Part shown: positions 1-53,956 of the stretch, in pieces
How the letters are laid out: every line of letters begins with the position of its first letter
How positions within the stretch are numbered: position 1 is the first letter of the stretch
DNA from: a virus
Taxonomy: Duplodnaviria; Caudoviricetes
IMG/VR virus record: IMGVR_UViG_3300032087_000093
Coordinates: 1-53,956 of that record
DNA length: 53,956 nucleotides
Strand: one strand, 5' to 3'
Position numbers and translations under genes: made by a program
Notes under the pieces: generated by a model
The model's input: the letters and a program-made list of their open reading frames with translations, nothing else
Told to the model about the DNA's origin: nothing
The model's database searches: none

Positions 1-859
1 TGCGACCAAAAACGTGCAGACCACGAATAACGTCAGAGAACGACTCAGTTGAACGAACCACTTCGGTCTTAGCAATGTGCGAAGCAGTGGATGTGGACGA
101 CATGTGACCTGCGAGAATAACATTCTCAGAGGCATCAGTTGCCACACCAGACAGAGTTACCTGATCGGTGCCTGCTGTCGAATTAAGCGCAGTTGACTTG
201 TAACAGCGGAAACCAGCAAGGGTGCCCGGAATTGCAAGACCGTTACGCAGTGGTGAAGTTGCATCGCCGGTTACCTGTACTTCAGCCATCTTATTACCGG
301 CTTGGAACATCTTCTCGTAGAAGATCGGCGGTGCTACGAACCAGCGATTCTCTTCCGGCACGGACTGATCGTCGAGCGTACGTGCCATCAGCAGCATCAG
401 GTTGATGCCTGCATCGTCGGTTTCTACGTTGATTGGAGCAGATGCCGTACCCAGAGCAGAGTTGGTAGTGGTCAACCCGCCAGAGAGTGAGGCATCGTCA
501 GCACCTGCGATACCTGCGCCATCGGAGATAGCCTGCAGGACGTTCGCGTCGTACTTACGCTTCAAGGCAAATGCACCAGATGAGGTAGCAAGTGCTTCGA
601 AGTTTACGTGCGAGTGCCGCTCTTCGATGTCGTCGATCTTAAACGCAAAAGCGTTTGCATTATCGACAACCATCGTGATTTGATCGTCAGCCAAGTCTTG
701 TGGATTCACAACGGAGCCGCGTGAATATGACGAGACAGTGACTGTTGGTTCTTTGATGATGCGAACCGTGTCGCCAAAGTTTTCAATTTCGCCCGCGTAG
801 TCGGTATTTGTAATGTCTTCTACAACCGAAGCACGACGGAAGAACTTGAGAACCTTTTG
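1..859. repeat. terminal direct repeat copy A (pairs with 53098-53956)
   Basis: Colinear without indels at offset 53097; about 74 substitutions counted by eye. Confidence 0.95.
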
Positions 860-928
860 GCTGAAAATTTCCGGTGCGAAGTTACCGGAAGGCAGGTTAT
901 TATAACCTGAAGCACTATTGAATGCCAT
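1..928 (-). CDS. major capsid protein, allele A (3' end cut by the window edge; continues at 53097-53048 on circularisation, 325 aa in total)
   Basis: Manual translation from ATG 928: MAFNSASGYNNLPSGNFAPEIFSQKVLKFFRRASVVEDITNTDYAGEIENFGDTVRIIKEP; RBS GGAAGGA; follows the scaffold gene; missing from the ORF track because no stop lies in the window. Confidence 0.93.
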   Translation of the reverse strand, partial: MAFNSASGYNNLPSGNFAPEIFSQKVLKFFRRASVVEDITNTDYAGEIENFGDTVRIIKEPTVTVSSYSRGSVVNPQDLADDQITMVVDNANAFAFKIDDIEERHSHVNFEALATSSGAFALKRKYDANVLQAISDGAGIAGADDASLSGGLTTTNSALGTASAPINVETDDAGINLMLLMARTLDDQSVPEENRWFVAPPIFYEKMFQAGNKMAEVQVTGDATSPLRNGLAIPGTLAGFRCYKSTALNSTAGTDQVTLSGVATDASENVILAGHMSSTSTASHIAKTEVVRSTESFSDVIRGLHVFGR

Positions 929-957
929 TGGTTCTTTCCTTCCTGTTTGAGGTTAGG

Positions 958-1821
958 TTAGTTGTTGGGGTCGATCCGTCCCTCTTGACGTGCAGCGTCG
1001 AGTTCCTCTTCGAGTCTCTCGAACTCCCACGGCTTGAGGCTGCGGATTTCAGAAGACTTCCAGATGCGCTTCTCTCCGCCCTGTTCTGCAACGATGTCCC
1101 TAGCTTTAGGGGCACGTACAGAAGTTGCAGCATCGTTTTTCGCTCTGCTAGTCTTCTTTTTTGAGATTCCTGCGTCTGCTTTGTACAGATCAAGAACTCG
1201 TGAGGCCCAACGAGCGTCGGTATTGTTTTTGTAGATACCATCCGAAATAGATTCGGGTTGCTCTTGTAGCCAAGCTAAAAACTTGTCGTCCGATTTGATC
1301 GTATCGAAGTCAGGGTGATTAGCTGTTAGTTCGCGGTAAGCAGCCTGTACTACCGTTTCCTTCTCACGCTCCTTGATAACCTTCAGTTCTTTCTGGAGTT
1401 CGTTGGTGCGTTCACTGGCTTGCATCGCTGCTACAGTTTCTACTACACCATACACATCAGGGTATTGCGCTTTGAATTCTTCCAACTCTTCAACTGTCTT
1501 CGGCATAGGCACGTTTGCCTGTTTCGTTGCCGCTTCTAGCTGTTGTCTTTCCGCCTGAAATTCTGCGAGTTTTGCATCGTAGTGCCGCTTCAAGTCATCG
1601 TATCGCTTCTTGTAGTCGTGATCCGGTTTCTCTTGCGTCGTCTCTACAAAGCTTGTAGATTCAGGTTGGTCGGTATCTTCGCTTGCTTCTACCTCCGGGG
1701 TATCGTCGTCGTCTTTGTAAACGTCCTCACGATAGTTGCCTTTGTAGAGAGTATCGCTATTGATAGTTCCGAAAGAGTCGTTCGGCTTGTTGGCTCTTGC
1801 GCCACGTACTTGTTTTGCCAT
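958..1821 (-). CDS. capsid scaffolding protein
   Basis: Acidic N-terminus, YKKRYDDLKRH coiled coil, ends with AARQEGRI; directly upstream of the capsid gene. Confidence 0.85.
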   Translation of the reverse strand: MAKQVRGARANKPNDSFGTINSDTLYKGNYREDVYKDDDDTPEVEASEDTDQPESTSFVETTQEKPDHDYKKRYDDLKRHYDAKLAEFQAERQQLEAATKQANVPMPKTVEELEEFKAQYPDVYGVVETVAAMQASERTNELQKELKVIKEREKETVVQAAYRELTANHPDFDTIKSDDKFLAWLQEQPESISDGIYKNNTDARWASRVLDLYKADAGISKKKTSRAKNDAATSVRAPKARDIVAEQGGEKRIWKSSEIRSLKPWEFERLEEELDAARQEGRIDPNN

Positions 1822-1837
1822 TTTATTACCTCTGGTT

Positions 1838-1904
1838 AGCGGGGCTACTTTGGCTTGTAGGTAGCCGCTCCGGTTGTGTCAGGGCCGCGTTGCGGGTAGC
1901 TGAC
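1838..1904 (-). promoter_or_regulatory. tandem RNA hairpins in the scaffold 5' UTR (putative cis-regulatory element)
   Basis: GUCAG-CUAC-CCGC-aac-GCGG-CC-CUGAC and AGCGG-CUAC-CUAC-aagccaaa-GUAG-CC-CCGCU; same CUAC/CC internal loop; just upstream of the GAGG RBS. Confidence 0.6.
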
Positions 1905-1909
1905 GAATT

Positions 1910-3148
1910 CTATTTATTAATGCCCAATTCTTTTTTAGCAGCGTAGTACTTTTGCATTGACGCATCATTGCCAAAGTGTTTTCGCACCAAGTCTTCTTCC
2001 GACTTGCTCATTCCTGCTTTGTATCTCATGTACAAACCAGCAAGGGTGGGGTAGTGCTTTTTATGTTCTTCTAGGGGTATATTGCCGTAACCTAATCCCC
2101 GATACTTAGCTTTTTCTTTTTCTGAGGCGTTTGTCTTTTTAGATGATCCTTCTGGACCTACGTAAATATCTCCATATTTTTTTACGTTAAGTGCGTTACG
2201 CCCTTCTGCAATTAATTTTTCGTAATATTTTTTAAGTCCCGGCTCAGTTTTAAATGCTAGGTCTAGTTCTCCAAACCTGTCAGTTTTCATAGCCTCTAGT
2301 GTTTTCTTTGTAATTTGAAGGGGGCCAAATGCAGAAGATTCTTTGCCTGTTTTATCGGACCGTGTAAAGAAATACCCTTCGTTTCGATCCTCATACCCCC
2401 TAGTTTCTACAAGAGTCAGGGCTTTTTGCACTGCTCCTATATCAATATCATTAACAGTATACGGGGGTAATCCTCCTGAATCGTACTCTTTCTGCTGTAT
2501 AAAGCCTGAGGGAGTGGGCGTTGTTACATTCAAGCCTGACTTCATTAGTTCGACTGCAGAAAGCGGCCCAGCATAACGAAGCATACCTCCGCTATTGTAT
2601 CCCCCTATAAATCCTCCCTGCGCTGCAGCCTGACGGCGTTCCACTTCGGGCTTGCCCCTGTTGTTTTCTTTTTCTAGGGCAGCGTATCCGCCAAATTTGC
2701 CGATATCGTCTACGTCGATAACGTATTCGCCCTTAGAGAGGGCTACGTCCATCATCTTGCCACCCTTTGCAGCCTTGCGTTTTTGTGGGCCTTTGGGTAG
2801 CTTGCCTTCTTTTTGTAGGCGTTCTGTGGTTGGTGCGTTGAGAACAAACGATCCTACACGGACACGGTGGTTCTCTGTGTCGGCAACTGTAGTGCCCTTT
2901 GCATAGTTCTGGGGTGGGCCGTCTACGAAGCCGGTAGACTGTATAGGGTCAACTTTGCCACCTTTGTTTTTTTTTACGATGCCGCCCTTGCGGTATTGAT
3001 CCACATCCATGCCATCGAATAATTCTTCCCCAAGAACACCCCGCACAACTCGTGCAGCAGGTGTTTCCATAAAGTCTTGCAGTACAGCGTAGTCTTTTTT
3101 GTTTAGTTTCTTTACGCGACTCAAAACTCGCTGCTGATACTTATTCAT
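1910..3148 (-). CDS. probable virion protein with C-terminal lysozyme/transglycosylase-like domain
   Basis: Start moved to ATG 3148 (ATGA overlap with the upstream stop); LTLVETRG...SAFGPLQIT motif; two GSFVLN/GEYVID motifs; several xxxGG motifs. Confidence 0.6.
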   Translation of the reverse strand: MNKYQQRVLSRVKKLNKKDYAVLQDFMETPAARVVRGVLGEELFDGMDVDQYRKGGIVKKNKGGKVDPIQSTGFVDGPPQNYAKGTTVADTENHRVRVGSFVLNAPTTERLQKEGKLPKGPQKRKAAKGGKMMDVALSKGEYVIDVDDIGKFGGYAALEKENNRGKPEVERRQAAAQGGFIGGYNSGGMLRYAGPLSAVELMKSGLNVTTPTPSGFIQQKEYDSGGLPPYTVNDIDIGAVQKALTLVETRGYEDRNEGYFFTRSDKTGKESSAFGPLQITKKTLEAMKTDRFGELDLAFKTEPGLKKYYEKLIAEGRNALNVKKYGDIYVGPEGSSKKTNASEKEKAKYRGLGYGNIPLEEHKKHYPTLAGLYMRYKAGMSKSEEDLVRKHFGNDASMQKYYAAKKELGINK

Positions 3149-4605
3149 TTCTTTAGACACAGAACAATCCTTCCCACAGCGTAGCAAACAGGCTCCCAAA
3201 ACGCTCTTTCGATACGTCCTATCGGATGACGTTTACCCTTCTTCTGCATCCAAATGTCTGCAGTGCGACGACGAGCAATCCCTTCCAATATATTACGAAC
3301 AAACTTGCGAGGCCTAGTAACGCCGCCGTATCCGTATGTTACGAGGGGCTGAAAGATAGCGTGATATCCTGCTTGATACTCAGGAGCCATGTCACGACTG
3401 TGTGCCAGCCAAATAGCTTGACGGAACGAGCCAAAACCGTAGGCTTGGTTCATGGCTGTGCAAACAATTTTGCCGCCACCGCCATCGTCGTCATCGTCGT
3501 CCGGTGAAGTGCCACCTCCCGGCGCACCTCCGGGACCACCATATGGATCGTCTGGGCCGCCTGCATAGGGTGGAGGCGAGGACGGGGGAGGTGCGCTTGA
3601 TGATGTATCGTCATCGTCGTCCGGTGAAGTGCCACCTCCCGGCGCACCTCCGGGACCACCGTAGGGATCGTCTGGGCCGCCTGCGTAGGGTGGGGGCGAA
3701 GGCGGGGGAGGAACAAAGGAGTCATCGTCCGGTTGAGACGGAGGGCTTGGGTCCATTCCCGGATCACCCGGATAAAAATCATCTGGTTGAGAGGCGGGAG
3801 GAGAAGTCGGAGGAGGAACAAAGGGATCATCTACACCGGGGCGGAAGTCTCCTGCCCCCGCATCATCCTCTGGCGGAGTAATGCCTGTATCAGGGTCTGG
3901 ATCATCATCAAAATCAGGCAGTGGGGGCTGCGGAACAGGAGTAGCAGGAGTATCTGTATCAGGGTCAAAGTCTCCCGCACCCGCATCACTCTCTGGCCCT
4001 GTAAGACCTGTGTCGGGGTCTTCATAGTCTGATCCCGGAGGAACAGCAGGATCAACAGGAGGCTGATAGTTCATGGCAAGAAGCTGATCTATAATTTGTT
4101 TTCTCTGTCCGGCAGTCAAGCCCTCTGGGAGTACGCCTGAAAGTACGTATCCACCAAAAGGTCCGGGTGATACGCCAATAATGCGATTACCCAACATTCC
4201 TACACCGTATCCAGCTTCTCCTGCTCTCATTTTATTTTGAATGTTGGTAAGATTTTTTTTAGATATCGCTGATCCCGCAGCGATAAATGGATTAAATCCC
4301 AGAGGGGATAGTCCTGCTCCCAGATACTTATCCATACCTACAAATCTGTCGCCTACGTCGGCTCCGATACCCGTTACGTCTAAGGCTCCGGTGTAGTAAG
4401 TTTCGCCGTCTTCTCCTCCCACGCTCGTGCCAGAGTAAAATGAGTCAGGACTTGTATAGTCTGGTGTGGGACGAAAACGATCACTGATGTCCATCCGTTC
4501 TTCGTCGTCAAACGGACTGGGAGCCTTCACTGTTGGCCGCGTCACACCGGGAGTCGTGCCCAGTAATGCGCCTGATGCAATATTTTTTAAAAACTGTGAA
4601 GCCAT
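3145..4605 (-). CDS. Pro/Asp/Gly-rich virion-module protein with C-terminal GGGG-KIVCT domain
   Basis: Long low-complexity linker, then GGGGKIVCTAMNQAYGFGSFRQAIW...GYHAIFQPLV; translationally coupled at both ends. Confidence 0.7.
   Translation of the reverse strand: MASQFLKNIASGALLGTTPGVTRPTVKAPSPFDDEERMDISDRFRPTPDYTSPDSFYSGTSVGGEDGETYYTGALDVTGIGADVGDRFVGMDKYLGAGLSPLGFNPFIAAGSAISKKNLTNIQNKMRAGEAGYGVGMLGNRIIGVSPGPFGGYVLSGVLPEGLTAGQRKQIIDQLLAMNYQPPVDPAVPPGSDYEDPDTGLTGPESDAGAGDFDPDTDTPATPVPQPPLPDFDDDPDPDTGITPPEDDAGAGDFRPGVDDPFVPPPTSPPASQPDDFYPGDPGMDPSPPSQPDDDSFVPPPPSPPPYAGGPDDPYGGPGGAPGGGTSPDDDDDTSSSAPPPSSPPPYAGGPDDPYGGPGGAPGGGTSPDDDDDDGGGGKIVCTAMNQAYGFGSFRQAIWLAHSRDMAPEYQAGYHAIFQPLVTYGYGGVTRPRKFVRNILEGIARRRTADIWMQKKGKRHPIGRIERAFWEPVCYAVGRIVLCLKK
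3488..3711. repeat. coding tandem repeat, 2 copies, 120-bp period
   Basis: 3488-3591 and 3608-3711 are near-identical and encode PPPYAGGPDDPYGGPGGAPGGGTSPDDDDD. Confidence 0.9.
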
Positions 4606-4832
4606 TACTCTTTTGCTCTTACTGCTGCATCATAATCAGCCTTGAGGCCCTTGATCTGTTCCAGTGAAGTTATCCTCCCCTGCAGCCGGAACACTTCCAG
4701 TTCCGATTGTGCCGCCACCAACGCCCGAAGCGTCATCTGGATTTGCTCCCGGAGGTACTCCTCCAAGCTGTCCCACGCCTCCTTGTTCGCCACCAGTGGG
4801 CTGACCTTGCTGGCTTGCTTCTTGTTGAGCAT
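4605..4832 (-). CDS. small post-portal head protein overlapping the portal 3' end
   Basis: RBS AAAGGA before ATG 4832; FRLQGRITSLEQIKGL amphipathic motif typical of small genes after podovirus portals; TAATG coupling to the next gene. Confidence 0.7.
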   Translation of the reverse strand: MLNKKQASKVSPLVANKEAWDSLEEYLREQIQMTLRALVAAQSELEVFRLQGRITSLEQIKGLKADYDAAVRAKE

Positions 4833-6756
4833 TGGCTAGTCCTTTCAACATCTCTGCAAAAATCTGTGCCTCATTCATGTCGTTTACGAGGCTGTCCGGA
4901 TCGATGTCCTGTGCTATGGCAAGTTCACGCATAAGGTTTGGAATCTTGATGAATGGTGCTAGCATTGGGTTCGATACGGTCTGCAGCAGGGTGGTAAGTC
5001 TCTGACTGCGTACTTCCTTCTGCATCACTGCAGCTACACCACGAGGCTTGATCTCTAAGTCACCCTCAATCTCCGGTGAAGAATCGTTGAACTGCATGTT
5101 CCACTGGAAGTATGCCTCACCCAGCGGCTTGAGAAGCTGGTCATCTATGTTCTTGATGACTGTCTTCAAGGACAAACTGGCCCCACCTAACAGCATAGAC
5201 AGACCTGACGCGGTGCGTCCCGTGCCAGTTACGCCTGTCTGACCGTGCATAATCGACGGCAGTCCTGTCTCTTCGTCAGCAAGCTGTCGGCTAATCTGAT
5301 ACATCTGAATATTCTCAGGTGCCGTATTTGGAAACTTGAGGCCATTGATTGCTGTGCCGGTAACGCCTGACTGTCTGCGGAATATCTTGCCGGGGAAGAT
5401 ATCCATGTTCTGTCCGGGAACCAACGATGCTTCATCAACATCGAACACAAGATTGCCAGCAAGAGCGAGGTTGTCAATTGCCATACGAACGTGGCCGTTC
5501 ATCAGCAGTTGAGCGTCTTCCATGTTTTCTGCTACGCCAACACCCCACACTTGGTATGGATTGATTTCGTATGGAAAGACTTGATAGGGTATGCGGGCTG
5601 GTGTGAAGGGATTTAGGACACAGCGAAGAATTATGGTTCCGCATGTCCAGACGTTCACCTGTACCTGTTCAAACTCACTCATGTCCGAAGGGACATCTAA
5701 GCCAGATTCTCGTGCTAGTTTGGCATCTAGGAAGCCCCAGTATTCTAGGATTTCGTAACGGCTATCCCCTACGTAGGGTTCTGTCTCTTCCTCACGAATC
5801 GTATCTTCGTAGTACTTGTCTTCGTAGTTAGGCCCTTTTGCTAGACACTCTTCAATAGCATCAGCGTAGAAGTGGGGCTGTGTTATTAGGTTACGAAGTT
5901 GTTGACGGTTCATACGGTGTCGTTGGATTACGTACTCGCAGTCGTCAATACTTGTAGCTGACGGATCAGGATGAAAATCCCACGCAGATACGTGTTCTAT
6001 GCGCGGTACAACCCGCTCGTATGGATTGTACATACGTCCCTCTGGGCCGTTCTCCCAGCGGTGTATTCGCTTGTAGTGATTAAATGGTCCCTTGACGATG
6101 CCCGTACCCAAGAGTGCGGACTCGAAGATAGCACTGCGTAGTACGTTCACTGCGCGAGTGTCGAGAAGTTGATCGTGAATCATCTTCTCCATGTTTAGTG
6201 CGGCATTTTGTGCAGGCTTAATTTGGGGTTCGCCGACAAGGGCTGGTCCCTCAGACAAAGGGGCATTTCCGTACTTGCCTGCTAGACCGCCCAAGAAGTC
6301 TCCAGATGGTGTAGCCTGTGTAGCACCAAATGGAAGTTCCCTTCCATCACCGGCAAAACCATACGGGTCTTCCTGTGGCTGCATCTGATCTAGGGGAGTG
6401 GTTAGATGCGCAAACTCCGATATACCTTCTGGTATAGGAGTCGGTTCTATGACCAGTGGAAACTTTTTGTTGGCAAAGAGGATGTCTACAATCTGTCCGT
6501 ATGCAGCAAGAACCTTAGTCTTTGTGATCTTGATAAATACCCTCGACTTCTCGCTGTCACGATACTGTGTAGTAGAATCATAGATGCCTCGAAAGTTCTT
6601 ATACGCTCTCAGCCATCGCTGTTCGTATGAAAATCTTCCGTTCTCTGCCTCGTCGAACCGTGTCTTGACGTACGCTGCCAACCCCGGCATCTGCTCTTCG
6701 GGTTCGACAAGGGGTACAGCAGTATCGTCTGCAGGTTCTAAAAAGTTATCGGACAT
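4636..6756 (-). CDS. portal protein
   Basis: 706 aa; IKITKTKVLAAYGQI, SALLGTGIVKGP, PYQVWGVGVAE and RTASGLSML motifs of P22/N4-like portals; head-module position. Confidence 0.92.
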   Translation of the reverse strand: MSDNFLEPADDTAVPLVEPEEQMPGLAAYVKTRFDEAENGRFSYEQRWLRAYKNFRGIYDSTTQYRDSEKSRVFIKITKTKVLAAYGQIVDILFANKKFPLVIEPTPIPEGISEFAHLTTPLDQMQPQEDPYGFAGDGRELPFGATQATPSGDFLGGLAGKYGNAPLSEGPALVGEPQIKPAQNAALNMEKMIHDQLLDTRAVNVLRSAIFESALLGTGIVKGPFNHYKRIHRWENGPEGRMYNPYERVVPRIEHVSAWDFHPDPSATSIDDCEYVIQRHRMNRQQLRNLITQPHFYADAIEECLAKGPNYEDKYYEDTIREEETEPYVGDSRYEILEYWGFLDAKLARESGLDVPSDMSEFEQVQVNVWTCGTIILRCVLNPFTPARIPYQVFPYEINPYQVWGVGVAENMEDAQLLMNGHVRMAIDNLALAGNLVFDVDEASLVPGQNMDIFPGKIFRRQSGVTGTAINGLKFPNTAPENIQMYQISRQLADEETGLPSIMHGQTGVTGTGRTASGLSMLLGGASLSLKTVIKNIDDQLLKPLGEAYFQWNMQFNDSSPEIEGDLEIKPRGVAAVMQKEVRSQRLTTLLQTVSNPMLAPFIKIPNLMRELAIAQDIDPDSLVNDMNEAQIFAEMLKGLANAQQEASQQGQPTGGEQGGVGQLGGVPPGANPDDASGVGGGTIGTGSVPAAGEDNFTGTDQGPQG

Positions 6757-6765
6757 GTCGCTTCC

Positions 6766-6984
6766 TTAGTAGTCGCGTTCGTCTGCCATCTTAAACAGTG
6801 AAGCCTCTACAGTTGGCTTGGTTTGCTTTTTAGGCATAGCTTCGATCATCGGTCCTGTCTGAACACGAGTATCAAATTCCAAGCTTTCACGATAGAGAGA
6901 GGATGCACCCTCGTCCTTATCGACGCTTGTCTTGTCAGCGTTCATAATGTACGCTGCACCAAAGTTGTAGTTGTTACCGGCCAT
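6766..6984 (-). CDS. hypothetical head-module protein
   Basis: GGAGG RBS; fills the gap between the recombinase-domain gene and portal. Confidence 0.7.
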   Translation of the reverse strand: MAGNNYNFGAAYIMNADKTSVDKDEGASSLYRESLEFDTRVQTGPMIEAMPKKQTKPTVEASLFKMADERDY

Positions 6985-7003
6985 TCTTGCCTCCGTTGAG
7001 TGT

Positions 7004-8929
7004 TTAGCGGACTACGCCGCCGTAGAGAAACGATGGTGCTTGATCCATCGCGGTTGTTTCCCCTCGCATCGCATTAGCGCGGGCTTCGGGAACTGGTACG
7101 AACCCTTGTGCAGCCATGTCAGGCGCAGGGGGTGCGGGATCGGGAATTTTCGGGGCGGGCGCATCTGCGGCCTGTTGGCTGAAATCAATTCGGGGAACCA
7201 TGCCCAGCACAGAAGCCATTTGGAGTGCTGTCTTTCCTGCTCCCTCCGGATCAGCGACAGCACCCGTAACCATTTCGCCAACGACGCCTGCGCCACCTCC
7301 CATGCGAGACACAAAACTATCCTCAGGCTGTCCCGTCAGTTCTGACGTAAAGGTGCGGCCTTTTTGTTCTGCAATGTCATAGCTTTCTTTGTCTACAACA
7401 CCACCAATCAAGTCAAACAGCGGGCCGGGGGCGGACTTGGCCATAGCAAGCCCCGTAGTTGCTGCTGCTATAGCACTAGATTTGAGAGTCTTCTTAGCTG
7501 AAGAGAACTCTTCTGCCATATCAGCTAGGAAGTCATCAAACATTCCTGATGCTTGTTCTTTTTTTGCCGCTGCTGCTGCCTCTTTACTCTGCGCCTTTGC
7601 AACAGCGAGTGCCTCACTCTTTGCTACAGCCTGATCAATTTTTTCTTGGTCTATACCGGCCCGCGTTTCTACAGCAGCACTCTCGTCAAGAGCAGCCTGT
7701 AGGTCAGAAGCTGCTGCACTCGCTCTTAATTCAGACCGTCTAGCATTCCTAACTTCGTCGATAAGTTCAACATCAACTTCAGTTAGTGGTCCTACATTTT
7801 GATTAGCAGGAGTAGGAACAACATCAGAGCCGCGAGGTAAAACCTGAAGTTTAGGTGAACCTACAGCAGTTAGGTTGTTTGCAGAAACATTCAAACTAGC
7901 AGGCAGTTCGTTTAAGGTTTCTAAGCCCATTACTTCGGCCATCATGTTGTGAAGGCCATTGAGAGCTTGTCTTTCCGCACTTCCCTCGCCAGTTTCAATC
8001 GGAGATATGTAATTTGCGGCAGTCATTTTTTTGACTGACCCCATCATCTCATCGTAAGAGGCATGTCCCATAACTGTACTTACGGGTATACCCATGTTGA
8101 GTTCGCCAACCATAAGAGACGGAACAATCTTACGTATATCACTCGCACCAACAAAGGGACGGGGCTTCCCTCCCCCTAGTATCTTTTCGTACTGTTTAAA
8201 CTGATCCCTTATTCCGCCTGCTACTTTTGTAGCTGTGGTCATTTGCGCCGTTGTACGATCAAATATTACGGACTGGCCGTTTGCTACGGCTGCAGCGTGT
8301 GCGTCTCTGAGTATCTCTAGGGCAACTTCGGGAAGTTGAATTGCCCCCCTAATTTTATTACCCCTTCTCCACTCTTCTTTAAATTGTCCTGTTTCGAAAT
8401 CAAAATCATCTATACCTATTTTTCCTACTTCTCCCGGACGAAGGGGCACAAGGAAATTAAACGCTACGGCAGCGCGGGTTTGAGGATCGGGGATTGCATT
8501 AATACCCTTGATAAATGCGGGTATAGCATCTTGAGCGGGAGGAACAGCTTTGGGCTTCACACGAGACTGCCCAGCTTCGCTGGTGCCACGAGGCTGCACG
8601 GCAGTAGCCAATTCTAGTTCAGTCGCTCTTCCTGATGCCCCATACCCAATCTTGTATGAATACTCCGCACCCTCTTCAGATTGTGCAGCAAGCTTGCGGA
8701 GTTGCTGTTCAGCAGCACCTAGTTCGACGAACTGAGCATTCTTACCCTGCTCGTTAAGATCACGAAGAAATTTATCAGTTGATACAGTTGACCAGTTGTC
8801 GTCTAGGCCATACCCCATCGCTTTAATTCTGTTGAGTGTAGCACCGGGATTTTTCCGAATAGAAAGAGCCTCACGAATAGTAAGCGTACCATCCGCAGCC
8901 TTCGCTCCTATTTCAATCTTGCTTGCCAT
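7004..8929 (-). CDS. tyrosine recombinase/resolvase-domain protein with Ala-rich virion-like C-terminal half
   Basis: PLRPGEV (R164), RGNKIR (K192), LP and IF patches, ASDIRK (R266), VMGH (H289), MTAANY (Y307); residues ~330-641 are Ala-rich helical and Pro-rich. Confidence 0.75.
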   Translation of the reverse strand: MASKIEIGAKAADGTLTIREALSIRKNPGATLNRIKAMGYGLDDNWSTVSTDKFLRDLNEQGKNAQFVELGAAEQQLRKLAAQSEEGAEYSYKIGYGASGRATELELATAVQPRGTSEAGQSRVKPKAVPPAQDAIPAFIKGINAIPDPQTRAAVAFNFLVPLRPGEVGKIGIDDFDFETGQFKEEWRRGNKIRGAIQLPEVALEILRDAHAAAVANGQSVIFDRTTAQMTTATKVAGGIRDQFKQYEKILGGGKPRPFVGASDIRKIVPSLMVGELNMGIPVSTVMGHASYDEMMGSVKKMTAANYISPIETGEGSAERQALNGLHNMMAEVMGLETLNELPASLNVSANNLTAVGSPKLQVLPRGSDVVPTPANQNVGPLTEVDVELIDEVRNARRSELRASAAASDLQAALDESAAVETRAGIDQEKIDQAVAKSEALAVAKAQSKEAAAAAKKEQASGMFDDFLADMAEEFSSAKKTLKSSAIAAATTGLAMAKSAPGPLFDLIGGVVDKESYDIAEQKGRTFTSELTGQPEDSFVSRMGGGAGVVGEMVTGAVADPEGAGKTALQMASVLGMVPRIDFSQQAADAPAPKIPDPAPPAPDMAAQGFVPVPEARANAMRGETTAMDQAPSFLYGGVVR

Positions 8930-10600
8930 TTAGTATCCGAATACTTCGTCTTGGACTTGGTGAACTTGGTTCTTGATCGCATGGAGTTGCTGGTGTATCG
9001 AAGCGTAGCCACTCATGCGTGTCATCATTCCGTAGCGCAGGGCATCGTATGCGTGGTCTTCTGCCTTCGTATCTACGTCTTCGCTGTTCGTCTTGGAGAG
9101 TGGTATGCCTGCAATTTGCTTGACGATGTTCTGACACGATGAGAAGAAGCGTAGGCGTGGCTCTTCTGTGTATGGATCGTCAGCGAGGCGGCGGTGTATT
9201 TCCATCTTTCCTTGAATGCGATTGCGGTCTGATGGAGTCCAGCGCACACCCTCACGCATCATCACTTCTGCAATTGACGGCCCGAAACCCGTCTTGTTCC
9301 AACATGACGAGTCGAGGACCGTGTAGTGAGGTAGAGGGTCTAGTTGTTCCGCTTCTAGTATTCTAGCGGCTAACTCCTCTGCTGTCAAGTGCTTTTGGTA
9401 TAATTCTCTGTATATCCAAATATTGTTGTCCCAGTCGATAGCACCCCAGAGAACACAGGATGGTGCTGCGTATCCGTAGTCGGCCATACGTATGCGAGGC
9501 CAGTTCGTTGGCAAGTCGAATGCTTCGACAACATGCTTGGATCGTGAAAATTCTGGGAAGGCCGCTCCCTCCGCCACGTCCCAATCCCCTTCAAGAAGCC
9601 TCTTCCGCTCGACTTCCGGGAGCGACCTGAGCATAGCCTCGTACTGGCCGTCTGCCATCAGGTAGGGATTGTCAGTCAGCCTTGCTGGTACGAACTTGCG
9701 GTAGAACAGGGGCTGACCAGCCTTTTCGTGACCCGCAGGCCACACAAAGGGATTTTTTGTTTCTACGTCGAAGGCAGGAAAAGGCTTGTTCTCTGGTGTT
9801 CCTTCGATGTAGGTCTTCTTGACCCACCAACCACCCACTCCTCCGGGGTTGGCTGTGCAGCGCATGTACAGGTGTTGCTGGAGTTCAGGATCAGTAGCAC
9901 GAAGGCGAGAACGCAGGTAATCCCAGACATAAGGTGTGGGGTACTGCGTAATCTCATCGATGCCTATCCAGTTGAATGCCTGTCCCTGAAAGCGGGTTAC
10001 GTCCTTGTCTTTGTCGAGGTAAGTGAACCAGATGGTTGCACCAGAGGGAAAGACCCACGTAGACTTCGACTCACGAAACTTCGCACCGGGAAATGCCTTG
10101 ACGTATAATTGACGTGACTTATCGATCAGTTCGGTTAGTTCGTCGAGAGTACGCCTAAGAAGAAGCCCACGATGATTAGGGTTGTGGCAGAAGCGCAGAG
10201 GATCGGCCAAGAGAGCGAAACTCTTTCCGCCACCCGCTGCTCCACCATAGAGAACATCTCGTTCACTCGAACTGAGAAACTCTTCTTGGGGTCCACTGTT
10301 GGGACGGAATACGATCTGTGCATCATCCACCAAATCTGCAACGGCTGCAGGCAGGTCATCCAGATCACCCTGATCAACGACTGTCGTATCTTTTCCAACA
10401 AGGGCCTTCTCCACTTTGCCTATTTTGGTTTCGAGTTTGCGGGCGTAGCGACGTTTGTCCTCTGCCGCCTTCGTTGTCTTGGCTGCACGACGCTTGGCTG
10501 CGTTGAGTTTCTTTTGGGCAGCACGTCGGGCACGTTCCTTTGTAGACAGGTTGTACGTGGCTTTGGGTGCGTTGGGGTCTTTCTTAGGACGACCCGCCAT
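8930..10600 (-). CDS. terL: terminase large subunit
   Basis: Walker A YGGAAGGGKS, Walker B WIGIDE, TANPGG coupling motif, RNase H-like ADYG...EDHAYDALRY. Confidence 0.96.
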   Translation of the reverse strand: MAGRPKKDPNAPKATYNLSTKERARRAAQKKLNAAKRRAAKTTKAAEDKRRYARKLETKIGKVEKALVGKDTTVVDQGDLDDLPAAVADLVDDAQIVFRPNSGPQEEFLSSSERDVLYGGAAGGGKSFALLADPLRFCHNPNHRGLLLRRTLDELTELIDKSRQLYVKAFPGAKFRESKSTWVFPSGATIWFTYLDKDKDVTRFQGQAFNWIGIDEITQYPTPYVWDYLRSRLRATDPELQQHLYMRCTANPGGVGGWWVKKTYIEGTPENKPFPAFDVETKNPFVWPAGHEKAGQPLFYRKFVPARLTDNPYLMADGQYEAMLRSLPEVERKRLLEGDWDVAEGAAFPEFSRSKHVVEAFDLPTNWPRIRMADYGYAAPSCVLWGAIDWDNNIWIYRELYQKHLTAEELAARILEAEQLDPLPHYTVLDSSCWNKTGFGPSIAEVMMREGVRWTPSDRNRIQGKMEIHRRLADDPYTEEPRLRFFSSCQNIVKQIAGIPLSKTNSEDVDTKAEDHAYDALRYGMMTRMSGYASIHQQLHAIKNQVHQVQDEVFGY

Positions 10601-10997
10601 CGATCACGACCTCTTTCTTGGGTGGCAGCAGGACAACGCCGTGTACTGCAGCTACGTTGTGGTTGATTGTCTCCTGCTGCTTCACTCCTACCCTGTTTAA
10701 GAGGCTCTCAGCAGCCTTGAGACGCAGATCATCACCGCGTTCGGGGGCGGGGTTGTCAATTGTGTCTACGAGGCGTGTAGCGGCCTTGTAGGCATTCATA
10801 GACAGGATGTCTTTCGTGCGATCTACGATCTCTTCAGCGAGTGTTTTGCGTAACCAGACTGCACTGCCCTTCGAGTAGCCCGCATCTACGGCTGCTTGGG
10901 TTACGTTGCCACCGTTTTCGAAGAGAATGTCGAGGAATTGCGTCTGTTGGGGCGTCAATTCACGCTTTTTTGGTGTTTGTTGGGGCAGGAGGTTCAT
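10584..10997 (-). CDS. terS: terminase small subunit
   Basis: LTPQQTQFL...GNVTQAAVDAGYS HTH motif; immediately upstream of and overlapping terL. Confidence 0.8.
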   Translation of the reverse strand: MNLLPQQTPKKRELTPQQTQFLDILFENGGNVTQAAVDAGYSKGSAVWLRKTLAEEIVDRTKDILSMNAYKAATRLVDTIDNPAPERGDDLRLKAAESLLNRVGVKQQETINHNVAAVHGVVLLPPKKEVVIDGGSS

Positions 10998-11000
10998 AAC

Positions 11001-11201
11001 TTAAGTCGATTCCTGTTTGGCAGGGGTACAAGTCGCGGCTACGATGACTTTTCCGGGCGTAACTGCGCGTATTTCACCTATCATCTGGACAACACGGGTC
11101 GCACAGTCACCCTCGTCGAGGTACGGACCCTTGATATCGGTGAATTGTGTGCATTCGTTGGGGCTGTGAAGCCAACAAGCGAATATCATAGCCGTGAACA
11201 T
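11001..11201 (-). CDS. small Cys-containing hypothetical protein, first gene of the late operon
   Basis: AGGAAA RBS; hydrophobic start, four Cys. Confidence 0.6.
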   Translation of the reverse strand: MFTAMIFACWLHSPNECTQFTDIKGPYLDEGDCATRVVQMIGEIRAVTPGKVIVAATCTPAKQEST

Positions 11202-11320
11202 AGCTGTTTTCCTAGAAGTGAAGAAGGGTGAGACGCATTCATGTCCGCTACCACTGGGTTAGTACAACTGAATTGTCGTGTAGTGGGGTGGTCCGACATA
11301 AAAATGCGGCTCACGTCAAC

Positions 11321-11349
11321 AGTATAGGGACTTTTTACATGTGTGTCAA
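11321..11349 (-). promoter_or_regulatory. sigma70-type promoter for the terS-terL late operon
   Basis: TTGACA-17 nt-TATACT on the minus strand. Confidence 0.75.
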
Positions 11350-11358
11350 CTTTTTTTC

Positions 11359-11387
11359 TTGACAAAATTAAAATCAGACTGTACTAT
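11359..11387 (+). promoter_or_regulatory. sigma70-type promoter firing into a non-coding region
   Basis: TTGACA-17 nt-TACTAT, back-to-back with the leftward promoter. Confidence 0.7.
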
Positions 11388-11393
11388 GGGCAT

Positions 11394-11652
11394 AGGCCCG
11401 CGGGGGTAAACCCCATAGGTACCCTCCGACAACCATCGGGTACTCCCCAACGTATCCTTTTTACTCATATTGATTACTATACTCGACACAATTGCTGTCG
11501 GGATTGCATACAGATACTGGTACTCCCCCGGTGGCCTTAGCGACCCCTATGGGCCGTTCCCCATCGGTGATGCCAAGGTGGCCAACAATTCGACAAACCC
11601 AAACAAAGCCCCGCCGGATTCACTCTTGCATGTGCGTCTGGCTCTTTTTTTT
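11394..11652 (+). ncRNA. candidate structured non-coding RNA
   Basis: Lies between a consensus promoter and a stem plus T-tract; several hairpins; no convincing ORF or RBS. Confidence 0.3.
11613..11652 (+). terminator. putative intrinsic terminator
   Basis: GCCGGA...TCTGGC stem followed by TCTTTTTTTT. Confidence 0.45.
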
Positions 11653-11791
11653 ACCATCCGCCGACAATTTGTCATGTGCCTTACTTCATGGGGCGTGTGT
11701 CACGGGCAAAAAGCGCAGCAATCCCCGAACAAGTAACCCGCCAGATTATCCCGCCTAAACAAACCCGTGCGGTATTTACTGGCATCCGCAC

Positions 11792-11823
11792 AAAAAAAGA
11801 CCCCCGCCACTAAGGGACGGGGG
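11792..11823 (-). terminator. intrinsic terminator ending the leftward early operon
   Basis: CCCCCGTC-loop-GGCGGGGG stem then TCTTTTTTT on the minus strand. Confidence 0.75.
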
Positions 11824-11878
11824 CAAGGTTGGGAGGAAGATTGCCGGGATATTAGCCCCTCACCGGCAGGGTAACTCT

Positions 11879-12100
11879 TCAGTCGTCTTTCGAGACTGTA
11901 AACTGTGCGGACGCAATAGAGCGGGGGCTGCTGCTCATCCACTTCTGCAAGCCGATTGCATCCATGAAAGTATCTAGGGCATCGATCTGGCTTTCAATGC
12001 CGGTAATCATTGTCCGGATTGTGCGGATTTCCTGTTCGGTAATCGCGAATACCTTCCTAGCTTCAGATGTAGTCAGTTCGTTTTTGATTTGTGTATTCAT
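11879..12100 (-). CDS. hypothetical early protein (coiled coil)
   Basis: GAGGA RBS, ATG start. Confidence 0.7.
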   Translation of the reverse strand: MNTQIKNELTTSEARKVFAITEQEIRTIRTMITGIESQIDALDTFMDAIGLQKWMSSSPRSIASAQFTVSKDD

Positions 12101-12169
12101 TGTTATAGTTCCTCTTTACCTAGATGTGTGAGGCGGGCAACCGCGCCCGCCCCTGATTATAAGCACAAG

Positions 12170-12562
12170 TCATGCAGCCTTTGCAAGCCGATAAATCTTG
12201 GCATATCCCCCGCGATGATTGCCGGTGTTGCGCCTGTCGATCTGATAGCCCATCTTTTCAAGCTGCCAGAGATAGGTATAGACGGTTTCTTTCGTGATCC
12301 GCAAATTACCGGCAAGGGTAGGAACCGCGATATAGCCAGCCTCTAAGAACCGAAGCATCTTCTTCTGTGTTGAATTCAAGCGGACAGTTACAACGTCTTT
12401 CGGCTGCAGGCCGGATTCGTGCAGCGGCTGGCTTGTTTGTTCAGCGAACAATTCGCCCCGCATCTTGCTTATGATCCGGTCCCGCTCGTCACTCCTAATA
12501 GCAAGTTCGAAACGATCAGCCAGTGTCTTCAGTTCTGAGAGTAGTTCTGGTGGATACTTCAT
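12170..12562 (-). CDS. winged-helix DNA-binding protein
   Basis: LNSTQKKMLRFL...VPTLAGNLRITKETVYTYLWQLEKMGYQI...YRL wHTH pattern. Confidence 0.7.
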   Translation of the reverse strand: MKYPPELLSELKTLADRFELAIRSDERDRIISKMRGELFAEQTSQPLHESGLQPKDVVTVRLNSTQKKMLRFLEAGYIAVPTLAGNLRITKETVYTYLWQLEKMGYQIDRRNTGNHRGGYAKIYRLAKAA

Positions 12563-12675
12563 TGCGTGTGTTCTTTCTGCCCATCGGGCATTGCCTAGCC
12601 GAAAACAGCTAGAATGATTAGGACCAGTAGAACGATCCAGACAAGTTTAAACGTAGATGCAATTATGTCATGCAT

Positions 12676-13683
12676 TTAGGACGCTAACCCTTCCAAGTAC
12701 TGCCAAGACGGACCACCAACAATGGCCCGCACTTGGTCGTTGCGTGTGTACCTTTTCCGCTCGTTGCGGCCAGTTTCACGGGTATCTGGCAAATGTGTTG
12801 CCCAGTGTGTAAGCGCATTGTAACCCGCCCACAAGGTCGATCCCAACTCGCGCTTCTCTTCGTTGAACCGCTCCAACATGTAGTTCAAGCGGCGTTCATT
12901 TACCGACAAGCGTTCGTCAGTCTTGGCAGCTTCTGTATTCTTTTTGCAGATCGATTCCTTGAGGATGTCGGAAAATTGCTGGTTGGTCAGGCTGGCATTG
13001 CGCCACCGCATCATCTGCTCTTTCTGACCAGACCACATGCTAAGGCCCATCGTTGCCTTGCCAATCATCGCTTCCGCCGACACGTGGCCCCGATGAACCT
13101 TACGCTGGTGATAGGCTTTCTCACCGCCGAAAACGAGCGTATTGCGGCACAAGTCACGATATGCCCCGCTGAATATCTGCAAGGCCCAAGACATATCAAC
13201 ACTGTTGAACATATCCATCCGGCAGCGTACTACATCGTCACCACCGGCCAACGTCTTAGAGCGGGCCTGTAGATCATGGAAGTAGATTGTCCGGTGAACC
13301 CGTGCCCCCTCTTCATAGATGCGATCCACTACTTCGACATTGTCCAACGGCAAGTCAGAAGCTGCCAGTAGGTCAGCTTGTGCCTTGAACAGCGTGTCAT
13401 GCGGTATGAGTGCGTACGACTTGCCGACGGGCCGGACGTTGAGCAGCCCGCCCGTAGCCTTGTTCTGCAATGCGTGGAAACCATCAAGCGGGCGTGGCTC
13501 GACAAACTCAACATCTTGATGTGTATAGGTCGTCTGTGCCTCAATCGGAACCCGCCGTATCTGCCCGAATTTTTCGTATAGGCTCACATCGTCAATGCGC
13601 TTATGCGTCACCCATATATTGTCGCCCCGTGCCTTCGAACGGCTGGCGGCTTGGTCTTCAATCGGTATCAAATCGAGTGGCAT
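12676..13683 (-). CDS. DUF932-family protein
   Basis: VGKSYALIPH, FNSVDMSW, GAYRDLCRN and TLWAGYNALTHWATH motifs. Confidence 0.75.
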   Translation of the reverse strand: MPLDLIPIEDQAASRSKARGDNIWVTHKRIDDVSLYEKFGQIRRVPIEAQTTYTHQDVEFVEPRPLDGFHALQNKATGGLLNVRPVGKSYALIPHDTLFKAQADLLAASDLPLDNVEVVDRIYEEGARVHRTIYFHDLQARSKTLAGGDDVVRCRMDMFNSVDMSWALQIFSGAYRDLCRNTLVFGGEKAYHQRKVHRGHVSAEAMIGKATMGLSMWSGQKEQMMRWRNASLTNQQFSDILKESICKKNTEAAKTDERLSVNERRLNYMLERFNEEKRELGSTLWAGYNALTHWATHLPDTRETGRNERKRYTRNDQVRAIVGGPSWQYLEGLAS

Positions 13684-13935
13684 AACATGCCCCTTTCGTC
13701 ATTGTTGTGTGGCTGGCGTTGGTGCCAGTTCGTGAATCATGGCACAAAGTTTGCAGAGTGCAAAACATTTTTTGCCCGATCCGGAAGCTGGCGGGCTGGC
13801 CCCATCGACTCGCCGCCCGCCCGATCAATCCGCCAGTCCTGCCCCGCCCCCGAACGGACGCACACAAGAAACCTTTAATTGATCCCCAAACTGTTAAGCA
13901 ATGCGCTGACAATATTTTGAAGCATGGGGCTGACA

Positions 13936-14553
13936 TTATTTGATGCCCCAACGATCCCGCCAGACGCGCCAAGTAATAGCCTGTAGCTGGTATGGCATCA
14001 GGCCAAGCTGCCGCGCTGCCTCTTCATATGCAGCCTGTAGGGCGCGGTATTCACGGACGCCAATATTCGATCTGTCGTCAGTCAATCCTACCTTTTCATC
14101 ATAGGCAATGTTGCGCGCGTGACCATCGATTGTGACGTTGAATTCACCCATGATATCGCAAAAAAACGACGTGATCTTTTGCCCCTTGAGCATCGTTTTT
14201 GCCGTGTCGTAGTCCGGACGCGCTGCCAAGATGTCCCAAGCCTTCTGTTTCATCTTGTGATAGGTCGAAACCTTCACAGCGTCGATCCCGTCACCCCGCA
14301 GAAAAGCACCGATCAAGGCATCAGCGTTTATGACATTGCGTGACCACTTGTTATTCGGGGAAAGCGCAGCAATAACGGCCACCACCAAGTAAACAGCGAT
14401 GTCATACTTGGCCGCGATATCATATGCCGCACACTGTGCAGACGAATACCAAGCCATACCGCCCGCCCGCTGGTCATCGTCTGCTGTCTTGTAACATGCA
14501 ACGATGTTTGCGATCATGCGTTCGTGATCAACCAGTGTTGTTTGTTTTGTCAT
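13936..14553 (-). CDS. conserved phage protein with HhH-GPD DNA-glycosylase-like motifs
   Basis: GMAWY, IAALSPNNKW, GQKITSF, VTIDGH and QLQAITW motifs. Confidence 0.55.
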   Translation of the reverse strand: MTKQTTLVDHERMIANIVACYKTADDDQRAGGMAWYSSAQCAAYDIAAKYDIAVYLVVAVIAALSPNNKWSRNVINADALIGAFLRGDGIDAVKVSTYHKMKQKAWDILAARPDYDTAKTMLKGQKITSFFCDIMGEFNVTIDGHARNIAYDEKVGLTDDRSNIGVREYRALQAAYEEAARQLGLMPYQLQAITWRVWRDRWGIK

Positions 14554-14588
14554 CGTGTTTTGTCCCTTCGTTAGAAAACGATATCGGA

Positions 14589-14617
14589 AACCTACGGACG
14601 GTAGCCAGTGTGGTCAA
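14589..14617 (-). promoter_or_regulatory. sigma70-type promoter
   Basis: TTGACC-17 nt-TAGGTT upstream of the gene starting at 14553. Confidence 0.5.
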
Positions 14618-14792
14618 GTCTTTTTATTTGTTGTCCCTTTTCGTGCAGCCAGCACGACGGACAACGCAACGCCCCGCCCTCGTTCGTCATAGCTGGCTCA
14701 CCGCACTTGTCGCACTTGTAGTCAGGGGACAGGGTTGTGTGCTTGTCGCTGACAAAATTACGACTGACAAAATTAGGGCTGACATTATTCAA
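14592..14792 (-). CDS. small zinc-ribbon protein
   Basis: CDKC...CPSC; probable TTG start at 14792 after GGAG. Confidence 0.55.
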   Translation of the reverse strand: MNNVSPNFVSRNFVSDKHTTLSPDYKCDKCGEPAMTNEGGALRCPSCWLHEKGQQIKRLDHTGYRP

Positions 14793-14952
14793 GGTCTGGC
14801 TCCTGTGGTTCGGCGTGGTCCTGTTGCCATTTGAGTTGCAGTTCGTCGTACACTTCAGCCACAGTTTCACCGTGCTTGTCCATGAATTCCTGTCGCGTCA
14901 TGTACGCGGCGTCCTCTTCCATCTCAATCATCCAGTCGGATACTTTACCCAT
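14785..14952 (-). CDS. small acidic hypothetical protein (55 aa, below the ORF-track cutoff)
   Basis: Manual translation MGKVSDWMIEMEEDAAYMTRQEFMDKHGE...; AGGA RBS; overlaps both neighbours. Confidence 0.7.
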   Translation of the reverse strand: MGKVSDWMIEMEEDAAYMTRQEFMDKHGETVAEVYDELQLKWQQDHAEPQEPDLE

Positions 14953-15271
14953 TGCGTGTTCCTACCTTTGTCTCATAGTTTTCAATGTCACCGATCACGT
15001 CATCAATCCTGCCATATGCCAAGTCGAGGTCGCTGTCAATGAGGTCAATGTCTTCGAGTGCGTTCTTTGCCTGCGTGAGAAAGGCACGGATCACTGTCGT
15101 CTGTGTTAGCTTGGCGCGGTACACTTCACCACCACCGTGACACTCTGTACAGTAGTACACCGTGCCAACAATCTCACCACCTCGTATAGGGTCCGGTACT
15201 GCCTTCTCGCCCTCGACTTTACCATAGCCGCCACACTGCCAGCAGTGACACGACTCGACGTGGTACTCCAT
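14945..15271 (-). CDS. DnaJ-type zinc-finger protein
   Basis: CWQCGGYG and CTECHGGG (two CxxCxGxG); GGGAGG RBS before ATG 15271. Confidence 0.7.
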   Translation of the reverse strand: MEYHVESCHCWQCGGYGKVEGEKAVPDPIRGGEIVGTVYYCTECHGGGEVYRAKLTQTTVIRAFLTQAKNALEDIDLIDSDLDLAYGRIDDVIGDIENYETKVGTRNG

Positions 15272-15310
15272 CAGCCAAACCTCCCGCTGTCCATTACCAG
15301 TTGATACCAC

Positions 15311-15571
15311 TTAGTCATCGCTGGGCACCTCTTCTTCAATCCACTTGTAGTCTGCCCACCAGTTTCTTCGGCCTTGCTCATTATGAGGCTGAAACAGTCC
15401 AAAGCGATTGCCCAGAAGACTGTCTGCACCATCCAGACTGCGAACAATACTGTAGTCAATATCACACTTCTCGTCTGTGGCCCTGTTGAAATCCTTAAGG
15501 GCGTTAATGATGGTGCGAACCTGTTCTAGCTGCCACTCGTCGAGTTCGATAGTGATCTTTTTCTTTTCCAT
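15311..15571 (-). CDS. hypothetical early protein
   Basis: AAGGAG RBS before ATG 15571 (MEKKKITIELDEW). Confidence 0.7.
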   Translation of the reverse strand: MEKKKITIELDEWQLEQVRTIINALKDFNRATDEKCDIDYSIVRSLDGADSLLGNRFGLFQPHNEQGRRNWWADYKWIEEEVPSDD

Positions 15572-15641
15572 GCTGCCAATCTCCTTGTGTGTTGGCGTTG
15601 CGATACATAACCCATATTGGTAAAAACAATGGGCGTCAAGC

Positions 15642-15679
15642 AAAAAAAGAGCGGGGCCAGAAAAATCCAGCCCCGCTCT
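15642..15679 (-). terminator. intrinsic terminator
   Basis: AGAGCGGGGC/GCCCCGCTCT stem with T7 tract on the minus strand. Confidence 0.75.
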
Positions 15680-15707
15680 CCACACACACAACAACGAAAG
15701 TGTATCC

Positions 15708-15968
15708 CTACGAACTACCAACCTCGTAGGGAATACCCAGTTTTACCAAGACGTGACGATGCTTGTCAAGCCATCGTTTACACTCCTGTTCGTTTTTGCC
15801 GACAAATATTGTCACAAGGCGCAGATAGTCTACAGCCTGCTTCCTCTTGACAAGTTCGCGGCTTGTCTCCCCGATGCGTACGGACGACACTGGAGCGACA
15901 ACTTCCCACCGCCATCGATTGACAATCCCTATCTCTAGGGGTTTAGTTTTCAGGTTGTTCTTCATCAC
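15708..15968 (-). CDS. hypothetical early protein
   Basis: GAGGA RBS; overlaps the upstream RHH gene. Confidence 0.6.
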   Translation of the reverse strand: MMKNNLKTKPLEIGIVNRWRWEVVAPVSSVRIGETSRELVKRKQAVDYLRLVTIFVGKNEQECKRWLDKHRHVLVKLGIPYEVGSS

Positions 15969-16152
15969 TGTCCTCGTCTAGGGCGTCCAAGTATATGTCG
16001 ATGCCCTCACGCATCAAGTCAGACACAGCGACTTGTTCCCTGCTTGTCTTCTGTAAGCGTTCGGAGTGTGCAGCCAGTCTGTCGTACTGACTGACTGACA
16101 TTAACAGACTATAGGTCTTTGTCGGTTCGTCGATCTTGGCTGGTCTTCCCAT
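15943..16152 (-). CDS. ribbon-helix-helix (CopG/Arc-like) regulator
   Basis: MGRP...KTYSLLM strand, YDRLAAHS helix, VSDLMREGIDIYL helix. Confidence 0.7.
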   Translation of the reverse strand: MGRPAKIDEPTKTYSLLMSVSQYDRLAAHSERLQKTSREQVAVSDLMREGIDIYLDALDEDSDEEQPEN

Positions 16153-16270
16153 CACGAATGTCCTTCTTGGCTTGTTTGTCTTTTTCCCTAGTACGTTTGT
16201 CAGGTATGACTTGTTTACCGTACTTACGTAACTGTTTAGCTATAGGGTTGATTCTATTGATCCTTTTCAT
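16109..16270 (-). CDS. small basic protein (53 aa, NPIAKQL type), below the ORF-track cutoff
   Basis: Manual translation MKRINRINPIAKQLRKYGKQVIPDKRTREK...; first ORF of the leftward operon. Confidence 0.5.
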   Translation of the reverse strand: MKRINRINPIAKQLRKYGKQVIPDKRTREKDKQAKKDIRDGKTSQDRRTDKDL

Positions 16271-16303
16271 AACAGGGTATCCCCTATAGGGTGTTGTTCT
16301 TTG

Positions 16304-16374
16304 TATGTAATCGATTTGTCAACAGGGGTCAAGTGATTTTTTGTGTTGACAATATTTGCCATGTGGATTACCCC
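16304..16374. promoter_or_regulatory. divergent early/replication promoter region
   Basis: Strand switch; rightward TTGACA(16346)-17-TACCCC, leftward TTGACC(16332)-17-TACATA; 9-bp inverted repeat TTGTCAACA/TGTTGACAA. Confidence 0.55.
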
Positions 16375-16408
16375 AGTGTCATGTCTCTTGACAAAAAGGA
16401 ACACAACG

Positions 16409-17215
16409 ATGAAGTCACCAGCTTGGTTAGCAGGGTATGTCGAGACACTCGACTTTCCTGCGCTGACAAAATACCGATCCGACTGTCCTGTCTGTGGTAA
16501 GAAGAACACATTCAGCGTGACGGACGACGGCATGCAACGTATGTGGTACTGTTTCCACGCTGACTGCAACGTGTCAGGCCGCACTGGCATCACCCTGACA
16601 AAGGAACACGCAAGCCGTGCCCTGCGTCACTCGCAGGCTTTGGTGCCTGCTCCTTCCCGTACTAATAACACTTACGAGATACCTGACACATTTGTCAGTC
16701 TTTCCCGTAACTTAGATGCTGAACTGTACGTGAAGCGTGTCAATTCGTACGATGCGTACCTGTCTGGCAGGGCTGACATTCGTTACGACTTCAAGCGTAA
16801 TCGTGTTGTCTTTCTTGTCAAGGACGGTAACAAAGTTGTAGATGCAGCAGGGAGATCGATTGATGCTAGAGGCCCTAAGTGGTATCGTTACGGTGATAGT
16901 AAGAGACCTTTTGTTTGCGGAATTGATACTTGTGCTGTTGTCGTAGAGGACTGCGCCAGTGCGTGTGCTGTGTCGAACAATGCGACGGGCGTGGCTCTCT
17001 TGGGTACTAATCTTCTTACCGAACACATTGACGTTTTGAAACAATATGACCGTGTGTTCATCGGACTTGACAAGGATGCCACTGACAAGGCTATAGGTAT
17101 GGTACGTACGCTGCACACGCACGTGCCGACACGACTGATGGTTCTTCGAACCGATTTGAAAAACATGCAAAGGGACGAACGGGATGACTTCATACGATCC
17201 TACATCGATAGATAA
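16409..17215 (+). CDS. DNA primase (zinc finger + TOPRIM)
   Basis: CPVC...YCFHADC zinc finger; VVVED...ALLGT...IGLDKDA TOPRIM; AAGGA RBS before ATG 16409. Confidence 0.9.
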   Translation: MKSPAWLAGYVETLDFPALTKYRSDCPVCGKKNTFSVTDDGMQRMWYCFHADCNVSGRTGITLTKEHASRALRHSQALVPAPSRTNNTYEIPDTFVSLSRNLDAELYVKRVNSYDAYLSGRADIRYDFKRNRVVFLVKDGNKVVDAAGRSIDARGPKWYRYGDSKRPFVCGIDTCAVVVEDCASACAVSNNATGVALLGTNLLTEHIDVLKQYDRVFIGLDKDATDKAIGMVRTLHTHVPTRLMVLRTDLKNMQRDERDDFIRSYIDR

Positions 17216-18413
17216 ACAGATACTTGGCTTCTGCCTGAACTTCGAGTTTTTCTCGAAGGTGTCCAACACAGTGACACGTGACATGTTCACGAAAGAAATG
17301 CGTGACGTATTCGACGTGATAACCTACACGCACACCACCTACGAGTGCGACATCACTGTAGGCGAACTGTCAGTCCTCTTCAATGACCGCAACCCTGCTA
17401 TGCCGGACTCGACACGAGAGCGGGCACAGGAACTGATTCTCACCCTAGACGAGGGCAACCCACACAACACGGACATGCACCTCGACATGGTGCGTAACTT
17501 CTGGCTGCGTGACCGTGCCCGGATTATCGGCGAGAAGGCCATTGAGATATTCACAGGCGAGAGCGAGGACTTTGGTGAGTTGCGGTCTATGGTCGAGTCT
17601 GTCGAGGACGGACGCATGTCTGACCGCACCACCTATGAAGAGGTGACGGACAGCCTCGACGAACTGCTCGACGCGAACACCGGAGAGCCTGACTTCCCTT
17701 TTGAGTTCGGCCTGATCAACGAGCGTGTGGCTGGCCTCGACAGGGGCAACTTGGGTATCATCTTTGCTCGTCCGGAAGTGGGCAAGACGACATTCTGCTG
17801 CTTCCTAGCCGCTTCGTATGTGCGGGCCGGACACAAGGTTGTCTACTGGGCAAACGAGGAGCCTGCTGAGAAGATCAAGATACGTCTCATACAGTCGTTC
17901 TTCAACATCACACGCAAGGAACTCGACGACAACCGCGCCAAGTACACACCGATGTACGAGCGGGATGTGATGCCGTACCTTAAAGTGATGGCCGCTGTGG
18001 GCATGGGCGTCGAGGAGGCGGACTCGTATGCAAAGCTGAACAAGCCGGACATCATGTTCATGGACCAGCTTGACAAGTTTCGCATATCCGGCGAGTACAA
18101 TCGGGGTGACGAGCGGCTCAAGGAGACGTATGTTCACGCACGTGAGATTGCCAAGCGTAACAAGATGCTGGTGTGGGCTGTCAGTCAAGCGTCAAACGAC
18201 GGACATGACCGTCAATTTATTGACTACAATATGATGGACAACTCGAAGACGGGCAAGGCCGGTGAGGCCGACATCATCATCGGCATCGGCAAGACAGGAG
18301 CGAGTGACGTAGAGAATATCGTGCGGCACATCTGCATTTCAAAGAACAAAATCAACGGATGGCACGGACCTATCAACGCACAGATTGACGTGCATCGTGG
18401 AGTGTACTACTGA
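17184..18413 (+). CDS. DnaB-like replicative helicase
   Basis: Walker A ARPEVGKT, Walker B IMFMDQ, AVSQ, ISKNK. Confidence 0.92.
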   Translation: MTSYDPTSIDKQILGFCLNFEFFSKVSNTVTRDMFTKEMRDVFDVITYTHTTYECDITVGELSVLFNDRNPAMPDSTRERAQELILTLDEGNPHNTDMHLDMVRNFWLRDRARIIGEKAIEIFTGESEDFGELRSMVESVEDGRMSDRTTYEEVTDSLDELLDANTGEPDFPFEFGLINERVAGLDRGNLGIIFARPEVGKTTFCCFLAASYVRAGHKVVYWANEEPAEKIKIRLIQSFFNITRKELDDNRAKYTPMYERDVMPYLKVMAAVGMGVEEADSYAKLNKPDIMFMDQLDKFRISGEYNRGDERLKETYVHAREIAKRNKMLVWAVSQASNDGHDRQFIDYNMMDNSKTGKAGEADIIIGIGKTGASDVENIVRHICISKNKINGWHGPINAQIDVHRGVYY

Positions 18414-18823
18414 TGAAGTTTGGGGATGTGGCACCAGACGGGCGAGTATTCATAGGGTATCGTCTTAAAAAAAGAAAAGACGGTACTTTCAGAAAGCAAG
18501 TACGATGGGTTTCACCTGCTTACTACGAAAGAATGAGAACAAACATCAATAAACGAAGATTGTGGAAAATAAGGAGAAGGAGACACTGGCTGAACAACTA
18601 TAAAATTAAAAAAGGTTGTGAAAGGTGTGGCTATAACACCCACGGTGTCGCATTACACTTTGATCACATAGAGCCGCCAAAGAAAGTTGATCAGGTATCT
18701 AAGATGCTAAAGGGAGGAAGAAGAAAGTTGATTGAGGAGGTTAGGAAGTGCAGAGTGTTATGCGCCAACTGTCACGCGATAAAAACATGGGAGGATATAC
18801 AGAATGAACGTACTGACGTTTGA
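18413..18823 (+). CDS. HNH endonuclease (probable free-standing homing endonuclease)
   Basis: CERC...LHFDHI...CRVLCANCHAIKT; AT-richer than its neighbours. Confidence 0.85.
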   Translation: MKFGDVAPDGRVFIGYRLKKRKDGTFRKQVRWVSPAYYERMRTNINKRRLWKIRRRRHWLNNYKIKKGCERCGYNTHGVALHFDHIEPPKKVDQVSKMLKGGRRKLIEEVRKCRVLCANCHAIKTWEDIQNERTDV

Positions 18824-19382
18824 CGTGGAGACAACTCACACGCACAAGACAGGTGGCGGCACCACTGCCCTGCCCTACTTTGGCAACAGTCTCGTAGCGA
18901 TAGGATACAAGTGGCTGGTTAGTACGGTCACCTACGACTGTTACTATCACTCTACGGAGCAGGCAACACCCGATGCGTTCGGCAAGTTTCAACTGGCACT
19001 GAACCACGCAGACATACTCATCGGACAGAACATCAAGTTCGACTTGCAGTGGGTACGTGACTGCGGGTTCGTATACAACGGAGATATCTATGATACTATG
19101 GTTGCGGAGTATGTTCTATCCAAAGCGAGACGATGGCCTCTTGGACTTGCTGCTCTTGCAAAAAAGTATGACACGGTGCAAAAAGAGAAAGACCTCGTTC
19201 AGCCGTACTTGGACGAGGGTAAGACGTTTTATGATATACCGTGGGAGATAGTACGCGAGTATGGCATCGCTGATGTCATAAGCACCGAACAGGTCGCACT
19301 CAAACAACTGGATGCCTTTGGCACTACATTCGAGGACTTATACAATGAACGACTTACTACCGACACTGCGTCTGTCGCTTGA
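18804..19382 (+). CDS. 3'-5' proofreading exonuclease domain of DNA polymerase A (separate ORF)
   Basis: ExoI FDVET, ExoII QNIKFD, DTM, ExoIII YGIAD. Confidence 0.9.
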   Translation: MNVLTFDVETTHTHKTGGGTTALPYFGNSLVAIGYKWLVSTVTYDCYYHSTEQATPDAFGKFQLALNHADILIGQNIKFDLQWVRDCGFVYNGDIYDTMVAEYVLSKARRWPLGLAALAKKYDTVQKEKDLVQPYLDEGKTFYDIPWEIVREYGIADVISTEQVALKQLDAFGTTFEDLYNERLTTDTASVA

Positions 19383-20880
19383 GATGACTGACACGCTGGC
19401 CCGTATCGAACGCAACGGACTACGCATCAACCTAGATACCCTAGACCAGATAGAGAAGCAGTATCAGGATGAATTCGATGCACTCGAACTGCGCCTCAAC
19501 GACATGGCGCGTGAGGCTATGGGTGACACACCTATCAGCCTGACCAGCCCCGACGACAGGTCGATGCTGCTCTACTCACGCAAAGTAAAAGACAAGAAGA
19601 CGTGGTCGAGCATATTCAACTTAGGCATGGAGCGGCGTGGTGCTACGATGAAGCCAAAGCAACGTACTCGCATGTCAGGAAAAGACTTTCGTCTCGCTGT
19701 ACGTAACAACACCGATGTCGTATATAGAACAATTGGTGAGAAGTGTGCGGGCTGCTTGGGTTTCGGACGTGTACACCTCGTACGCAAGGACGGTACACCA
19801 AGCAAGGCACCACGCATCTGCAAGGCTTGTGAGGGCAAGGGCGTGGTCTATCGTCCGACAAACGAGGTGGCTGGCTTCAAGGTGGTGCCGCGCAACGTGC
19901 GTGACGTGGCGGCTGCTGGCTTCAAGACGGACAAGGACACACTGGCCGAACGTGAACTCGAACTGTCGGGTCCGGCTCGTGACTTCGCATCAGCATACGT
20001 ACGCTATAACGCTCTTCGCATGTACTTGGGAACTTTCGTAGAGGGAATGAAAAACAATGTCGATGATCACGGAATCGTACATCCGGAATTTATGCAGTGT
20101 GTTACGGCGACGGGTCGCCTTTCGTCTCGTAACCCGAACTTTCAGAATATGCCACGTGGTAATACCTTCGAAATACGCAAAGTTGTCGAGAGTCGCTTCG
20201 AGGACGGCAAGATCATTGAGGGCGACTACTCGCAACTCGAATTCAGAGTGGCAGGATTTCTAGCCCACGACGAACAGGCCTATGCTGACGTGAGGGCTGG
20301 CACGGACGTACACAGCTACACGGCAGGGGTGATAGGCTGCTCACGTCAAGAAGCGAAGGCACACACCTTCAAGCCTCTGTATGGTGGCACTACGGGCACA
20401 GAAGCCCAGCAACGCTACTACAGGGCCTTCAAGGAGAAGTATGGGGGTGTAGCCCTCTGGCACGAAGACCTGCAGCGAGAGGCCGTTGAGCGGCGAGTAG
20501 TCACCCTTCCGTCTGGCAGGCAGTATGCTTTCCCCGATGCGCGTTGGACAAAGTACGGCACGGCTACACACCGCACAAACATCTGCAACTATCCTGTGCA
20601 GGGCTTTGCAACGGCTGACTTGTTGCCCGCTGCTCTCGTCCGGCTCGACAAACTATTCATGGAAAACGAACTGCAGTCGGTGATATGCAACACGGTTCAC
20701 GACTCTATCGTGATCGACTGTCATCCTGACGAAAAGGACATTGTTGTCAGGCTGATGCGAGAGGCTATGCTGTCCCTGCCTGAAGAGACGATGCGTCGGT
20801 ACGGCATAGAATATGACATGCCCGTCGAGATTGAAATAAAAATGGGCGATAATTGGCTTGACTTGGCTGTAGTCGATTAG
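19345..20880 (+). CDS. polA: family A DNA polymerase, polymerase domain with DnaJ-type zinc-finger insertion
   Basis: TGRLSS, motif A DYSQLE, motif B RQEAKAHTFKPLYG, motif C VHDS; CAGCLGFG and CKACEGKG; GAGGA RBS before ATG 19345. Confidence 0.95.
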   Translation: MNDLLPTLRLSLEMTDTLARIERNGLRINLDTLDQIEKQYQDEFDALELRLNDMAREAMGDTPISLTSPDDRSMLLYSRKVKDKKTWSSIFNLGMERRGATMKPKQRTRMSGKDFRLAVRNNTDVVYRTIGEKCAGCLGFGRVHLVRKDGTPSKAPRICKACEGKGVVYRPTNEVAGFKVVPRNVRDVAAAGFKTDKDTLAERELELSGPARDFASAYVRYNALRMYLGTFVEGMKNNVDDHGIVHPEFMQCVTATGRLSSRNPNFQNMPRGNTFEIRKVVESRFEDGKIIEGDYSQLEFRVAGFLAHDEQAYADVRAGTDVHSYTAGVIGCSRQEAKAHTFKPLYGGTTGTEAQQRYYRAFKEKYGGVALWHEDLQREAVERRVVTLPSGRQYAFPDARWTKYGTATHRTNICNYPVQGFATADLLPAALVRLDKLFMENELQSVICNTVHDSIVIDCHPDEKDIVVRLMREAMLSLPEETMRRYGIEYDMPVEIEIKMGDNWLDLAVVD

Positions 20881-20886
20881 TAAGAT
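20858..20886 (+). promoter_or_regulatory. sigma70-type promoter
   Basis: TTGACT-17 nt-TAAGAT upstream of the SSB-like gene. Confidence 0.65.
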
Positions 20887-20926
20887 CAGTCTACAACCAT
20901 TCTAACGTAAAGGAGATCGTGAGATC

Positions 20927-21802
20927 ATGTTAGGGACAGAAATAGTAAATATGATGGACAACGACTTGGACAACATCGTAGCGGCGATGTCGAGTGACAA
21001 CGTCGAAGATATGATGAAACTTACTGGTCAGGGCGGTGGATCGACTGAGAAAGTCGGACTGCCCCGCCTGAATATCAACTACGATCAGGAGACTGATGAC
21101 GGTCAGACCCTCGTGCGAGGCGACTGGAAGATGTTTCTTGACGGACGTTTCATCTACGCCAAAGAGGTGAAGCTTCGGGCGTTGCTGCGTACCTACGAGT
21201 ATTCTATGTGGGACTCTGAGGCCAACGAGGGTAAGGGCGGCTTCTCATGCAAGTCAGTCCAAAAGAACACACTGGGCGGAGACTTCCCCGACACGCAGGG
21301 CGGCAACAAGTGCGGACGTTTGTCACGTGACGAAGAGGAAGCCCTAGATAAGGATGATGTTCGTTACCTGACTTCTCGTGCTGTCGTCTGCAATCAGGTA
21401 ATCTACGGACGCATCAGCGGGTCATTCCGTACGTCCGATGGTACGCCTGTTGAGGTGAGCGAGGAGCCGGTGATTGCTTACTTCAAGCGGTCAGGGTTCA
21501 AGCCTATCGCCGACTTCATTCAGGGGCTTACCAAGCAGAGCAAGCTGATGGCGCAGACAAACATCTTGCTGCGTACCAATCGGCAGAAGAAGGGCAGCGT
21601 GACCTACTGGACACCGATGCCTACGTTCGATAGCACTGTAGCTATTACGGACGACGATAAGGAACTGTTGGGGACTTTCGTAGAGACTGTGAAGGGACAC
21701 AACGAAAACGTAATGAATGGACACAGGGAAGCATCTAAGCTTATGTCAGACGATAGCGACATCGATCTGGCGGCGGATTTCAAAGATGCTGACGCTGCTT
21801 AA
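20927..21802 (+). CDS. putative single-stranded DNA-binding protein
   Basis: Follows PolA; own promoter and AAGGAG RBS; acidic C-terminal tail (DDSDIDLAADF). Confidence 0.55.
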   Translation: MLGTEIVNMMDNDLDNIVAAMSSDNVEDMMKLTGQGGGSTEKVGLPRLNINYDQETDDGQTLVRGDWKMFLDGRFIYAKEVKLRALLRTYEYSMWDSEANEGKGGFSCKSVQKNTLGGDFPDTQGGNKCGRLSRDEEEALDKDDVRYLTSRAVVCNQVIYGRISGSFRTSDGTPVEVSEEPVIAYFKRSGFKPIADFIQGLTKQSKLMAQTNILLRTNRQKKGSVTYWTPMPTFDSTVAITDDDKELLGTFVETVKGHNENVMNGHREASKLMSDDSDIDLAADFKDADAA

Positions 21803-22679
21803 CATTCAGGACTACATGTCTAAGGCTCTGCGTGGGGAGGTTGCGATCTCCCCCGCAAGTCTTTCTGAGTTTGTAGACACCACAAAGTATTCTGTAGAGC
21901 GGCAACTCACGGACAAACGCGGTGAGTATCGCATACGTATGTCCGGATTGGGCCGTCCGCTCTGTCAGCAAGTCCTTGAGAAGAAGGGCCACAAGGAGTC
22001 GATGCAGTACAATACGCTGTTTCGTTTCTTGTTTGGAGACATAACAGAGGCTATCCTGATGCTTGTCATGCGGGAAGCCGGTGTAGACATCGTAGATGCT
22101 CAACGACAGGTCGAACTGACGCTGGGGGATCACACAGTCAGGGGCACTCTCGACGTTATCATACGTGACGAGACAGGCACAGAGAAGGTGTGGGACATCA
22201 AGTCCGCAAGCGACTGGGCCTTCAAGAACAAGTTTACTGGATTCGGCGGCTATGACTCCCTGAAGAATGATGATCCATTCGGGTACGTCATGCAGGGCTT
22301 CCTCTATGCTGCAGCTACGGACATGCCCTTCGGTGGCTGGATCGTAGTCAACAAGTCTAGTGGTGAGGTGGCTATCGTCGAGGCACCTGAGTGGCAGGAA
22401 GAGGACCGTGTCAAATACTTGGCAGATGCAGTAGAGCGCGTCAAGTTCTTGACAGACCCTGATGTCGAGGAGTTCAAGCCCTATCCCGACGAGTTCGAGA
22501 CGTACCGCCGTAAGGGTGAAACCCTGCGTACGGGAAACAAGGTGCTGTCGAAGGAGTGCAACCTCTGCGGATTTCGCGAACACTGCTGGCCCGATGCAGT
22601 CCTACACGCCCGTGTGACTTCACAGGCTAAATCTCCGCCCCAAGTCTGGTATACCAAGCTAAAAACAAAGGAACTGTAA
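21786..22679 (+). CDS. PD-(D/E)xK (Cas4/RecB-like) exonuclease
   Basis: RMSGLGRPLC, GTLD...WDIKS, GYVMQGFLY, CNLCGFREHC. Confidence 0.85.
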   Translation: MLTLLNIQDYMSKALRGEVAISPASLSEFVDTTKYSVERQLTDKRGEYRIRMSGLGRPLCQQVLEKKGHKESMQYNTLFRFLFGDITEAILMLVMREAGVDIVDAQRQVELTLGDHTVRGTLDVIIRDETGTEKVWDIKSASDWAFKNKFTGFGGYDSLKNDDPFGYVMQGFLYAAATDMPFGGWIVVNKSSGEVAIVEAPEWQEEDRVKYLADAVERVKFLTDPDVEEFKPYPDEFETYRRKGETLRTGNKVLSKECNLCGFREHCWPDAVLHARVTSQAKSPPQVWYTKLKTKEL

Positions 22680-22680
22680 C

Positions 22681-23061
22681 ATGCCCTACCTCTTCGTTCG
22701 AGACTACGAGGTAGAACTGATGGAGATGAACAAAGACCTTCATCACGTGTATGTCGAGTCGCACAGGGCTAGTGGAGGTGAGCGTAAGCTTGTTCGTTTG
22801 CGTTTGAATGAGCGGGCACTGCCCCTCACTCTACGCGACAACTACAGTGACTTGGGCGCACTCACGTCGGACACTGAGAAACGAGACATCACCACACTCG
22901 AATCTGAACTGCAGAAGATAGGCAGACTCTCACACTCTGGAGTTATTGTATGCGTCCCACTGAATCGTTTGACAAACGAACTGTCTACAATAGAAAGACT
23001 TTCCCCAAGAGTGGCAGGGTACGTGATACAAAGAATGGGATCAATAGGAATGCAAATATGA
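22681..23061 (+). CDS. hypothetical protein
   Basis: GAGGA RBS; contiguous within the operon. Confidence 0.65.
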   Translation: MPYLFVRDYEVELMEMNKDLHHVYVESHRASGGERKLVRLRLNERALPLTLRDNYSDLGALTSDTEKRDITTLESELQKIGRLSHSGVIVCVPLNRLTNELSTIERLSPRVAGYVIQRMGSIGMQI

Positions 23062-23447
23062 AGCGGGGCAATCGCAAGGCTGGGTTCCGGTCTAATTTTG
23101 AGTTGGGTATAGCAAAAAAACTCAGCAGCAAAAAAATTCCGTACGAGTACGAGCAGATGCGACTCACGTACATACCCAAGCCTCGCACCTACACTCCAGA
23201 CTTTCACCTCACCAAGCACAACATAATCATTGAGGCGAAGGGCTACTTCGACAAGGGGGACAGGGTCAAGATGCTTCTGATCAAGGAGCAGCATCCTGAC
23301 TTGGACATTCGTATTGTCTTCTTGAATGCACGTAATAAAATTTACAAGGGCAGTAAAACCACGTATGGTGCGTGGGCCGACAAGAACGGGTTCGAGTGGG
23401 CAGAAGGCTCTATACCAGAGGAGTGGCTAAAAGATGACGACGATTGA
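23058..23447 (+). CDS. T7 gp3-like endonuclease I (Holliday junction resolvase)
   Basis: FRSNFE, YTPDF, IIIEAKG, TTYGAWADKNGF; ATGA-coupled start at 23058. Confidence 0.92.
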   Translation: MKRGNRKAGFRSNFELGIAKKLSSKKIPYEYEQMRLTYIPKPRTYTPDFHLTKHNIIIEAKGYFDKGDRVKMLLIKEQHPDLDIRIVFLNARNKIYKGSKTTYGAWADKNGFEWAEGSIPEEWLKDDDD

Positions 23448-23778
23448 TGAGGGTGAATTTGAAAAGGCAACCCTGATGCCTAACCGCTGGTACATCATCC
23501 TGCGTAAGATCGACGAGGAAAGCTTCCAAGTATCTGCGTACGATACGACAACGGAAGAAGATGACGAATTCTACGAGGCCGGTACGATTGTAACAAACGG
23601 CATGATGGAACTCCTAGAGTCTGACTTTGACAGGGTCATGGAGGCGGGTCTCGCTCGTCTTGCGTTTGACAACGTCAAGGAAAAGTTGCTTAATGAAACA
23701 AGCAACGATGATGGTCCGACTGTAAAGCACGAGGACGGCACCAACATAGTCAAGATAGACTTTGGAAAGACGCAGTGA
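23434..23778 (+). CDS. acidic hypothetical protein
   Basis: Overlapping operon gene ending in NIVKIDF. Confidence 0.7.
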   Translation: MTTIDEGEFEKATLMPNRWYIILRKIDEESFQVSAYDTTTEEDDEFYEAGTIVTNGMMELLESDFDRVMEAGLARLAFDNVKEKLLNETSNDDGPTVKHEDGTNIVKIDFGKTQ

Positions 23779-24035
23779 TGAGACACGAGGCATACATGAG
23801 AGAGCAGGCTACAAAGAATGATAACGTCAACAGTCCGGCACACTACAATCAGGCAGGTATCGAATGCCTTGATGCAATCGCAGCGGCGACGGGTGATGGG
23901 TACGAGTACTACCTGCAGGGGAACATCATCAAGTACCTCTGGCGGTACAGATACAAAAACGGAATCGAAGACCTCAAGAAAGCACAGTTCTACCTGAACA
24001 GATTGATCGCAACAAAGGATGATAACAATGAATAA
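23775..24035 (+). CDS. DUF3310 (T7 gp1.7-like nucleotide kinase family) protein
   Basis: VNSPAHY, IECLDAI, GNIIKYLWRYRYKNGIEDLKKAQFYL. Confidence 0.9.
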   Translation: MMRHEAYMREQATKNDNVNSPAHYNQAGIECLDAIAAATGDGYEYYLQGNIIKYLWRYRYKNGIEDLKKAQFYLNRLIATKDDNNE

Positions 24036-25956
24036 TTTGCTACCAACACCATACCAAGAATTTATACATAAGTCGCGCTATGCACGGTGGATTGAGGAAG
24101 AAGGGCGTCGTGAGAACTTCGACGAAACCGTGTTCCGCTACACAAATTTTATGGCAAACCACGTAAAGAAAAATCACGACTTCGAGATACCGGATCGTGA
24201 CCTGCTCGACATCCACGATGCCATTCTCAGCCTAGAGATCATGCCATCCATGCGGGCTATGATGACTGCAGGACCGGCTCTCTCACGGGACAATATCTGC
24301 GGGTACAACTGTTCGTACATACCTGTCGATCATCCACGTGCGTTCGACGAGTGCATGTACATCCTGATGTGCGGCACTGGTGTCGGCTTCTCTGTTGAGC
24401 GTGAGAACGTCGATAAGCTGCCGATCATCTCCGACAACTTCAGCAAGTCCGACACAGAGATAAACGTAGCTGACTCGAAGCCGGGATGGGCCAGAGCATA
24501 CCGCGAACTCATCGCCCTGCTCTACGCTGGTCAGGTACCCCGCTACAACGTAGATGGTGTTCGTCCTGCTGGTGCGCGGCTCAAGACTATGGGTGGACGT
24601 GCGTCGGGGCCACAGCCGTTGGTTGACCTGTTCAACTTCACCATAGACACGTTTACAAAGGCGAAGGGACGCAGACTCTATCCTATCGAATGCCACGACA
24701 TCATGTGCAAGGTTGGTGAGGTTGTTGTCGTCGGCGGTGTACGTCGCTCTGCCCTGATCTCCCTGTCGAACCTCAACGATGATCAGATGGCACACGCCAA
24801 GTCGGGGCAGTGGTGGGAGCATGAGGGTCAACGCGCCCTAGCTAACAACTCTGTAGCCTACAAGAACAAACCAGAGATGGGTACGTTTATGCGGGAGTGG
24901 CTTGCACTCTACGACTCGAAGTCGGGAGAGCGTGGCATTTTCAACCGCGAGGCAGCAGACAAGCAGGTTGCCCGTAACGGACGACGCGAGACAGGATATA
25001 TGTGGGGCACGAACCCGTGCAGCGAAATCATCCTGCGTCCCTACCAGTTCTGTAACTTGTCGGAAGTTGTCGTGCGTGAAAGCGACACGCTAGAAAGCCT
25101 GAAGAAGAAGGTACGCCTAGCAACGATCTTGGGCACCCTGCAGTCCACACTCACTGACTTCAAATACTTGAGGAAGATATGGAGAGACAACACGGAAGAC
25201 GAACGATTGTTGGGCGTTTCCTTGACTGGTATCATGGATCATGGCGTCCTCTCAAAGACTACGGACTCAAAGCGTTGGCTAGAGGAGATGCGCCAAGTTG
25301 CTATCGACACGAACCTCAAGTATGCAAACATGCTTGGAATCCCACAAAGCAGTGCTATTACTTGTGTCAAGCCATCGGGCACTGTGTCACAACTCGTAGA
25401 CGCCGCCAGCGGAATTCACGCCCGTCACAGTAAGCACTATGTGCGTACGGTGCGGGGTGACTCGAAAGACCCCCTGACGCAGTTCCTTATGGACTCTGGG
25501 GTGCCTGCTGAACCGGACATCACGAAGCCTGACTCTGTTGTAGTGTTCTCGTTCCCTATGCAGTCGCCGTCTAACGCTATCACACGGACAGACATGTCCG
25601 CTGTCGAACAGCTTGAGTTGTGGAAACTCTACGCCCTACACTGGTGCGAACACAAGCCGTCTATCACCGTCACCGTCAAGGAGGAGGAGTGGATGGACGT
25701 GGGTGCGTGGGTGTATGAGAACTTCGATGTGGCGTCTGGTGTGTCGTTCCTGCCCTTCTCTGATCATACGTACCAACAGGCTCCATATCAGGACATCGAA
25801 CCTGACGAGTACCTTGAGTGGAAGGATCGGATGACCTACGTCAACTTGGACTGGTCCCGCCTCACAGACTTCGAACGCGAAGACAATACGACAGGCTCAC
25901 GTGAACTTGCGTGTACTGCTGGTGCGTGTGAAGTCGTGGACTTGAGTGCAGCGTAG
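24028..25956 (+). CDS. nrdJ: class II (B12-dependent) ribonucleotide reductase
   Basis: MPSMR, YNCS, GTNPCSE, CNLSE, TCVKPSGT and C-terminal CTAGAC; no small-subunit gene nearby. Confidence 0.93.
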   Translation: MNNLLPTPYQEFIHKSRYARWIEEEGRRENFDETVFRYTNFMANHVKKNHDFEIPDRDLLDIHDAILSLEIMPSMRAMMTAGPALSRDNICGYNCSYIPVDHPRAFDECMYILMCGTGVGFSVERENVDKLPIISDNFSKSDTEINVADSKPGWARAYRELIALLYAGQVPRYNVDGVRPAGARLKTMGGRASGPQPLVDLFNFTIDTFTKAKGRRLYPIECHDIMCKVGEVVVVGGVRRSALISLSNLNDDQMAHAKSGQWWEHEGQRALANNSVAYKNKPEMGTFMREWLALYDSKSGERGIFNREAADKQVARNGRRETGYMWGTNPCSEIILRPYQFCNLSEVVVRESDTLESLKKKVRLATILGTLQSTLTDFKYLRKIWRDNTEDERLLGVSLTGIMDHGVLSKTTDSKRWLEEMRQVAIDTNLKYANMLGIPQSSAITCVKPSGTVSQLVDAASGIHARHSKHYVRTVRGDSKDPLTQFLMDSGVPAEPDITKPDSVVVFSFPMQSPSNAITRTDMSAVEQLELWKLYALHWCEHKPSITVTVKEEEWMDVGAWVYENFDVASGVSFLPFSDHTYQQAPYQDIEPDEYLEWKDRMTYVNLDWSRLTDFEREDNTTGSRELACTAGACEVVDLSAA

Positions 25957-25966
25957 GGGGTGGACA

Positions 25967-26182
25967 GTGGGAAAGCTTACTGTAGAGTGTATAGAGGAAC
26001 ACGAAGACGGTTCAGCCACCGTAGTGTTTGAGTGTGACGATGACACGAGAAAACAACTCATCAACGAGGGACTTATCTCGCTCCTCAAAAAAGCCGTTGA
26101 TATGGAAGCAGGAGAAGGGATGGATTCAGTACAATCCGCCTCGAAACCACCCCTGCTACAAAGAATGGAGAGAGAAAGTTGA
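25967..26182 (+). CDS. hypothetical protein
   Basis: Probable GTG start; EEHEDGSATV motif. Confidence 0.5.
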   Translation: MGKLTVECIEEHEDGSATVVFECDDDTRKQLINEGLISLLKKAVDMEAGEGMDSVQSASKPPLLQRMERES

Positions 26183-26667
26183 TCGAAGTCAAGATAACAC
26201 CTGAGATCATAGCCCGTGCCAAAAAGAAAGCTGCCACTGTAGGCAATCTACAGGGCAGCATCACGGGTAGCTTGAGTAATGTCGTCGGTGCGATAGGTGA
26301 GATCATCGTAGCCGATATCATCGACGCAGACCAGTCGAACACCTACGACTATGATTTGGTGAGGGACGGGGAGCGGATCGACGTGAAGACGAAACGCTGC
26401 AACACACGTCCCCTTCCACACTACGACTGTTCGGTGGCTGCACACGGAGCCAAACAGGACTGCGACAGTTACGTGTTTGTACGCATCCTGACCGATTCAT
26501 CGCAGGCGTGGATACTTGGTAAGATTCCGAAGCAAGACTTCTACACAAAAGCGACGAAATACCAACGGGGCGACGTAGACCCCGCAAACGGCTTTGAGTT
26601 CAAGGCCGATTGTTACAATCTACCTATTAGTGAGTTGTCCGATGTCAAACAAAGCGTCTCTGTTTAA
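26179..26667 (+). CDS. PD-(D/E)xK-like nuclease-fold protein
   Basis: GAIGEIIV...YDL...IDVKT. Confidence 0.65.
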   Translation: MIEVKITPEIIARAKKKAATVGNLQGSITGSLSNVVGAIGEIIVADIIDADQSNTYDYDLVRDGERIDVKTKRCNTRPLPHYDCSVAAHGAKQDCDSYVFVRILTDSSQAWILGKIPKQDFYTKATKYQRGDVDPANGFEFKADCYNLPISELSDVKQSVSV

Positions 26668-26857
26668 GTTCGAAGCGAATCTTCTTACCAATGGAAAGGT
26701 CGAGTTGCTTTGTGAATCTGTTAAGCCCGAAGAGTTCGAGGGCGTGATCAGCAAAGGGTTGCCGGAGTACGATGGTGGGCACTCCATAGCAACCCTGCTG
26801 AGATATCTGAAGTCTTGGTCAAACGAGGCTATGGATAAGTCGGCCAGATATATCTAG
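26642..26857 (+). CDS. hypothetical protein, last gene of the rightward operon
   Basis: ATG 26642; its stop overlaps the stop of the convergent gene. Confidence 0.6.
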   Translation: MSNKASLFKFEANLLTNGKVELLCESVKPEEFEGVISKGLPEYDGGHSIATLLRYLKSWSNEAMDKSARYI

Positions 26858-27153
26858 CTTTTACCCTTGCCATCTGCAGCATAGAACGGCACCCTCTCAC
26901 CGGCATCATTCGTGACCATCTTTAGTTTGCCTCCGCCTGCCATCATCGGCATATTTGGCATCTTCGGCTGCTGCATCGCCTGATTCTGCATCATGTTTTG
27001 TTGTTTCTGCGTTGTAGTCATCATGCCCCCCGCTTGAGCCTTCTTGCGGGGTTTCTTTTTGGTGGTAGCCATGCCGCCGTACATCATCGGCTTACGTCTT
27101 GACATGCCCCCATACATCATGGCCTTGCGCTGGCCGTTGTTGTACATTTTCAT
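26854..27153 (-). CDS. small basic Met/Gln/Lys-rich protein
   Basis: AGGAGAG RBS before ATG 27153; MMYGGM twice; ends VPFYAADGKGKS. Confidence 0.75.
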   Translation of the reverse strand: MKMYNNGQRKAMMYGGMSRRKPMMYGGMATTKKKPRKKAQAGGMMTTTQKQQNMMQNQAMQQPKMPNMPMMAGGGKLKMVTNDAGERVPFYAADGKGKS

Positions 27154-27169
27154 CGGTTCTCTCCTAGTT

Positions 27170-30100
27170 TTAAGGTTGCCCAAATAGTCTCTGAGCGTCT
27201 GTTTCTGGTGCTGGATCGGTTCGTGGTATTACAAGGTCTTGGAATGCAAAGCCCAAGTCTGCCCTAGATCGGATGGTTCTGCTATCGTCTGTGGTTGTAG
27301 GTCCACCCATAGTGAATTCGTAACCAGTGCCTGTTCGTACTCTGAGTGGTTCTGGCTGGTGCGTAGCGTTGTAGCGTTCAAGTCCGATGGATAGCATCTG
27401 GAACATCTGCTTGTTCTTTTCGAATGGCAAGGGCTTTCCTGTGCGGACCATCTCCATAAACAACTCACCAACTTTAGGATTCTGAATGATTTGCGTCAGC
27501 ATGGACATATTTCTGTTACGCATCTGTTGGAGGACAGCCTCCGTACCAACATACCTGAAGCTTACAACGCCGCGATTGATTGCATAGAAGCGGCTTATGT
27601 AGCTTTCTACGGAGAATGCACGGGGTATGCCCGTAAACCTGACGCGGTTATCAAGTTTAGTCTGTTCCTCTGCCATAAAAGCAAGGACTGACTTGTATGT
27701 CTTGTATGCTTCCGGACCTACAGCGTCCTCTACTGCCCTCGCTACGGCAGGATCGTTGATTCCCAGAAGAGAGTTTAACTGGTTCATGTCTACGTCGTAG
27801 TCAGGGGTCAGTCTCTCTGCACCACCTACCATAGTCTTGCCGGTGTTTGCGGTGAATGTTCCAGTTGCCTTGAAGGCTCTATTGGTGATGGCTTCACTGA
27901 CAACAGAACGCATTACTTCTGATATCTCGTCATCATTCAGCTTGCCAACGGTCTTGAGGTGATTCTTGAGAAGGGCTATCCTCTCTGGACCGCCCCCAAC
28001 TAATACGTCTGCAGCCTTCACAGCGTCGAGATTTTCAGGACTGTATCTGCGTAGAAACTCTATGGAGGTCTGTACGCCGCTCTTGACTACGCGAAGCTGC
28101 CTGCTGACCTCCCCTGCATTTTCTTTCGCTGCCTTTTTCATCATCGACTGAGCGTTTGCAAAGGCAATCTCACCGACTGTGTCTTCAGAGAATTCCATCA
28201 TGTGTCTGAATATTTTGTTGGTGTTCATAAGGGCGACGACATTGCCGTCTGCGTCTATGCCAGTGAACAACTGTTCGTACTTCGAAGACATGTCCTCAAA
28301 TTGTTTGAAAGTAAGATCGTCGCGTTTCAGAGAGTCCATGATCCACTGCCTATACGTAGCAGCTATAGACTCCTTAACAAAACGTCCCTCTAGTGTTCGT
28401 AGGTCAATTCTTCGTGTACCGTCCGGCTGCAAAGTTCCCACAGCTTTTACAAGTCGTGCAAAGTCTCTGTCTGCTACTGCCTTGTCCTTGTTAGTCCACG
28501 TAGCCACATCAAGCCACGTAGTTGGGGGGTTGTCGCCATAATCCATTCCGCCGGGGTTGTCTACGGTTCTGCCTTTAAATACTCGCGGCTCTCCCTTGAA
28601 TGTATTCGTGCCCAACCAAGTTGATACCAGAGGGTTGCCTCCCTCCCAGCGATTCATAAGGTTACTCCAGCCTTCATCGGCAACACGCAAGGCTTGACGA
28701 ACCGGCATGTCTACTTGTGTACCGTCTGGCAGAGTTACTGCTGCTATCAAGTCACCAGCATCTATACGGTTGCCTTGAGAATCGGTTACGGTAAAGTTGC
28801 CCAGAGCCTCGTCGGCTGTCAACTTGAGCCTCTTGTAGTCGGCCTGTGCAGCGTTATTTTTTGCCTTGCCTGCTCTAAACGACAGTTGTCCCAAGCTTTC
28901 GCGGGCTTCTTTAATTTGCAAGAAGTCTAGGGGAAATACTTCTACGTCTATCCCCCTTGCAGCATTCTCGTCACGCATAAATTTGACGACTGCAAGAGAC
29001 TCAGGTACGCCTGTTGCTAGTTGATTTCCTGCACGAGCCTTAGTAGCTTCGATAATGTCCTCTACCTCGACGCCTCGCTTTGCAGCAAGAATAGAAAGTG
29101 AGTTTTCCGCTGCACCTGTAAGTGTTCTCAAAAGCTTGTTCATGCTCCCCGTGTTCACGGAGTTCGGATTCATAGCTACCAACAGGTCTATGTTTTCGTC
29201 CTTGCCCATGACGGAGAATATGTCATCCAGAAGCTTGCCGCCGTCTGATGTGGCGATTCCCATGACTCGTTGACCATCCGGCCCCGGCATACGGAATATC
29301 TGTCCGTTTAGACTTTTATATGGCAGGGAAGCATTTTGATATGCCGTAGAGCGGAGGTTCTCCATGCCCAGTGCAAACAAATCAGATGGTTTTCTGTAGA
29401 GAGGAAGTACACCATCTTCTGCAGCGTCAGGGAAAGCATCGGGAGTGATCCTTTTAACATCCTGCCCTGTAGGCAACGCCCTGCGAACAACAGTCTTCAA
29501 CTGGGATGTGATCTCATCAGAGAAAGCGTCAGACGTTGCTTCAATCTGTTGACGCACCTCTACACCCTTTGCCGGATCGATGAATTGAACGCCATCTCCC
29601 TTGAGACGAGCAATTACTGCAGGCATGTTTTCGAATGAGTCGGGCGACATGTGATGGGCAAGACCCGTTTGATCACCCCTAATCGTAGCAAGTGCTATTT
29701 CCACTCCATTATTTTTTACAAACTCCATATCAGCATCTAGCTGACGTATCTTGTTTTCGGAGTTTTCAAGAGCAGCTTGTACGGTATCATACAGTTTTTT
29801 GACTCCAGAACCTTCCTCACGTGCTTGGGGATTTGATCCCAGCCTTTCAAACAAAGAACGAAGTTCTGCTGTAAGTTGTCCTTGCGATAGTCGAATGTTT
29901 TGCAATTCGCGGGATGCCAGATCAAAGCCTGCCGTTCCCGGAGCGTCCAAGTCCATACGCATACCCTCTTCGAGAGTTTGCAGGATAGACAGCTTGAATA
30001 TGTTAGCTGCTGACTTGTTGGTAAGTTCTGCTGGAACGCCTGCCCGTACTAGTTCTGCGGACAACTCGTCAAAATACTTTACACGAGCCATAACACCGGC

Positions 30101-32164
30101 AACAAAGTCGGGGTCCATTTTTTTCATGTTTTTGCCTAAACGAATGGCGTTCATCAGGTCTTTGGGTGTTGTATACGAACTTGTACCTATTGCTCCCCGC
30201 ACCAAGTCTTTGACGAATACGGCAGCAGTTCCCGCTTTGCTTGCGCCATACATACTTATTCCCGCAAGACTACCGATTAACTCCCACAGCATCATGTCGC
30301 CACCGTAGTTTTGACCTACGATGTTTCCAGCGGCACCACCCAGTATGACCGTAGCGTCAAGCTTTGTCGATGTACGCATAAACGCAGGAACTTCAGACAT
30401 CGCCACGATGCTGCGTAGTTCGTTTTTGCTTCGATCAATCTGTCGTGTAAGTTCGTCCAGTCTTGCTTGATCGGCAAGAGATGTGGTCTTTCCACTATCT
30501 TTAATCCGCTGCCGAATTGCGGCACGTTCTTGAATCTTGCCCCTACGATAGGCTATAAACTTGCCCACCTCTTCCCGCTTGCCGACTGCCAGAGCAGCAT
30601 CTTCAAGCTGGAAGCCCGCCTTGAGGGCACTGGTGGTTCTGAATCCATTGATGAATGATATAGGTTTGGCGGCAACCCCTGCAGCAAAAGCGATAGGCTT
30701 CCCTGCTAGAGGAACATACATAAGCATATCATGTATGACATCACTCTTGACTGTGAAGGTTGTGTTTGTAAAAGGAATGTCAACTTCTTGTTTACGTTTT
30801 GCTTGGTAGCGCAGCAGGATGTCATCCGGAGTAGCGTCTGGAAACTTTTTTCGCATGTCGTTTGCAAACAGCTTGAAACGCTGCATCTCTTTTGCGCCAC
30901 GCAAAGATTGCGCAAGTCGTGTAACTCCCAGAGTAAACTTGGCCTCAACCGCAATGTTTGCCAATGCAGTCGCAGGACTAGAGTAGAAGCGAGAAAGTTG
31001 TTCAGCCTGATCGTATGTGATGTCGAGGCCCAGAGCATCGTAGTGGTCTTGAATCGTATCAGGGAGACGAGGCAACCACCTGTCATGCAGGGCTTCTCTT
31101 CCCTGCGGTGTACTCAGGTTGTAGCCGCCAATGCCCTCGAAGTTAAGCTGGGCGTTCCACAGTGTAAGTGCCTCGAATCCCTCGCCTAGCACCCACGTTC
31201 CCATGTCCACACCAAAGCGAAGGGCTTCCGTAGGAGACGCGGCAAGGATAGACTTATCGCCGTATGATATACTGGACCCCAGAAGAGTGCCTTCTAGTTG
31301 TGGTATGACTTGCTTCAAAGATAGACGATGCTTGAGGACGCCTGCAATGTTACGTTCACTCATGCCACGCTGACGGAAGTAACGAACAAACTTGTTGGCA
31401 AACAACGCATCCAGAGTCTGTTTGTCGTGTCCTGCAACAAACAAGTCAGCACTACCATCTTCCCGCTCAATGAACGGAACATTCATTTCAAGGTACTTTT
31501 CGATTTCTTCTGGCTGACGAGTCCACTGCTCTGTGATTGCTTGGTACGGAATCTCTTCTCTGTCAACTAGAGTGCGTCCATCGCTTGTCTTGAGTTCAAA
31601 CTCTAGGGTTTGAGCCTTGTTCTCCTCAAGCAGGCGGACTCGCTCTTCGAAGGATATCGGACCAAGTGCAGCTAGGGAAAACTTTTTAGTTGGGTACTTC
31701 CCGTCTGATCCTTTTTCAGCCTTTGTGTCTTTCGCTAAAAACGAAGTGGCACCCATGACCATATTCTTGTAAGCTTCTTCGTCTACACCAGCGGCAGCGA
31801 ATGCTTCCTTAGATGTGACGATGAAATCGTCGGGTTCAAACTTCGACTTGTCTAGGACGTTCTCCCGCATACTTGTAAAGCCGGTGCCCAGTATGGATGG
31901 CTCTATGGTCTTTACAGATTCACCAGTCAAGACCGGAGACACGGGAGCCTTCTTGTCTACGGACATGGGGACGTATCCCAAGCCGGACATCTGCCCCGGA
32001 AGCCTATACTCCGAAGTCTTGAGGTCAGGACGAGGTGCAGGTTCGGCGGGAGTCTCTGCCGATATAAACTCTTCTAGTGCAGCAGCTTTAGTCGCTTCAT
32101 CATCCGGCTCATCGGCGGGGGGCTGCGGTAGAAAAGTATTTGCGCCTTGTGGTTCTTCTGCCAT
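27170..32164 (-). CDS. large internal virion (ejection) protein
   Basis: 1664 aa, mostly helical; last large gene of the block after the tail fibres. Confidence 0.65.
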   Translation of the reverse strand: MAEEPQGANTFLPQPPADEPDDEATKAAALEEFISAETPAEPAPRPDLKTSEYRLPGQMSGLGYVPMSVDKKAPVSPVLTGESVKTIEPSILGTGFTSMRENVLDKSKFEPDDFIVTSKEAFAAAGVDEEAYKNMVMGATSFLAKDTKAEKGSDGKYPTKKFSLAALGPISFEERVRLLEENKAQTLEFELKTSDGRTLVDREEIPYQAITEQWTRQPEEIEKYLEMNVPFIEREDGSADLFVAGHDKQTLDALFANKFVRYFRQRGMSERNIAGVLKHRLSLKQVIPQLEGTLLGSSISYGDKSILAASPTEALRFGVDMGTWVLGEGFEALTLWNAQLNFEGIGGYNLSTPQGREALHDRWLPRLPDTIQDHYDALGLDITYDQAEQLSRFYSSPATALANIAVEAKFTLGVTRLAQSLRGAKEMQRFKLFANDMRKKFPDATPDDILLRYQAKRKQEVDIPFTNTTFTVKSDVIHDMLMYVPLAGKPIAFAAGVAAKPISFINGFRTTSALKAGFQLEDAALAVGKREEVGKFIAYRRGKIQERAAIRQRIKDSGKTTSLADQARLDELTRQIDRSKNELRSIVAMSEVPAFMRTSTKLDATVILGGAAGNIVGQNYGGDMMLWELIGSLAGISMYGASKAGTAAVFVKDLVRGAIGTSSYTTPKDLMNAIRLGKNMKKMDPDFVAGVMARVKYFDELSAELVRAGVPAELTNKSAANIFKLSILQTLEEGMRMDLDAPGTAGFDLASRELQNIRLSQGQLTAELRSLFERLGSNPQAREEGSGVKKLYDTVQAALENSENKIRQLDADMEFVKNNGVEIALATIRGDQTGLAHHMSPDSFENMPAVIARLKGDGVQFIDPAKGVEVRQQIEATSDAFSDEITSQLKTVVRRALPTGQDVKRITPDAFPDAAEDGVLPLYRKPSDLFALGMENLRSTAYQNASLPYKSLNGQIFRMPGPDGQRVMGIATSDGGKLLDDIFSVMGKDENIDLLVAMNPNSVNTGSMNKLLRTLTGAAENSLSILAAKRGVEVEDIIEATKARAGNQLATGVPESLAVVKFMRDENAARGIDVEVFPLDFLQIKEARESLGQLSFRAGKAKNNAAQADYKRLKLTADEALGNFTVTDSQGNRIDAGDLIAAVTLPDGTQVDMPVRQALRVADEGWSNLMNRWEGGNPLVSTWLGTNTFKGEPRVFKGRTVDNPGGMDYGDNPPTTWLDVATWTNKDKAVADRDFARLVKAVGTLQPDGTRRIDLRTLEGRFVKESIAATYRQWIMDSLKRDDLTFKQFEDMSSKYEQLFTGIDADGNVVALMNTNKIFRHMMEFSEDTVGEIAFANAQSMMKKAAKENAGEVSRQLRVVKSGVQTSIEFLRRYSPENLDAVKAADVLVGGGPERIALLKNHLKTVGKLNDDEISEVMRSVVSEAITNRAFKATGTFTANTGKTMVGGAERLTPDYDVDMNQLNSLLGINDPAVARAVEDAVGPEAYKTYKSVLAFMAEEQTKLDNRVRFTGIPRAFSVESYISRFYAINRGVVSFRYVGTEAVLQQMRNRNMSMLTQIIQNPKVGELFMEMVRTGKPLPFEKNKQMFQMLSIGLERYNATHQPEPLRVRTGTGYEFTMGGPTTTDDSRTIRSRADLGFAFQDLVIPRTDPAPETDAQRLFGQP

Positions 32165-32165
32165 G

Positions 32166-35100
32166 CTAGTTTCCTTGAAGTCGCTTGCGGGTAGTCTCTA
32201 GTAATTCAGGAGGGATGTCGTCGATACTTTCGTATTTATCTCCCGGTCCTCTACGCATGTTGAGACTGTCGAGAATGACTTTGTCGTCTACTTGAACACC
32301 CTCTGGTCCTGATCCACGAATTCTGGACGCAACCGTTGCCGCGTTGATCGGACGATGATATCCACGTGGATCGTTGTTGACTGCTGACATTGCCTTTACG
32401 AAGTAGTAGCCTGCAGATTCTTGCGGGTTTTGCGACATCTGGTAGTCCATGTCTGTAGCAATGTCCTGAGAAATACGTTTGATCTCTTCGAGAACTGCCA
32501 CCTGAGACTGGGGTGTGGCTGTAAATTTCTGACGCAGAGCCTTCAGAATGATGGCAACGTCTTGGTCAGAAATCGTGCGTCCACCGGTGCCGCCCTGCAT
32601 CGTAGCTGACAGTTCGTAGGCAAGAGACACAATATAAAGTTGACGGCTGGCATACAAACGCTTAACTTCGTCGTCTTTTATATCTGCAGCTTCTGCGGCA
32701 ATATCATCAATAATACGTTCGATCTCGCGTCTAGCAGCCTTTTCTTCTGGTAGATCGAAGTTGGGCGGCTTGGCTGTAGGGTCGTCTGCACGATATCTTT
32801 CGTAGATGCTATTTGCGTAATCATTCAAATTACCCTTGATTTCATTTGCAAGTGTTTCTGCATCTCCTATGTTGAGAGCGGTCTTGACCCTGCTCAATCC
32901 CTCACTGCCCAAGTAGAACAGGCCGTCCACAGTCAGTTCGATATCCCCGACAGCTACAGAGCCTCTGTATCCACCCTGTCCCCCGTTTGCATTGTAGTCA
33001 AACAGAGTGTTGATCATCATGTTGGACAAATTGATAACGCGATAGGCACTGTTCTGTTTAGTCGATAACGACTGATAGTTCTGTTCAGTGATCCTAGTAG
33101 AGAACTCGCCGATGCCGTTACGCATCGCTGCTTGCTTGAGGTCGGGCGGAATGAACGAAGTTCCGTTCATGGGATTACCTACAACGCCGCCAATCAGAGG
33201 AGTCACAGCAGTTACGAGGTCAGACAAGCTTTCTCCGGAGCCGATGAACACCCCTGCCATGTATTCAAAGTCAGCAGACTTGACGGCTGCTCCGTTTGCA
33301 GCGTCAACAAAAGTCGTGAACATAGTCTTGTTGCCAGCACCCGGAAGTTTCTCAGAACTCATCTTGATCCATGCGTCTAGGATAGGCTGTGATCTTTCGA
33401 ACGCAACTACGCCATCGACCATCACGGGCTGGCCGTTTTGGTCGTACTTCTTGCTCATCAGGTCCATGATGTCAAGCTTAGTTTTGTTTTGTACACCATC
33501 ATTTACAGCAATCAAAATCGGGTTCAATGTCTTGGTAACAAAACTTGAATACTTTGCGGGAATATTTCCACCCACCACTGTAGTGGACGATCCGGACTCC
33601 ACAGGATTTTCCCTAGCGTTGTCTTCGTCTATGGTTGTTGGATTCGTGCTGGTTACGGCAACAACGGGAACGTCACTAGCAGCCCCCAAGCTAGCTAAAC
33701 GATCACTGACAGTACTTATCGTATTTTGTATTCGTGTGGTTTCTATTTCGGTCAGGTACTTTTGCATACCCGGAACAGCGAATATCCGGGGGTACACGCT
33801 CTTTACGTGAGCAGCAAGGCTCTTGTTACGGAAAAGACTTTGTCCTGTTTGTTCCCTGCTTTGTGTGTCAAGTAAGTTTAAGTGGCTGACTACGAGAGGA
33901 CCGAATGCGTTGATGTATTCGTCGGCCTGTCCTTCGTCAACGAGTTGCTTCAAGTTGTCTGGGTTGAGATTTCTGTTCATCCGTGCCAGTTGAACGCCTT
34001 TGTCTAGGTCTGCAGGCGCACCCAGATACACGTCCGTTCCCTTGATCTTCATGGGTACGTTCATGGATGCAGCTATCTTAGCCTCACCTAGAAGTGTAGT
34101 TTCTGAACCCGTTACGTTCACTTCGCCTGTCGTGGGGGAAATGGTTCCTTTTCTACTAGATGTTGCTGACTCGATTTGCGTTTGCGTAGCATCTTCTATC
34201 GGCACATTCGTGAAGTCGGGACCGGAAATGAGTTCTACTTCGCGACTTTCAACTGCATTGTCAAGAGAAACAAAGCCACTGCTGTCTCGCTTACCCATGC
34301 CTGCAAACTCGAATCCAGACACTCGTCCAAATCTGCGTTCTAGTCCGGCCTGAGTAGGTGCAGTTATTTCCACACGACTACCATTCGCATCAGTTATGTA
34401 GCCGACTGCTACGCGGGTTTCCCCGTAGGTTACGCCCTTTACTATTGAACTTGTTATTTCACCGTTTACAGTCTTGACTTCCTTGTCCACAACTGTAATT
34501 GCAGAAGGGGAAATGCCGTTTTCTCGTGCAATCAAGGCAATGTCTGCGGGGTCTTGATCCGTTAAAACAGTGTTGTCCGGAAGTACCATATCAACAGCAC
34601 TTTCTATAACTTCTACGTCTGGAGGGGTATAGCTGTTTTTTAGTGCCCTGTCGATTACCTCGCCAGTGTATTTGTCCTTTTCAATACCGTAGGTGTAGTG
34701 TACAACATCATCCTTATTTAAACCTAGTTTGTTTAATTCAACTAGAAGTTCGTCGTCCGTAACATTTGTAACAGTCCTAGTGCCACCTGTTTTAGTGGGC
34801 AGAACCGCTGTAATTAGTTCAGATTTTATTGTATCCGAACCTGTTCGAATGCCCGTGAATTCACTTACCGTCTCTTCACCACCGGTTTTTTCTCCTGAAG
34901 CAGTTACAGTGTAAGATACTGTTTGGATTTTGTTGCCGGTTTCCCTTGCAATAGGCGCAACTTTCGTGAGCGGACCCTGCACAATTTTGTTGTTGGCATC
35001 GACGGTGCGAAACTCTTGTTTGGTCCTGTATCCACGAATAACGGAAACGTCTTCAGGGCTGTAGATGGTGGGACCATTTTTGCGGTTTGTATGGCCTATT

Positions 35101-35657
35101 GCTGGTCCCGTAATTTTTGACGAGACGCCCGGACCACTCAAGTCAAGTTGCATCAGAGGCGGCAGACTTGCATTCTCTTGTAGAAGCGTGTTTTTAATTT
35201 CTGTTGTTGTACGGGGTGTACCACGAAAATTGTACAGAGGAATGTTGGGGTCAGGTGTATATTCAGAATTCAGATTAAACTTGTTGCCGTCCTGTCCCGG
35301 ATTGTAGCCCAAAGCGGTAGCAAGCTGTGTCCATTCCGGTCCCGGAGATTTTGTCGTCTCTGGCCCGAAGGACGTAGTGTACTCAATGTTACCGCTGCCG
35401 TCGCCCCACATATATGTGCGTACACCCAGCGCACGTTGTTGATCCAGAGCCTTGCGGTCTGCCGCTGCTGCAGCTACTGCAATTTCCTTCTGACCGATAA
35501 AACTCTGCTTTGCCGCCTCTACATCTATCGTGTCCTGTTTTTCTTGTGCTTTTGCAGCAGCCTCTGCCAGAACTTTAGCAGCAGCAGCCTCGTCGTCCTG
35601 CTTCTTCCTATATCCGCTGGCAACAAACAATCCCAGTTCTAATAAAGCTTTGCTCAT
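32166..35657 (-). CDS. internal virion (ejection) protein
   Basis: 1163 aa; N-terminal Ala/Lys helix, Thr/Val/Gly-rich middle, C-terminal GRTISDQD motif. Confidence 0.65.
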   Translation of the reverse strand: MSKALLELGLFVASGYRKKQDDEAAAAKVLAEAAAKAQEKQDTIDVEAAKQSFIGQKEIAVAAAAADRKALDQQRALGVRTYMWGDGSGNIEYTTSFGPETTKSPGPEWTQLATALGYNPGQDGNKFNLNSEYTPDPNIPLYNFRGTPRTTTEIKNTLLQENASLPPLMQLDLSGPGVSSKITGPAIGHTNRKNGPTIYSPEDVSVIRGYRTKQEFRTVDANNKIVQGPLTKVAPIARETGNKIQTVSYTVTASGEKTGGEETVSEFTGIRTGSDTIKSELITAVLPTKTGGTRTVTNVTDDELLVELNKLGLNKDDVVHYTYGIEKDKYTGEVIDRALKNSYTPPDVEVIESAVDMVLPDNTVLTDQDPADIALIARENGISPSAITVVDKEVKTVNGEITSSIVKGVTYGETRVAVGYITDANGSRVEITAPTQAGLERRFGRVSGFEFAGMGKRDSSGFVSLDNAVESREVELISGPDFTNVPIEDATQTQIESATSSRKGTISPTTGEVNVTGSETTLLGEAKIAASMNVPMKIKGTDVYLGAPADLDKGVQLARMNRNLNPDNLKQLVDEGQADEYINAFGPLVVSHLNLLDTQSREQTGQSLFRNKSLAAHVKSVYPRIFAVPGMQKYLTEIETTRIQNTISTVSDRLASLGAASDVPVVAVTSTNPTTIDEDNARENPVESGSSTTVVGGNIPAKYSSFVTKTLNPILIAVNDGVQNKTKLDIMDLMSKKYDQNGQPVMVDGVVAFERSQPILDAWIKMSSEKLPGAGNKTMFTTFVDAANGAAVKSADFEYMAGVFIGSGESLSDLVTAVTPLIGGVVGNPMNGTSFIPPDLKQAAMRNGIGEFSTRITEQNYQSLSTKQNSAYRVINLSNMMINTLFDYNANGGQGGYRGSVAVGDIELTVDGLFYLGSEGLSRVKTALNIGDAETLANEIKGNLNDYANSIYERYRADDPTAKPPNFDLPEEKAARREIERIIDDIAAEAADIKDDEVKRLYASRQLYIVSLAYELSATMQGGTGGRTISDQDVAIILKALRQKFTATPQSQVAVLEEIKRISQDIATDMDYQMSQNPQESAGYYFVKAMSAVNNDPRGYHRPINAATVASRIRGSGPEGVQVDDKVILDSLNMRRGPGDKYESIDDIPPELLETTRKRLQGN

Positions 35658-35658
35658 T

Positions 35659-36204
35659 CTACTCTACCTTATCTTTGGGCGTGTTAAGAAACGAAGCAGG
35701 GGATTCTGCTTGGGGGTATACGACTTCTACGGACGACTTCTCTTCTGCAGCCATACGTATATCCTCGTTTATCTTTTCGTTCATAGCTTTGTACAGTTCC
35801 GGATTGCGATCCTTCGCAATGTTAAAGAAGGTTGCATCCTCAACTTCACCCTCAGATACTTTCGGATCAACAAACATCTGTGGTTCGAAGCCCTCTTGAA
35901 GGGCCATGTCAACCAGAGCAATACCAAGTGCAGGCTTCATAAGTTCAGCAACGTCAGGGGTAACTGCCCCCGCCATGAACCCCTTGAAGGCAAGCTGCTC
36001 AACAATCTCCTCGACAGTGATGCCAGCCAACATCAGCTTGAGCATGTCGTCACGAGCAGGCCCATTCGATATCATCTCTAATGCGTGATCTATAGCATCA
36101 TCCGGATTCGGGAATTGTGGTGGCTGTTCCCACTTCCACTTGCCGGGTGGGTCTGTGAGAGAGTTGCCCGGAGGAACGGCTAGGGCTGTGATTTTGTCCA
36201 TCAT
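35659..36204 (-). CDS. conserved virion-module protein
   Basis: VPPGNSLTDPPGKWKWEQPPQF motif. Confidence 0.7.
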   Translation of the reverse strand: MMDKITALAVPPGNSLTDPPGKWKWEQPPQFPNPDDAIDHALEMISNGPARDDMLKLMLAGITVEEIVEQLAFKGFMAGAVTPDVAELMKPALGIALVDMALQEGFEPQMFVDPKVSEGEVEDATFFNIAKDRNPELYKAMNEKINEDIRMAAEEKSSVEVVYPQAESPASFLNTPKDKVE

Positions 36205-36815
36205 GCGCTTGTCAATCCTTTATACTGCCGTCGCTTTGCACTTGTGCTTTGTGCAAGTCCCGCAGTCGATACAGATGACGCTGCAGGCAGTCGTGAAGCA
36301 GCAGGCAAGCCCATCATGCGAACCTGCTTTGCCAGATACTGTTGCATAGCTTGGCTTTGTAATGCGGACGATACTTGTGAGCCATTGCCAATGGGAATCC
36401 TGCCGATTTGTCCCGGCTGAAAATTGCTGTCCGTTCGAATTCCGCTGGCTGTTATTTTGCCGGGGCTAATCGCTCTGTCAAACCGCTGTGCTGCACTCAA
36501 ACTTTGCACTGCCCCTATAGCCGCCTCTGCATCACTAGACTGGCCTATGCCCAAGAAGCTGCCGGTTTCTGTAATCGCTTTGCCTAGTGTTGACTGTCCG
36601 AATGAGGTGCTTTGAAAGGGCGTTATGTTGAACTTATTGAACACTCTTCCAGCAAAAGTATCATCGGTGTATGATGCACCTACGTAATCTCCTGCACCGC
36701 CATAGCCGCCTAAACTTTGCTCTCCAAAAAGATACCGACTGCCAAAGTAGCCCGCACCAGCCAATGCTGCTATCTTCAGCGTCTTACCGCCTACAAGCTT
36801 AGACAACCAACTCAT
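36201..36815 (-). CDS. putative internal virion protein (Gly/Ala/Ser-rich)
   Basis: Amphipathic MSWLSKLVGG start; position in the ejection-protein block. Confidence 0.6.
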   Translation of the reverse strand: MSWLSKLVGGKTLKIAALAGAGYFGSRYLFGEQSLGGYGGAGDYVGASYTDDTFAGRVFNKFNITPFQSTSFGQSTLGKAITETGSFLGIGQSSDAEAAIGAVQSLSAAQRFDRAISPGKITASGIRTDSNFQPGQIGRIPIGNGSQVSSALQSQAMQQYLAKQVRMMGLPAASRLPAASSVSTAGLAQSTSAKRRQYKGLTSA

Positions 36816-36818
36816 TAC

Positions 36819-38177
36819 TTATCTCCAGATTTTATCAATTATTTCATGCTTTAAGAAGTCATCATACTTTGTATCGTATGCTGCTTCGTTCGCAGCAATT
36901 GCCGCAGCCTGCATAGCGGCATTGTGTGCGCGATCCTTTGCATTTTCAGAAATCTTCATAGTCCACGCAGCTTTGTCGCGGTAGCGTTGCCACAGAGAAT
37001 TGAGGGCGTTCTGTTGAATGCCCAAAAGATTCAGAGCGTTCTGCCTGTTTGCTTCGTTCTGTGCGGCAGTGTTGCGTGTGTTTACAGTGCGTCTCCACAC
37101 AGCGTTGCTCTGGTCAATTTCAAGCTGCATGTTCGCATTGAATTGATCAGAGGCAGTTTCCATCTGTGCATTGAACTGCGCGATTGCAACCTTTTGGTTT
37201 GAATTGAATTGTTTAACAGCTATGTCACGGTTGATATTCGACGCCTCAATTGACGCGCCCATCTCTGCAAAGAACGTGTTAATTTCGTTTTCGGACTTGG
37301 CGTTGAATTGTTTGGCTGCATTGTCTGCAGCCTGATCAGCCAAAAGAGCCTGCAACTTAGACTGATATGTCAGGTTGTTGGACTGCTGCTCGTTCGTCAG
37401 ATTTTGCATATCCATGCTTAGGAATGCTTTGGCGTTGTTTACAGCGGCCTGTTGACGATTGTTCAAATTCGCCATGTCCATCTGTAAGACAGCAGCAGCA
37501 TTCTGCAGAGCGGCTTGCTGTTCATTGTTTAGATTTTGCAACTGAATCGTAGCGTACTTTTGTGCATCCTGCGCGGCAATCGGAATACCTGACTCCATCA
37601 TGGCTTGCATGGTGGCAGCAGCAGCCATAGAGGACGAACCCAAGCCACGAGACTGCATCATAGCAGTGACCTTGCGAACGGCAGGAGCAGCCCATGCGGG
37701 TGGGGGACCACCCTCTTCGATGCCCTTAAACAACTCTGCAAGTTGGTAACGAGTAGTTGCGCGAGGATCGAGTTCTTGGGTGGCAGCTTCGGCAAGGGCC
37801 TCTTTGGATACGACACCCTGCGCCGCAGTCATAATTGACCCTTCTGACAGTTGCCCTTTTGCTGCTTCTGCTTTGCCTACATCGGCTGCTTTTGTGGAGG
37901 TGTAGGATGCAGGATCAAATTCTTCCGGCTTTTCTTGATCTTCAGACTTAATAGCAGCGGGAGTTTGTACCTTTGTTGGATCATCAATCAACTTGTCCGT
38001 AGTTTTAAGTAATTCGTTGTCTTGAACGTCTTGATCTTCCGGCTCTATCTTTGTGCCGGTGGGCAGAGCCGGTTCTATGGGACTGCCATCGGCGTCCTTT
38101 GCGAGGCCCGCCTGCTTCTCCATAGATTCAACAACATCTTTATCCCTTTGAGAAATGTTTTCGTCTTCTTCTGCCAT
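36819..38177 (-). CDS. putative DNA-ejection protein with Gln/Asn/Ala-rich coiled-coil repeats
   Basis: Repeated NLNNxQQ and QFNA units. Confidence 0.65.
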   Translation of the reverse strand: MAEEDENISQRDKDVVESMEKQAGLAKDADGSPIEPALPTGTKIEPEDQDVQDNELLKTTDKLIDDPTKVQTPAAIKSEDQEKPEEFDPASYTSTKAADVGKAEAAKGQLSEGSIMTAAQGVVSKEALAEAATQELDPRATTRYQLAELFKGIEEGGPPPAWAAPAVRKVTAMMQSRGLGSSSMAAAATMQAMMESGIPIAAQDAQKYATIQLQNLNNEQQAALQNAAAVLQMDMANLNNRQQAAVNNAKAFLSMDMQNLTNEQQSNNLTYQSKLQALLADQAADNAAKQFNAKSENEINTFFAEMGASIEASNINRDIAVKQFNSNQKVAIAQFNAQMETASDQFNANMQLEIDQSNAVWRRTVNTRNTAAQNEANRQNALNLLGIQQNALNSLWQRYRDKAAWTMKISENAKDRAHNAAMQAAAIAANEAAYDTKYDDFLKHEIIDKIWR

Positions 38178-38389
38178 TACCTAAGTCCCATAAATACTGA
38201 TACCACCATTGCAATCACGAGCATGGTGCTACCCATAATCATCGCTTCCAGCCGCCACATGCGCTTGTCCAACGAGTCTAGCTTGCCATGAACCAACTCA
38301 CGGAACATGGCACACTCCTTCTCGTGCGCTTCTAGCTGCAACTGTGTCTTGAGTTCCTGTTCCATGCGAGGTTCCGTGGTGAGTTTCAT
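38177..38389 (-). CDS. small coiled-coil membrane protein
   Basis: HEKEC motif, coiled coil, C-terminal transmembrane helix. Confidence 0.7.
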   Translation of the reverse strand: MKLTTEPRMEQELKTQLQLEAHEKECAMFRELVHGKLDSLDKRMWRLEAMIMGSTMLVIAMVVSVFMGLR

Positions 38390-39594
38390 TATTCAGCAGC
38401 TTCCAGTGCGGTCAGTCGTGTCTCAAGGTCGGCACGTTGCGTCTCAAGTGCTGTGATTTTTGCTTGCTGTTCTTTGATTGCGGCAGTCAGCAGAGGAATG
38501 ATGTCTGTGTATTGTAACCCAAGCGTTCCAATATCGTCATCCTGTACGTTTACAGCTTCTGGCAAAACCGCTTGTACATCCTGTGCAATCAAAAACACAC
38601 GGCGGGTATTTTCTTCATCTGCTTTGTATTTACCAATAACAGACCGAAGTGATGAAATCTTTTCAACTGCATCTGTAATGGGTTCAATAATGTCTTTGAC
38701 TCGTTCGTCAGATGTTGCTGTCCAGCTTGTGGCACCGTTGACCATATACTGACCAACATTATCACTATCCCGCACAATGTAAAAAAGATTGCCGCCTGAT
38801 TGGGTTCCAACACCCCATCTCGTTGCACCAGTCAAAATCAGGTTTGAATTTGTTGAGTTTGTTGTAGAACCCACCAGCAAGTCGCCGCTGCTGTCGATGC
38901 GCATGCGTTCGGAGGCACCAAAGTGAAAACTAAACGCATTGTCTGCATCTTTAACACGCAACTCTGCATAATCAGAACCACCTTGAAGTCTAATATTGCT
39001 TTCAGATGCGTTATTAATGTGCAGTTGACGACTAGGCGAACTCGTGCCAATGCCCACATTCCCGCCGCTTGTGATGCGCATATGTTCAGTAGAGCCAGCA
39101 GCATTGCGAAATAGTTTATTTTCAGCGTTTAAAAAAATATCACCGCCTGTATCAGCGGTAATATTAAAAATTCCGCTGTTTGTACCACCCGTAGTAATTG
39201 TATGGGTTGCCCCTACTCCACGACTAGATACGAAATTTACAGTAGCATCTGTGGATGATACATCCACGCCTGTGCTGGTGGTGGCGAGTTTGGCGGAGTT
39301 ATCATGATACAAAGTGATTGCGCCATCAGTATTAAAGGTAGCAAGTGTTTCTAATCCAGACTTTTGAAACTCAATAGAAGTACCGTCTGTATCTAGTATT
39401 AACTTACCAGTTCCATTGTCTTTGATTACGGAATTTGACCCATCATGATAAATCTGCAAGTCATTACCTGCACCAAACTGGACCTTGCCATTGTCCGCAA
39501 CGGACATGTCATTTGACAACACAATGTCATCAAGTGTCAGGGTGCCGGTGATGTCCTTATCTGCACCGTCAGCTAGGTCTCTTGCTCGTGTCAT
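38389..39594 (-). CDS. tail fibre with peptidase S74 intramolecular chaperone
   Basis: ERMRIDSSG repeats; TSDERVK...LIAQDV...AAIKEQ chaperone motifs. Confidence 0.88.
   Translation of the reverse strand: MTRARDLADGADKDITGTLTLDDIVLSNDMSVADNGKVQFGAGNDLQIYHDGSNSVIKDNGTGKLILDTDGTSIEFQKSGLETLATFNTDGAITLYHDNSAKLATTSTGVDVSSTDATVNFVSSRGVGATHTITTGGTNSGIFNITADTGGDIFLNAENKLFRNAAGSTEHMRITSGGNVGIGTSSPSRQLHINNASESNIRLQGGSDYAELRVKDADNAFSFHFGASERMRIDSSGDLLVGSTTNSTNSNLILTGATRWGVGTQSGGNLFYIVRDSDNVGQYMVNGATSWTATSDERVKDIIEPITDAVEKISSLRSVIGKYKADEENTRRVFLIAQDVQAVLPEAVNVQDDDIGTLGLQYTDIIPLLTAAIKEQQAKITALETQRADLETRLTALEAAE
38870..38910. repeat. 41-bp tail-fibre junction repeat, copy 1
   Basis: cccaccagcaagtcgccgctgctgtcgatgcgcatgcgttc. 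Confidence 0.9.
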
Positions 39595-41525
39595 TCTGCG
39601 TTCTCCAGTGCGGTAAGTCGTGTCTCAAGTTCTTGGATGGTTGCCACAAGTAGTGGCACCAGCTTTGACTGGTCAATGCCCTGATAAACAGGGTTGCCAT
39701 CATCATCGACTTCGTTGTGTGCGCCTGTAATTGCTTCCGGCACAACGGTCTGCACTTCATGTGCGAGGAAGCCGTCAACGGTTGTGTCGGCGTCTGCAAT
39801 GAAGTTGAAGCGGACAGGGTTGAGTTGCTTGAGGCGTGTTGTTGCGCCTGTCATATCAACTACGTTTTCTTTTAGGCGGTGGTCTGAGGATGTGTTATAG
39901 GCTGTTGCTGAAGCGGTTACTGATATGGAACCCACAGTGGTGTTGTCTTTGCGGAATAATGCAATGTCGCCGTCACTGCTTCGGCGGTTCAAAAGCAATG
40001 GTGCATCATTGTTTCGGGTTGCGACCAAAACATTACTTCTATTCAACTCAATGCCATCGGTAGCTGTATTCTCTACCGTTTTTCCAGTCATTACCGTGCC
40101 ATTGCTGTCGATGCGCATACGTTCTGTTGCGGTATTACCATACTCACCTGTGTAAAACCTAATTGGACTGGAGGCATGACCGCTTGTAATACCCAAGCTA
40201 CCTGCCGATGCTGTGTTGCCTGAGATAGAAGATTGCCCACTTAGAAAAGCGGTGCCAGAGAGGTAGAGGTCTTTCCAGCGAGTGCCACCCGCACCCAAGT
40301 CGAGAGCATTGTCCCAACCTGCACCAGTGCTGTTGTTCGCAGGGTCGACGCTGTAACCAGTGCCAACTTTTAAGCCGCCATATGTCGGGTTTTTGAAGAA
40401 TGGTCTGCCGCCGTTGGTGCCAATACTCCCCACAGTAACGTCATCTTTGCGTAAATTAATTATTTTCCCGTCATTGGTTGTTCTATTAAGGTCTAATGCA
40501 ATGTTACTATCTACAGAAATTCCTGTTTCACCTGTAGGTCTTACATCAAATCCATTTGTGTCAACTCCAATTGCAGTCTTTCCCACCAGCAAGTTGCCGC
40601 TGCTGTCGATGCGCATGCGTTCTGCTTGTCCATTAGTGCCAAATTGCATTGAATTGTCAGAATGGTCATATCTGATGCGTCCTGCGGCAGAATCGCCATT
40701 ATCTGCAAAAAACAAACTTGCTTTGCTAGTATTGCCAGCGCCTATTGTAATGCCAGCGTCACCAGAACCTTCAACAAACAATTCGTCACCAGAACTGGCT
40801 ACCGAAGAGCCTGATGAAGCGGTTTGGATATGTGCTTTTGCACTAAGCGAACTCGTCCCGATGCCCACGCCGCCACCAGCATCTAGGATAATATCAAAGT
40901 TAGTATCAATCGTTACATCAGTGCTTGCAGTTGCGTTTGTTATTGTATCAACAGCTAGACTGCCTGTCACTTGCGCGCCAAAAGAAGCGGTGGCGAGTTT
41001 TTTAGCACTATCGTAGTAAAGTTCTGCGGCACCATCTGGCACAGCCGCAATCATTGTTTCAGTATTTGCGGGATTAGACACAATAAAGTTCTGCGCTAAT
41101 ATCTTTAAATTTCCCGTACCTTGATCACTTAGAAAAGATGTAGACCCATCATGAAAAATCTGCAGGTCAGACCCAGCACCGAAGATGGCCTTGTCGTTGT
41201 CGCCAAGTGTTAGGTCACCGCCACTAATGTTGAAGTCACCGTTTACACTGCCACCAAACACACTGAATGTATCGTACACGACAATCTCAACCACATCCGA
41301 TGCAGTCAGGGCAGCAAGGCTACTGATTGTATTCGTTGATGGCGTGGCTGTGTAATCTGTGCCACTTACGAGGGCAACACCATTCAGGCTCACGTCTACG
41401 TAGTTCGCATCCGTGAACGACAGGCCAGTCACCTGTGCTGGCGCAAGCGAAGTCTCACCGCCTGACGCAGTGAAGTAGTATCGACTGCGTACAGCCTGAG
41501 ATGGTGTTTTACCCAAGTATGCCAT
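39591..41525 (-). CDS. tail fibre with peptidase S74 intramolecular chaperone
   Basis: MAYLGKTP N-terminus; ERMRIDS repeats; SSDHRLKEN...GFLAHEVQ...IDQSKLVPLL. Confidence 0.9.
   Translation of the reverse strand: MAYLGKTPSQAVRSRYYFTASGGETSLAPAQVTGLSFTDANYVDVSLNGVALVSGTDYTATPSTNTISSLAALTASDVVEIVVYDTFSVFGGSVNGDFNISGGDLTLGDNDKAIFGAGSDLQIFHDGSTSFLSDQGTGNLKILAQNFIVSNPANTETMIAAVPDGAAELYYDSAKKLATASFGAQVTGSLAVDTITNATASTDVTIDTNFDIILDAGGGVGIGTSSLSAKAHIQTASSGSSVASSGDELFVEGSGDAGITIGAGNTSKASLFFADNGDSAAGRIRYDHSDNSMQFGTNGQAERMRIDSSGNLLVGKTAIGVDTNGFDVRPTGETGISVDSNIALDLNRTTNDGKIINLRKDDVTVGSIGTNGGRPFFKNPTYGGLKVGTGYSVDPANNSTGAGWDNALDLGAGGTRWKDLYLSGTAFLSGQSSISGNTASAGSLGITSGHASSPIRFYTGEYGNTATERMRIDSNGTVMTGKTVENTATDGIELNRSNVLVATRNNDAPLLLNRRSSDGDIALFRKDNTTVGSISVTASATAYNTSSDHRLKENVVDMTGATTRLKQLNPVRFNFIADADTTVDGFLAHEVQTVVPEAITGAHNEVDDDGNPVYQGIDQSKLVPLLVATIQELETRLTALENAE
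40582..40622. repeat. 41-bp tail-fibre junction repeat, copy 2
   Basis: 1 mismatch to copy 1. Confidence 0.9.
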
Positions 41526-41526
41526 G

Positions 41527-41751
41527 TTATGCTACCTCTGCAGCTTCTTCCTCGTCAGTCTGCTCTTGTACAGACTTGATAAGTTCATTGGTGAACACGT
41601 TCTGTGCAGCTTGCACTTGGTCGAGTTCAAAGCGAATGTTCGCAGACTTGTTCTGACATGACCGAATCTGGTTAATCAGATAGGTCTGCTGCTCATTCAT
41701 GTCTTCCGGCGCATAGTCCTTGCCGTCGATTGTGATTACATTCTCAGTCAT
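41527..41751 (-). CDS. small coiled-coil tail-fibre-associated protein
   Basis: ITIDGKDY motif; AAGGAG RBS. Confidence 0.7.
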   Translation of the reverse strand: MTENVITIDGKDYAPEDMNEQQTYLINQIRSCQNKSANIRFELDQVQAAQNVFTNELIKSVQEQTDEEEAAEVA

Positions 41752-41760
41752 AGTTACTCC

Positions 41761-42117
41761 TTACCATCCAGACGGAAGACGATTACCCATTGCTGGGGAT
41801 GCCATTTCCGTGATTTGTGCATCAAGACTTGCCTGTACCTCTGCCTCTGTCTGGGCGAGATGTTCAAGTGTCTTGGTCTTGCACCAGTCTTTTGTCACGC
41901 TGTTGAACGTAACGAAGTCGGGGTCATCTGCTTCGGGCGTTGTAAGACCTGCTGTGCCATACATGCTGGCTGTCAGGTAGTTGCCGTCTGCGTCTTGTTC
42001 AGAGTCACTGACTGCTGTTACACGCCAGTGAATAGTTGAAATCACGTCGTCGTGACCATTCTGTGCAGTGTTGTGGACATCCAGTGTAGGGAAGTCCCAT
42101 GTGTATGTATTGGCCAT
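41761..42117 (-). CDS. tail-fibre-associated protein
   Basis: YTW...DVISTIHW...FVTFNSVTKDWC...PSGW pattern typical of fibre-linked small proteins. Confidence 0.7.
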   Translation of the reverse strand: MANTYTWDFPTLDVHNTAQNGHDDVISTIHWRVTAVSDSEQDADGNYLTASMYGTAGLTTPEADDPDFVTFNSVTKDWCKTKTLEHLAQTEAEVQASLDAQITEMASPAMGNRLPSGW

Positions 42118-42129
42118 CGTAAAACTCCT

Positions 42130-43821
42130 TTAACAAGCCATCAGGACGCAAGGCACAAGGTAGCTGCCATCGTCATAGGTATGTGAAACATTGGTGCTGG
42201 TCACCTTTGCAATCGTCTTGCTGCGAACAATGTCGTCGCCCTGCGGCTTGGCTGTGCCGTCACCTGCCGACATCAGCAAGTCGCCTCGTGCCACTGTCGT
42301 GCCGCTGGCAATACGGATGACCATATCGCCGGTCATTGCGATGTTCATGTCGGCGGTGTAGTCAGTATCGTCATCATCCCAGTTGACGAACACGCCAGCC
42401 ACATTGGCATCACCCTCGACAGACGACACAGCCATACAGTTAAGCTGCTCGTTGTCTTCGGTCACGCCGTCCTTTGTCCACTCTGCCATCTGGTCAAGGT
42501 TGGTCATTACAGTGCCTTTAACAAGGCCATCTATGCGATTGCCGTCAGTGGCTTGTGACCAGCGGGATAGGTGACCACCGTTGTACGATACGGTTGTGCC
42601 AGATATAGAAATGGTTCCTTCTGTTGTATCTGCGTGTCTAAATTGAGCAAGGATTCCATCAGAAGACTGTCTGTTCAAATATAGAACAGGGTCGCCACTA
42701 TTCGTAGCAGACACAAACCCTTCATTAGTTCCTATACCGATTGATACGCCATTAGTTGAAGATGCAGATACAGTCTTTCCAAACAGCACGTTATTAGTTT
42801 CAATACGCATACGTTCTGTGCCATCAGTGCCGATTACTATGGGGTTTGAACCTGTGCTTGTAATGCCACCTGTAGAACCTAAAACATCAGCACCAGTAAA
42901 AACAGGGTATGTGCCGCGTGACCTAGTAGAACCTGATAATTCTAGGTTTTTGAAGCGGTGAGAAGGGTCGCCAAGACTGATTGCATTATCTCTTGATGCA
43001 GGTCCAGATGGGTTCCACGGTATAATATAGTCAGAACCGCCAGCAAACAATACACCGACATCATCATTTCCAATGAATAGGTCACCGACGTTGTCAGTCC
43101 CAATACTCCCCACTTTGGTGCCGTCTTTTTTAAATGTTGCAATCTCACCATCAGATGATTTGCGGTTTCCAACGAAAGGAGCGTACCCGCTTACACTTGA
43201 TTGAAGTTGACCAACAGCAGTTAAAGAATGACCCACTATATTATTATCAGCAGGATAGACATTAGTGCCACCCACCAGCAGATTGCCGCTGCTGTCGATG
43301 CGCATGCGTTCTGAGGATGCACCACCGCCACTATTGGTGTGAAAAGTTAACTGAGTGCTTCCACCTCCGCTATAAGAGCCAACAGTAGCAAGACCACTGT
43401 CTGTTTCATAGTAAAGCTGAATGCCGTTTACGGAGCCTGTCGTGTCGAACGATGCGGTGCTGCCAGAGATACCTATCTGGCCGCTGCTGTCGATGCGGGC
43501 GGCTTCTGCATTTGCTGTGTAAAAGCGTGTAGCAGTATTTGTTCCACCTAAGAAAAACTCATCACCACTAAGCCCAACCCAAGCCTTTTTAGTGTTGCTG
43601 TCAGTTTCACTCAATATAAGCAGTGGTCTTGTGCCGGAAATATCAACTACAGGGCTGCTGCTACCACTGAAACTAGAACCGTCAGGAGACGCGGTGCCTA
43701 TTCCCACGTTATTATTGGTCGAATCAACGACAAGCGTAGTGCCGTCAATCTGAGCATCGCCAGTGACAGTCAGTTCATCTGCCGTGTTGAACCGTGTGAT
43801 GCCAGCACCAATGTAACCCAT
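42130..43821 (-). CDS. tail fibre with variant C-terminal chaperone
   Basis: MGYIG start; (E/A)(R/A)MRIDSSG-like repeats; SYNGGHLSRW...GDLLMSAGDGTAKPQ...VPCVL. Confidence 0.85.
   Translation of the reverse strand: MGYIGAGITRFNTADELTVTGDAQIDGTTLVVDSTNNNVGIGTASPDGSSFSGSSSPVVDISGTRPLLILSETDSNTKKAWVGLSGDEFFLGGTNTATRFYTANAEAARIDSSGQIGISGSTASFDTTGSVNGIQLYYETDSGLATVGSYSGGGSTQLTFHTNSGGGASSERMRIDSSGNLLVGGTNVYPADNNIVGHSLTAVGQLQSSVSGYAPFVGNRKSSDGEIATFKKDGTKVGSIGTDNVGDLFIGNDDVGVLFAGGSDYIIPWNPSGPASRDNAISLGDPSHRFKNLELSGSTRSRGTYPVFTGADVLGSTGGITSTGSNPIVIGTDGTERMRIETNNVLFGKTVSASSTNGVSIGIGTNEGFVSATNSGDPVLYLNRQSSDGILAQFRHADTTEGTISISGTTVSYNGGHLSRWSQATDGNRIDGLVKGTVMTNLDQMAEWTKDGVTEDNEQLNCMAVSSVEGDANVAGVFVNWDDDDTDYTADMNIAMTGDMVIRIASGTTVARGDLLMSAGDGTAKPQGDDIVRSKTIAKVTSTNVSHTYDDGSYLVPCVLMAC
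43271..43311. repeat. 41-bp tail-fibre junction repeat, copy 3
   Basis: 2 mismatches to copy 2. Confidence 0.9.
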
Positions 43822-44150
43822 CAGGTAATCTCCAAGATTGACAGAGCCACGTCAGCAGATGATGCCGTGTTGCTCGTTACTTTCAATACGTCACTTGCGT
43901 TCATCACAACCTTTTGTTCACCCCCAACGACAACAAGGCTACTACCCACCGGAACGGGTGCAGCCTTGATGAGATATACGTTGTCGCCGTCATTGTTCTC
44001 AAGCTGCACATCCACCTCAATCTGTGAGGACACGATGTTGGCAACAGTGAGGCCAATGATGGTGGTTTCGGTTGCTGATGCACCGGTGTGTACAGTGGCA
44101 GCAGATGTGCCTACACCGGTGTCAGTAACGAGTTTAAATGCGTTTGCCAT
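43821..44150 (-). CDS. small beta-rich tail-associated structural protein
   Basis: MANAFK...SILEIT pattern common before marine podovirus fibres. Confidence 0.7.
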   Translation of the reverse strand: MANAFKLVTDTGVGTSAATVHTGASATETTIIGLTVANIVSSQIEVDVQLENNDGDNVYLIKAAPVPVGSSLVVVGGEQKVVMNASDVLKVTSNTASSADVALSILEIT

Positions 44151-44170
44151 AGCTAACCCTCTTCGGATAC

Positions 44171-44199
44171 ATTATAGATTATTTTTAGCAGGTTGTCAA
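44171..44199 (-). promoter_or_regulatory. perfect-consensus sigma70 promoter for the tail-fibre cassette
   Basis: TTGACA-17 nt-TATAAT. Confidence 0.8.
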
Positions 44200-45905
44200 C
44201 CCAAAGCAATCGCTAGAGCCACAGCTTCGTTTGACGCCGCAGTCTGTGCGAAGGCAGTAGTTGCGATAGTTGTGTTGCTAGTGCCAGCAGCCTGTGTTGT
44301 GGCAGTAACAGCACTGGACAGTGACCCACCATTAATTGTCGGGCTAGTCAGTGTTTTGTTAGTTAAGGTTTGTGTGCCGGTCAGAGTTGTGACAGTGTTA
44401 TCAATAGCAACAGTAAGCGTGTTACCAGAACCTGACGTGTCAATACCTGTGCCACCGGCAATGTCCAGTGTCTCGCTGTCAAGGTCAATGCTTAGTGCGC
44501 CGCCACTGTCGCCCTGAAAGTCCAAGTCTTGTGCAGTGACTTGCGCATCAATGTAGGTCTTGATTGCCTTCGCAGAGGCGAGGGTATCATCCGAACCGGA
44601 CACAGACGACAGGTCAGTATCCAAAACACCCGACGCGAGGTCAGCAACCTCTAGGTTTGTGATGCTGTTGCCCGTACCATTAGCGTCGATGGTCTTGTTT
44701 GTGAGTGTGTCCGTTGTGGCACGACCTACGAGTGTGTCGCTACTGGTTGGCAGGGTGATTGTACCAGTGTTGCTTATAGATGAAATGACCGGGGTGGTCA
44801 GTGTTTTGTTCGTAAGCGTCTGCGTACCAGTGAGGGTGGTTACAGTGCTGTCGATTGCAACAGTCAGTGTGTTGCTCGAACCTGATGTGTCGATGCCCGT
44901 GCCACCAGCGATATCAAGAGTTTCGCTGTCAAGGTCAATGCTAAGTGCCCCACCACTGTCACCCTGAAAGTCGAGGTCCTGTGCAGTTATCTGTGCATCC
45001 ACGTACGCCTTGATGGCTTTGGCAGAGGCAAGAGTGGTGTCTGTTCCAGCAACACTAGACAGATCAGTGTCGAGTACACCCGACTTGAGGTTGTCCACTT
45101 CAATGTTGGAGACAGTGTTGTTGTCTACATCAATTGTCTTGTTTGTCAGGGTCTTTGTGGTTGCGGCGAGATACGTGTCGAAGGTATCGACTGTAGTCTG
45201 ACGCATTGTGCCGCCATCGTTGGTTACGATACCGTCACCCCCCGCTACGGCTGTCGTGCCAGCAGACGTGCCACCATCCATCAGATTGAGTTCTGCGGGA
45301 GTGGCAGTTACGTTTGTGCCGCCGATGTCGAGGGTTGTCATCGACACTTCGCCAGCAACAGTCAAGATGCCCGATGCGAGGGTCATCAAATCCGTATCGC
45401 TGGTGTGACCGATAGTTGCGCCGTCGATGTTGACGTTGTCGATAACAGCCTGTGTGATTACGCTGTTTGTGCCAAGCGTTGCACCATCTATAGAGCCGCC
45501 GTCAATGTTGGCTGTATCCGCAACCAAGCTGTCGATATTAGCTGTGCCGTGTATGTGCAGGTCTTTGAACTGCTTGCTCGACGAACCCAAATCGATATCG
45601 TTGTCGGTTGTTGGCTCAACTACGCCATCCTTGATAACAAGCTGTTCGACTGACGAACTGGATACGTCAACAGAAAACTCAATCTGATTGTTAGGATTGT
45701 CGATAACAACTTTGTTTAGAGGTGTTGTAACTCCGGGGTCACCAATAAGTCCGATGACCGGACCCTCACCCGCTGTGCCATCATGTTTATGGCCGCTAGA
45801 GTTATTGAACGAAGCAAGAAGCTGGTTAAACTCGTCGTTAGAATCTGCTGCATCAATAACGTCGCCATCAACATAGGTTGACTGTCGTGCGGAATATCCT
45901 GCCAT
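44196..45905 (-). CDS. proximal tail fibre / adaptor with internal duplication
   Basis: MAGYSARQS...GHKHDG N-terminal anchor; TLTNKT repeats; ends AVALAIALG. Confidence 0.85.
   Translation of the reverse strand: MAGYSARQSTYVDGDVIDAADSNDEFNQLLASFNNSSGHKHDGTAGEGPVIGLIGDPGVTTPLNKVVIDNPNNQIEFSVDVSSSSVEQLVIKDGVVEPTTDNDIDLGSSSKQFKDLHIHGTANIDSLVADTANIDGGSIDGATLGTNSVITQAVIDNVNIDGATIGHTSDTDLMTLASGILTVAGEVSMTTLDIGGTNVTATPAELNLMDGGTSAGTTAVAGGDGIVTNDGGTMRQTTVDTFDTYLAATTKTLTNKTIDVDNNTVSNIEVDNLKSGVLDTDLSSVAGTDTTLASAKAIKAYVDAQITAQDLDFQGDSGGALSIDLDSETLDIAGGTGIDTSGSSNTLTVAIDSTVTTLTGTQTLTNKTLTTPVISSISNTGTITLPTSSDTLVGRATTDTLTNKTIDANGTGNSITNLEVADLASGVLDTDLSSVSGSDDTLASAKAIKTYIDAQVTAQDLDFQGDSGGALSIDLDSETLDIAGGTGIDTSGSGNTLTVAIDNTVTTLTGTQTLTNKTLTSPTINGGSLSSAVTATTQAAGTSNTTIATTAFAQTAASNEAVALAIALG
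44340..45160. repeat. intragenic duplication, 450-bp period (boundaries approximate)
   Basis: SGVLDTDLSSV...AQDLDFQGDSGGALSIDLDSETLDIAGGTGIDTSG...TLTGTQTLTNKTLT twice; ccctgaaag at 44512 and 44962. Confidence 0.85.
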
Positions 45906-47438
45906 TTATCGTCTCCCTCCCGGAGTAAATTCTAGTTGGTAGCCCTTTATAGAAAACGGGGAAAGGCCACTGCTGTCGTCCACGCGGACGCCCACTGTAA
46001 ATCCTGATCCCTCTACGGACTGCCTAACCAGAGGTGCGCCTGACGATCCATACACTGCAGTAGCATACTTACTTACAGGATCGCCGTAGATAGCCGCACT
46101 ACCACCTGTCAACAAGTCATATTCTGGCGGCTGGGGTGCTGTAGATGATAAAAAGTCATAACGAATACGAAACTTAGAACTCATAGTGCCTTCGTTTTCA
46201 TAGTTCCAGATGATTCTTTGCATCATCTTTCGTATACCAGCATCTCCCATATTTAGGTCAGGGGATCGATATCGTGCAGGTATGCTCGTCCCATCAAAAT
46301 CATTGCCATCGTCATGCTTGTATACGTAACCGTCGTGACCGCCGTGAACAATTGTTTCGGTACTGTCAATGAACCCAGAAGCCATGCAGGCAGGCTTAAT
46401 GCCCTGCAAGTCTGCGTACTCAAATCCCATACCTCCACCCTCTGCGGCCTGTTTCATCACGGCAGCTACACCCTTTGCTCCCGTTTCCACAGTAGCGTCT
46501 GCAGCAAAGAATATGCGATACTGACTCTTATTACGAATGACTGTTGATGAGATTCTGTCGAGACTGATGTTAGTGAGCAGGAGTCTGTCCTGTATCTGCT
46601 TCGACACGGTACCAAGTTCTACGTCTCCGATACGGGCCGTACCAGCAAGAGTTCGAAGACCATCCGGGGCAAGGTAAATAATATCACCGCCAAGTTCTTG
46701 GATGCTGTGCTGACTAACACATCCAATTCGACGTGTTACAGGCTGCAGTTGAAAGTCAGCAATGGACGTACCAGTAAGTTGATGAATCTGATCTTCGCAG
46801 AAAATAAACAACGAGTTACGAAAAGTAACTAGCTGCACGACTGCACTATCAACCTTTATAGACCCAGCACCGTTTGCTGCAGAAAAATCTGTTTCGCTAA
46901 AGGGCGCAGAAAACACGATCTCTTGCGGATTCGACGACATGCCAGCAAAAAACATGTGGTTCTTGTGCAGGGCTACGGTAGATGGGTCGGCGGGTGCGTT
47001 TGTTGTACTTACGGCAGTTACAGAGGAGTTGTCGAATATGGCAGCGTTATTTGCGCCATCCACGTATATTATCTTTTCGTTGTTGTCAAAATTGTAAACA
47101 ACAAAGCTGTAACGACCTGCGTTAGTTCTACCAGTCTGTATCTCTGTCCACGATCCGGTAGTGCCGCCCTTAAAAACCTTTGTGCCTCGTGCAGCAATAA
47201 TGTTGCCCTTGTAAATAGCAACACCTAAAACTTTTTCATTAGCTGCAGAGGTTTGAGGAACGATGTTTGAGTTGTACTTGGAAAATCCGTTTATTCTTCT
47301 ATATCCACCAGAAATATCCGGCTCAAAATTTACAAGTTCTAGGGCTGCTCCGGGAGGCATAGAGAAAGAATCCCGGTTTAGTATTAAACCGCCGCCCAGT
47401 TTTACAACATACGGACTTAGCAGGGAAGTATCTGGCAT
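45906..47438 (-). CDS. tail tubular/nozzle protein (P22 gp10 / T7 gp12-like)
   Basis: GGL...NFE...GYRRING, IGCVS beta-propeller pattern; follows the adaptor gene. Confidence 0.8.
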   Translation of the reverse strand: MPDTSLLSPYVVKLGGGLILNRDSFSMPPGAALELVNFEPDISGGYRRINGFSKYNSNIVPQTSAANEKVLGVAIYKGNIIAARGTKVFKGGTTGSWTEIQTGRTNAGRYSFVVYNFDNNEKIIYVDGANNAAIFDNSSVTAVSTTNAPADPSTVALHKNHMFFAGMSSNPQEIVFSAPFSETDFSAANGAGSIKVDSAVVQLVTFRNSLFIFCEDQIHQLTGTSIADFQLQPVTRRIGCVSQHSIQELGGDIIYLAPDGLRTLAGTARIGDVELGTVSKQIQDRLLLTNISLDRISSTVIRNKSQYRIFFAADATVETGAKGVAAVMKQAAEGGGMGFEYADLQGIKPACMASGFIDSTETIVHGGHDGYVYKHDDGNDFDGTSIPARYRSPDLNMGDAGIRKMMQRIIWNYENEGTMSSKFRIRYDFLSSTAPQPPEYDLLTGGSAAIYGDPVSKYATAVYGSSGAPLVRQSVEGSGFTVGVRVDDSSGLSPFSIKGYQLEFTPGGRR

Positions 47439-48100
47439 CAGACGGCTCTCATGTAGTCCTTACGGTTAATTAATTCAATACGCATACGAGATAAGCCCTC
47501 CGTGTAGTCACGAAGAGCAAGCTGTGAAAATTGCACGTCAGAACGAAGCATGTGTGCGTAGTATCGTGCGCGATTTACAATTACGTCGTGAAACCGTTCC
47601 GGAATAGTGGGTGTATCTGTATTTGCAGTCATATCACTAACTGTCTTGTAGTAGTAGTACCTGATTATGTACGTAGACTCGTCCGGCACAGGAGACAGTC
47701 CCAGTTTTTGATCTGGCGTTTTGTAAATAAACTCTGGCAGGGCACGTGAACTTGTATCAGGATTCGTATCTGCTTCATTGCGTCGATCTAAGTATTCATT
47801 AAATGAAAGGTATCTTAATTTTTTTTCTGATGTGGATGCGGATTCTTGTACGGTAAAGCTGTCATAATCAACAGTCTTCGCATTTGACTCTCTGGCATAT
47901 TCTGCTGTTCCAGCAGTAGTCGTAAAAGACTGACTAACAACAGTGAACGGCCACTCGACTTCTGAGTTGATGATGTCACGTTGAGCCTTATTTACAAAAT
48001 CAGTAACAGATGTTTGAATACCGCGTGTAGAAGCTACGTTGGTAATCACCACCTCGTTGATTTCTAAAAGAACAGCATTGCAAAGTTCGAGATAGTTCAT
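47438..48100 (-). CDS. tail tubular protein A / head-tail adaptor
   Basis: MNYLELCNAVL...EWPF...PVPD...IPERFHDVIV. Confidence 0.8.
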   Translation of the reverse strand: MNYLELCNAVLLEINEVVITNVASTRGIQTSVTDFVNKAQRDIINSEVEWPFTVVSQSFTTTAGTAEYARESNAKTVDYDSFTVQESASTSEKKLRYLSFNEYLDRRNEADTNPDTSSRALPEFIYKTPDQKLGLSPVPDESTYIIRYYYYKTVSDMTANTDTPTIPERFHDVIVNRARYYAHMLRSDVQFSQLALRDYTEGLSRMRIELINRKDYMRAV

Positions 48101-48103
48101 GTC

Positions 48104-48463
48104 TTACCTGTTAGGTTCGTAAAATTCTTCGGCAGCAACGACGACTGTCAGAGTGTTAGCAGTGCCTGCAGCTACAATAATCTTGTCACCCGCGTGGCAG
48201 TAGAGGGGCTTGTCTACTGTAAAAATTGACTCCGATCCCTTGCCTGCCACTGCGTGGGACGAAAACAATGTGTGAGTAGTCGAAGTATCAGCCTCGTGAA
48301 ACTTTAGAGTGTAGTTACGATTACTCGCATCGGAGTTGGTCAGCAGGACGTGTTCTATGTGGGACGAAAAGTTTGCTGGAACAACGTAGCAGTCGGTATC
48401 ATTAGTGTTTGTCAGGGCCGTTGCACGGGTAACAAACTTCGAGCCTCCGTTTAATACTGGCAT
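48104..48463 (-). CDS. small beta-rich structural protein
   Basis: YVVP...AGDKI pattern similar to the 43821-44150 product. Confidence 0.65.
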   Translation of the reverse strand: MPVLNGGSKFVTRATALTNTNDTDCYVVPANFSSHIEHVLLTNSDASNRNYTLKFHEADTSTTHTLFSSHAVAGKGSESIFTVDKPLYCHAGDKIIVAAGTANTLTVVVAAEEFYEPNR

Positions 48464-48475
48464 ATCTAGTACCCG

Positions 48476-48682
48476 TTAAGCTTCGCTATCCAAGACTTCG
48501 AGTGCTGCCAGTTTGTCTTCAGCATCCGCCCAAGCTTGGACTGCTTTGTCCATTTCTTCAAGCAAATCCGGGTGTTCACCGATGCCAGCAGGATTGTTCG
48601 TGTAATTCGCATATACAAAGAGTGCATCCTTCTGTTGGGCTTCGTACTTGTGCTTCAGTGCCTCGTAAGCAAGTCGTTTCAT
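48476..48682 (-). CDS. conserved small phage protein
   Basis: NPAGIGEHPD motif; GGGAG RBS before ATG 48682. Confidence 0.75.
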   Translation of the reverse strand: MKRLAYEALKHKYEAQQKDALFVYANYTNNPAGIGEHPDLLEEMDKAVQAWADAEDKLAALEVLDSEA

Positions 48683-48701
48683 GTCAGTCTCCCTGTACAA
48701 C

Positions 48702-48730
48702 ATTATACACCTATTTTAAGTATTTAGCAA
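48702..48730 (-). promoter_or_regulatory. sigma70-type promoter
   Basis: TTGCTA-17 nt-TATAAT. Confidence 0.65.
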
Positions 48731-48733
48731 GTT

Positions 48734-49432
48734 TTATTTTTTTTGTGACTTGCGGATTGCTTCGAACGTCTCTTGGATGCTTGGTGGTTTGGTTTCGTTA
48801 GGGCTATAACGACACTGAAACTCGCGTGGGAACCACTCGTCCATACGAAAAAATATAGTGTCTACAGTGTTGTTTACGCCGTGATAGACGCACACCCGCT
48901 GCTTGTCTACGGTGGTGCATCCCTTCAAACGACAGGTAACATGCGTGGGGTCTGCTGCGTGAGCAACCTGCCCCTTGAGAAACATAGCAAATCCGTACAG
49001 CATTGCTGCACCGATACAACCCATAAGGGTCCACGCAACGACTTCTACGAACTTCTGTCTGCGTTCACGCTGCTTGTAGAGTGTTTCCTTGCGCTGCTTA
49101 CGTATCTGGCCTTCCATTGCCACCAGCGAATCCCACTTAGACTTACCCATAGTGAGGCTTATCCACTGCTGCAGTTCGTATCGCTGCTGCTTTGCCTTCT
49201 CCTTGTTGGCAAAGGCGGCTATGGCTTCCTGCTCCACCGTCTGCCCAGCAAACAACTTCTTGAATATCGGCGGGTTCTTGGCTTCCTTCTCCGCCTGCTC
49301 CAAGTCAGACATGGCACCCATCCAACGTGACAGGTCGCCCGCCATCTGTTCGATATCTCGACCTACGGCAAAACCCTTCTTGATTGCAGAAAAAGCTGCC
49401 GAAGCAGTTGCCATTGCAGAAATGGGGTCCAT
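48734..49432 (-). CDS. membrane protein with C-terminal Cys-rich domain
   Basis: Start at ATG 49432 (MDPISAMATA, coupled to the upstream stop); one TM helix then four Cys. Confidence 0.7.
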   Translation of the reverse strand: MDPISAMATASAAFSAIKKGFAVGRDIEQMAGDLSRWMGAMSDLEQAEKEAKNPPIFKKLFAGQTVEQEAIAAFANKEKAKQQRYELQQWISLTMGKSKWDSLVAMEGQIRKQRKETLYKQRERRQKFVEVVAWTLMGCIGAAMLYGFAMFLKGQVAHAADPTHVTCRLKGCTTVDKQRVCVYHGVNNTVDTIFFRMDEWFPREFQCRYSPNETKPPSIQETFEAIRKSQKK

Positions 49433-49620
49433 CAGTATACTTTCGTGTTGTTGTCGATTAGTTTTGGTAGACAGTAGGAGGTTATCTTTTCTCCCTGCTT
49501 GTGCAGGACTTGGGCGTACCATACGCAGTCGTTGAGGTCTGCAAAGTACATGTCGCTGCTGACCAGTTGCCTGTCTTCTCCCGTGCCCAAGAAAACGAAC
49601 AGGAGAAAGACGTGCTTCAT
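49432..49620 (-). CDS. small hypothetical protein
   Basis: Coupled at both ends; YF...C...YCLP. Confidence 0.65.
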   Translation of the reverse strand: MKHVFLLFVFLGTGEDRQLVSSDMYFADLNDCVWYAQVLHKQGEKITSYCLPKLIDNNTKVY

Positions 49621-49805
49621 GTCGTCTTTACAATACCAATCATTTTAGCAAGGTCTTTCTTCATCTCTGTACCTACAGCACCGCCACGACGAGGATTTGT
49701 CATGTAGTATTTATCATCGTGCAGCATCTCATACACTCCGGGGTTTTTATTAGATTTTTCTGCGCTAGGCTGCGCTTGTCTTCCGCGAGAGGGTTTATCT
49801 TGCAT
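49617..49805 (-). CDS. small hypothetical protein
   Basis: TAATG-coupled to the lysozyme stop; RGRQAQPSAEK. Confidence 0.55.
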   Translation of the reverse strand: MQDKPSRGRQAQPSAEKSNKNPGVYEMLHDDKYYMTNPRRGGAVGTEMKKDLAKMIGIVKTT

Positions 49806-50320
49806 TAAAATTCTCCCTTCTTCATCGCGTCCGAAAGCTTAACAGCCCGCGATTTTACCTGTTTTGCCCAACGCGAATCGAGCATCTCGACGGATGCGGT
49901 GTGGAAGTCTCCTGCCTCAATACCAGCCCACATCTTCTTGAATTTACACAGGCGAGGCACACCCATGTTGAATGCCATGTCCATCACGATCAATTGACGC
50001 ACAGCGTCGAGGTCGTACACACATGGCTTGGCCCGTGCCAGTTCGTCCTCTACGATTGCAATGTCATTGCTGGCTAGGTAGTACGCATCTGCTTCCGTGA
50101 TGCCGTGTTCGTAGACAGCATCGATAGACGGAAAGTCCATGTGGTCAAGTTCGGCCTTGCTGATGCCCCGTCCCTCTAGGTTGCGTCCTATGCCAATCGT
50201 ATCAATGCCCAAAGAATCTTTGTACACCCTAAGTTCTAGGCCCTCGTGCAGACGTAGTTTGCTAACAAACGTGTTGAGATCATACTTCATCCTGCGAGTT
50301 GCATCATGCGCGTTCATCAT
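49805..50320 (-). CDS. endolysin, T4-lysozyme-like (GH24)
   Basis: HEG...YKDSLGIDTIGIG (E-D-T triad), MAFNMG, DSRWAKQVKSRA; alternative start at 50290. Confidence 0.92.
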   Translation of the reverse strand: MMNAHDATRRMKYDLNTFVSKLRLHEGLELRVYKDSLGIDTIGIGRNLEGRGISKAELDHMDFPSIDAVYEHGITEADAYYLASNDIAIVEDELARAKPCVYDLDAVRQLIVMDMAFNMGVPRLCKFKKMWAGIEAGDFHTASVEMLDSRWAKQVKSRAVKLSDAMKKGEF

Positions 50321-50546
50321 CGTACTCTTTCCTGCTTTCTACTTTGTTTTCGCCGCCCATCCAGATACCAAACGCACCTGTCATGGCTCCCATCACAACG
50401 CTTACAAATGCGGACTGTGCTGCAGTGGGGCTGTCCAAGTTCATAAACCACTCTGCACAACGCCAACTCATCAGAGTCATCACAAGCATCATAAAACGCG
50501 GCAGAAGTTTCCACTTGGATATACGCTCAAAAGTAACGTCGGCCAC
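50304..50546 (-). CDS. two-TM membrane protein (lysis cassette)
   Basis: Two hydrophobic helices; lies between holin and endolysin. Confidence 0.65.
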   Translation of the reverse strand: MADVTFERISKWKLLPRFMMLVMTLMSWRCAEWFMNLDSPTAAQSAFVSVVMGAMTGAFGIWMGGENKVESRKEYDDERA

Positions 50547-50548
50547 GC

Positions 50549-50932
50549 CTACTTCTTCCCAAAGAACTTAGTAGCACTACGAATGCCAAATGAGGCAGCA
50601 ACGATAACGCCAAGACTATACTGATACCATTCTGGCATAGCTTCGAGTTGTTCGAATCCGTGTTTGACGACATCTTCCATCCCCGGTATGAATGCCAGTA
50701 TAAGTGGCACACTAAATAAAATTACGAGCCACTCGTCTTTCCACGACGACGCACTGCCCTTAACAGCTTCCAAGTCCCAGTCGATTTCAGCATTCGCTTT
50801 GCGTTCGTACACAACCGCTTCAGCCTTCTTCTTAGCAACTTCAGCCTCAGTCTTAGCCTTACCCTTTTCAACGTGACCCTCCAGCCATGTGCCCGCAAGA
50901 CTTGCTACGGGACCGATTAGTAGGTTTAACAT
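50549..50932 (-). CDS. putative holin
   Basis: Start at ATG 50932 (MLNLLIGPV); SWKDEW, PEWYQY and ASFGIR with TM helices. Confidence 0.7.
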   Translation of the reverse strand: MLNLLIGPVASLAGTWLEGHVEKGKAKTEAEVAKKKAEAVVYERKANAEIDWDLEAVKGSASSWKDEWLVILFSVPLILAFIPGMEDVVKHGFEQLEAMPEWYQYSLGVIVAASFGIRSATKFFGKK

Positions 50933-51210
50933 TTCCACCTCTTCCGTGCTTGACGTAGACGACTGTTCGGATTCTTTGCCGCCTTTGGGAACTTCTTCAT
51001 CTGCCCTGCAGAACGCGCACAAAACGACTTGCGACGTTTAGCTGCCTTACTTCCGGGCTTCACCTTGCCGGTAACTGCAGTCTTCAACTTGCTGCCGGGG
51101 TTCTTCTTGCGGTATGCCGCTACCCCAGCCTTCGTCATACCCGCACCCTTCTTGGTAGGACGAAAGTTTTTCTTGTTGCGGGCGGGCATGTTGTCAGGCT
51201 TTCTTGCCAC
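50926..51210 (-). CDS. small basic protein (RRKSFCAR...RWKC family)
   Basis: GMTKAGVAAYR...RRKSFCARS...SRLRQARKRWKC. Confidence 0.8.
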   Translation of the reverse strand: MARKPDNMPARNKKNFRPTKKGAGMTKAGVAAYRKKNPGSKLKTAVTGKVKPGSKAAKRRKSFCARSAGQMKKFPKAAKNPNSRLRQARKRWKC

Positions 51211-51442
51211 TTGACTTCTTCCTTTTTCTGCCCGAAGCAGTAACAGACCAGTTCACTCTGCGTGGTCCGGTCTTCTTAGATGCTTCTTTCTTGGTTATGC
51301 GCTTGGCAACTTTGGCTGGCCTACAGGCAGGGTAGGGCCGCTTCTTCTTTTCTGATCCGGAACGACCACACTTCTTGCCGGTCTTTACATCCCGCCAGTC
51401 TTCCTTGAACCACTTTGTTAAGCCGCCCTTCGGTTTAGCCAT
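51194..51442 (-). CDS. small basic protein (GLxxWFxExW family)
   Basis: GGLTKWFKEDWRDVKTGKKCGR...YPACRP. Confidence 0.8.
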   Translation of the reverse strand: MAKPKGGLTKWFKEDWRDVKTGKKCGRSGSEKKKRPYPACRPAKVAKRITKKEASKKTGPRRVNWSVTASGRKRKKSSGKKA

Positions 51443-51621
51443 TACGCATACGTCCCGCCACGCTTCTTATACGTGCGAACAAGCCAAGCATTTGCATACG
51501 CTGATGGATAAACATCGAACTTCTTCTTTGCCTCTGCCTTCACACGAGCGTAGAGTGCCTTGTTCTTGGGAGTTGCGCCCTTCGACTTCTTCTTGGGCTT
51601 GGGTGGTGCCTTCTTTGCCAT
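51442..51621 (-). CDS. small basic protein (59 aa, PSAYA...YKKRGG family), below the ORF-track cutoff
   Basis: Manual translation MAKKAPPKPKKKSKGATPKNKALYARVKAEAKKKFDVYPSAYANAWLVRTYKKRGGTYA; TAATG-coupled to the next gene. Confidence 0.8.
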   Translation of the reverse strand: MAKKAPPKPKKKSKGATPKNKALYARVKAEAKKKFDVYPSAYANAWLVRTYKKRGGTYA

Positions 51622-51623
51622 GA

Positions 51624-51845
51624 CTACGCCATCTTTACGAGTTTGTAGCCCATCTTCTTGGCTGCTGCACGAACTGCTGACAGAGACATGGTTTTGCCAC
51701 CTTTAGCCATGCCCTTTGACTTCATAGCCTTGCCACCACGAGCCATGCCCTTTGACTTCATACGTCCGCCACGAGCCATGCCCTTTGCTTTCTTCTTTGC
51801 ATTGCCACCACGGGCCATGCCCTTACTCTTCATCATCTTCTTCAT
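51624..51845 (-). CDS. basic repeat protein, KGMA(R/K)GG x4
   Basis: GGAGAG RBS before ATG 51845; no acidic residues. Confidence 0.8.
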   Translation of the reverse strand: MKKMMKSKGMARGGNAKKKAKGMARGGRMKSKGMARGGKAMKSKGMAKGGKTMSLSAVRAAAKKMGYKLVKMA

Positions 51846-52512
51846 TGTCACTCTCCGCATAAAGGTTGTCGAATACCCGTGTCGTATCGCTGACGTAGTT
51901 CGGGTCTTGTTTGGAATGATGAACCCACTGACTAGGAGTGAAGTCCGGCGCACCCTCACCTGTTACGAACCAAGCAGGGTTTGTTACTCGTACCCGATTG
52001 TTGGGCAGGGCGACCATGTTGCCCGTCCAGTCACCAGCATCTAGGAGTTCGAGTACATGACTCTGTTTGTGTTGTGCTGGGTCGTCTGCTACTTCGCTGT
52101 CTGTATAGTCTACGGTGAAGTAGTACTTGGCGGGGTAGAACTCCCCGTCTATCTTTGCGTACCACGGGCAGGGTGTAGCCCTGTTGAGTACAAATACTGA
52201 GTGGTGATGTGACTGACAGTCCCACGGCTGTGCCAAATAAGTAGGAATAGGTTCAGGCCAGTCATCTAGGGGTGTGTCTCCCACTAGGGCAGTCAGGGGC
52301 ATCCGTGCCCACATAGCCCCACCATGTACGTTTTCGTCAGTTTCTTCACACCCTGTAAACAAAACTTGAAATGATAGGGTACGCATTGGTAGAGTAGTTA
52401 CACCGATTACCATAGCGTGTAGGTACTCACCGTGGTATCTGTCGTGATTGGTTGTGTATTCTCTGCGTACCCAAGCCTTGAAGTAGGGAATATTGCTTGT
52501 GATGTAGTTCAT
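51823..52512 (-). CDS. conserved hypothetical protein of the late module
   Basis: GGAGG RBS; GGAMWARMP, QPWDC, QHKQSH and LPNNR motifs. Confidence 0.8.
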   Translation of the reverse strand: MNYITSNIPYFKAWVRREYTTNHDRYHGEYLHAMVIGVTTLPMRTLSFQVLFTGCEETDENVHGGAMWARMPLTALVGDTPLDDWPEPIPTYLAQPWDCQSHHHSVFVLNRATPCPWYAKIDGEFYPAKYYFTVDYTDSEVADDPAQHKQSHVLELLDAGDWTGNMVALPNNRVRVTNPAWFVTGEGAPDFTPSQWVHHSKQDPNYVSDTTRVFDNLYAESDNEEDDEE

Positions 52513-52551
52513 CGTCACCTCCAGTAGAGTTTACCCCGGCGGGGATGAACG

Positions 52552-52580
52552 TATATACCACAGATTAAAAGAAAGGTCAA
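52552..52580 (-). promoter_or_regulatory. sigma70-type promoter
   Basis: TTGACC-17 nt-TATATA with TGn extension. Confidence 0.5.
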
Positions 52581-52603
52581 GGGGGCAAGTTGCCCTGCCC
52601 CCT
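52570..52603 (-). terminator. terminator-like hairpin after the capsid operon
   Basis: AGGGGGCA/TGCCCCCT stem followed by a T-rich run on the minus strand. Confidence 0.6.
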
Positions 52604-52611
52604 CGTATTAC

Positions 52612-53034
52612 TTAGGCGAACGAAGCCGCTGTCTCTGCAGTACCAAGTTCTGCAATCACTGCGAACACACGTACCTTGCCGTCGAATGTTGCCGTGTTAG
52701 CAATCAAGTCGATGGTGTCGGCAGCGGTGTACAGCTTTGCAGTACCGGCTGCATTGTTGATCTCGTGCCCAGTAGCAGTACCGGACAGAGCAGCAACATA
52801 GAGATCATCGTCAGTGTCGTCACCAAGATCAAGGACTGGCGAACCAGTTGATGCTACGGTGAGGACTTCCACGCCTGCCATGAGGACAAGAGTGTTTGCG
52901 TTCATTTCGAATACCTCTACGGAATCCGAAGTAGTCAGGCTGGTAGTTGAGAAGTCGAGAACGACCTCAATGATCTGTGGCTTGATGCCAACAGGTACGC
53001 CAGCAACAGCACCAGTTACGGTATAAGTAGCCAT
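52612..53034 (-). CDS. putative capsid decoration / minor capsid protein
   Basis: Beta-rich 140-aa gene directly after the capsid gene; GGAGG RBS. Confidence 0.7.
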   Translation of the reverse strand: MATYTVTGAVAGVPVGIKPQIIEVVLDFSTTSLTTSDSVEVFEMNANTLVLMAGVEVLTVASTGSPVLDLGDDTDDDLYVAALSGTATGHEINNAAGTAKLYTAADTIDLIANTATFDGKVRVFAVIAELGTAETAASFA

Positions 53035-53047
53035 CTATCTAGCCCTC

Positions 53048-53956
53048 CTACGCGAAGTCGATGACGCCGCGAACGACAGCTTCTGGGCGCAGAACTTTGC
53101 GACCAAAAACGTGCAGACCACGAATAACGTCAGAGAACGACTCAGTTGAACGAACCACTTCGGTCTTAGCAATGTGCGAAGCAGTGGAGGTGGACGACAT
53201 GTGGCCAGCAAGAATCACATTCTCAGAGGCGTCAGTTGCCACACCAGACAGAGTTACCTGATCGGTACCTGCTGTTGAGTTAAGCGCAGTAGACTTGTAA
53301 CAGCGGAAACCAGCAAGGGTGCCCGGAATAGCAAGACCGTTACGCAGTGGAGAAGTAGCGTCACCAGTTACCTGAACTTCAGCCATCTTGTTTCCGGCTT
53401 GGAACATCTTCTCGTAGAAGATTGGTGGTGCTACAAACCAACGATTCTCTTCAGGCACAGACTGATCGTCCAGTGTACGTGCCATCAGCAGCATCAAGTT
53501 GATGCCAGCATCGTCAGTTTCTACGTTGATAGGAGCGGATGCAGTACCCAGCGCACTGTTTGTGGTGGTAAGACCACCTGACAGTGAAGCGTCGTCAGCA
53601 CCAGCGATACCTGCGCCATCAGAGATAGCTTGCAGGACGTTTGCATCGTACTTACGCTTCAGAGCAAATGCACCTGATGAGGTAGCAAGTGCTTCAAAGT
53701 TTACGTGCGAATGCCGCTCTTCGATGTCGTCAATCTTGAACGCGAAAGCGTTTGCGTTATCGACAACCATCGTGATTTGATCGTCAGCCAAGTCTTGTGC
53801 GTTTACGACGGAACCTCGTGTATACGAACTGACTGTGACTGTTGGTTCTTTGATGATGCGAACCGTGTCGCCAAAGTTTTCAATTTCGCCCGCGTAGTCG
53901 GTGTTTGTAATATCTTCTACAACCGAAGCACGACGGAAGAACTTGAGAACCTTTTG
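53048..53956 (-). CDS. major capsid protein, allele B (5' end cut by the window edge)
   Basis: Open frame to the window end; C-terminal FSDVIRGLHVFGRKVLRPE; same protein as 1-928. Confidence 0.93.
   Translation of the reverse strand, partial: QKVLKFFRRASVVEDITNTDYAGEIENFGDTVRIIKEPTVTVSSYTRGSVVNAQDLADDQITMVVDNANAFAFKIDDIEERHSHVNFEALATSSGAFALKRKYDANVLQAISDGAGIAGADDASLSGGLTTTNSALGTASAPINVETDDAGINLMLLMARTLDDQSVPEENRWFVAPPIFYEKMFQAGNKMAEVQVTGDATSPLRNGLAIPGTLAGFRCYKSTALNSTAGTDQVTLSGVATDASENVILAGHMSSTSTASHIAKTEVVRSTESFSDVIRGLHVFGRKVLRPEAVVRGVIDFA
53098..53956. repeat. terminal direct repeat copy B (pairs with 1-859)
   Basis: First 91 nt and last 44 nt identical to copy A; divergent in between. Confidence 0.95.

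Follow-up and report, generated by a model that had tools for sequence, protein, structure and literature searches.

Tail fibers determine which bacteria a phage can infect. The R64 shufflon (Rci) and the Cin, Gin and Min systems of P1, Mu and p15B combine a dedicated recombinase with inverted sites in fiber or pilus-tip genes. For lambdoid phages, the modular theory put forward by Botstein in 1980 reportedly holds that short conserved boundary or linker sequences guide homologous recombination. The conserved motifs of the T-even protein gp37 are called "His boxes." Glycine-rich motifs of T-even gp38 are reported to be recombination hotspots (Tetart, Desplats, Krisch 1998; Trojet et al. 2011; PMC12032242). 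In this system, short conserved motifs of gp37 and gp38 separate variable receptor-binding segments and are proposed as in-frame crossover points with no dedicated recombinase. For the MAT (mosaic adhesive trimer) fibers of Bdellovibrio, a capping-loop consensus V-G-G/N-pi-X-X-P-X-X-X-L is given in passages of Caulton et al. 2024 (PMC10769870) that consider neither recombination at the motifs nor their conservation as DNA.

The locus described here resembles gp37 and gp38 in this arrangement but differs in that the motif, ERMRIDSSGN-hGhG, lies in probable trimeric S74/MAT-type beta-helical fibers of marine podophages. With MAT/S74 fibers it shares a modular stalk with repeated loop motifs and a C-terminal S74 chaperone. 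The MAT capping-loop consensus resembles VGIGTSSPSRQL here, a possible correspondence that is off by one residue in sequence. As in the shufflon, Cin, Gin and Min systems, short repeated DNA sites in fiber genes would allow C-terminal modules to be exchanged; unlike in those systems, the search for a recombinase was negative, the copies all have direct orientation, and the symmetry of the core is not conserved. Lambdoid linkers lie mostly between genes, whereas a structural peptide maintains the present joint, which is located within reading frames. The joint is probably a new example of a known way in which phages remake their host-recognition proteins, as in T-even gp37/gp38.

The locus is part of record IMGVR_UViG_3300032087_000093, a metagenome contig of an uncultured marine phage that was analyzed over its whole 53,956 nt (the window). 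CheckV completeness is 70%, and the record may be incomplete, but its ends overlap. Three fiber genes lie on the minus strand: g401 (P0001; 38389-39594; 401 aa) and g644 (P0002; 39591-41525; 644 aa), both defined by open reading frame and translation, and g563 (P0003; 42130-43821; 563 aa; phrog_19195). Pfam detected a C-terminal Peptidase_S74 intramolecular chaperone (PF13884) in g401 (E 9e-11) and g644 (E 1e-8), and the translations of these genes contain SDERVK and SDHRLK, which correspond to the SDxxxK motif of S74 chaperones. g401 matches many PHROG tail-fiber families, and g644 has PHROG matches too. In g563, Pfam revealed no family and no S74 domain; its C-terminal module (~42124-42622) is common to many viral contigs in IMG/VR, with up to 89-92% nucleotide identity. 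By sequence, the only PDB match of g644 was fiber gp28 of cyanophage P-SCSP1u (8i4m; E 1e-12), which is similar to the N-terminal repeats and leaves the joint outside the match, and g563 had no PDB match.

An AF2 model of the g401 monomer (mean pLDDT 75.6) had its best structural matches in the Bd2133 and Bd3182 fibers, the MyRF ICA domain, T5 pb1 and the K1F chaperone; the MAT/S74 reference structures were 8OND, 8ONC, 4UW8 and 3GW6. Foldseek comparison of the model with 8OND, 8ONC and 7DC3 gave a probability of 1.0 (E 7e-7 to 3e-4) and TM-scores of only 0.11-0.23, which are low because the model represents a single chain of an intertwined trimer. The model shows ERMRI and NLLVG as strands joined by the turn DSSG, and ERMRIDSSG(N/D)LLVG is the opening hairpin of a fiber repeat unit of ~75 aa.

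The initial annotation of this DNA had reported a 41-bp repeat with one copy per fiber gene and 1-3 mismatches. Searching the window with the degenerate 41-mer confirmed this: there were exactly three matches, each in frame in a different minus-strand ORF, and none in 100 dinucleotide-preserving shuffles. Copy 1 (38870-38910) encodes ERMRIDSSGDLLVG (aa 229-242 of g401), while copy 2 (40582-40622; aa 302-315 of g644) and copy 3 (43271-43311; aa 171-184 of g563) both encode ERMRIDSSGNLLVG. The pairwise differences are 1, 2 and 3 nt; the 27 nt coding for ERMRIDSSG are identical in all three copies and are the longest run common to them. The partial copies mentioned earlier are also real (39061, 40098 and 43480), and a fourth was found at 42790. 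These degenerate copies are EHMRITSGGNVGIG in g401 (39046-39087), ERMRIDSNGTVMTG in g644 (40083-40124) and EAARIDSSGQIGIS in g563 (43465-43506), with 4/5, 6/7 and 7/7 codons shared at same-residue positions, and the most diverged ERMRIETNNVLFGK in g563 (42775-42816), with only 1/4. For the other six of the seven family copies, codon sharing amounts to 4/5, 8/8, 8/8, 6/7, 7/7 and 8/8. All seven are direct repeats on the minus strand. The ERMRIETNNVLFGK copy marks, at the protein level, the start of the widely shared C-terminal module of g563, which many relatives match from residue 323-336 on.

Along the three genes, conserved motifs (the seven ERMRI-family copies and the NVGIGT, VGSIG and FGAGxDLQIxHDG islands) alternate with variable segments. 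A second joint motif, GVGIGTSSLS (40842-40871, minus strand like all islands listed here), is 89% identical to the repeat at 39031-39057, which belongs to the NVGIGTSSPS island of g401 (39031-39060). NVGIGTASPD (43681-43710) closes the conserved N-terminal 45 aa of g563. Further islands are GAGNDLQIYHDGSN in g401 (39433-39474), GAGSDLQIFHDGST in g644 (41139-41180), and VGSIGT in g644 (40416-40433) and in g563 (43096-43113). The two VGSIGT islands contain CCAATACTCCCCAC, proposed earlier as an additional anchor; it is present at 40420 and 43100, encodes VGSIG, and its 2 matches compare with 0.17 expected. A further proposed anchor, GTGGCGAGTTT (39281 and 40990; encoding KLAT), proved to be at chance level, with 3 matches at ≤1 mismatch versus 1.08 expected, a count reached by 7 of 100 shuffles. 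The flanking modules had been called unrelated, which is true of the DNA, where they are unalignable, but not of the protein: the ~75 aa after each main copy are remote paralogous repeat units with 20-44% amino acid identity, the motif counted in.

The copies are also conserved at synonymous positions and rich in GC-ending codons, as the initial annotation had stated. Of the 13 degenerate codons in the motif, 12 have G or C at the third position; the GC3 of the three fiber genes is 0.37-0.44. Given the codon usage of this phage, three copies would agree in all nine ERMRIDSSG codons with a probability between 2.4e-9 (all-gene usage) and 4.3e-8 (fiber-gene usage), which rules against codon bias alone as the source of the identity, a possibility that the initial annotation had itself raised. 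We conclude that the DNA identity of the copies exceeds what follows from amino acid conservation and codon usage.

The same was seen in other viral contigs. ERMRIDSSG copies within one contig (24 pairs) differ at a median of 1 of 27 nt (mean, 2.0; ≤1 in 13/24), versus 7 nt for between-contig pairs (n = 12,066; 3% differ by ≤1) and 6 nt for GC-matched between-contig pairs (n = 1,256; 5% differ by ≤1). The sequences flanking these within-contig pairs, by contrast, are unalignable, with mismatches at 59-83% of positions. In loci chosen for one exact core, further copies are 0-4 nt away from that core. Furthermore, GC3 is higher in the motif than in the flanks (0.53 versus 0.29; n = 112; Wilcoxon P = 2e-18). 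Identical 27-mers were detected in 22 of 4,955 pairs of unrelated context, ~8 times the 2.6 expected (maximum, 9) from 500 shuffles within GC3 quintiles, and the 27-mer of the window is present in 53 IMG/VR stretches with ~45 different contexts. Relatives found via a conserved 510-aa neighbor gene carry mostly different fiber genes. In prokaryote genomes, the exact core was present in 0 stretches and the degenerate AGC-AGC spelling in only 7 MAG contigs; this search provided no host clue.

Alternative sequences joined at the anchors, as the initial annotation had envisaged, were found among relatives. In one pair of loci (L041/L053), the sequences are 100% identical upstream through ERMRIDSSGNVGIG and unrelated thereafter; in another (L019/L044), there is no relationship upstream but 100% identity starting at the E codon. 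Both pairs stem from loci that had been picked for carrying the exact core, and in no pair was a homology breakpoint found elsewhere within 120 nt. In the window, g644 harbors a portable cassette (40623-40841, minus strand) between a VGIGT and an ERMRI joint, the GVGIGTSSLS island being its N-terminal border. It matches L342 (89.1% identity; HSP 40594-40867) and L341 (89.5%; HSP 40611-40885) over ~275 nt; the similarity disappears at the joint at either end, and the ends at 40594 and 40611 lie inside anchor copy 2. A match to L327 (92%) stops at 43685, in the NVGIGTASPD island of g563, and one to L326/L298 (89.6%, 970 nt) stops at 41149, in the GAGSDLQIFHDGST island of g644, which is one of the two islands whose adjoining peptide patterns were used to select L326-L405. 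These loci were all assembled from metagenomes, and such contigs may be chimeric where words are shared.

When whole loci were compared all against all by megablast (≥88% identity), 3 of 425 breakpoints fell at the motif versus 1.6 expected (P = 0.22), most breakpoints being in other genes. Inside motif-bearing ORFs, the counts were 3/19 (expected, 1.2), 8/71 (4.2) and 16/122 (6.8). Of the six shifted controls (9, 8, 0, 0, 17 and 9 hits), one attained the 16 hits seen at the motif, and the loci are not mutually independent. The enrichment at the motif is weakly positive, and the ERMRIDSSG motif is one joint among several and not a unique fixed anchor. Of the earlier proposal that recombination at fixed anchors swaps modules, the position of the anchors at module boundaries and the recurrence of the same spelling were upheld, but the enrichment was modest. 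When the three proteins were compared with 226 loci by low-stringency tblastn, the ends of the HSPs were scattered, with no pileup at the motif; this test was uninformative because gapped alignments extend across the repetitive stalk.

Logan contigs are assembled from words of 31 letters. Seawater contigs from four runs covering 38300-43900 were discounted as evidence, since they may be chimeric or broken at words common to many phages. Their summed depth was 10-30 times that of neighboring bins in 40544-40730 (anchor 2) and 43162-43348 (anchor 3) and was also high over 41105-41478 (FGAG island), with no clear local peak in the anchor 1 bin. Among the matches listed, many stop at 38870, 39070, 40115, 40127, 40618, 42806 and 42816, and many also at 43278, 43284, 43099, 43501 and 43707-43711. 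Joints between anchors (38911>40593, 40622/40624>43282 and 43313>40593) had sides of 20-32 nt, and joints of this type often stem from other organisms.

As the most convincing explanation, and one we hold to be fairly likely, we propose that the 41-nt repeat encodes a conserved structural joint of trimeric S74/MAT-type tail fibers, and that homologous recombination and gene conversion at this joint account for the identity of the copies. The shared stretch is probably an in-frame crossover point for the exchange of fiber modules. The nearly invariant peptide would keep the DNA similar enough for homologous pairing, and general homologous recombination would then cross over or convert within the joint, with host or phage functions possibly carrying out template switching, annealing or strand invasion. 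The resulting concerted evolution would keep synonymous sites nearly letter-identical within a genome and within the pool of phages meeting in the same hosts, while whole modules on either side would be exchanged in frame, within and between fiber genes. The window encodes two possible contributors, both on the plus strand: a T7 endonuclease I-type Holliday junction resolvase (22950-23447; PF05367, E 4e-41; phrog_945 and phrog_9019), which is a candidate part of the general recombination machinery, and a Cas4-domain (PD-(D/E)XK) exonuclease (21717-22679; phrog_1990, E 2e-28), a candidate recombination exonuclease.

A dedicated site-specific system, in which a tyrosine or serine recombinase would act on the palindromic core as in a shufflon or a Cin/Gin-like switch, seems to us extremely improbable. 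The core does contain two overlapping 8-nt palindromes, ATGCGCAT and CGCATGCG, as noted initially, but they are not conserved in the wider motif family. They arise from the codon string CGC-ATG-CGC, a spelling used by only 18 of 113 motif copies in other viral contigs, and are incidental. The suggested involvement of a phage tyrosine recombinase found no counterpart in the record, possibly incomplete as it is: Pfam revealed no recombinase family among the 47 ORFs, and a six-frame search with PF00589 gave 0 matches, whereas all 14 of 14 control genomes matched. Moreover, with all seven copies in direct orientation, their recombination would result in gene deletion, and switching would be impossible. 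A diversity-generating retroelement was rejected as well; no reverse transcriptase family was present among the 47 ORFs (Pfam), and the repeats are conserved joints, not variable regions. It is also highly improbable that the nucleotide-level conservation reflects a signal in DNA or RNA with no link to recombination, for example an internal promoter, a modification site or a structure in the mRNA. RNA of the anchors with their flanks folds no more stably than shuffles (z = +0.73, +1.06 and +0.48), and the spelling varies widely between contigs, with 0-12 differences from the core. An assembly artifact would have to introduce or join identical words, and the window and most comparison loci are indeed metagenome contigs, and Logan contigs may contain chimeras at shared anchors. 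We give this explanation very little credence, because the cultured, clonally sequenced roseophages CRP-1, CRP-7, CRP-227 and CRP-5 carry near-identical motif spellings. In addition, a 946-nt contig from an independent study spans anchor copy 1 with 0 differences, and the 27-nt run common to the window copies is shorter than usual assembly words.

Recombination would not be needed if protein constraint and translational selection acted alone, each host favoring one accurate codon set on which the copies converge. In line with this, nearly all contigs have a raised motif GC3, which correlates with the GC3 of the flanks (Spearman, 0.71), one spelling is common to roseophages of at least two different families and to other groups, and the motif is a strand-turn-strand fiber element; host-specific codon selection finer than GC3 could yield a shared spelling. 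We nevertheless regard this reading as quite unlikely. The anchor codons are not those preferred in the window (among Ser codons, AGC accounts for 17-22%; among Ile codons, ATC accounts for 29-37%), and the FGAGxDLQIxHDG motif of g401 and g644 is spelled with ATT, GAT, GGT and GGG, so conserved motifs in these genes are not generally spelled with GC-ending codons. Codon spectra differ between the two Ser positions (TCC in 37 versus 7 of 116), and mixed Ser spellings (TCC-AGC), which argue against a single optimal codon, are frequent and recur as whole strings in unrelated contexts. GC matching also leaves the between-contig median at 6 nt, versus 1 nt within contigs. Alternatively, each module may be a recent import from a common pool, acquired through crossover in the anchor already resident, with no conversion within the genome and with identity as a by-product of exchange between phages. 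The many contexts of the 27-mer, the identical spellings in unrelated surroundings and the cassettes ~89% identical to other contigs are consistent with such import, but the codon sharing by degenerate copies with changed residues and the greater closeness of within-contig pairs relative to GC-matched between-contig pairs are left unexplained. Import alone, which we judge unlikely, is a variant of the explanation by recombination and conversion at the joint and not a true alternative to it.

Compared with the T-even system, what differs here is that within-genome synonymous homogenization and GC3 enrichment were measured, in many uncultured phages; we did not find either reported in the literature for such a fiber motif. 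Among the papers listed in literature searches, none contained the peptide strings RMRIDSSG, MRIDSSGN or RIDSSGNVGIGT, the listed matches to ERMRI being unrelated words, and searches combining tail fibers with gene conversion, synonymous sites or hotspots gave nothing on the ERMRIDSSG motif. These measures (synonymous identity within versus between genomes, GC3 of motif versus flank, and recurrence of spelling) can be applied to any virome.

More tentatively, and with more doubt than belief on our part, the ERMRIDSSG joint might be a common "connector standard" of marine phage fibers, a GC3-enriched, codon-locked, in-frame homology handle. Such a handle would stay identical, both inside a genome and between unrelated phage families encountering each other in the same hosts, because matching handles would give lineages access to a shared pool of receptor-binding modules. 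This would imply second-order selection for evolvability, possibly aided by GC-biased gene conversion, and the spelling of the handle would mark phages that exchange fiber modules and hence host-range communities. If the joint channels in-frame crossover, this would explain the rapid rebuilding of fibers in abundant marine phages of roseobacters, SAR116, SAR11 and cyanobacteria. Its spelling would then be a simple sequence marker for phages with a shared module pool, and the joints would offer natural, structurally tolerated seams for swapping fiber modules in laboratory phages.

As the initial annotation had claimed, the 41-nt repeat occurred once per fibre gene. Its pattern gave three exact matches, all on the minus strand (38870-38910 in g401, 40582-40622 in g644, and 43271-43311 in g563; anchors 1 to 3), and none in 100 shuffles. 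The 27-nt core coding for ERMRIDSSG was identical in all three anchors, and the one to three differences among them were confined to the next 14 nt, which code for (N/D)LLVG. The partial copies reported alongside were real, and four extra ERMRI-family members were present in total on the minus strand: EHMRITSGGNVGIG in g401 (39046-39087), ERMRIDSNGTVMTG in g644 (40083-40124), and EAARIDSSGQIGIS (43465-43506) and ERMRIETNNVLFGK (42775-42816) in g563. Among the other proposed shared words, CCAATACTCCCCAC (VGSIG) was a genuine second one, but GTGGCGAGTTT was at chance level. The flanks, described as unrelated, could not be aligned as DNA, but the ~75 residues following each copy formed one repeat unit, consisting of the ERMRI hairpin, a variable part, and then NR.SSDG.I..F.KD..VGSIG. 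These units were remote paralogues (20 to 44% identity), and therefore the description holds for the DNA only.

The genes g401 (38389-39594), g644 (39591-41525), and g563 (42130-43821) lie among consecutive minus-strand structural genes, and all three matched PHROG families of tail-fibre or virion proteins. A Peptidase_S74 intramolecular chaperone domain is located at the C terminus of both g401 and g644. For g401, at least 4,089 relatives at an E value of 1e-10 or better were found among 8,000 scored candidates. In the AlphaFold2 model of the g401 protein (mean pLDDT, 75.6), ERMRI and LLV are predicted to form neighbouring strands, with DSSG as the turn between them. Top PDB matches of the model were the Bdellovibrio MAT fibres Bd2133 and Bd3182, the MyRF ICA domain, the T5 L-shaped fibre, and the K1F chaperone. 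Caulton et al. (PMC10769870) describe repeated capping loops on such beta-helices, and their capping-loop consensus resembles VGIGTSSPSRQL of the window, which may be a counterpart.

The window is an entire IMG/VR virus record of 53,956 bases with a marine podophage gene set, which comprises genes for a portal, a large terminase, a family A DNA polymerase, a DnaB-type helicase, a B12-type ribonucleotide reductase, a T7 endonuclease I, and an SU10-type adaptor. Phages of Roseobacter, Pelagibacter, Puniceispirillum, and Synechococcus were the closest cultured DNA matches, in short patches only. The DNA polymerase is encoded by two ORFs (3'-5' exonuclease, 18804-19382; polymerase domain, 19312-20880), and an HNH endonuclease ORF (18413-18823) lies between it and the helicase gene. 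IMG/VR classes the record as linear, and CheckV estimates its completeness at 70%. One major-capsid fragment is encoded at both termini (2-928 and 53048-53956), with 284 of 286 residues matching. The record is therefore likely to represent a genome of ~53 kb that is complete or circularly permuted, its ends overlapping as two strain variants. Upstream of g563, a 569-aa fibre-like gene (44196-45905) is highly mosaic among relatives and internally duplicated, one segment of the relatives aligning to both 44347-44564 and 44797-45014. Between g563 and g644 (41527-42117) are two small genes of 74 aa (phrog_21153) and 118 aa (DUF7936, phrog_7802), whose products could be fibre assembly factors. These genes and the g644 N terminus make up a single block of 970 nt, which recurs at 89.6% identity in two viral contigs (L326 and L298).

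In IMG/VR, the exact 27-mer was found in 53 stretches, representing roughly 45 distinct protein contexts. A degenerate ERMRIDSSG(N/D) pattern was present in at least 122 stretches, with 116 true copies among the matches listed; 2 of these 116 had the window spelling, and distances to it ranged from 0 to 12 nt. Judging from these copies, the ERMRIDSSG peptide is widespread, but its DNA spelling is not fixed. Copies within one contig were a median of 1 nt apart (24 pairs, 13 of them at 1 nt or less), versus 7 nt between contigs (n = 12,066) and 6 nt in GC-matched pairs (n = 1,256), while the flanks of the 24 within-contig pairs mismatched at 59 to 83% of positions. In loci chosen for one exact core, the remaining copies were 0 to 4 nt from it. 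Furthermore, third-position GC (GC3) was 0.53 in the motif versus 0.29 in the flanks (n = 112, P = 2e-18). With one copy taken per locus, identical 27-mers were observed in 22 of 4,955 pairs with unrelated contexts, whereas 500 shuffles confined to quintiles of flank GC3 gave 2.6 expected and a maximum of 9.

Codon bias did not explain anchor identity: the probability of all nine codons agreeing by chance in three copies was 2.4e-9 with codon usage taken from 29 long window ORFs and 4.3e-8 with usage taken from the fibre genes alone. The anchor codons are not favourites of the phage (AGC makes up 17 to 22% of Ser codons, and ATC 29 to 37% of Ile codons), and the equally conserved FGAGxDLQIxHDG motif of g401 and g644 is spelt with ATT, GAT, GGT, and GGG. 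In six of the seven ERMRI-family copies, the same residue was almost always encoded by the same codon, whereas the copy with a drifted peptide, ERMRIETNN, retained only one of four codons, a pattern expected from homology-dependent conversion. Across the 116 copies in the listed matches, the two Ser positions differed in their codon spectra. Mixed Ser spellings, TCC-AGC for example, recurred as entire strings; inheritance of a DNA segment would fit these observations better than selection for one best codon. An assembly artefact was ruled out by cultured phages with the same pattern and by a contig of 946 nt, obtained in an independent study, which spans anchor 1 with zero differences.

Among the cultured phages, CRP-7 had two joint copies 1 nt apart, and CRP-1 had three, two of them inside a gp43/gp42 duplication. 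In CRP-1 (L406), positions 8152-8560 and 8847-9255, which fall in the C-terminal region of the tail fibre gp43 and in gp42, showed 100% identity for 400 nt or more, including the ERMRI and VGSI joints. We take this stretch to have been duplicated or converted recently within the genome of this cultured phage. CRP-227 (Autographiviridae), CRP-5 (Zobellviridae), and CRP-821 had spellings a few letters off that of the window. All five roseophages (L406-L410) share a near-identical joint spelling, with GGT AAT replacing the GGC AAC of the window, and they belong to at least these two families, three having no family in their records. How the joint is spelt may depend more on the host group than on the ancestry of the phage.

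Two pairs of viral contigs had base-precise breakpoints at the joint: L041 and L053 were identical upstream and through ERMRIDSSGNVGIG and unrelated beyond, and L019 and L044 were unrelated upstream and identical starting at the E codon. Comparison of 1,711 pairs of contexts around the core revealed no breakpoint elsewhere within 120 nt. The window supplied a third base-precise case, in which the g644 stretch between GVGIGTSS (40842-40871) and anchor 2 was ~89% identical to two IMG/VR contigs; the similarity stopped at 40594 and 40611, within anchor 2, and on the other side at the VGIGT island, a short conserved fibre motif. Another high-identity match stopped at the NVGIGT island of g563 (43685), and one stopped at the FGAGSDLQIFHDG island (41149), a result biased by the selection of those loci. 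In motif-bearing ORFs, 16 of 122 breakpoints were at an ERMRI copy versus 6.8 expected, but shifted intervals reached 17 hits (9, 8, 0, 0, 17, and 9 in the six controls). The 17 hits, at a shift of +200 nt, may have arisen because this shift falls close to VGSIG, a motif of the same repeat. Module swapping at the anchors, as initially proposed, is backed by the base-precise cases; the enrichment test is weaker and would not carry the claim by itself. The ERMRI joint is one seam among several, and the majority of breakpoints in these genes are elsewhere. In seawater contigs from four runs, summed depth peaked at 41105-41478, above the ERMRI anchors in all four. This region comprises the FGAGSDLQIFHDG island and the g644 N-terminal domain, and the island may be a joint that is shared still more widely.

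The suggested involvement of a phage tyrosine recombinase was not supported, since no such gene was detected in the record (Pfam on 47 ORFs and a six-frame PF00589 search) and every ERMRI copy in the window is a direct repeat. The overlapping palindromes noted in the core are present, but they hinge on a spelling found in only 18 of 113 copies elsewhere. RNA folding at the anchors was no better than in shuffles. The window encodes an endonuclease I-type resolvase and a Cas4-domain exonuclease, which makes general homologous recombination a plausible route. We infer which enzymes act, what is cause and what is effect, and any influence on host range.

Among known systems, T-even gp37/gp38 come closest, with recombination at conserved motifs, as is proposed here for the joint; PMC12032242 presents the glycine-rich motifs of gp38 as recombinational hotspots for modular shuffling. 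Unlike gp37/gp38, the joint belongs to a different and very large fibre family, and its measurable signatures (homogenisation, GC3, and recurrent spelling) were not found in print by literature searches. In summary, we consider it rather probable that the repeat represents a joint under structural constraint, the DNA of which would be homogenised by homologous recombination and gene conversion and would in turn steer homologous recombination, so that fibre modules could be exchanged in frame.
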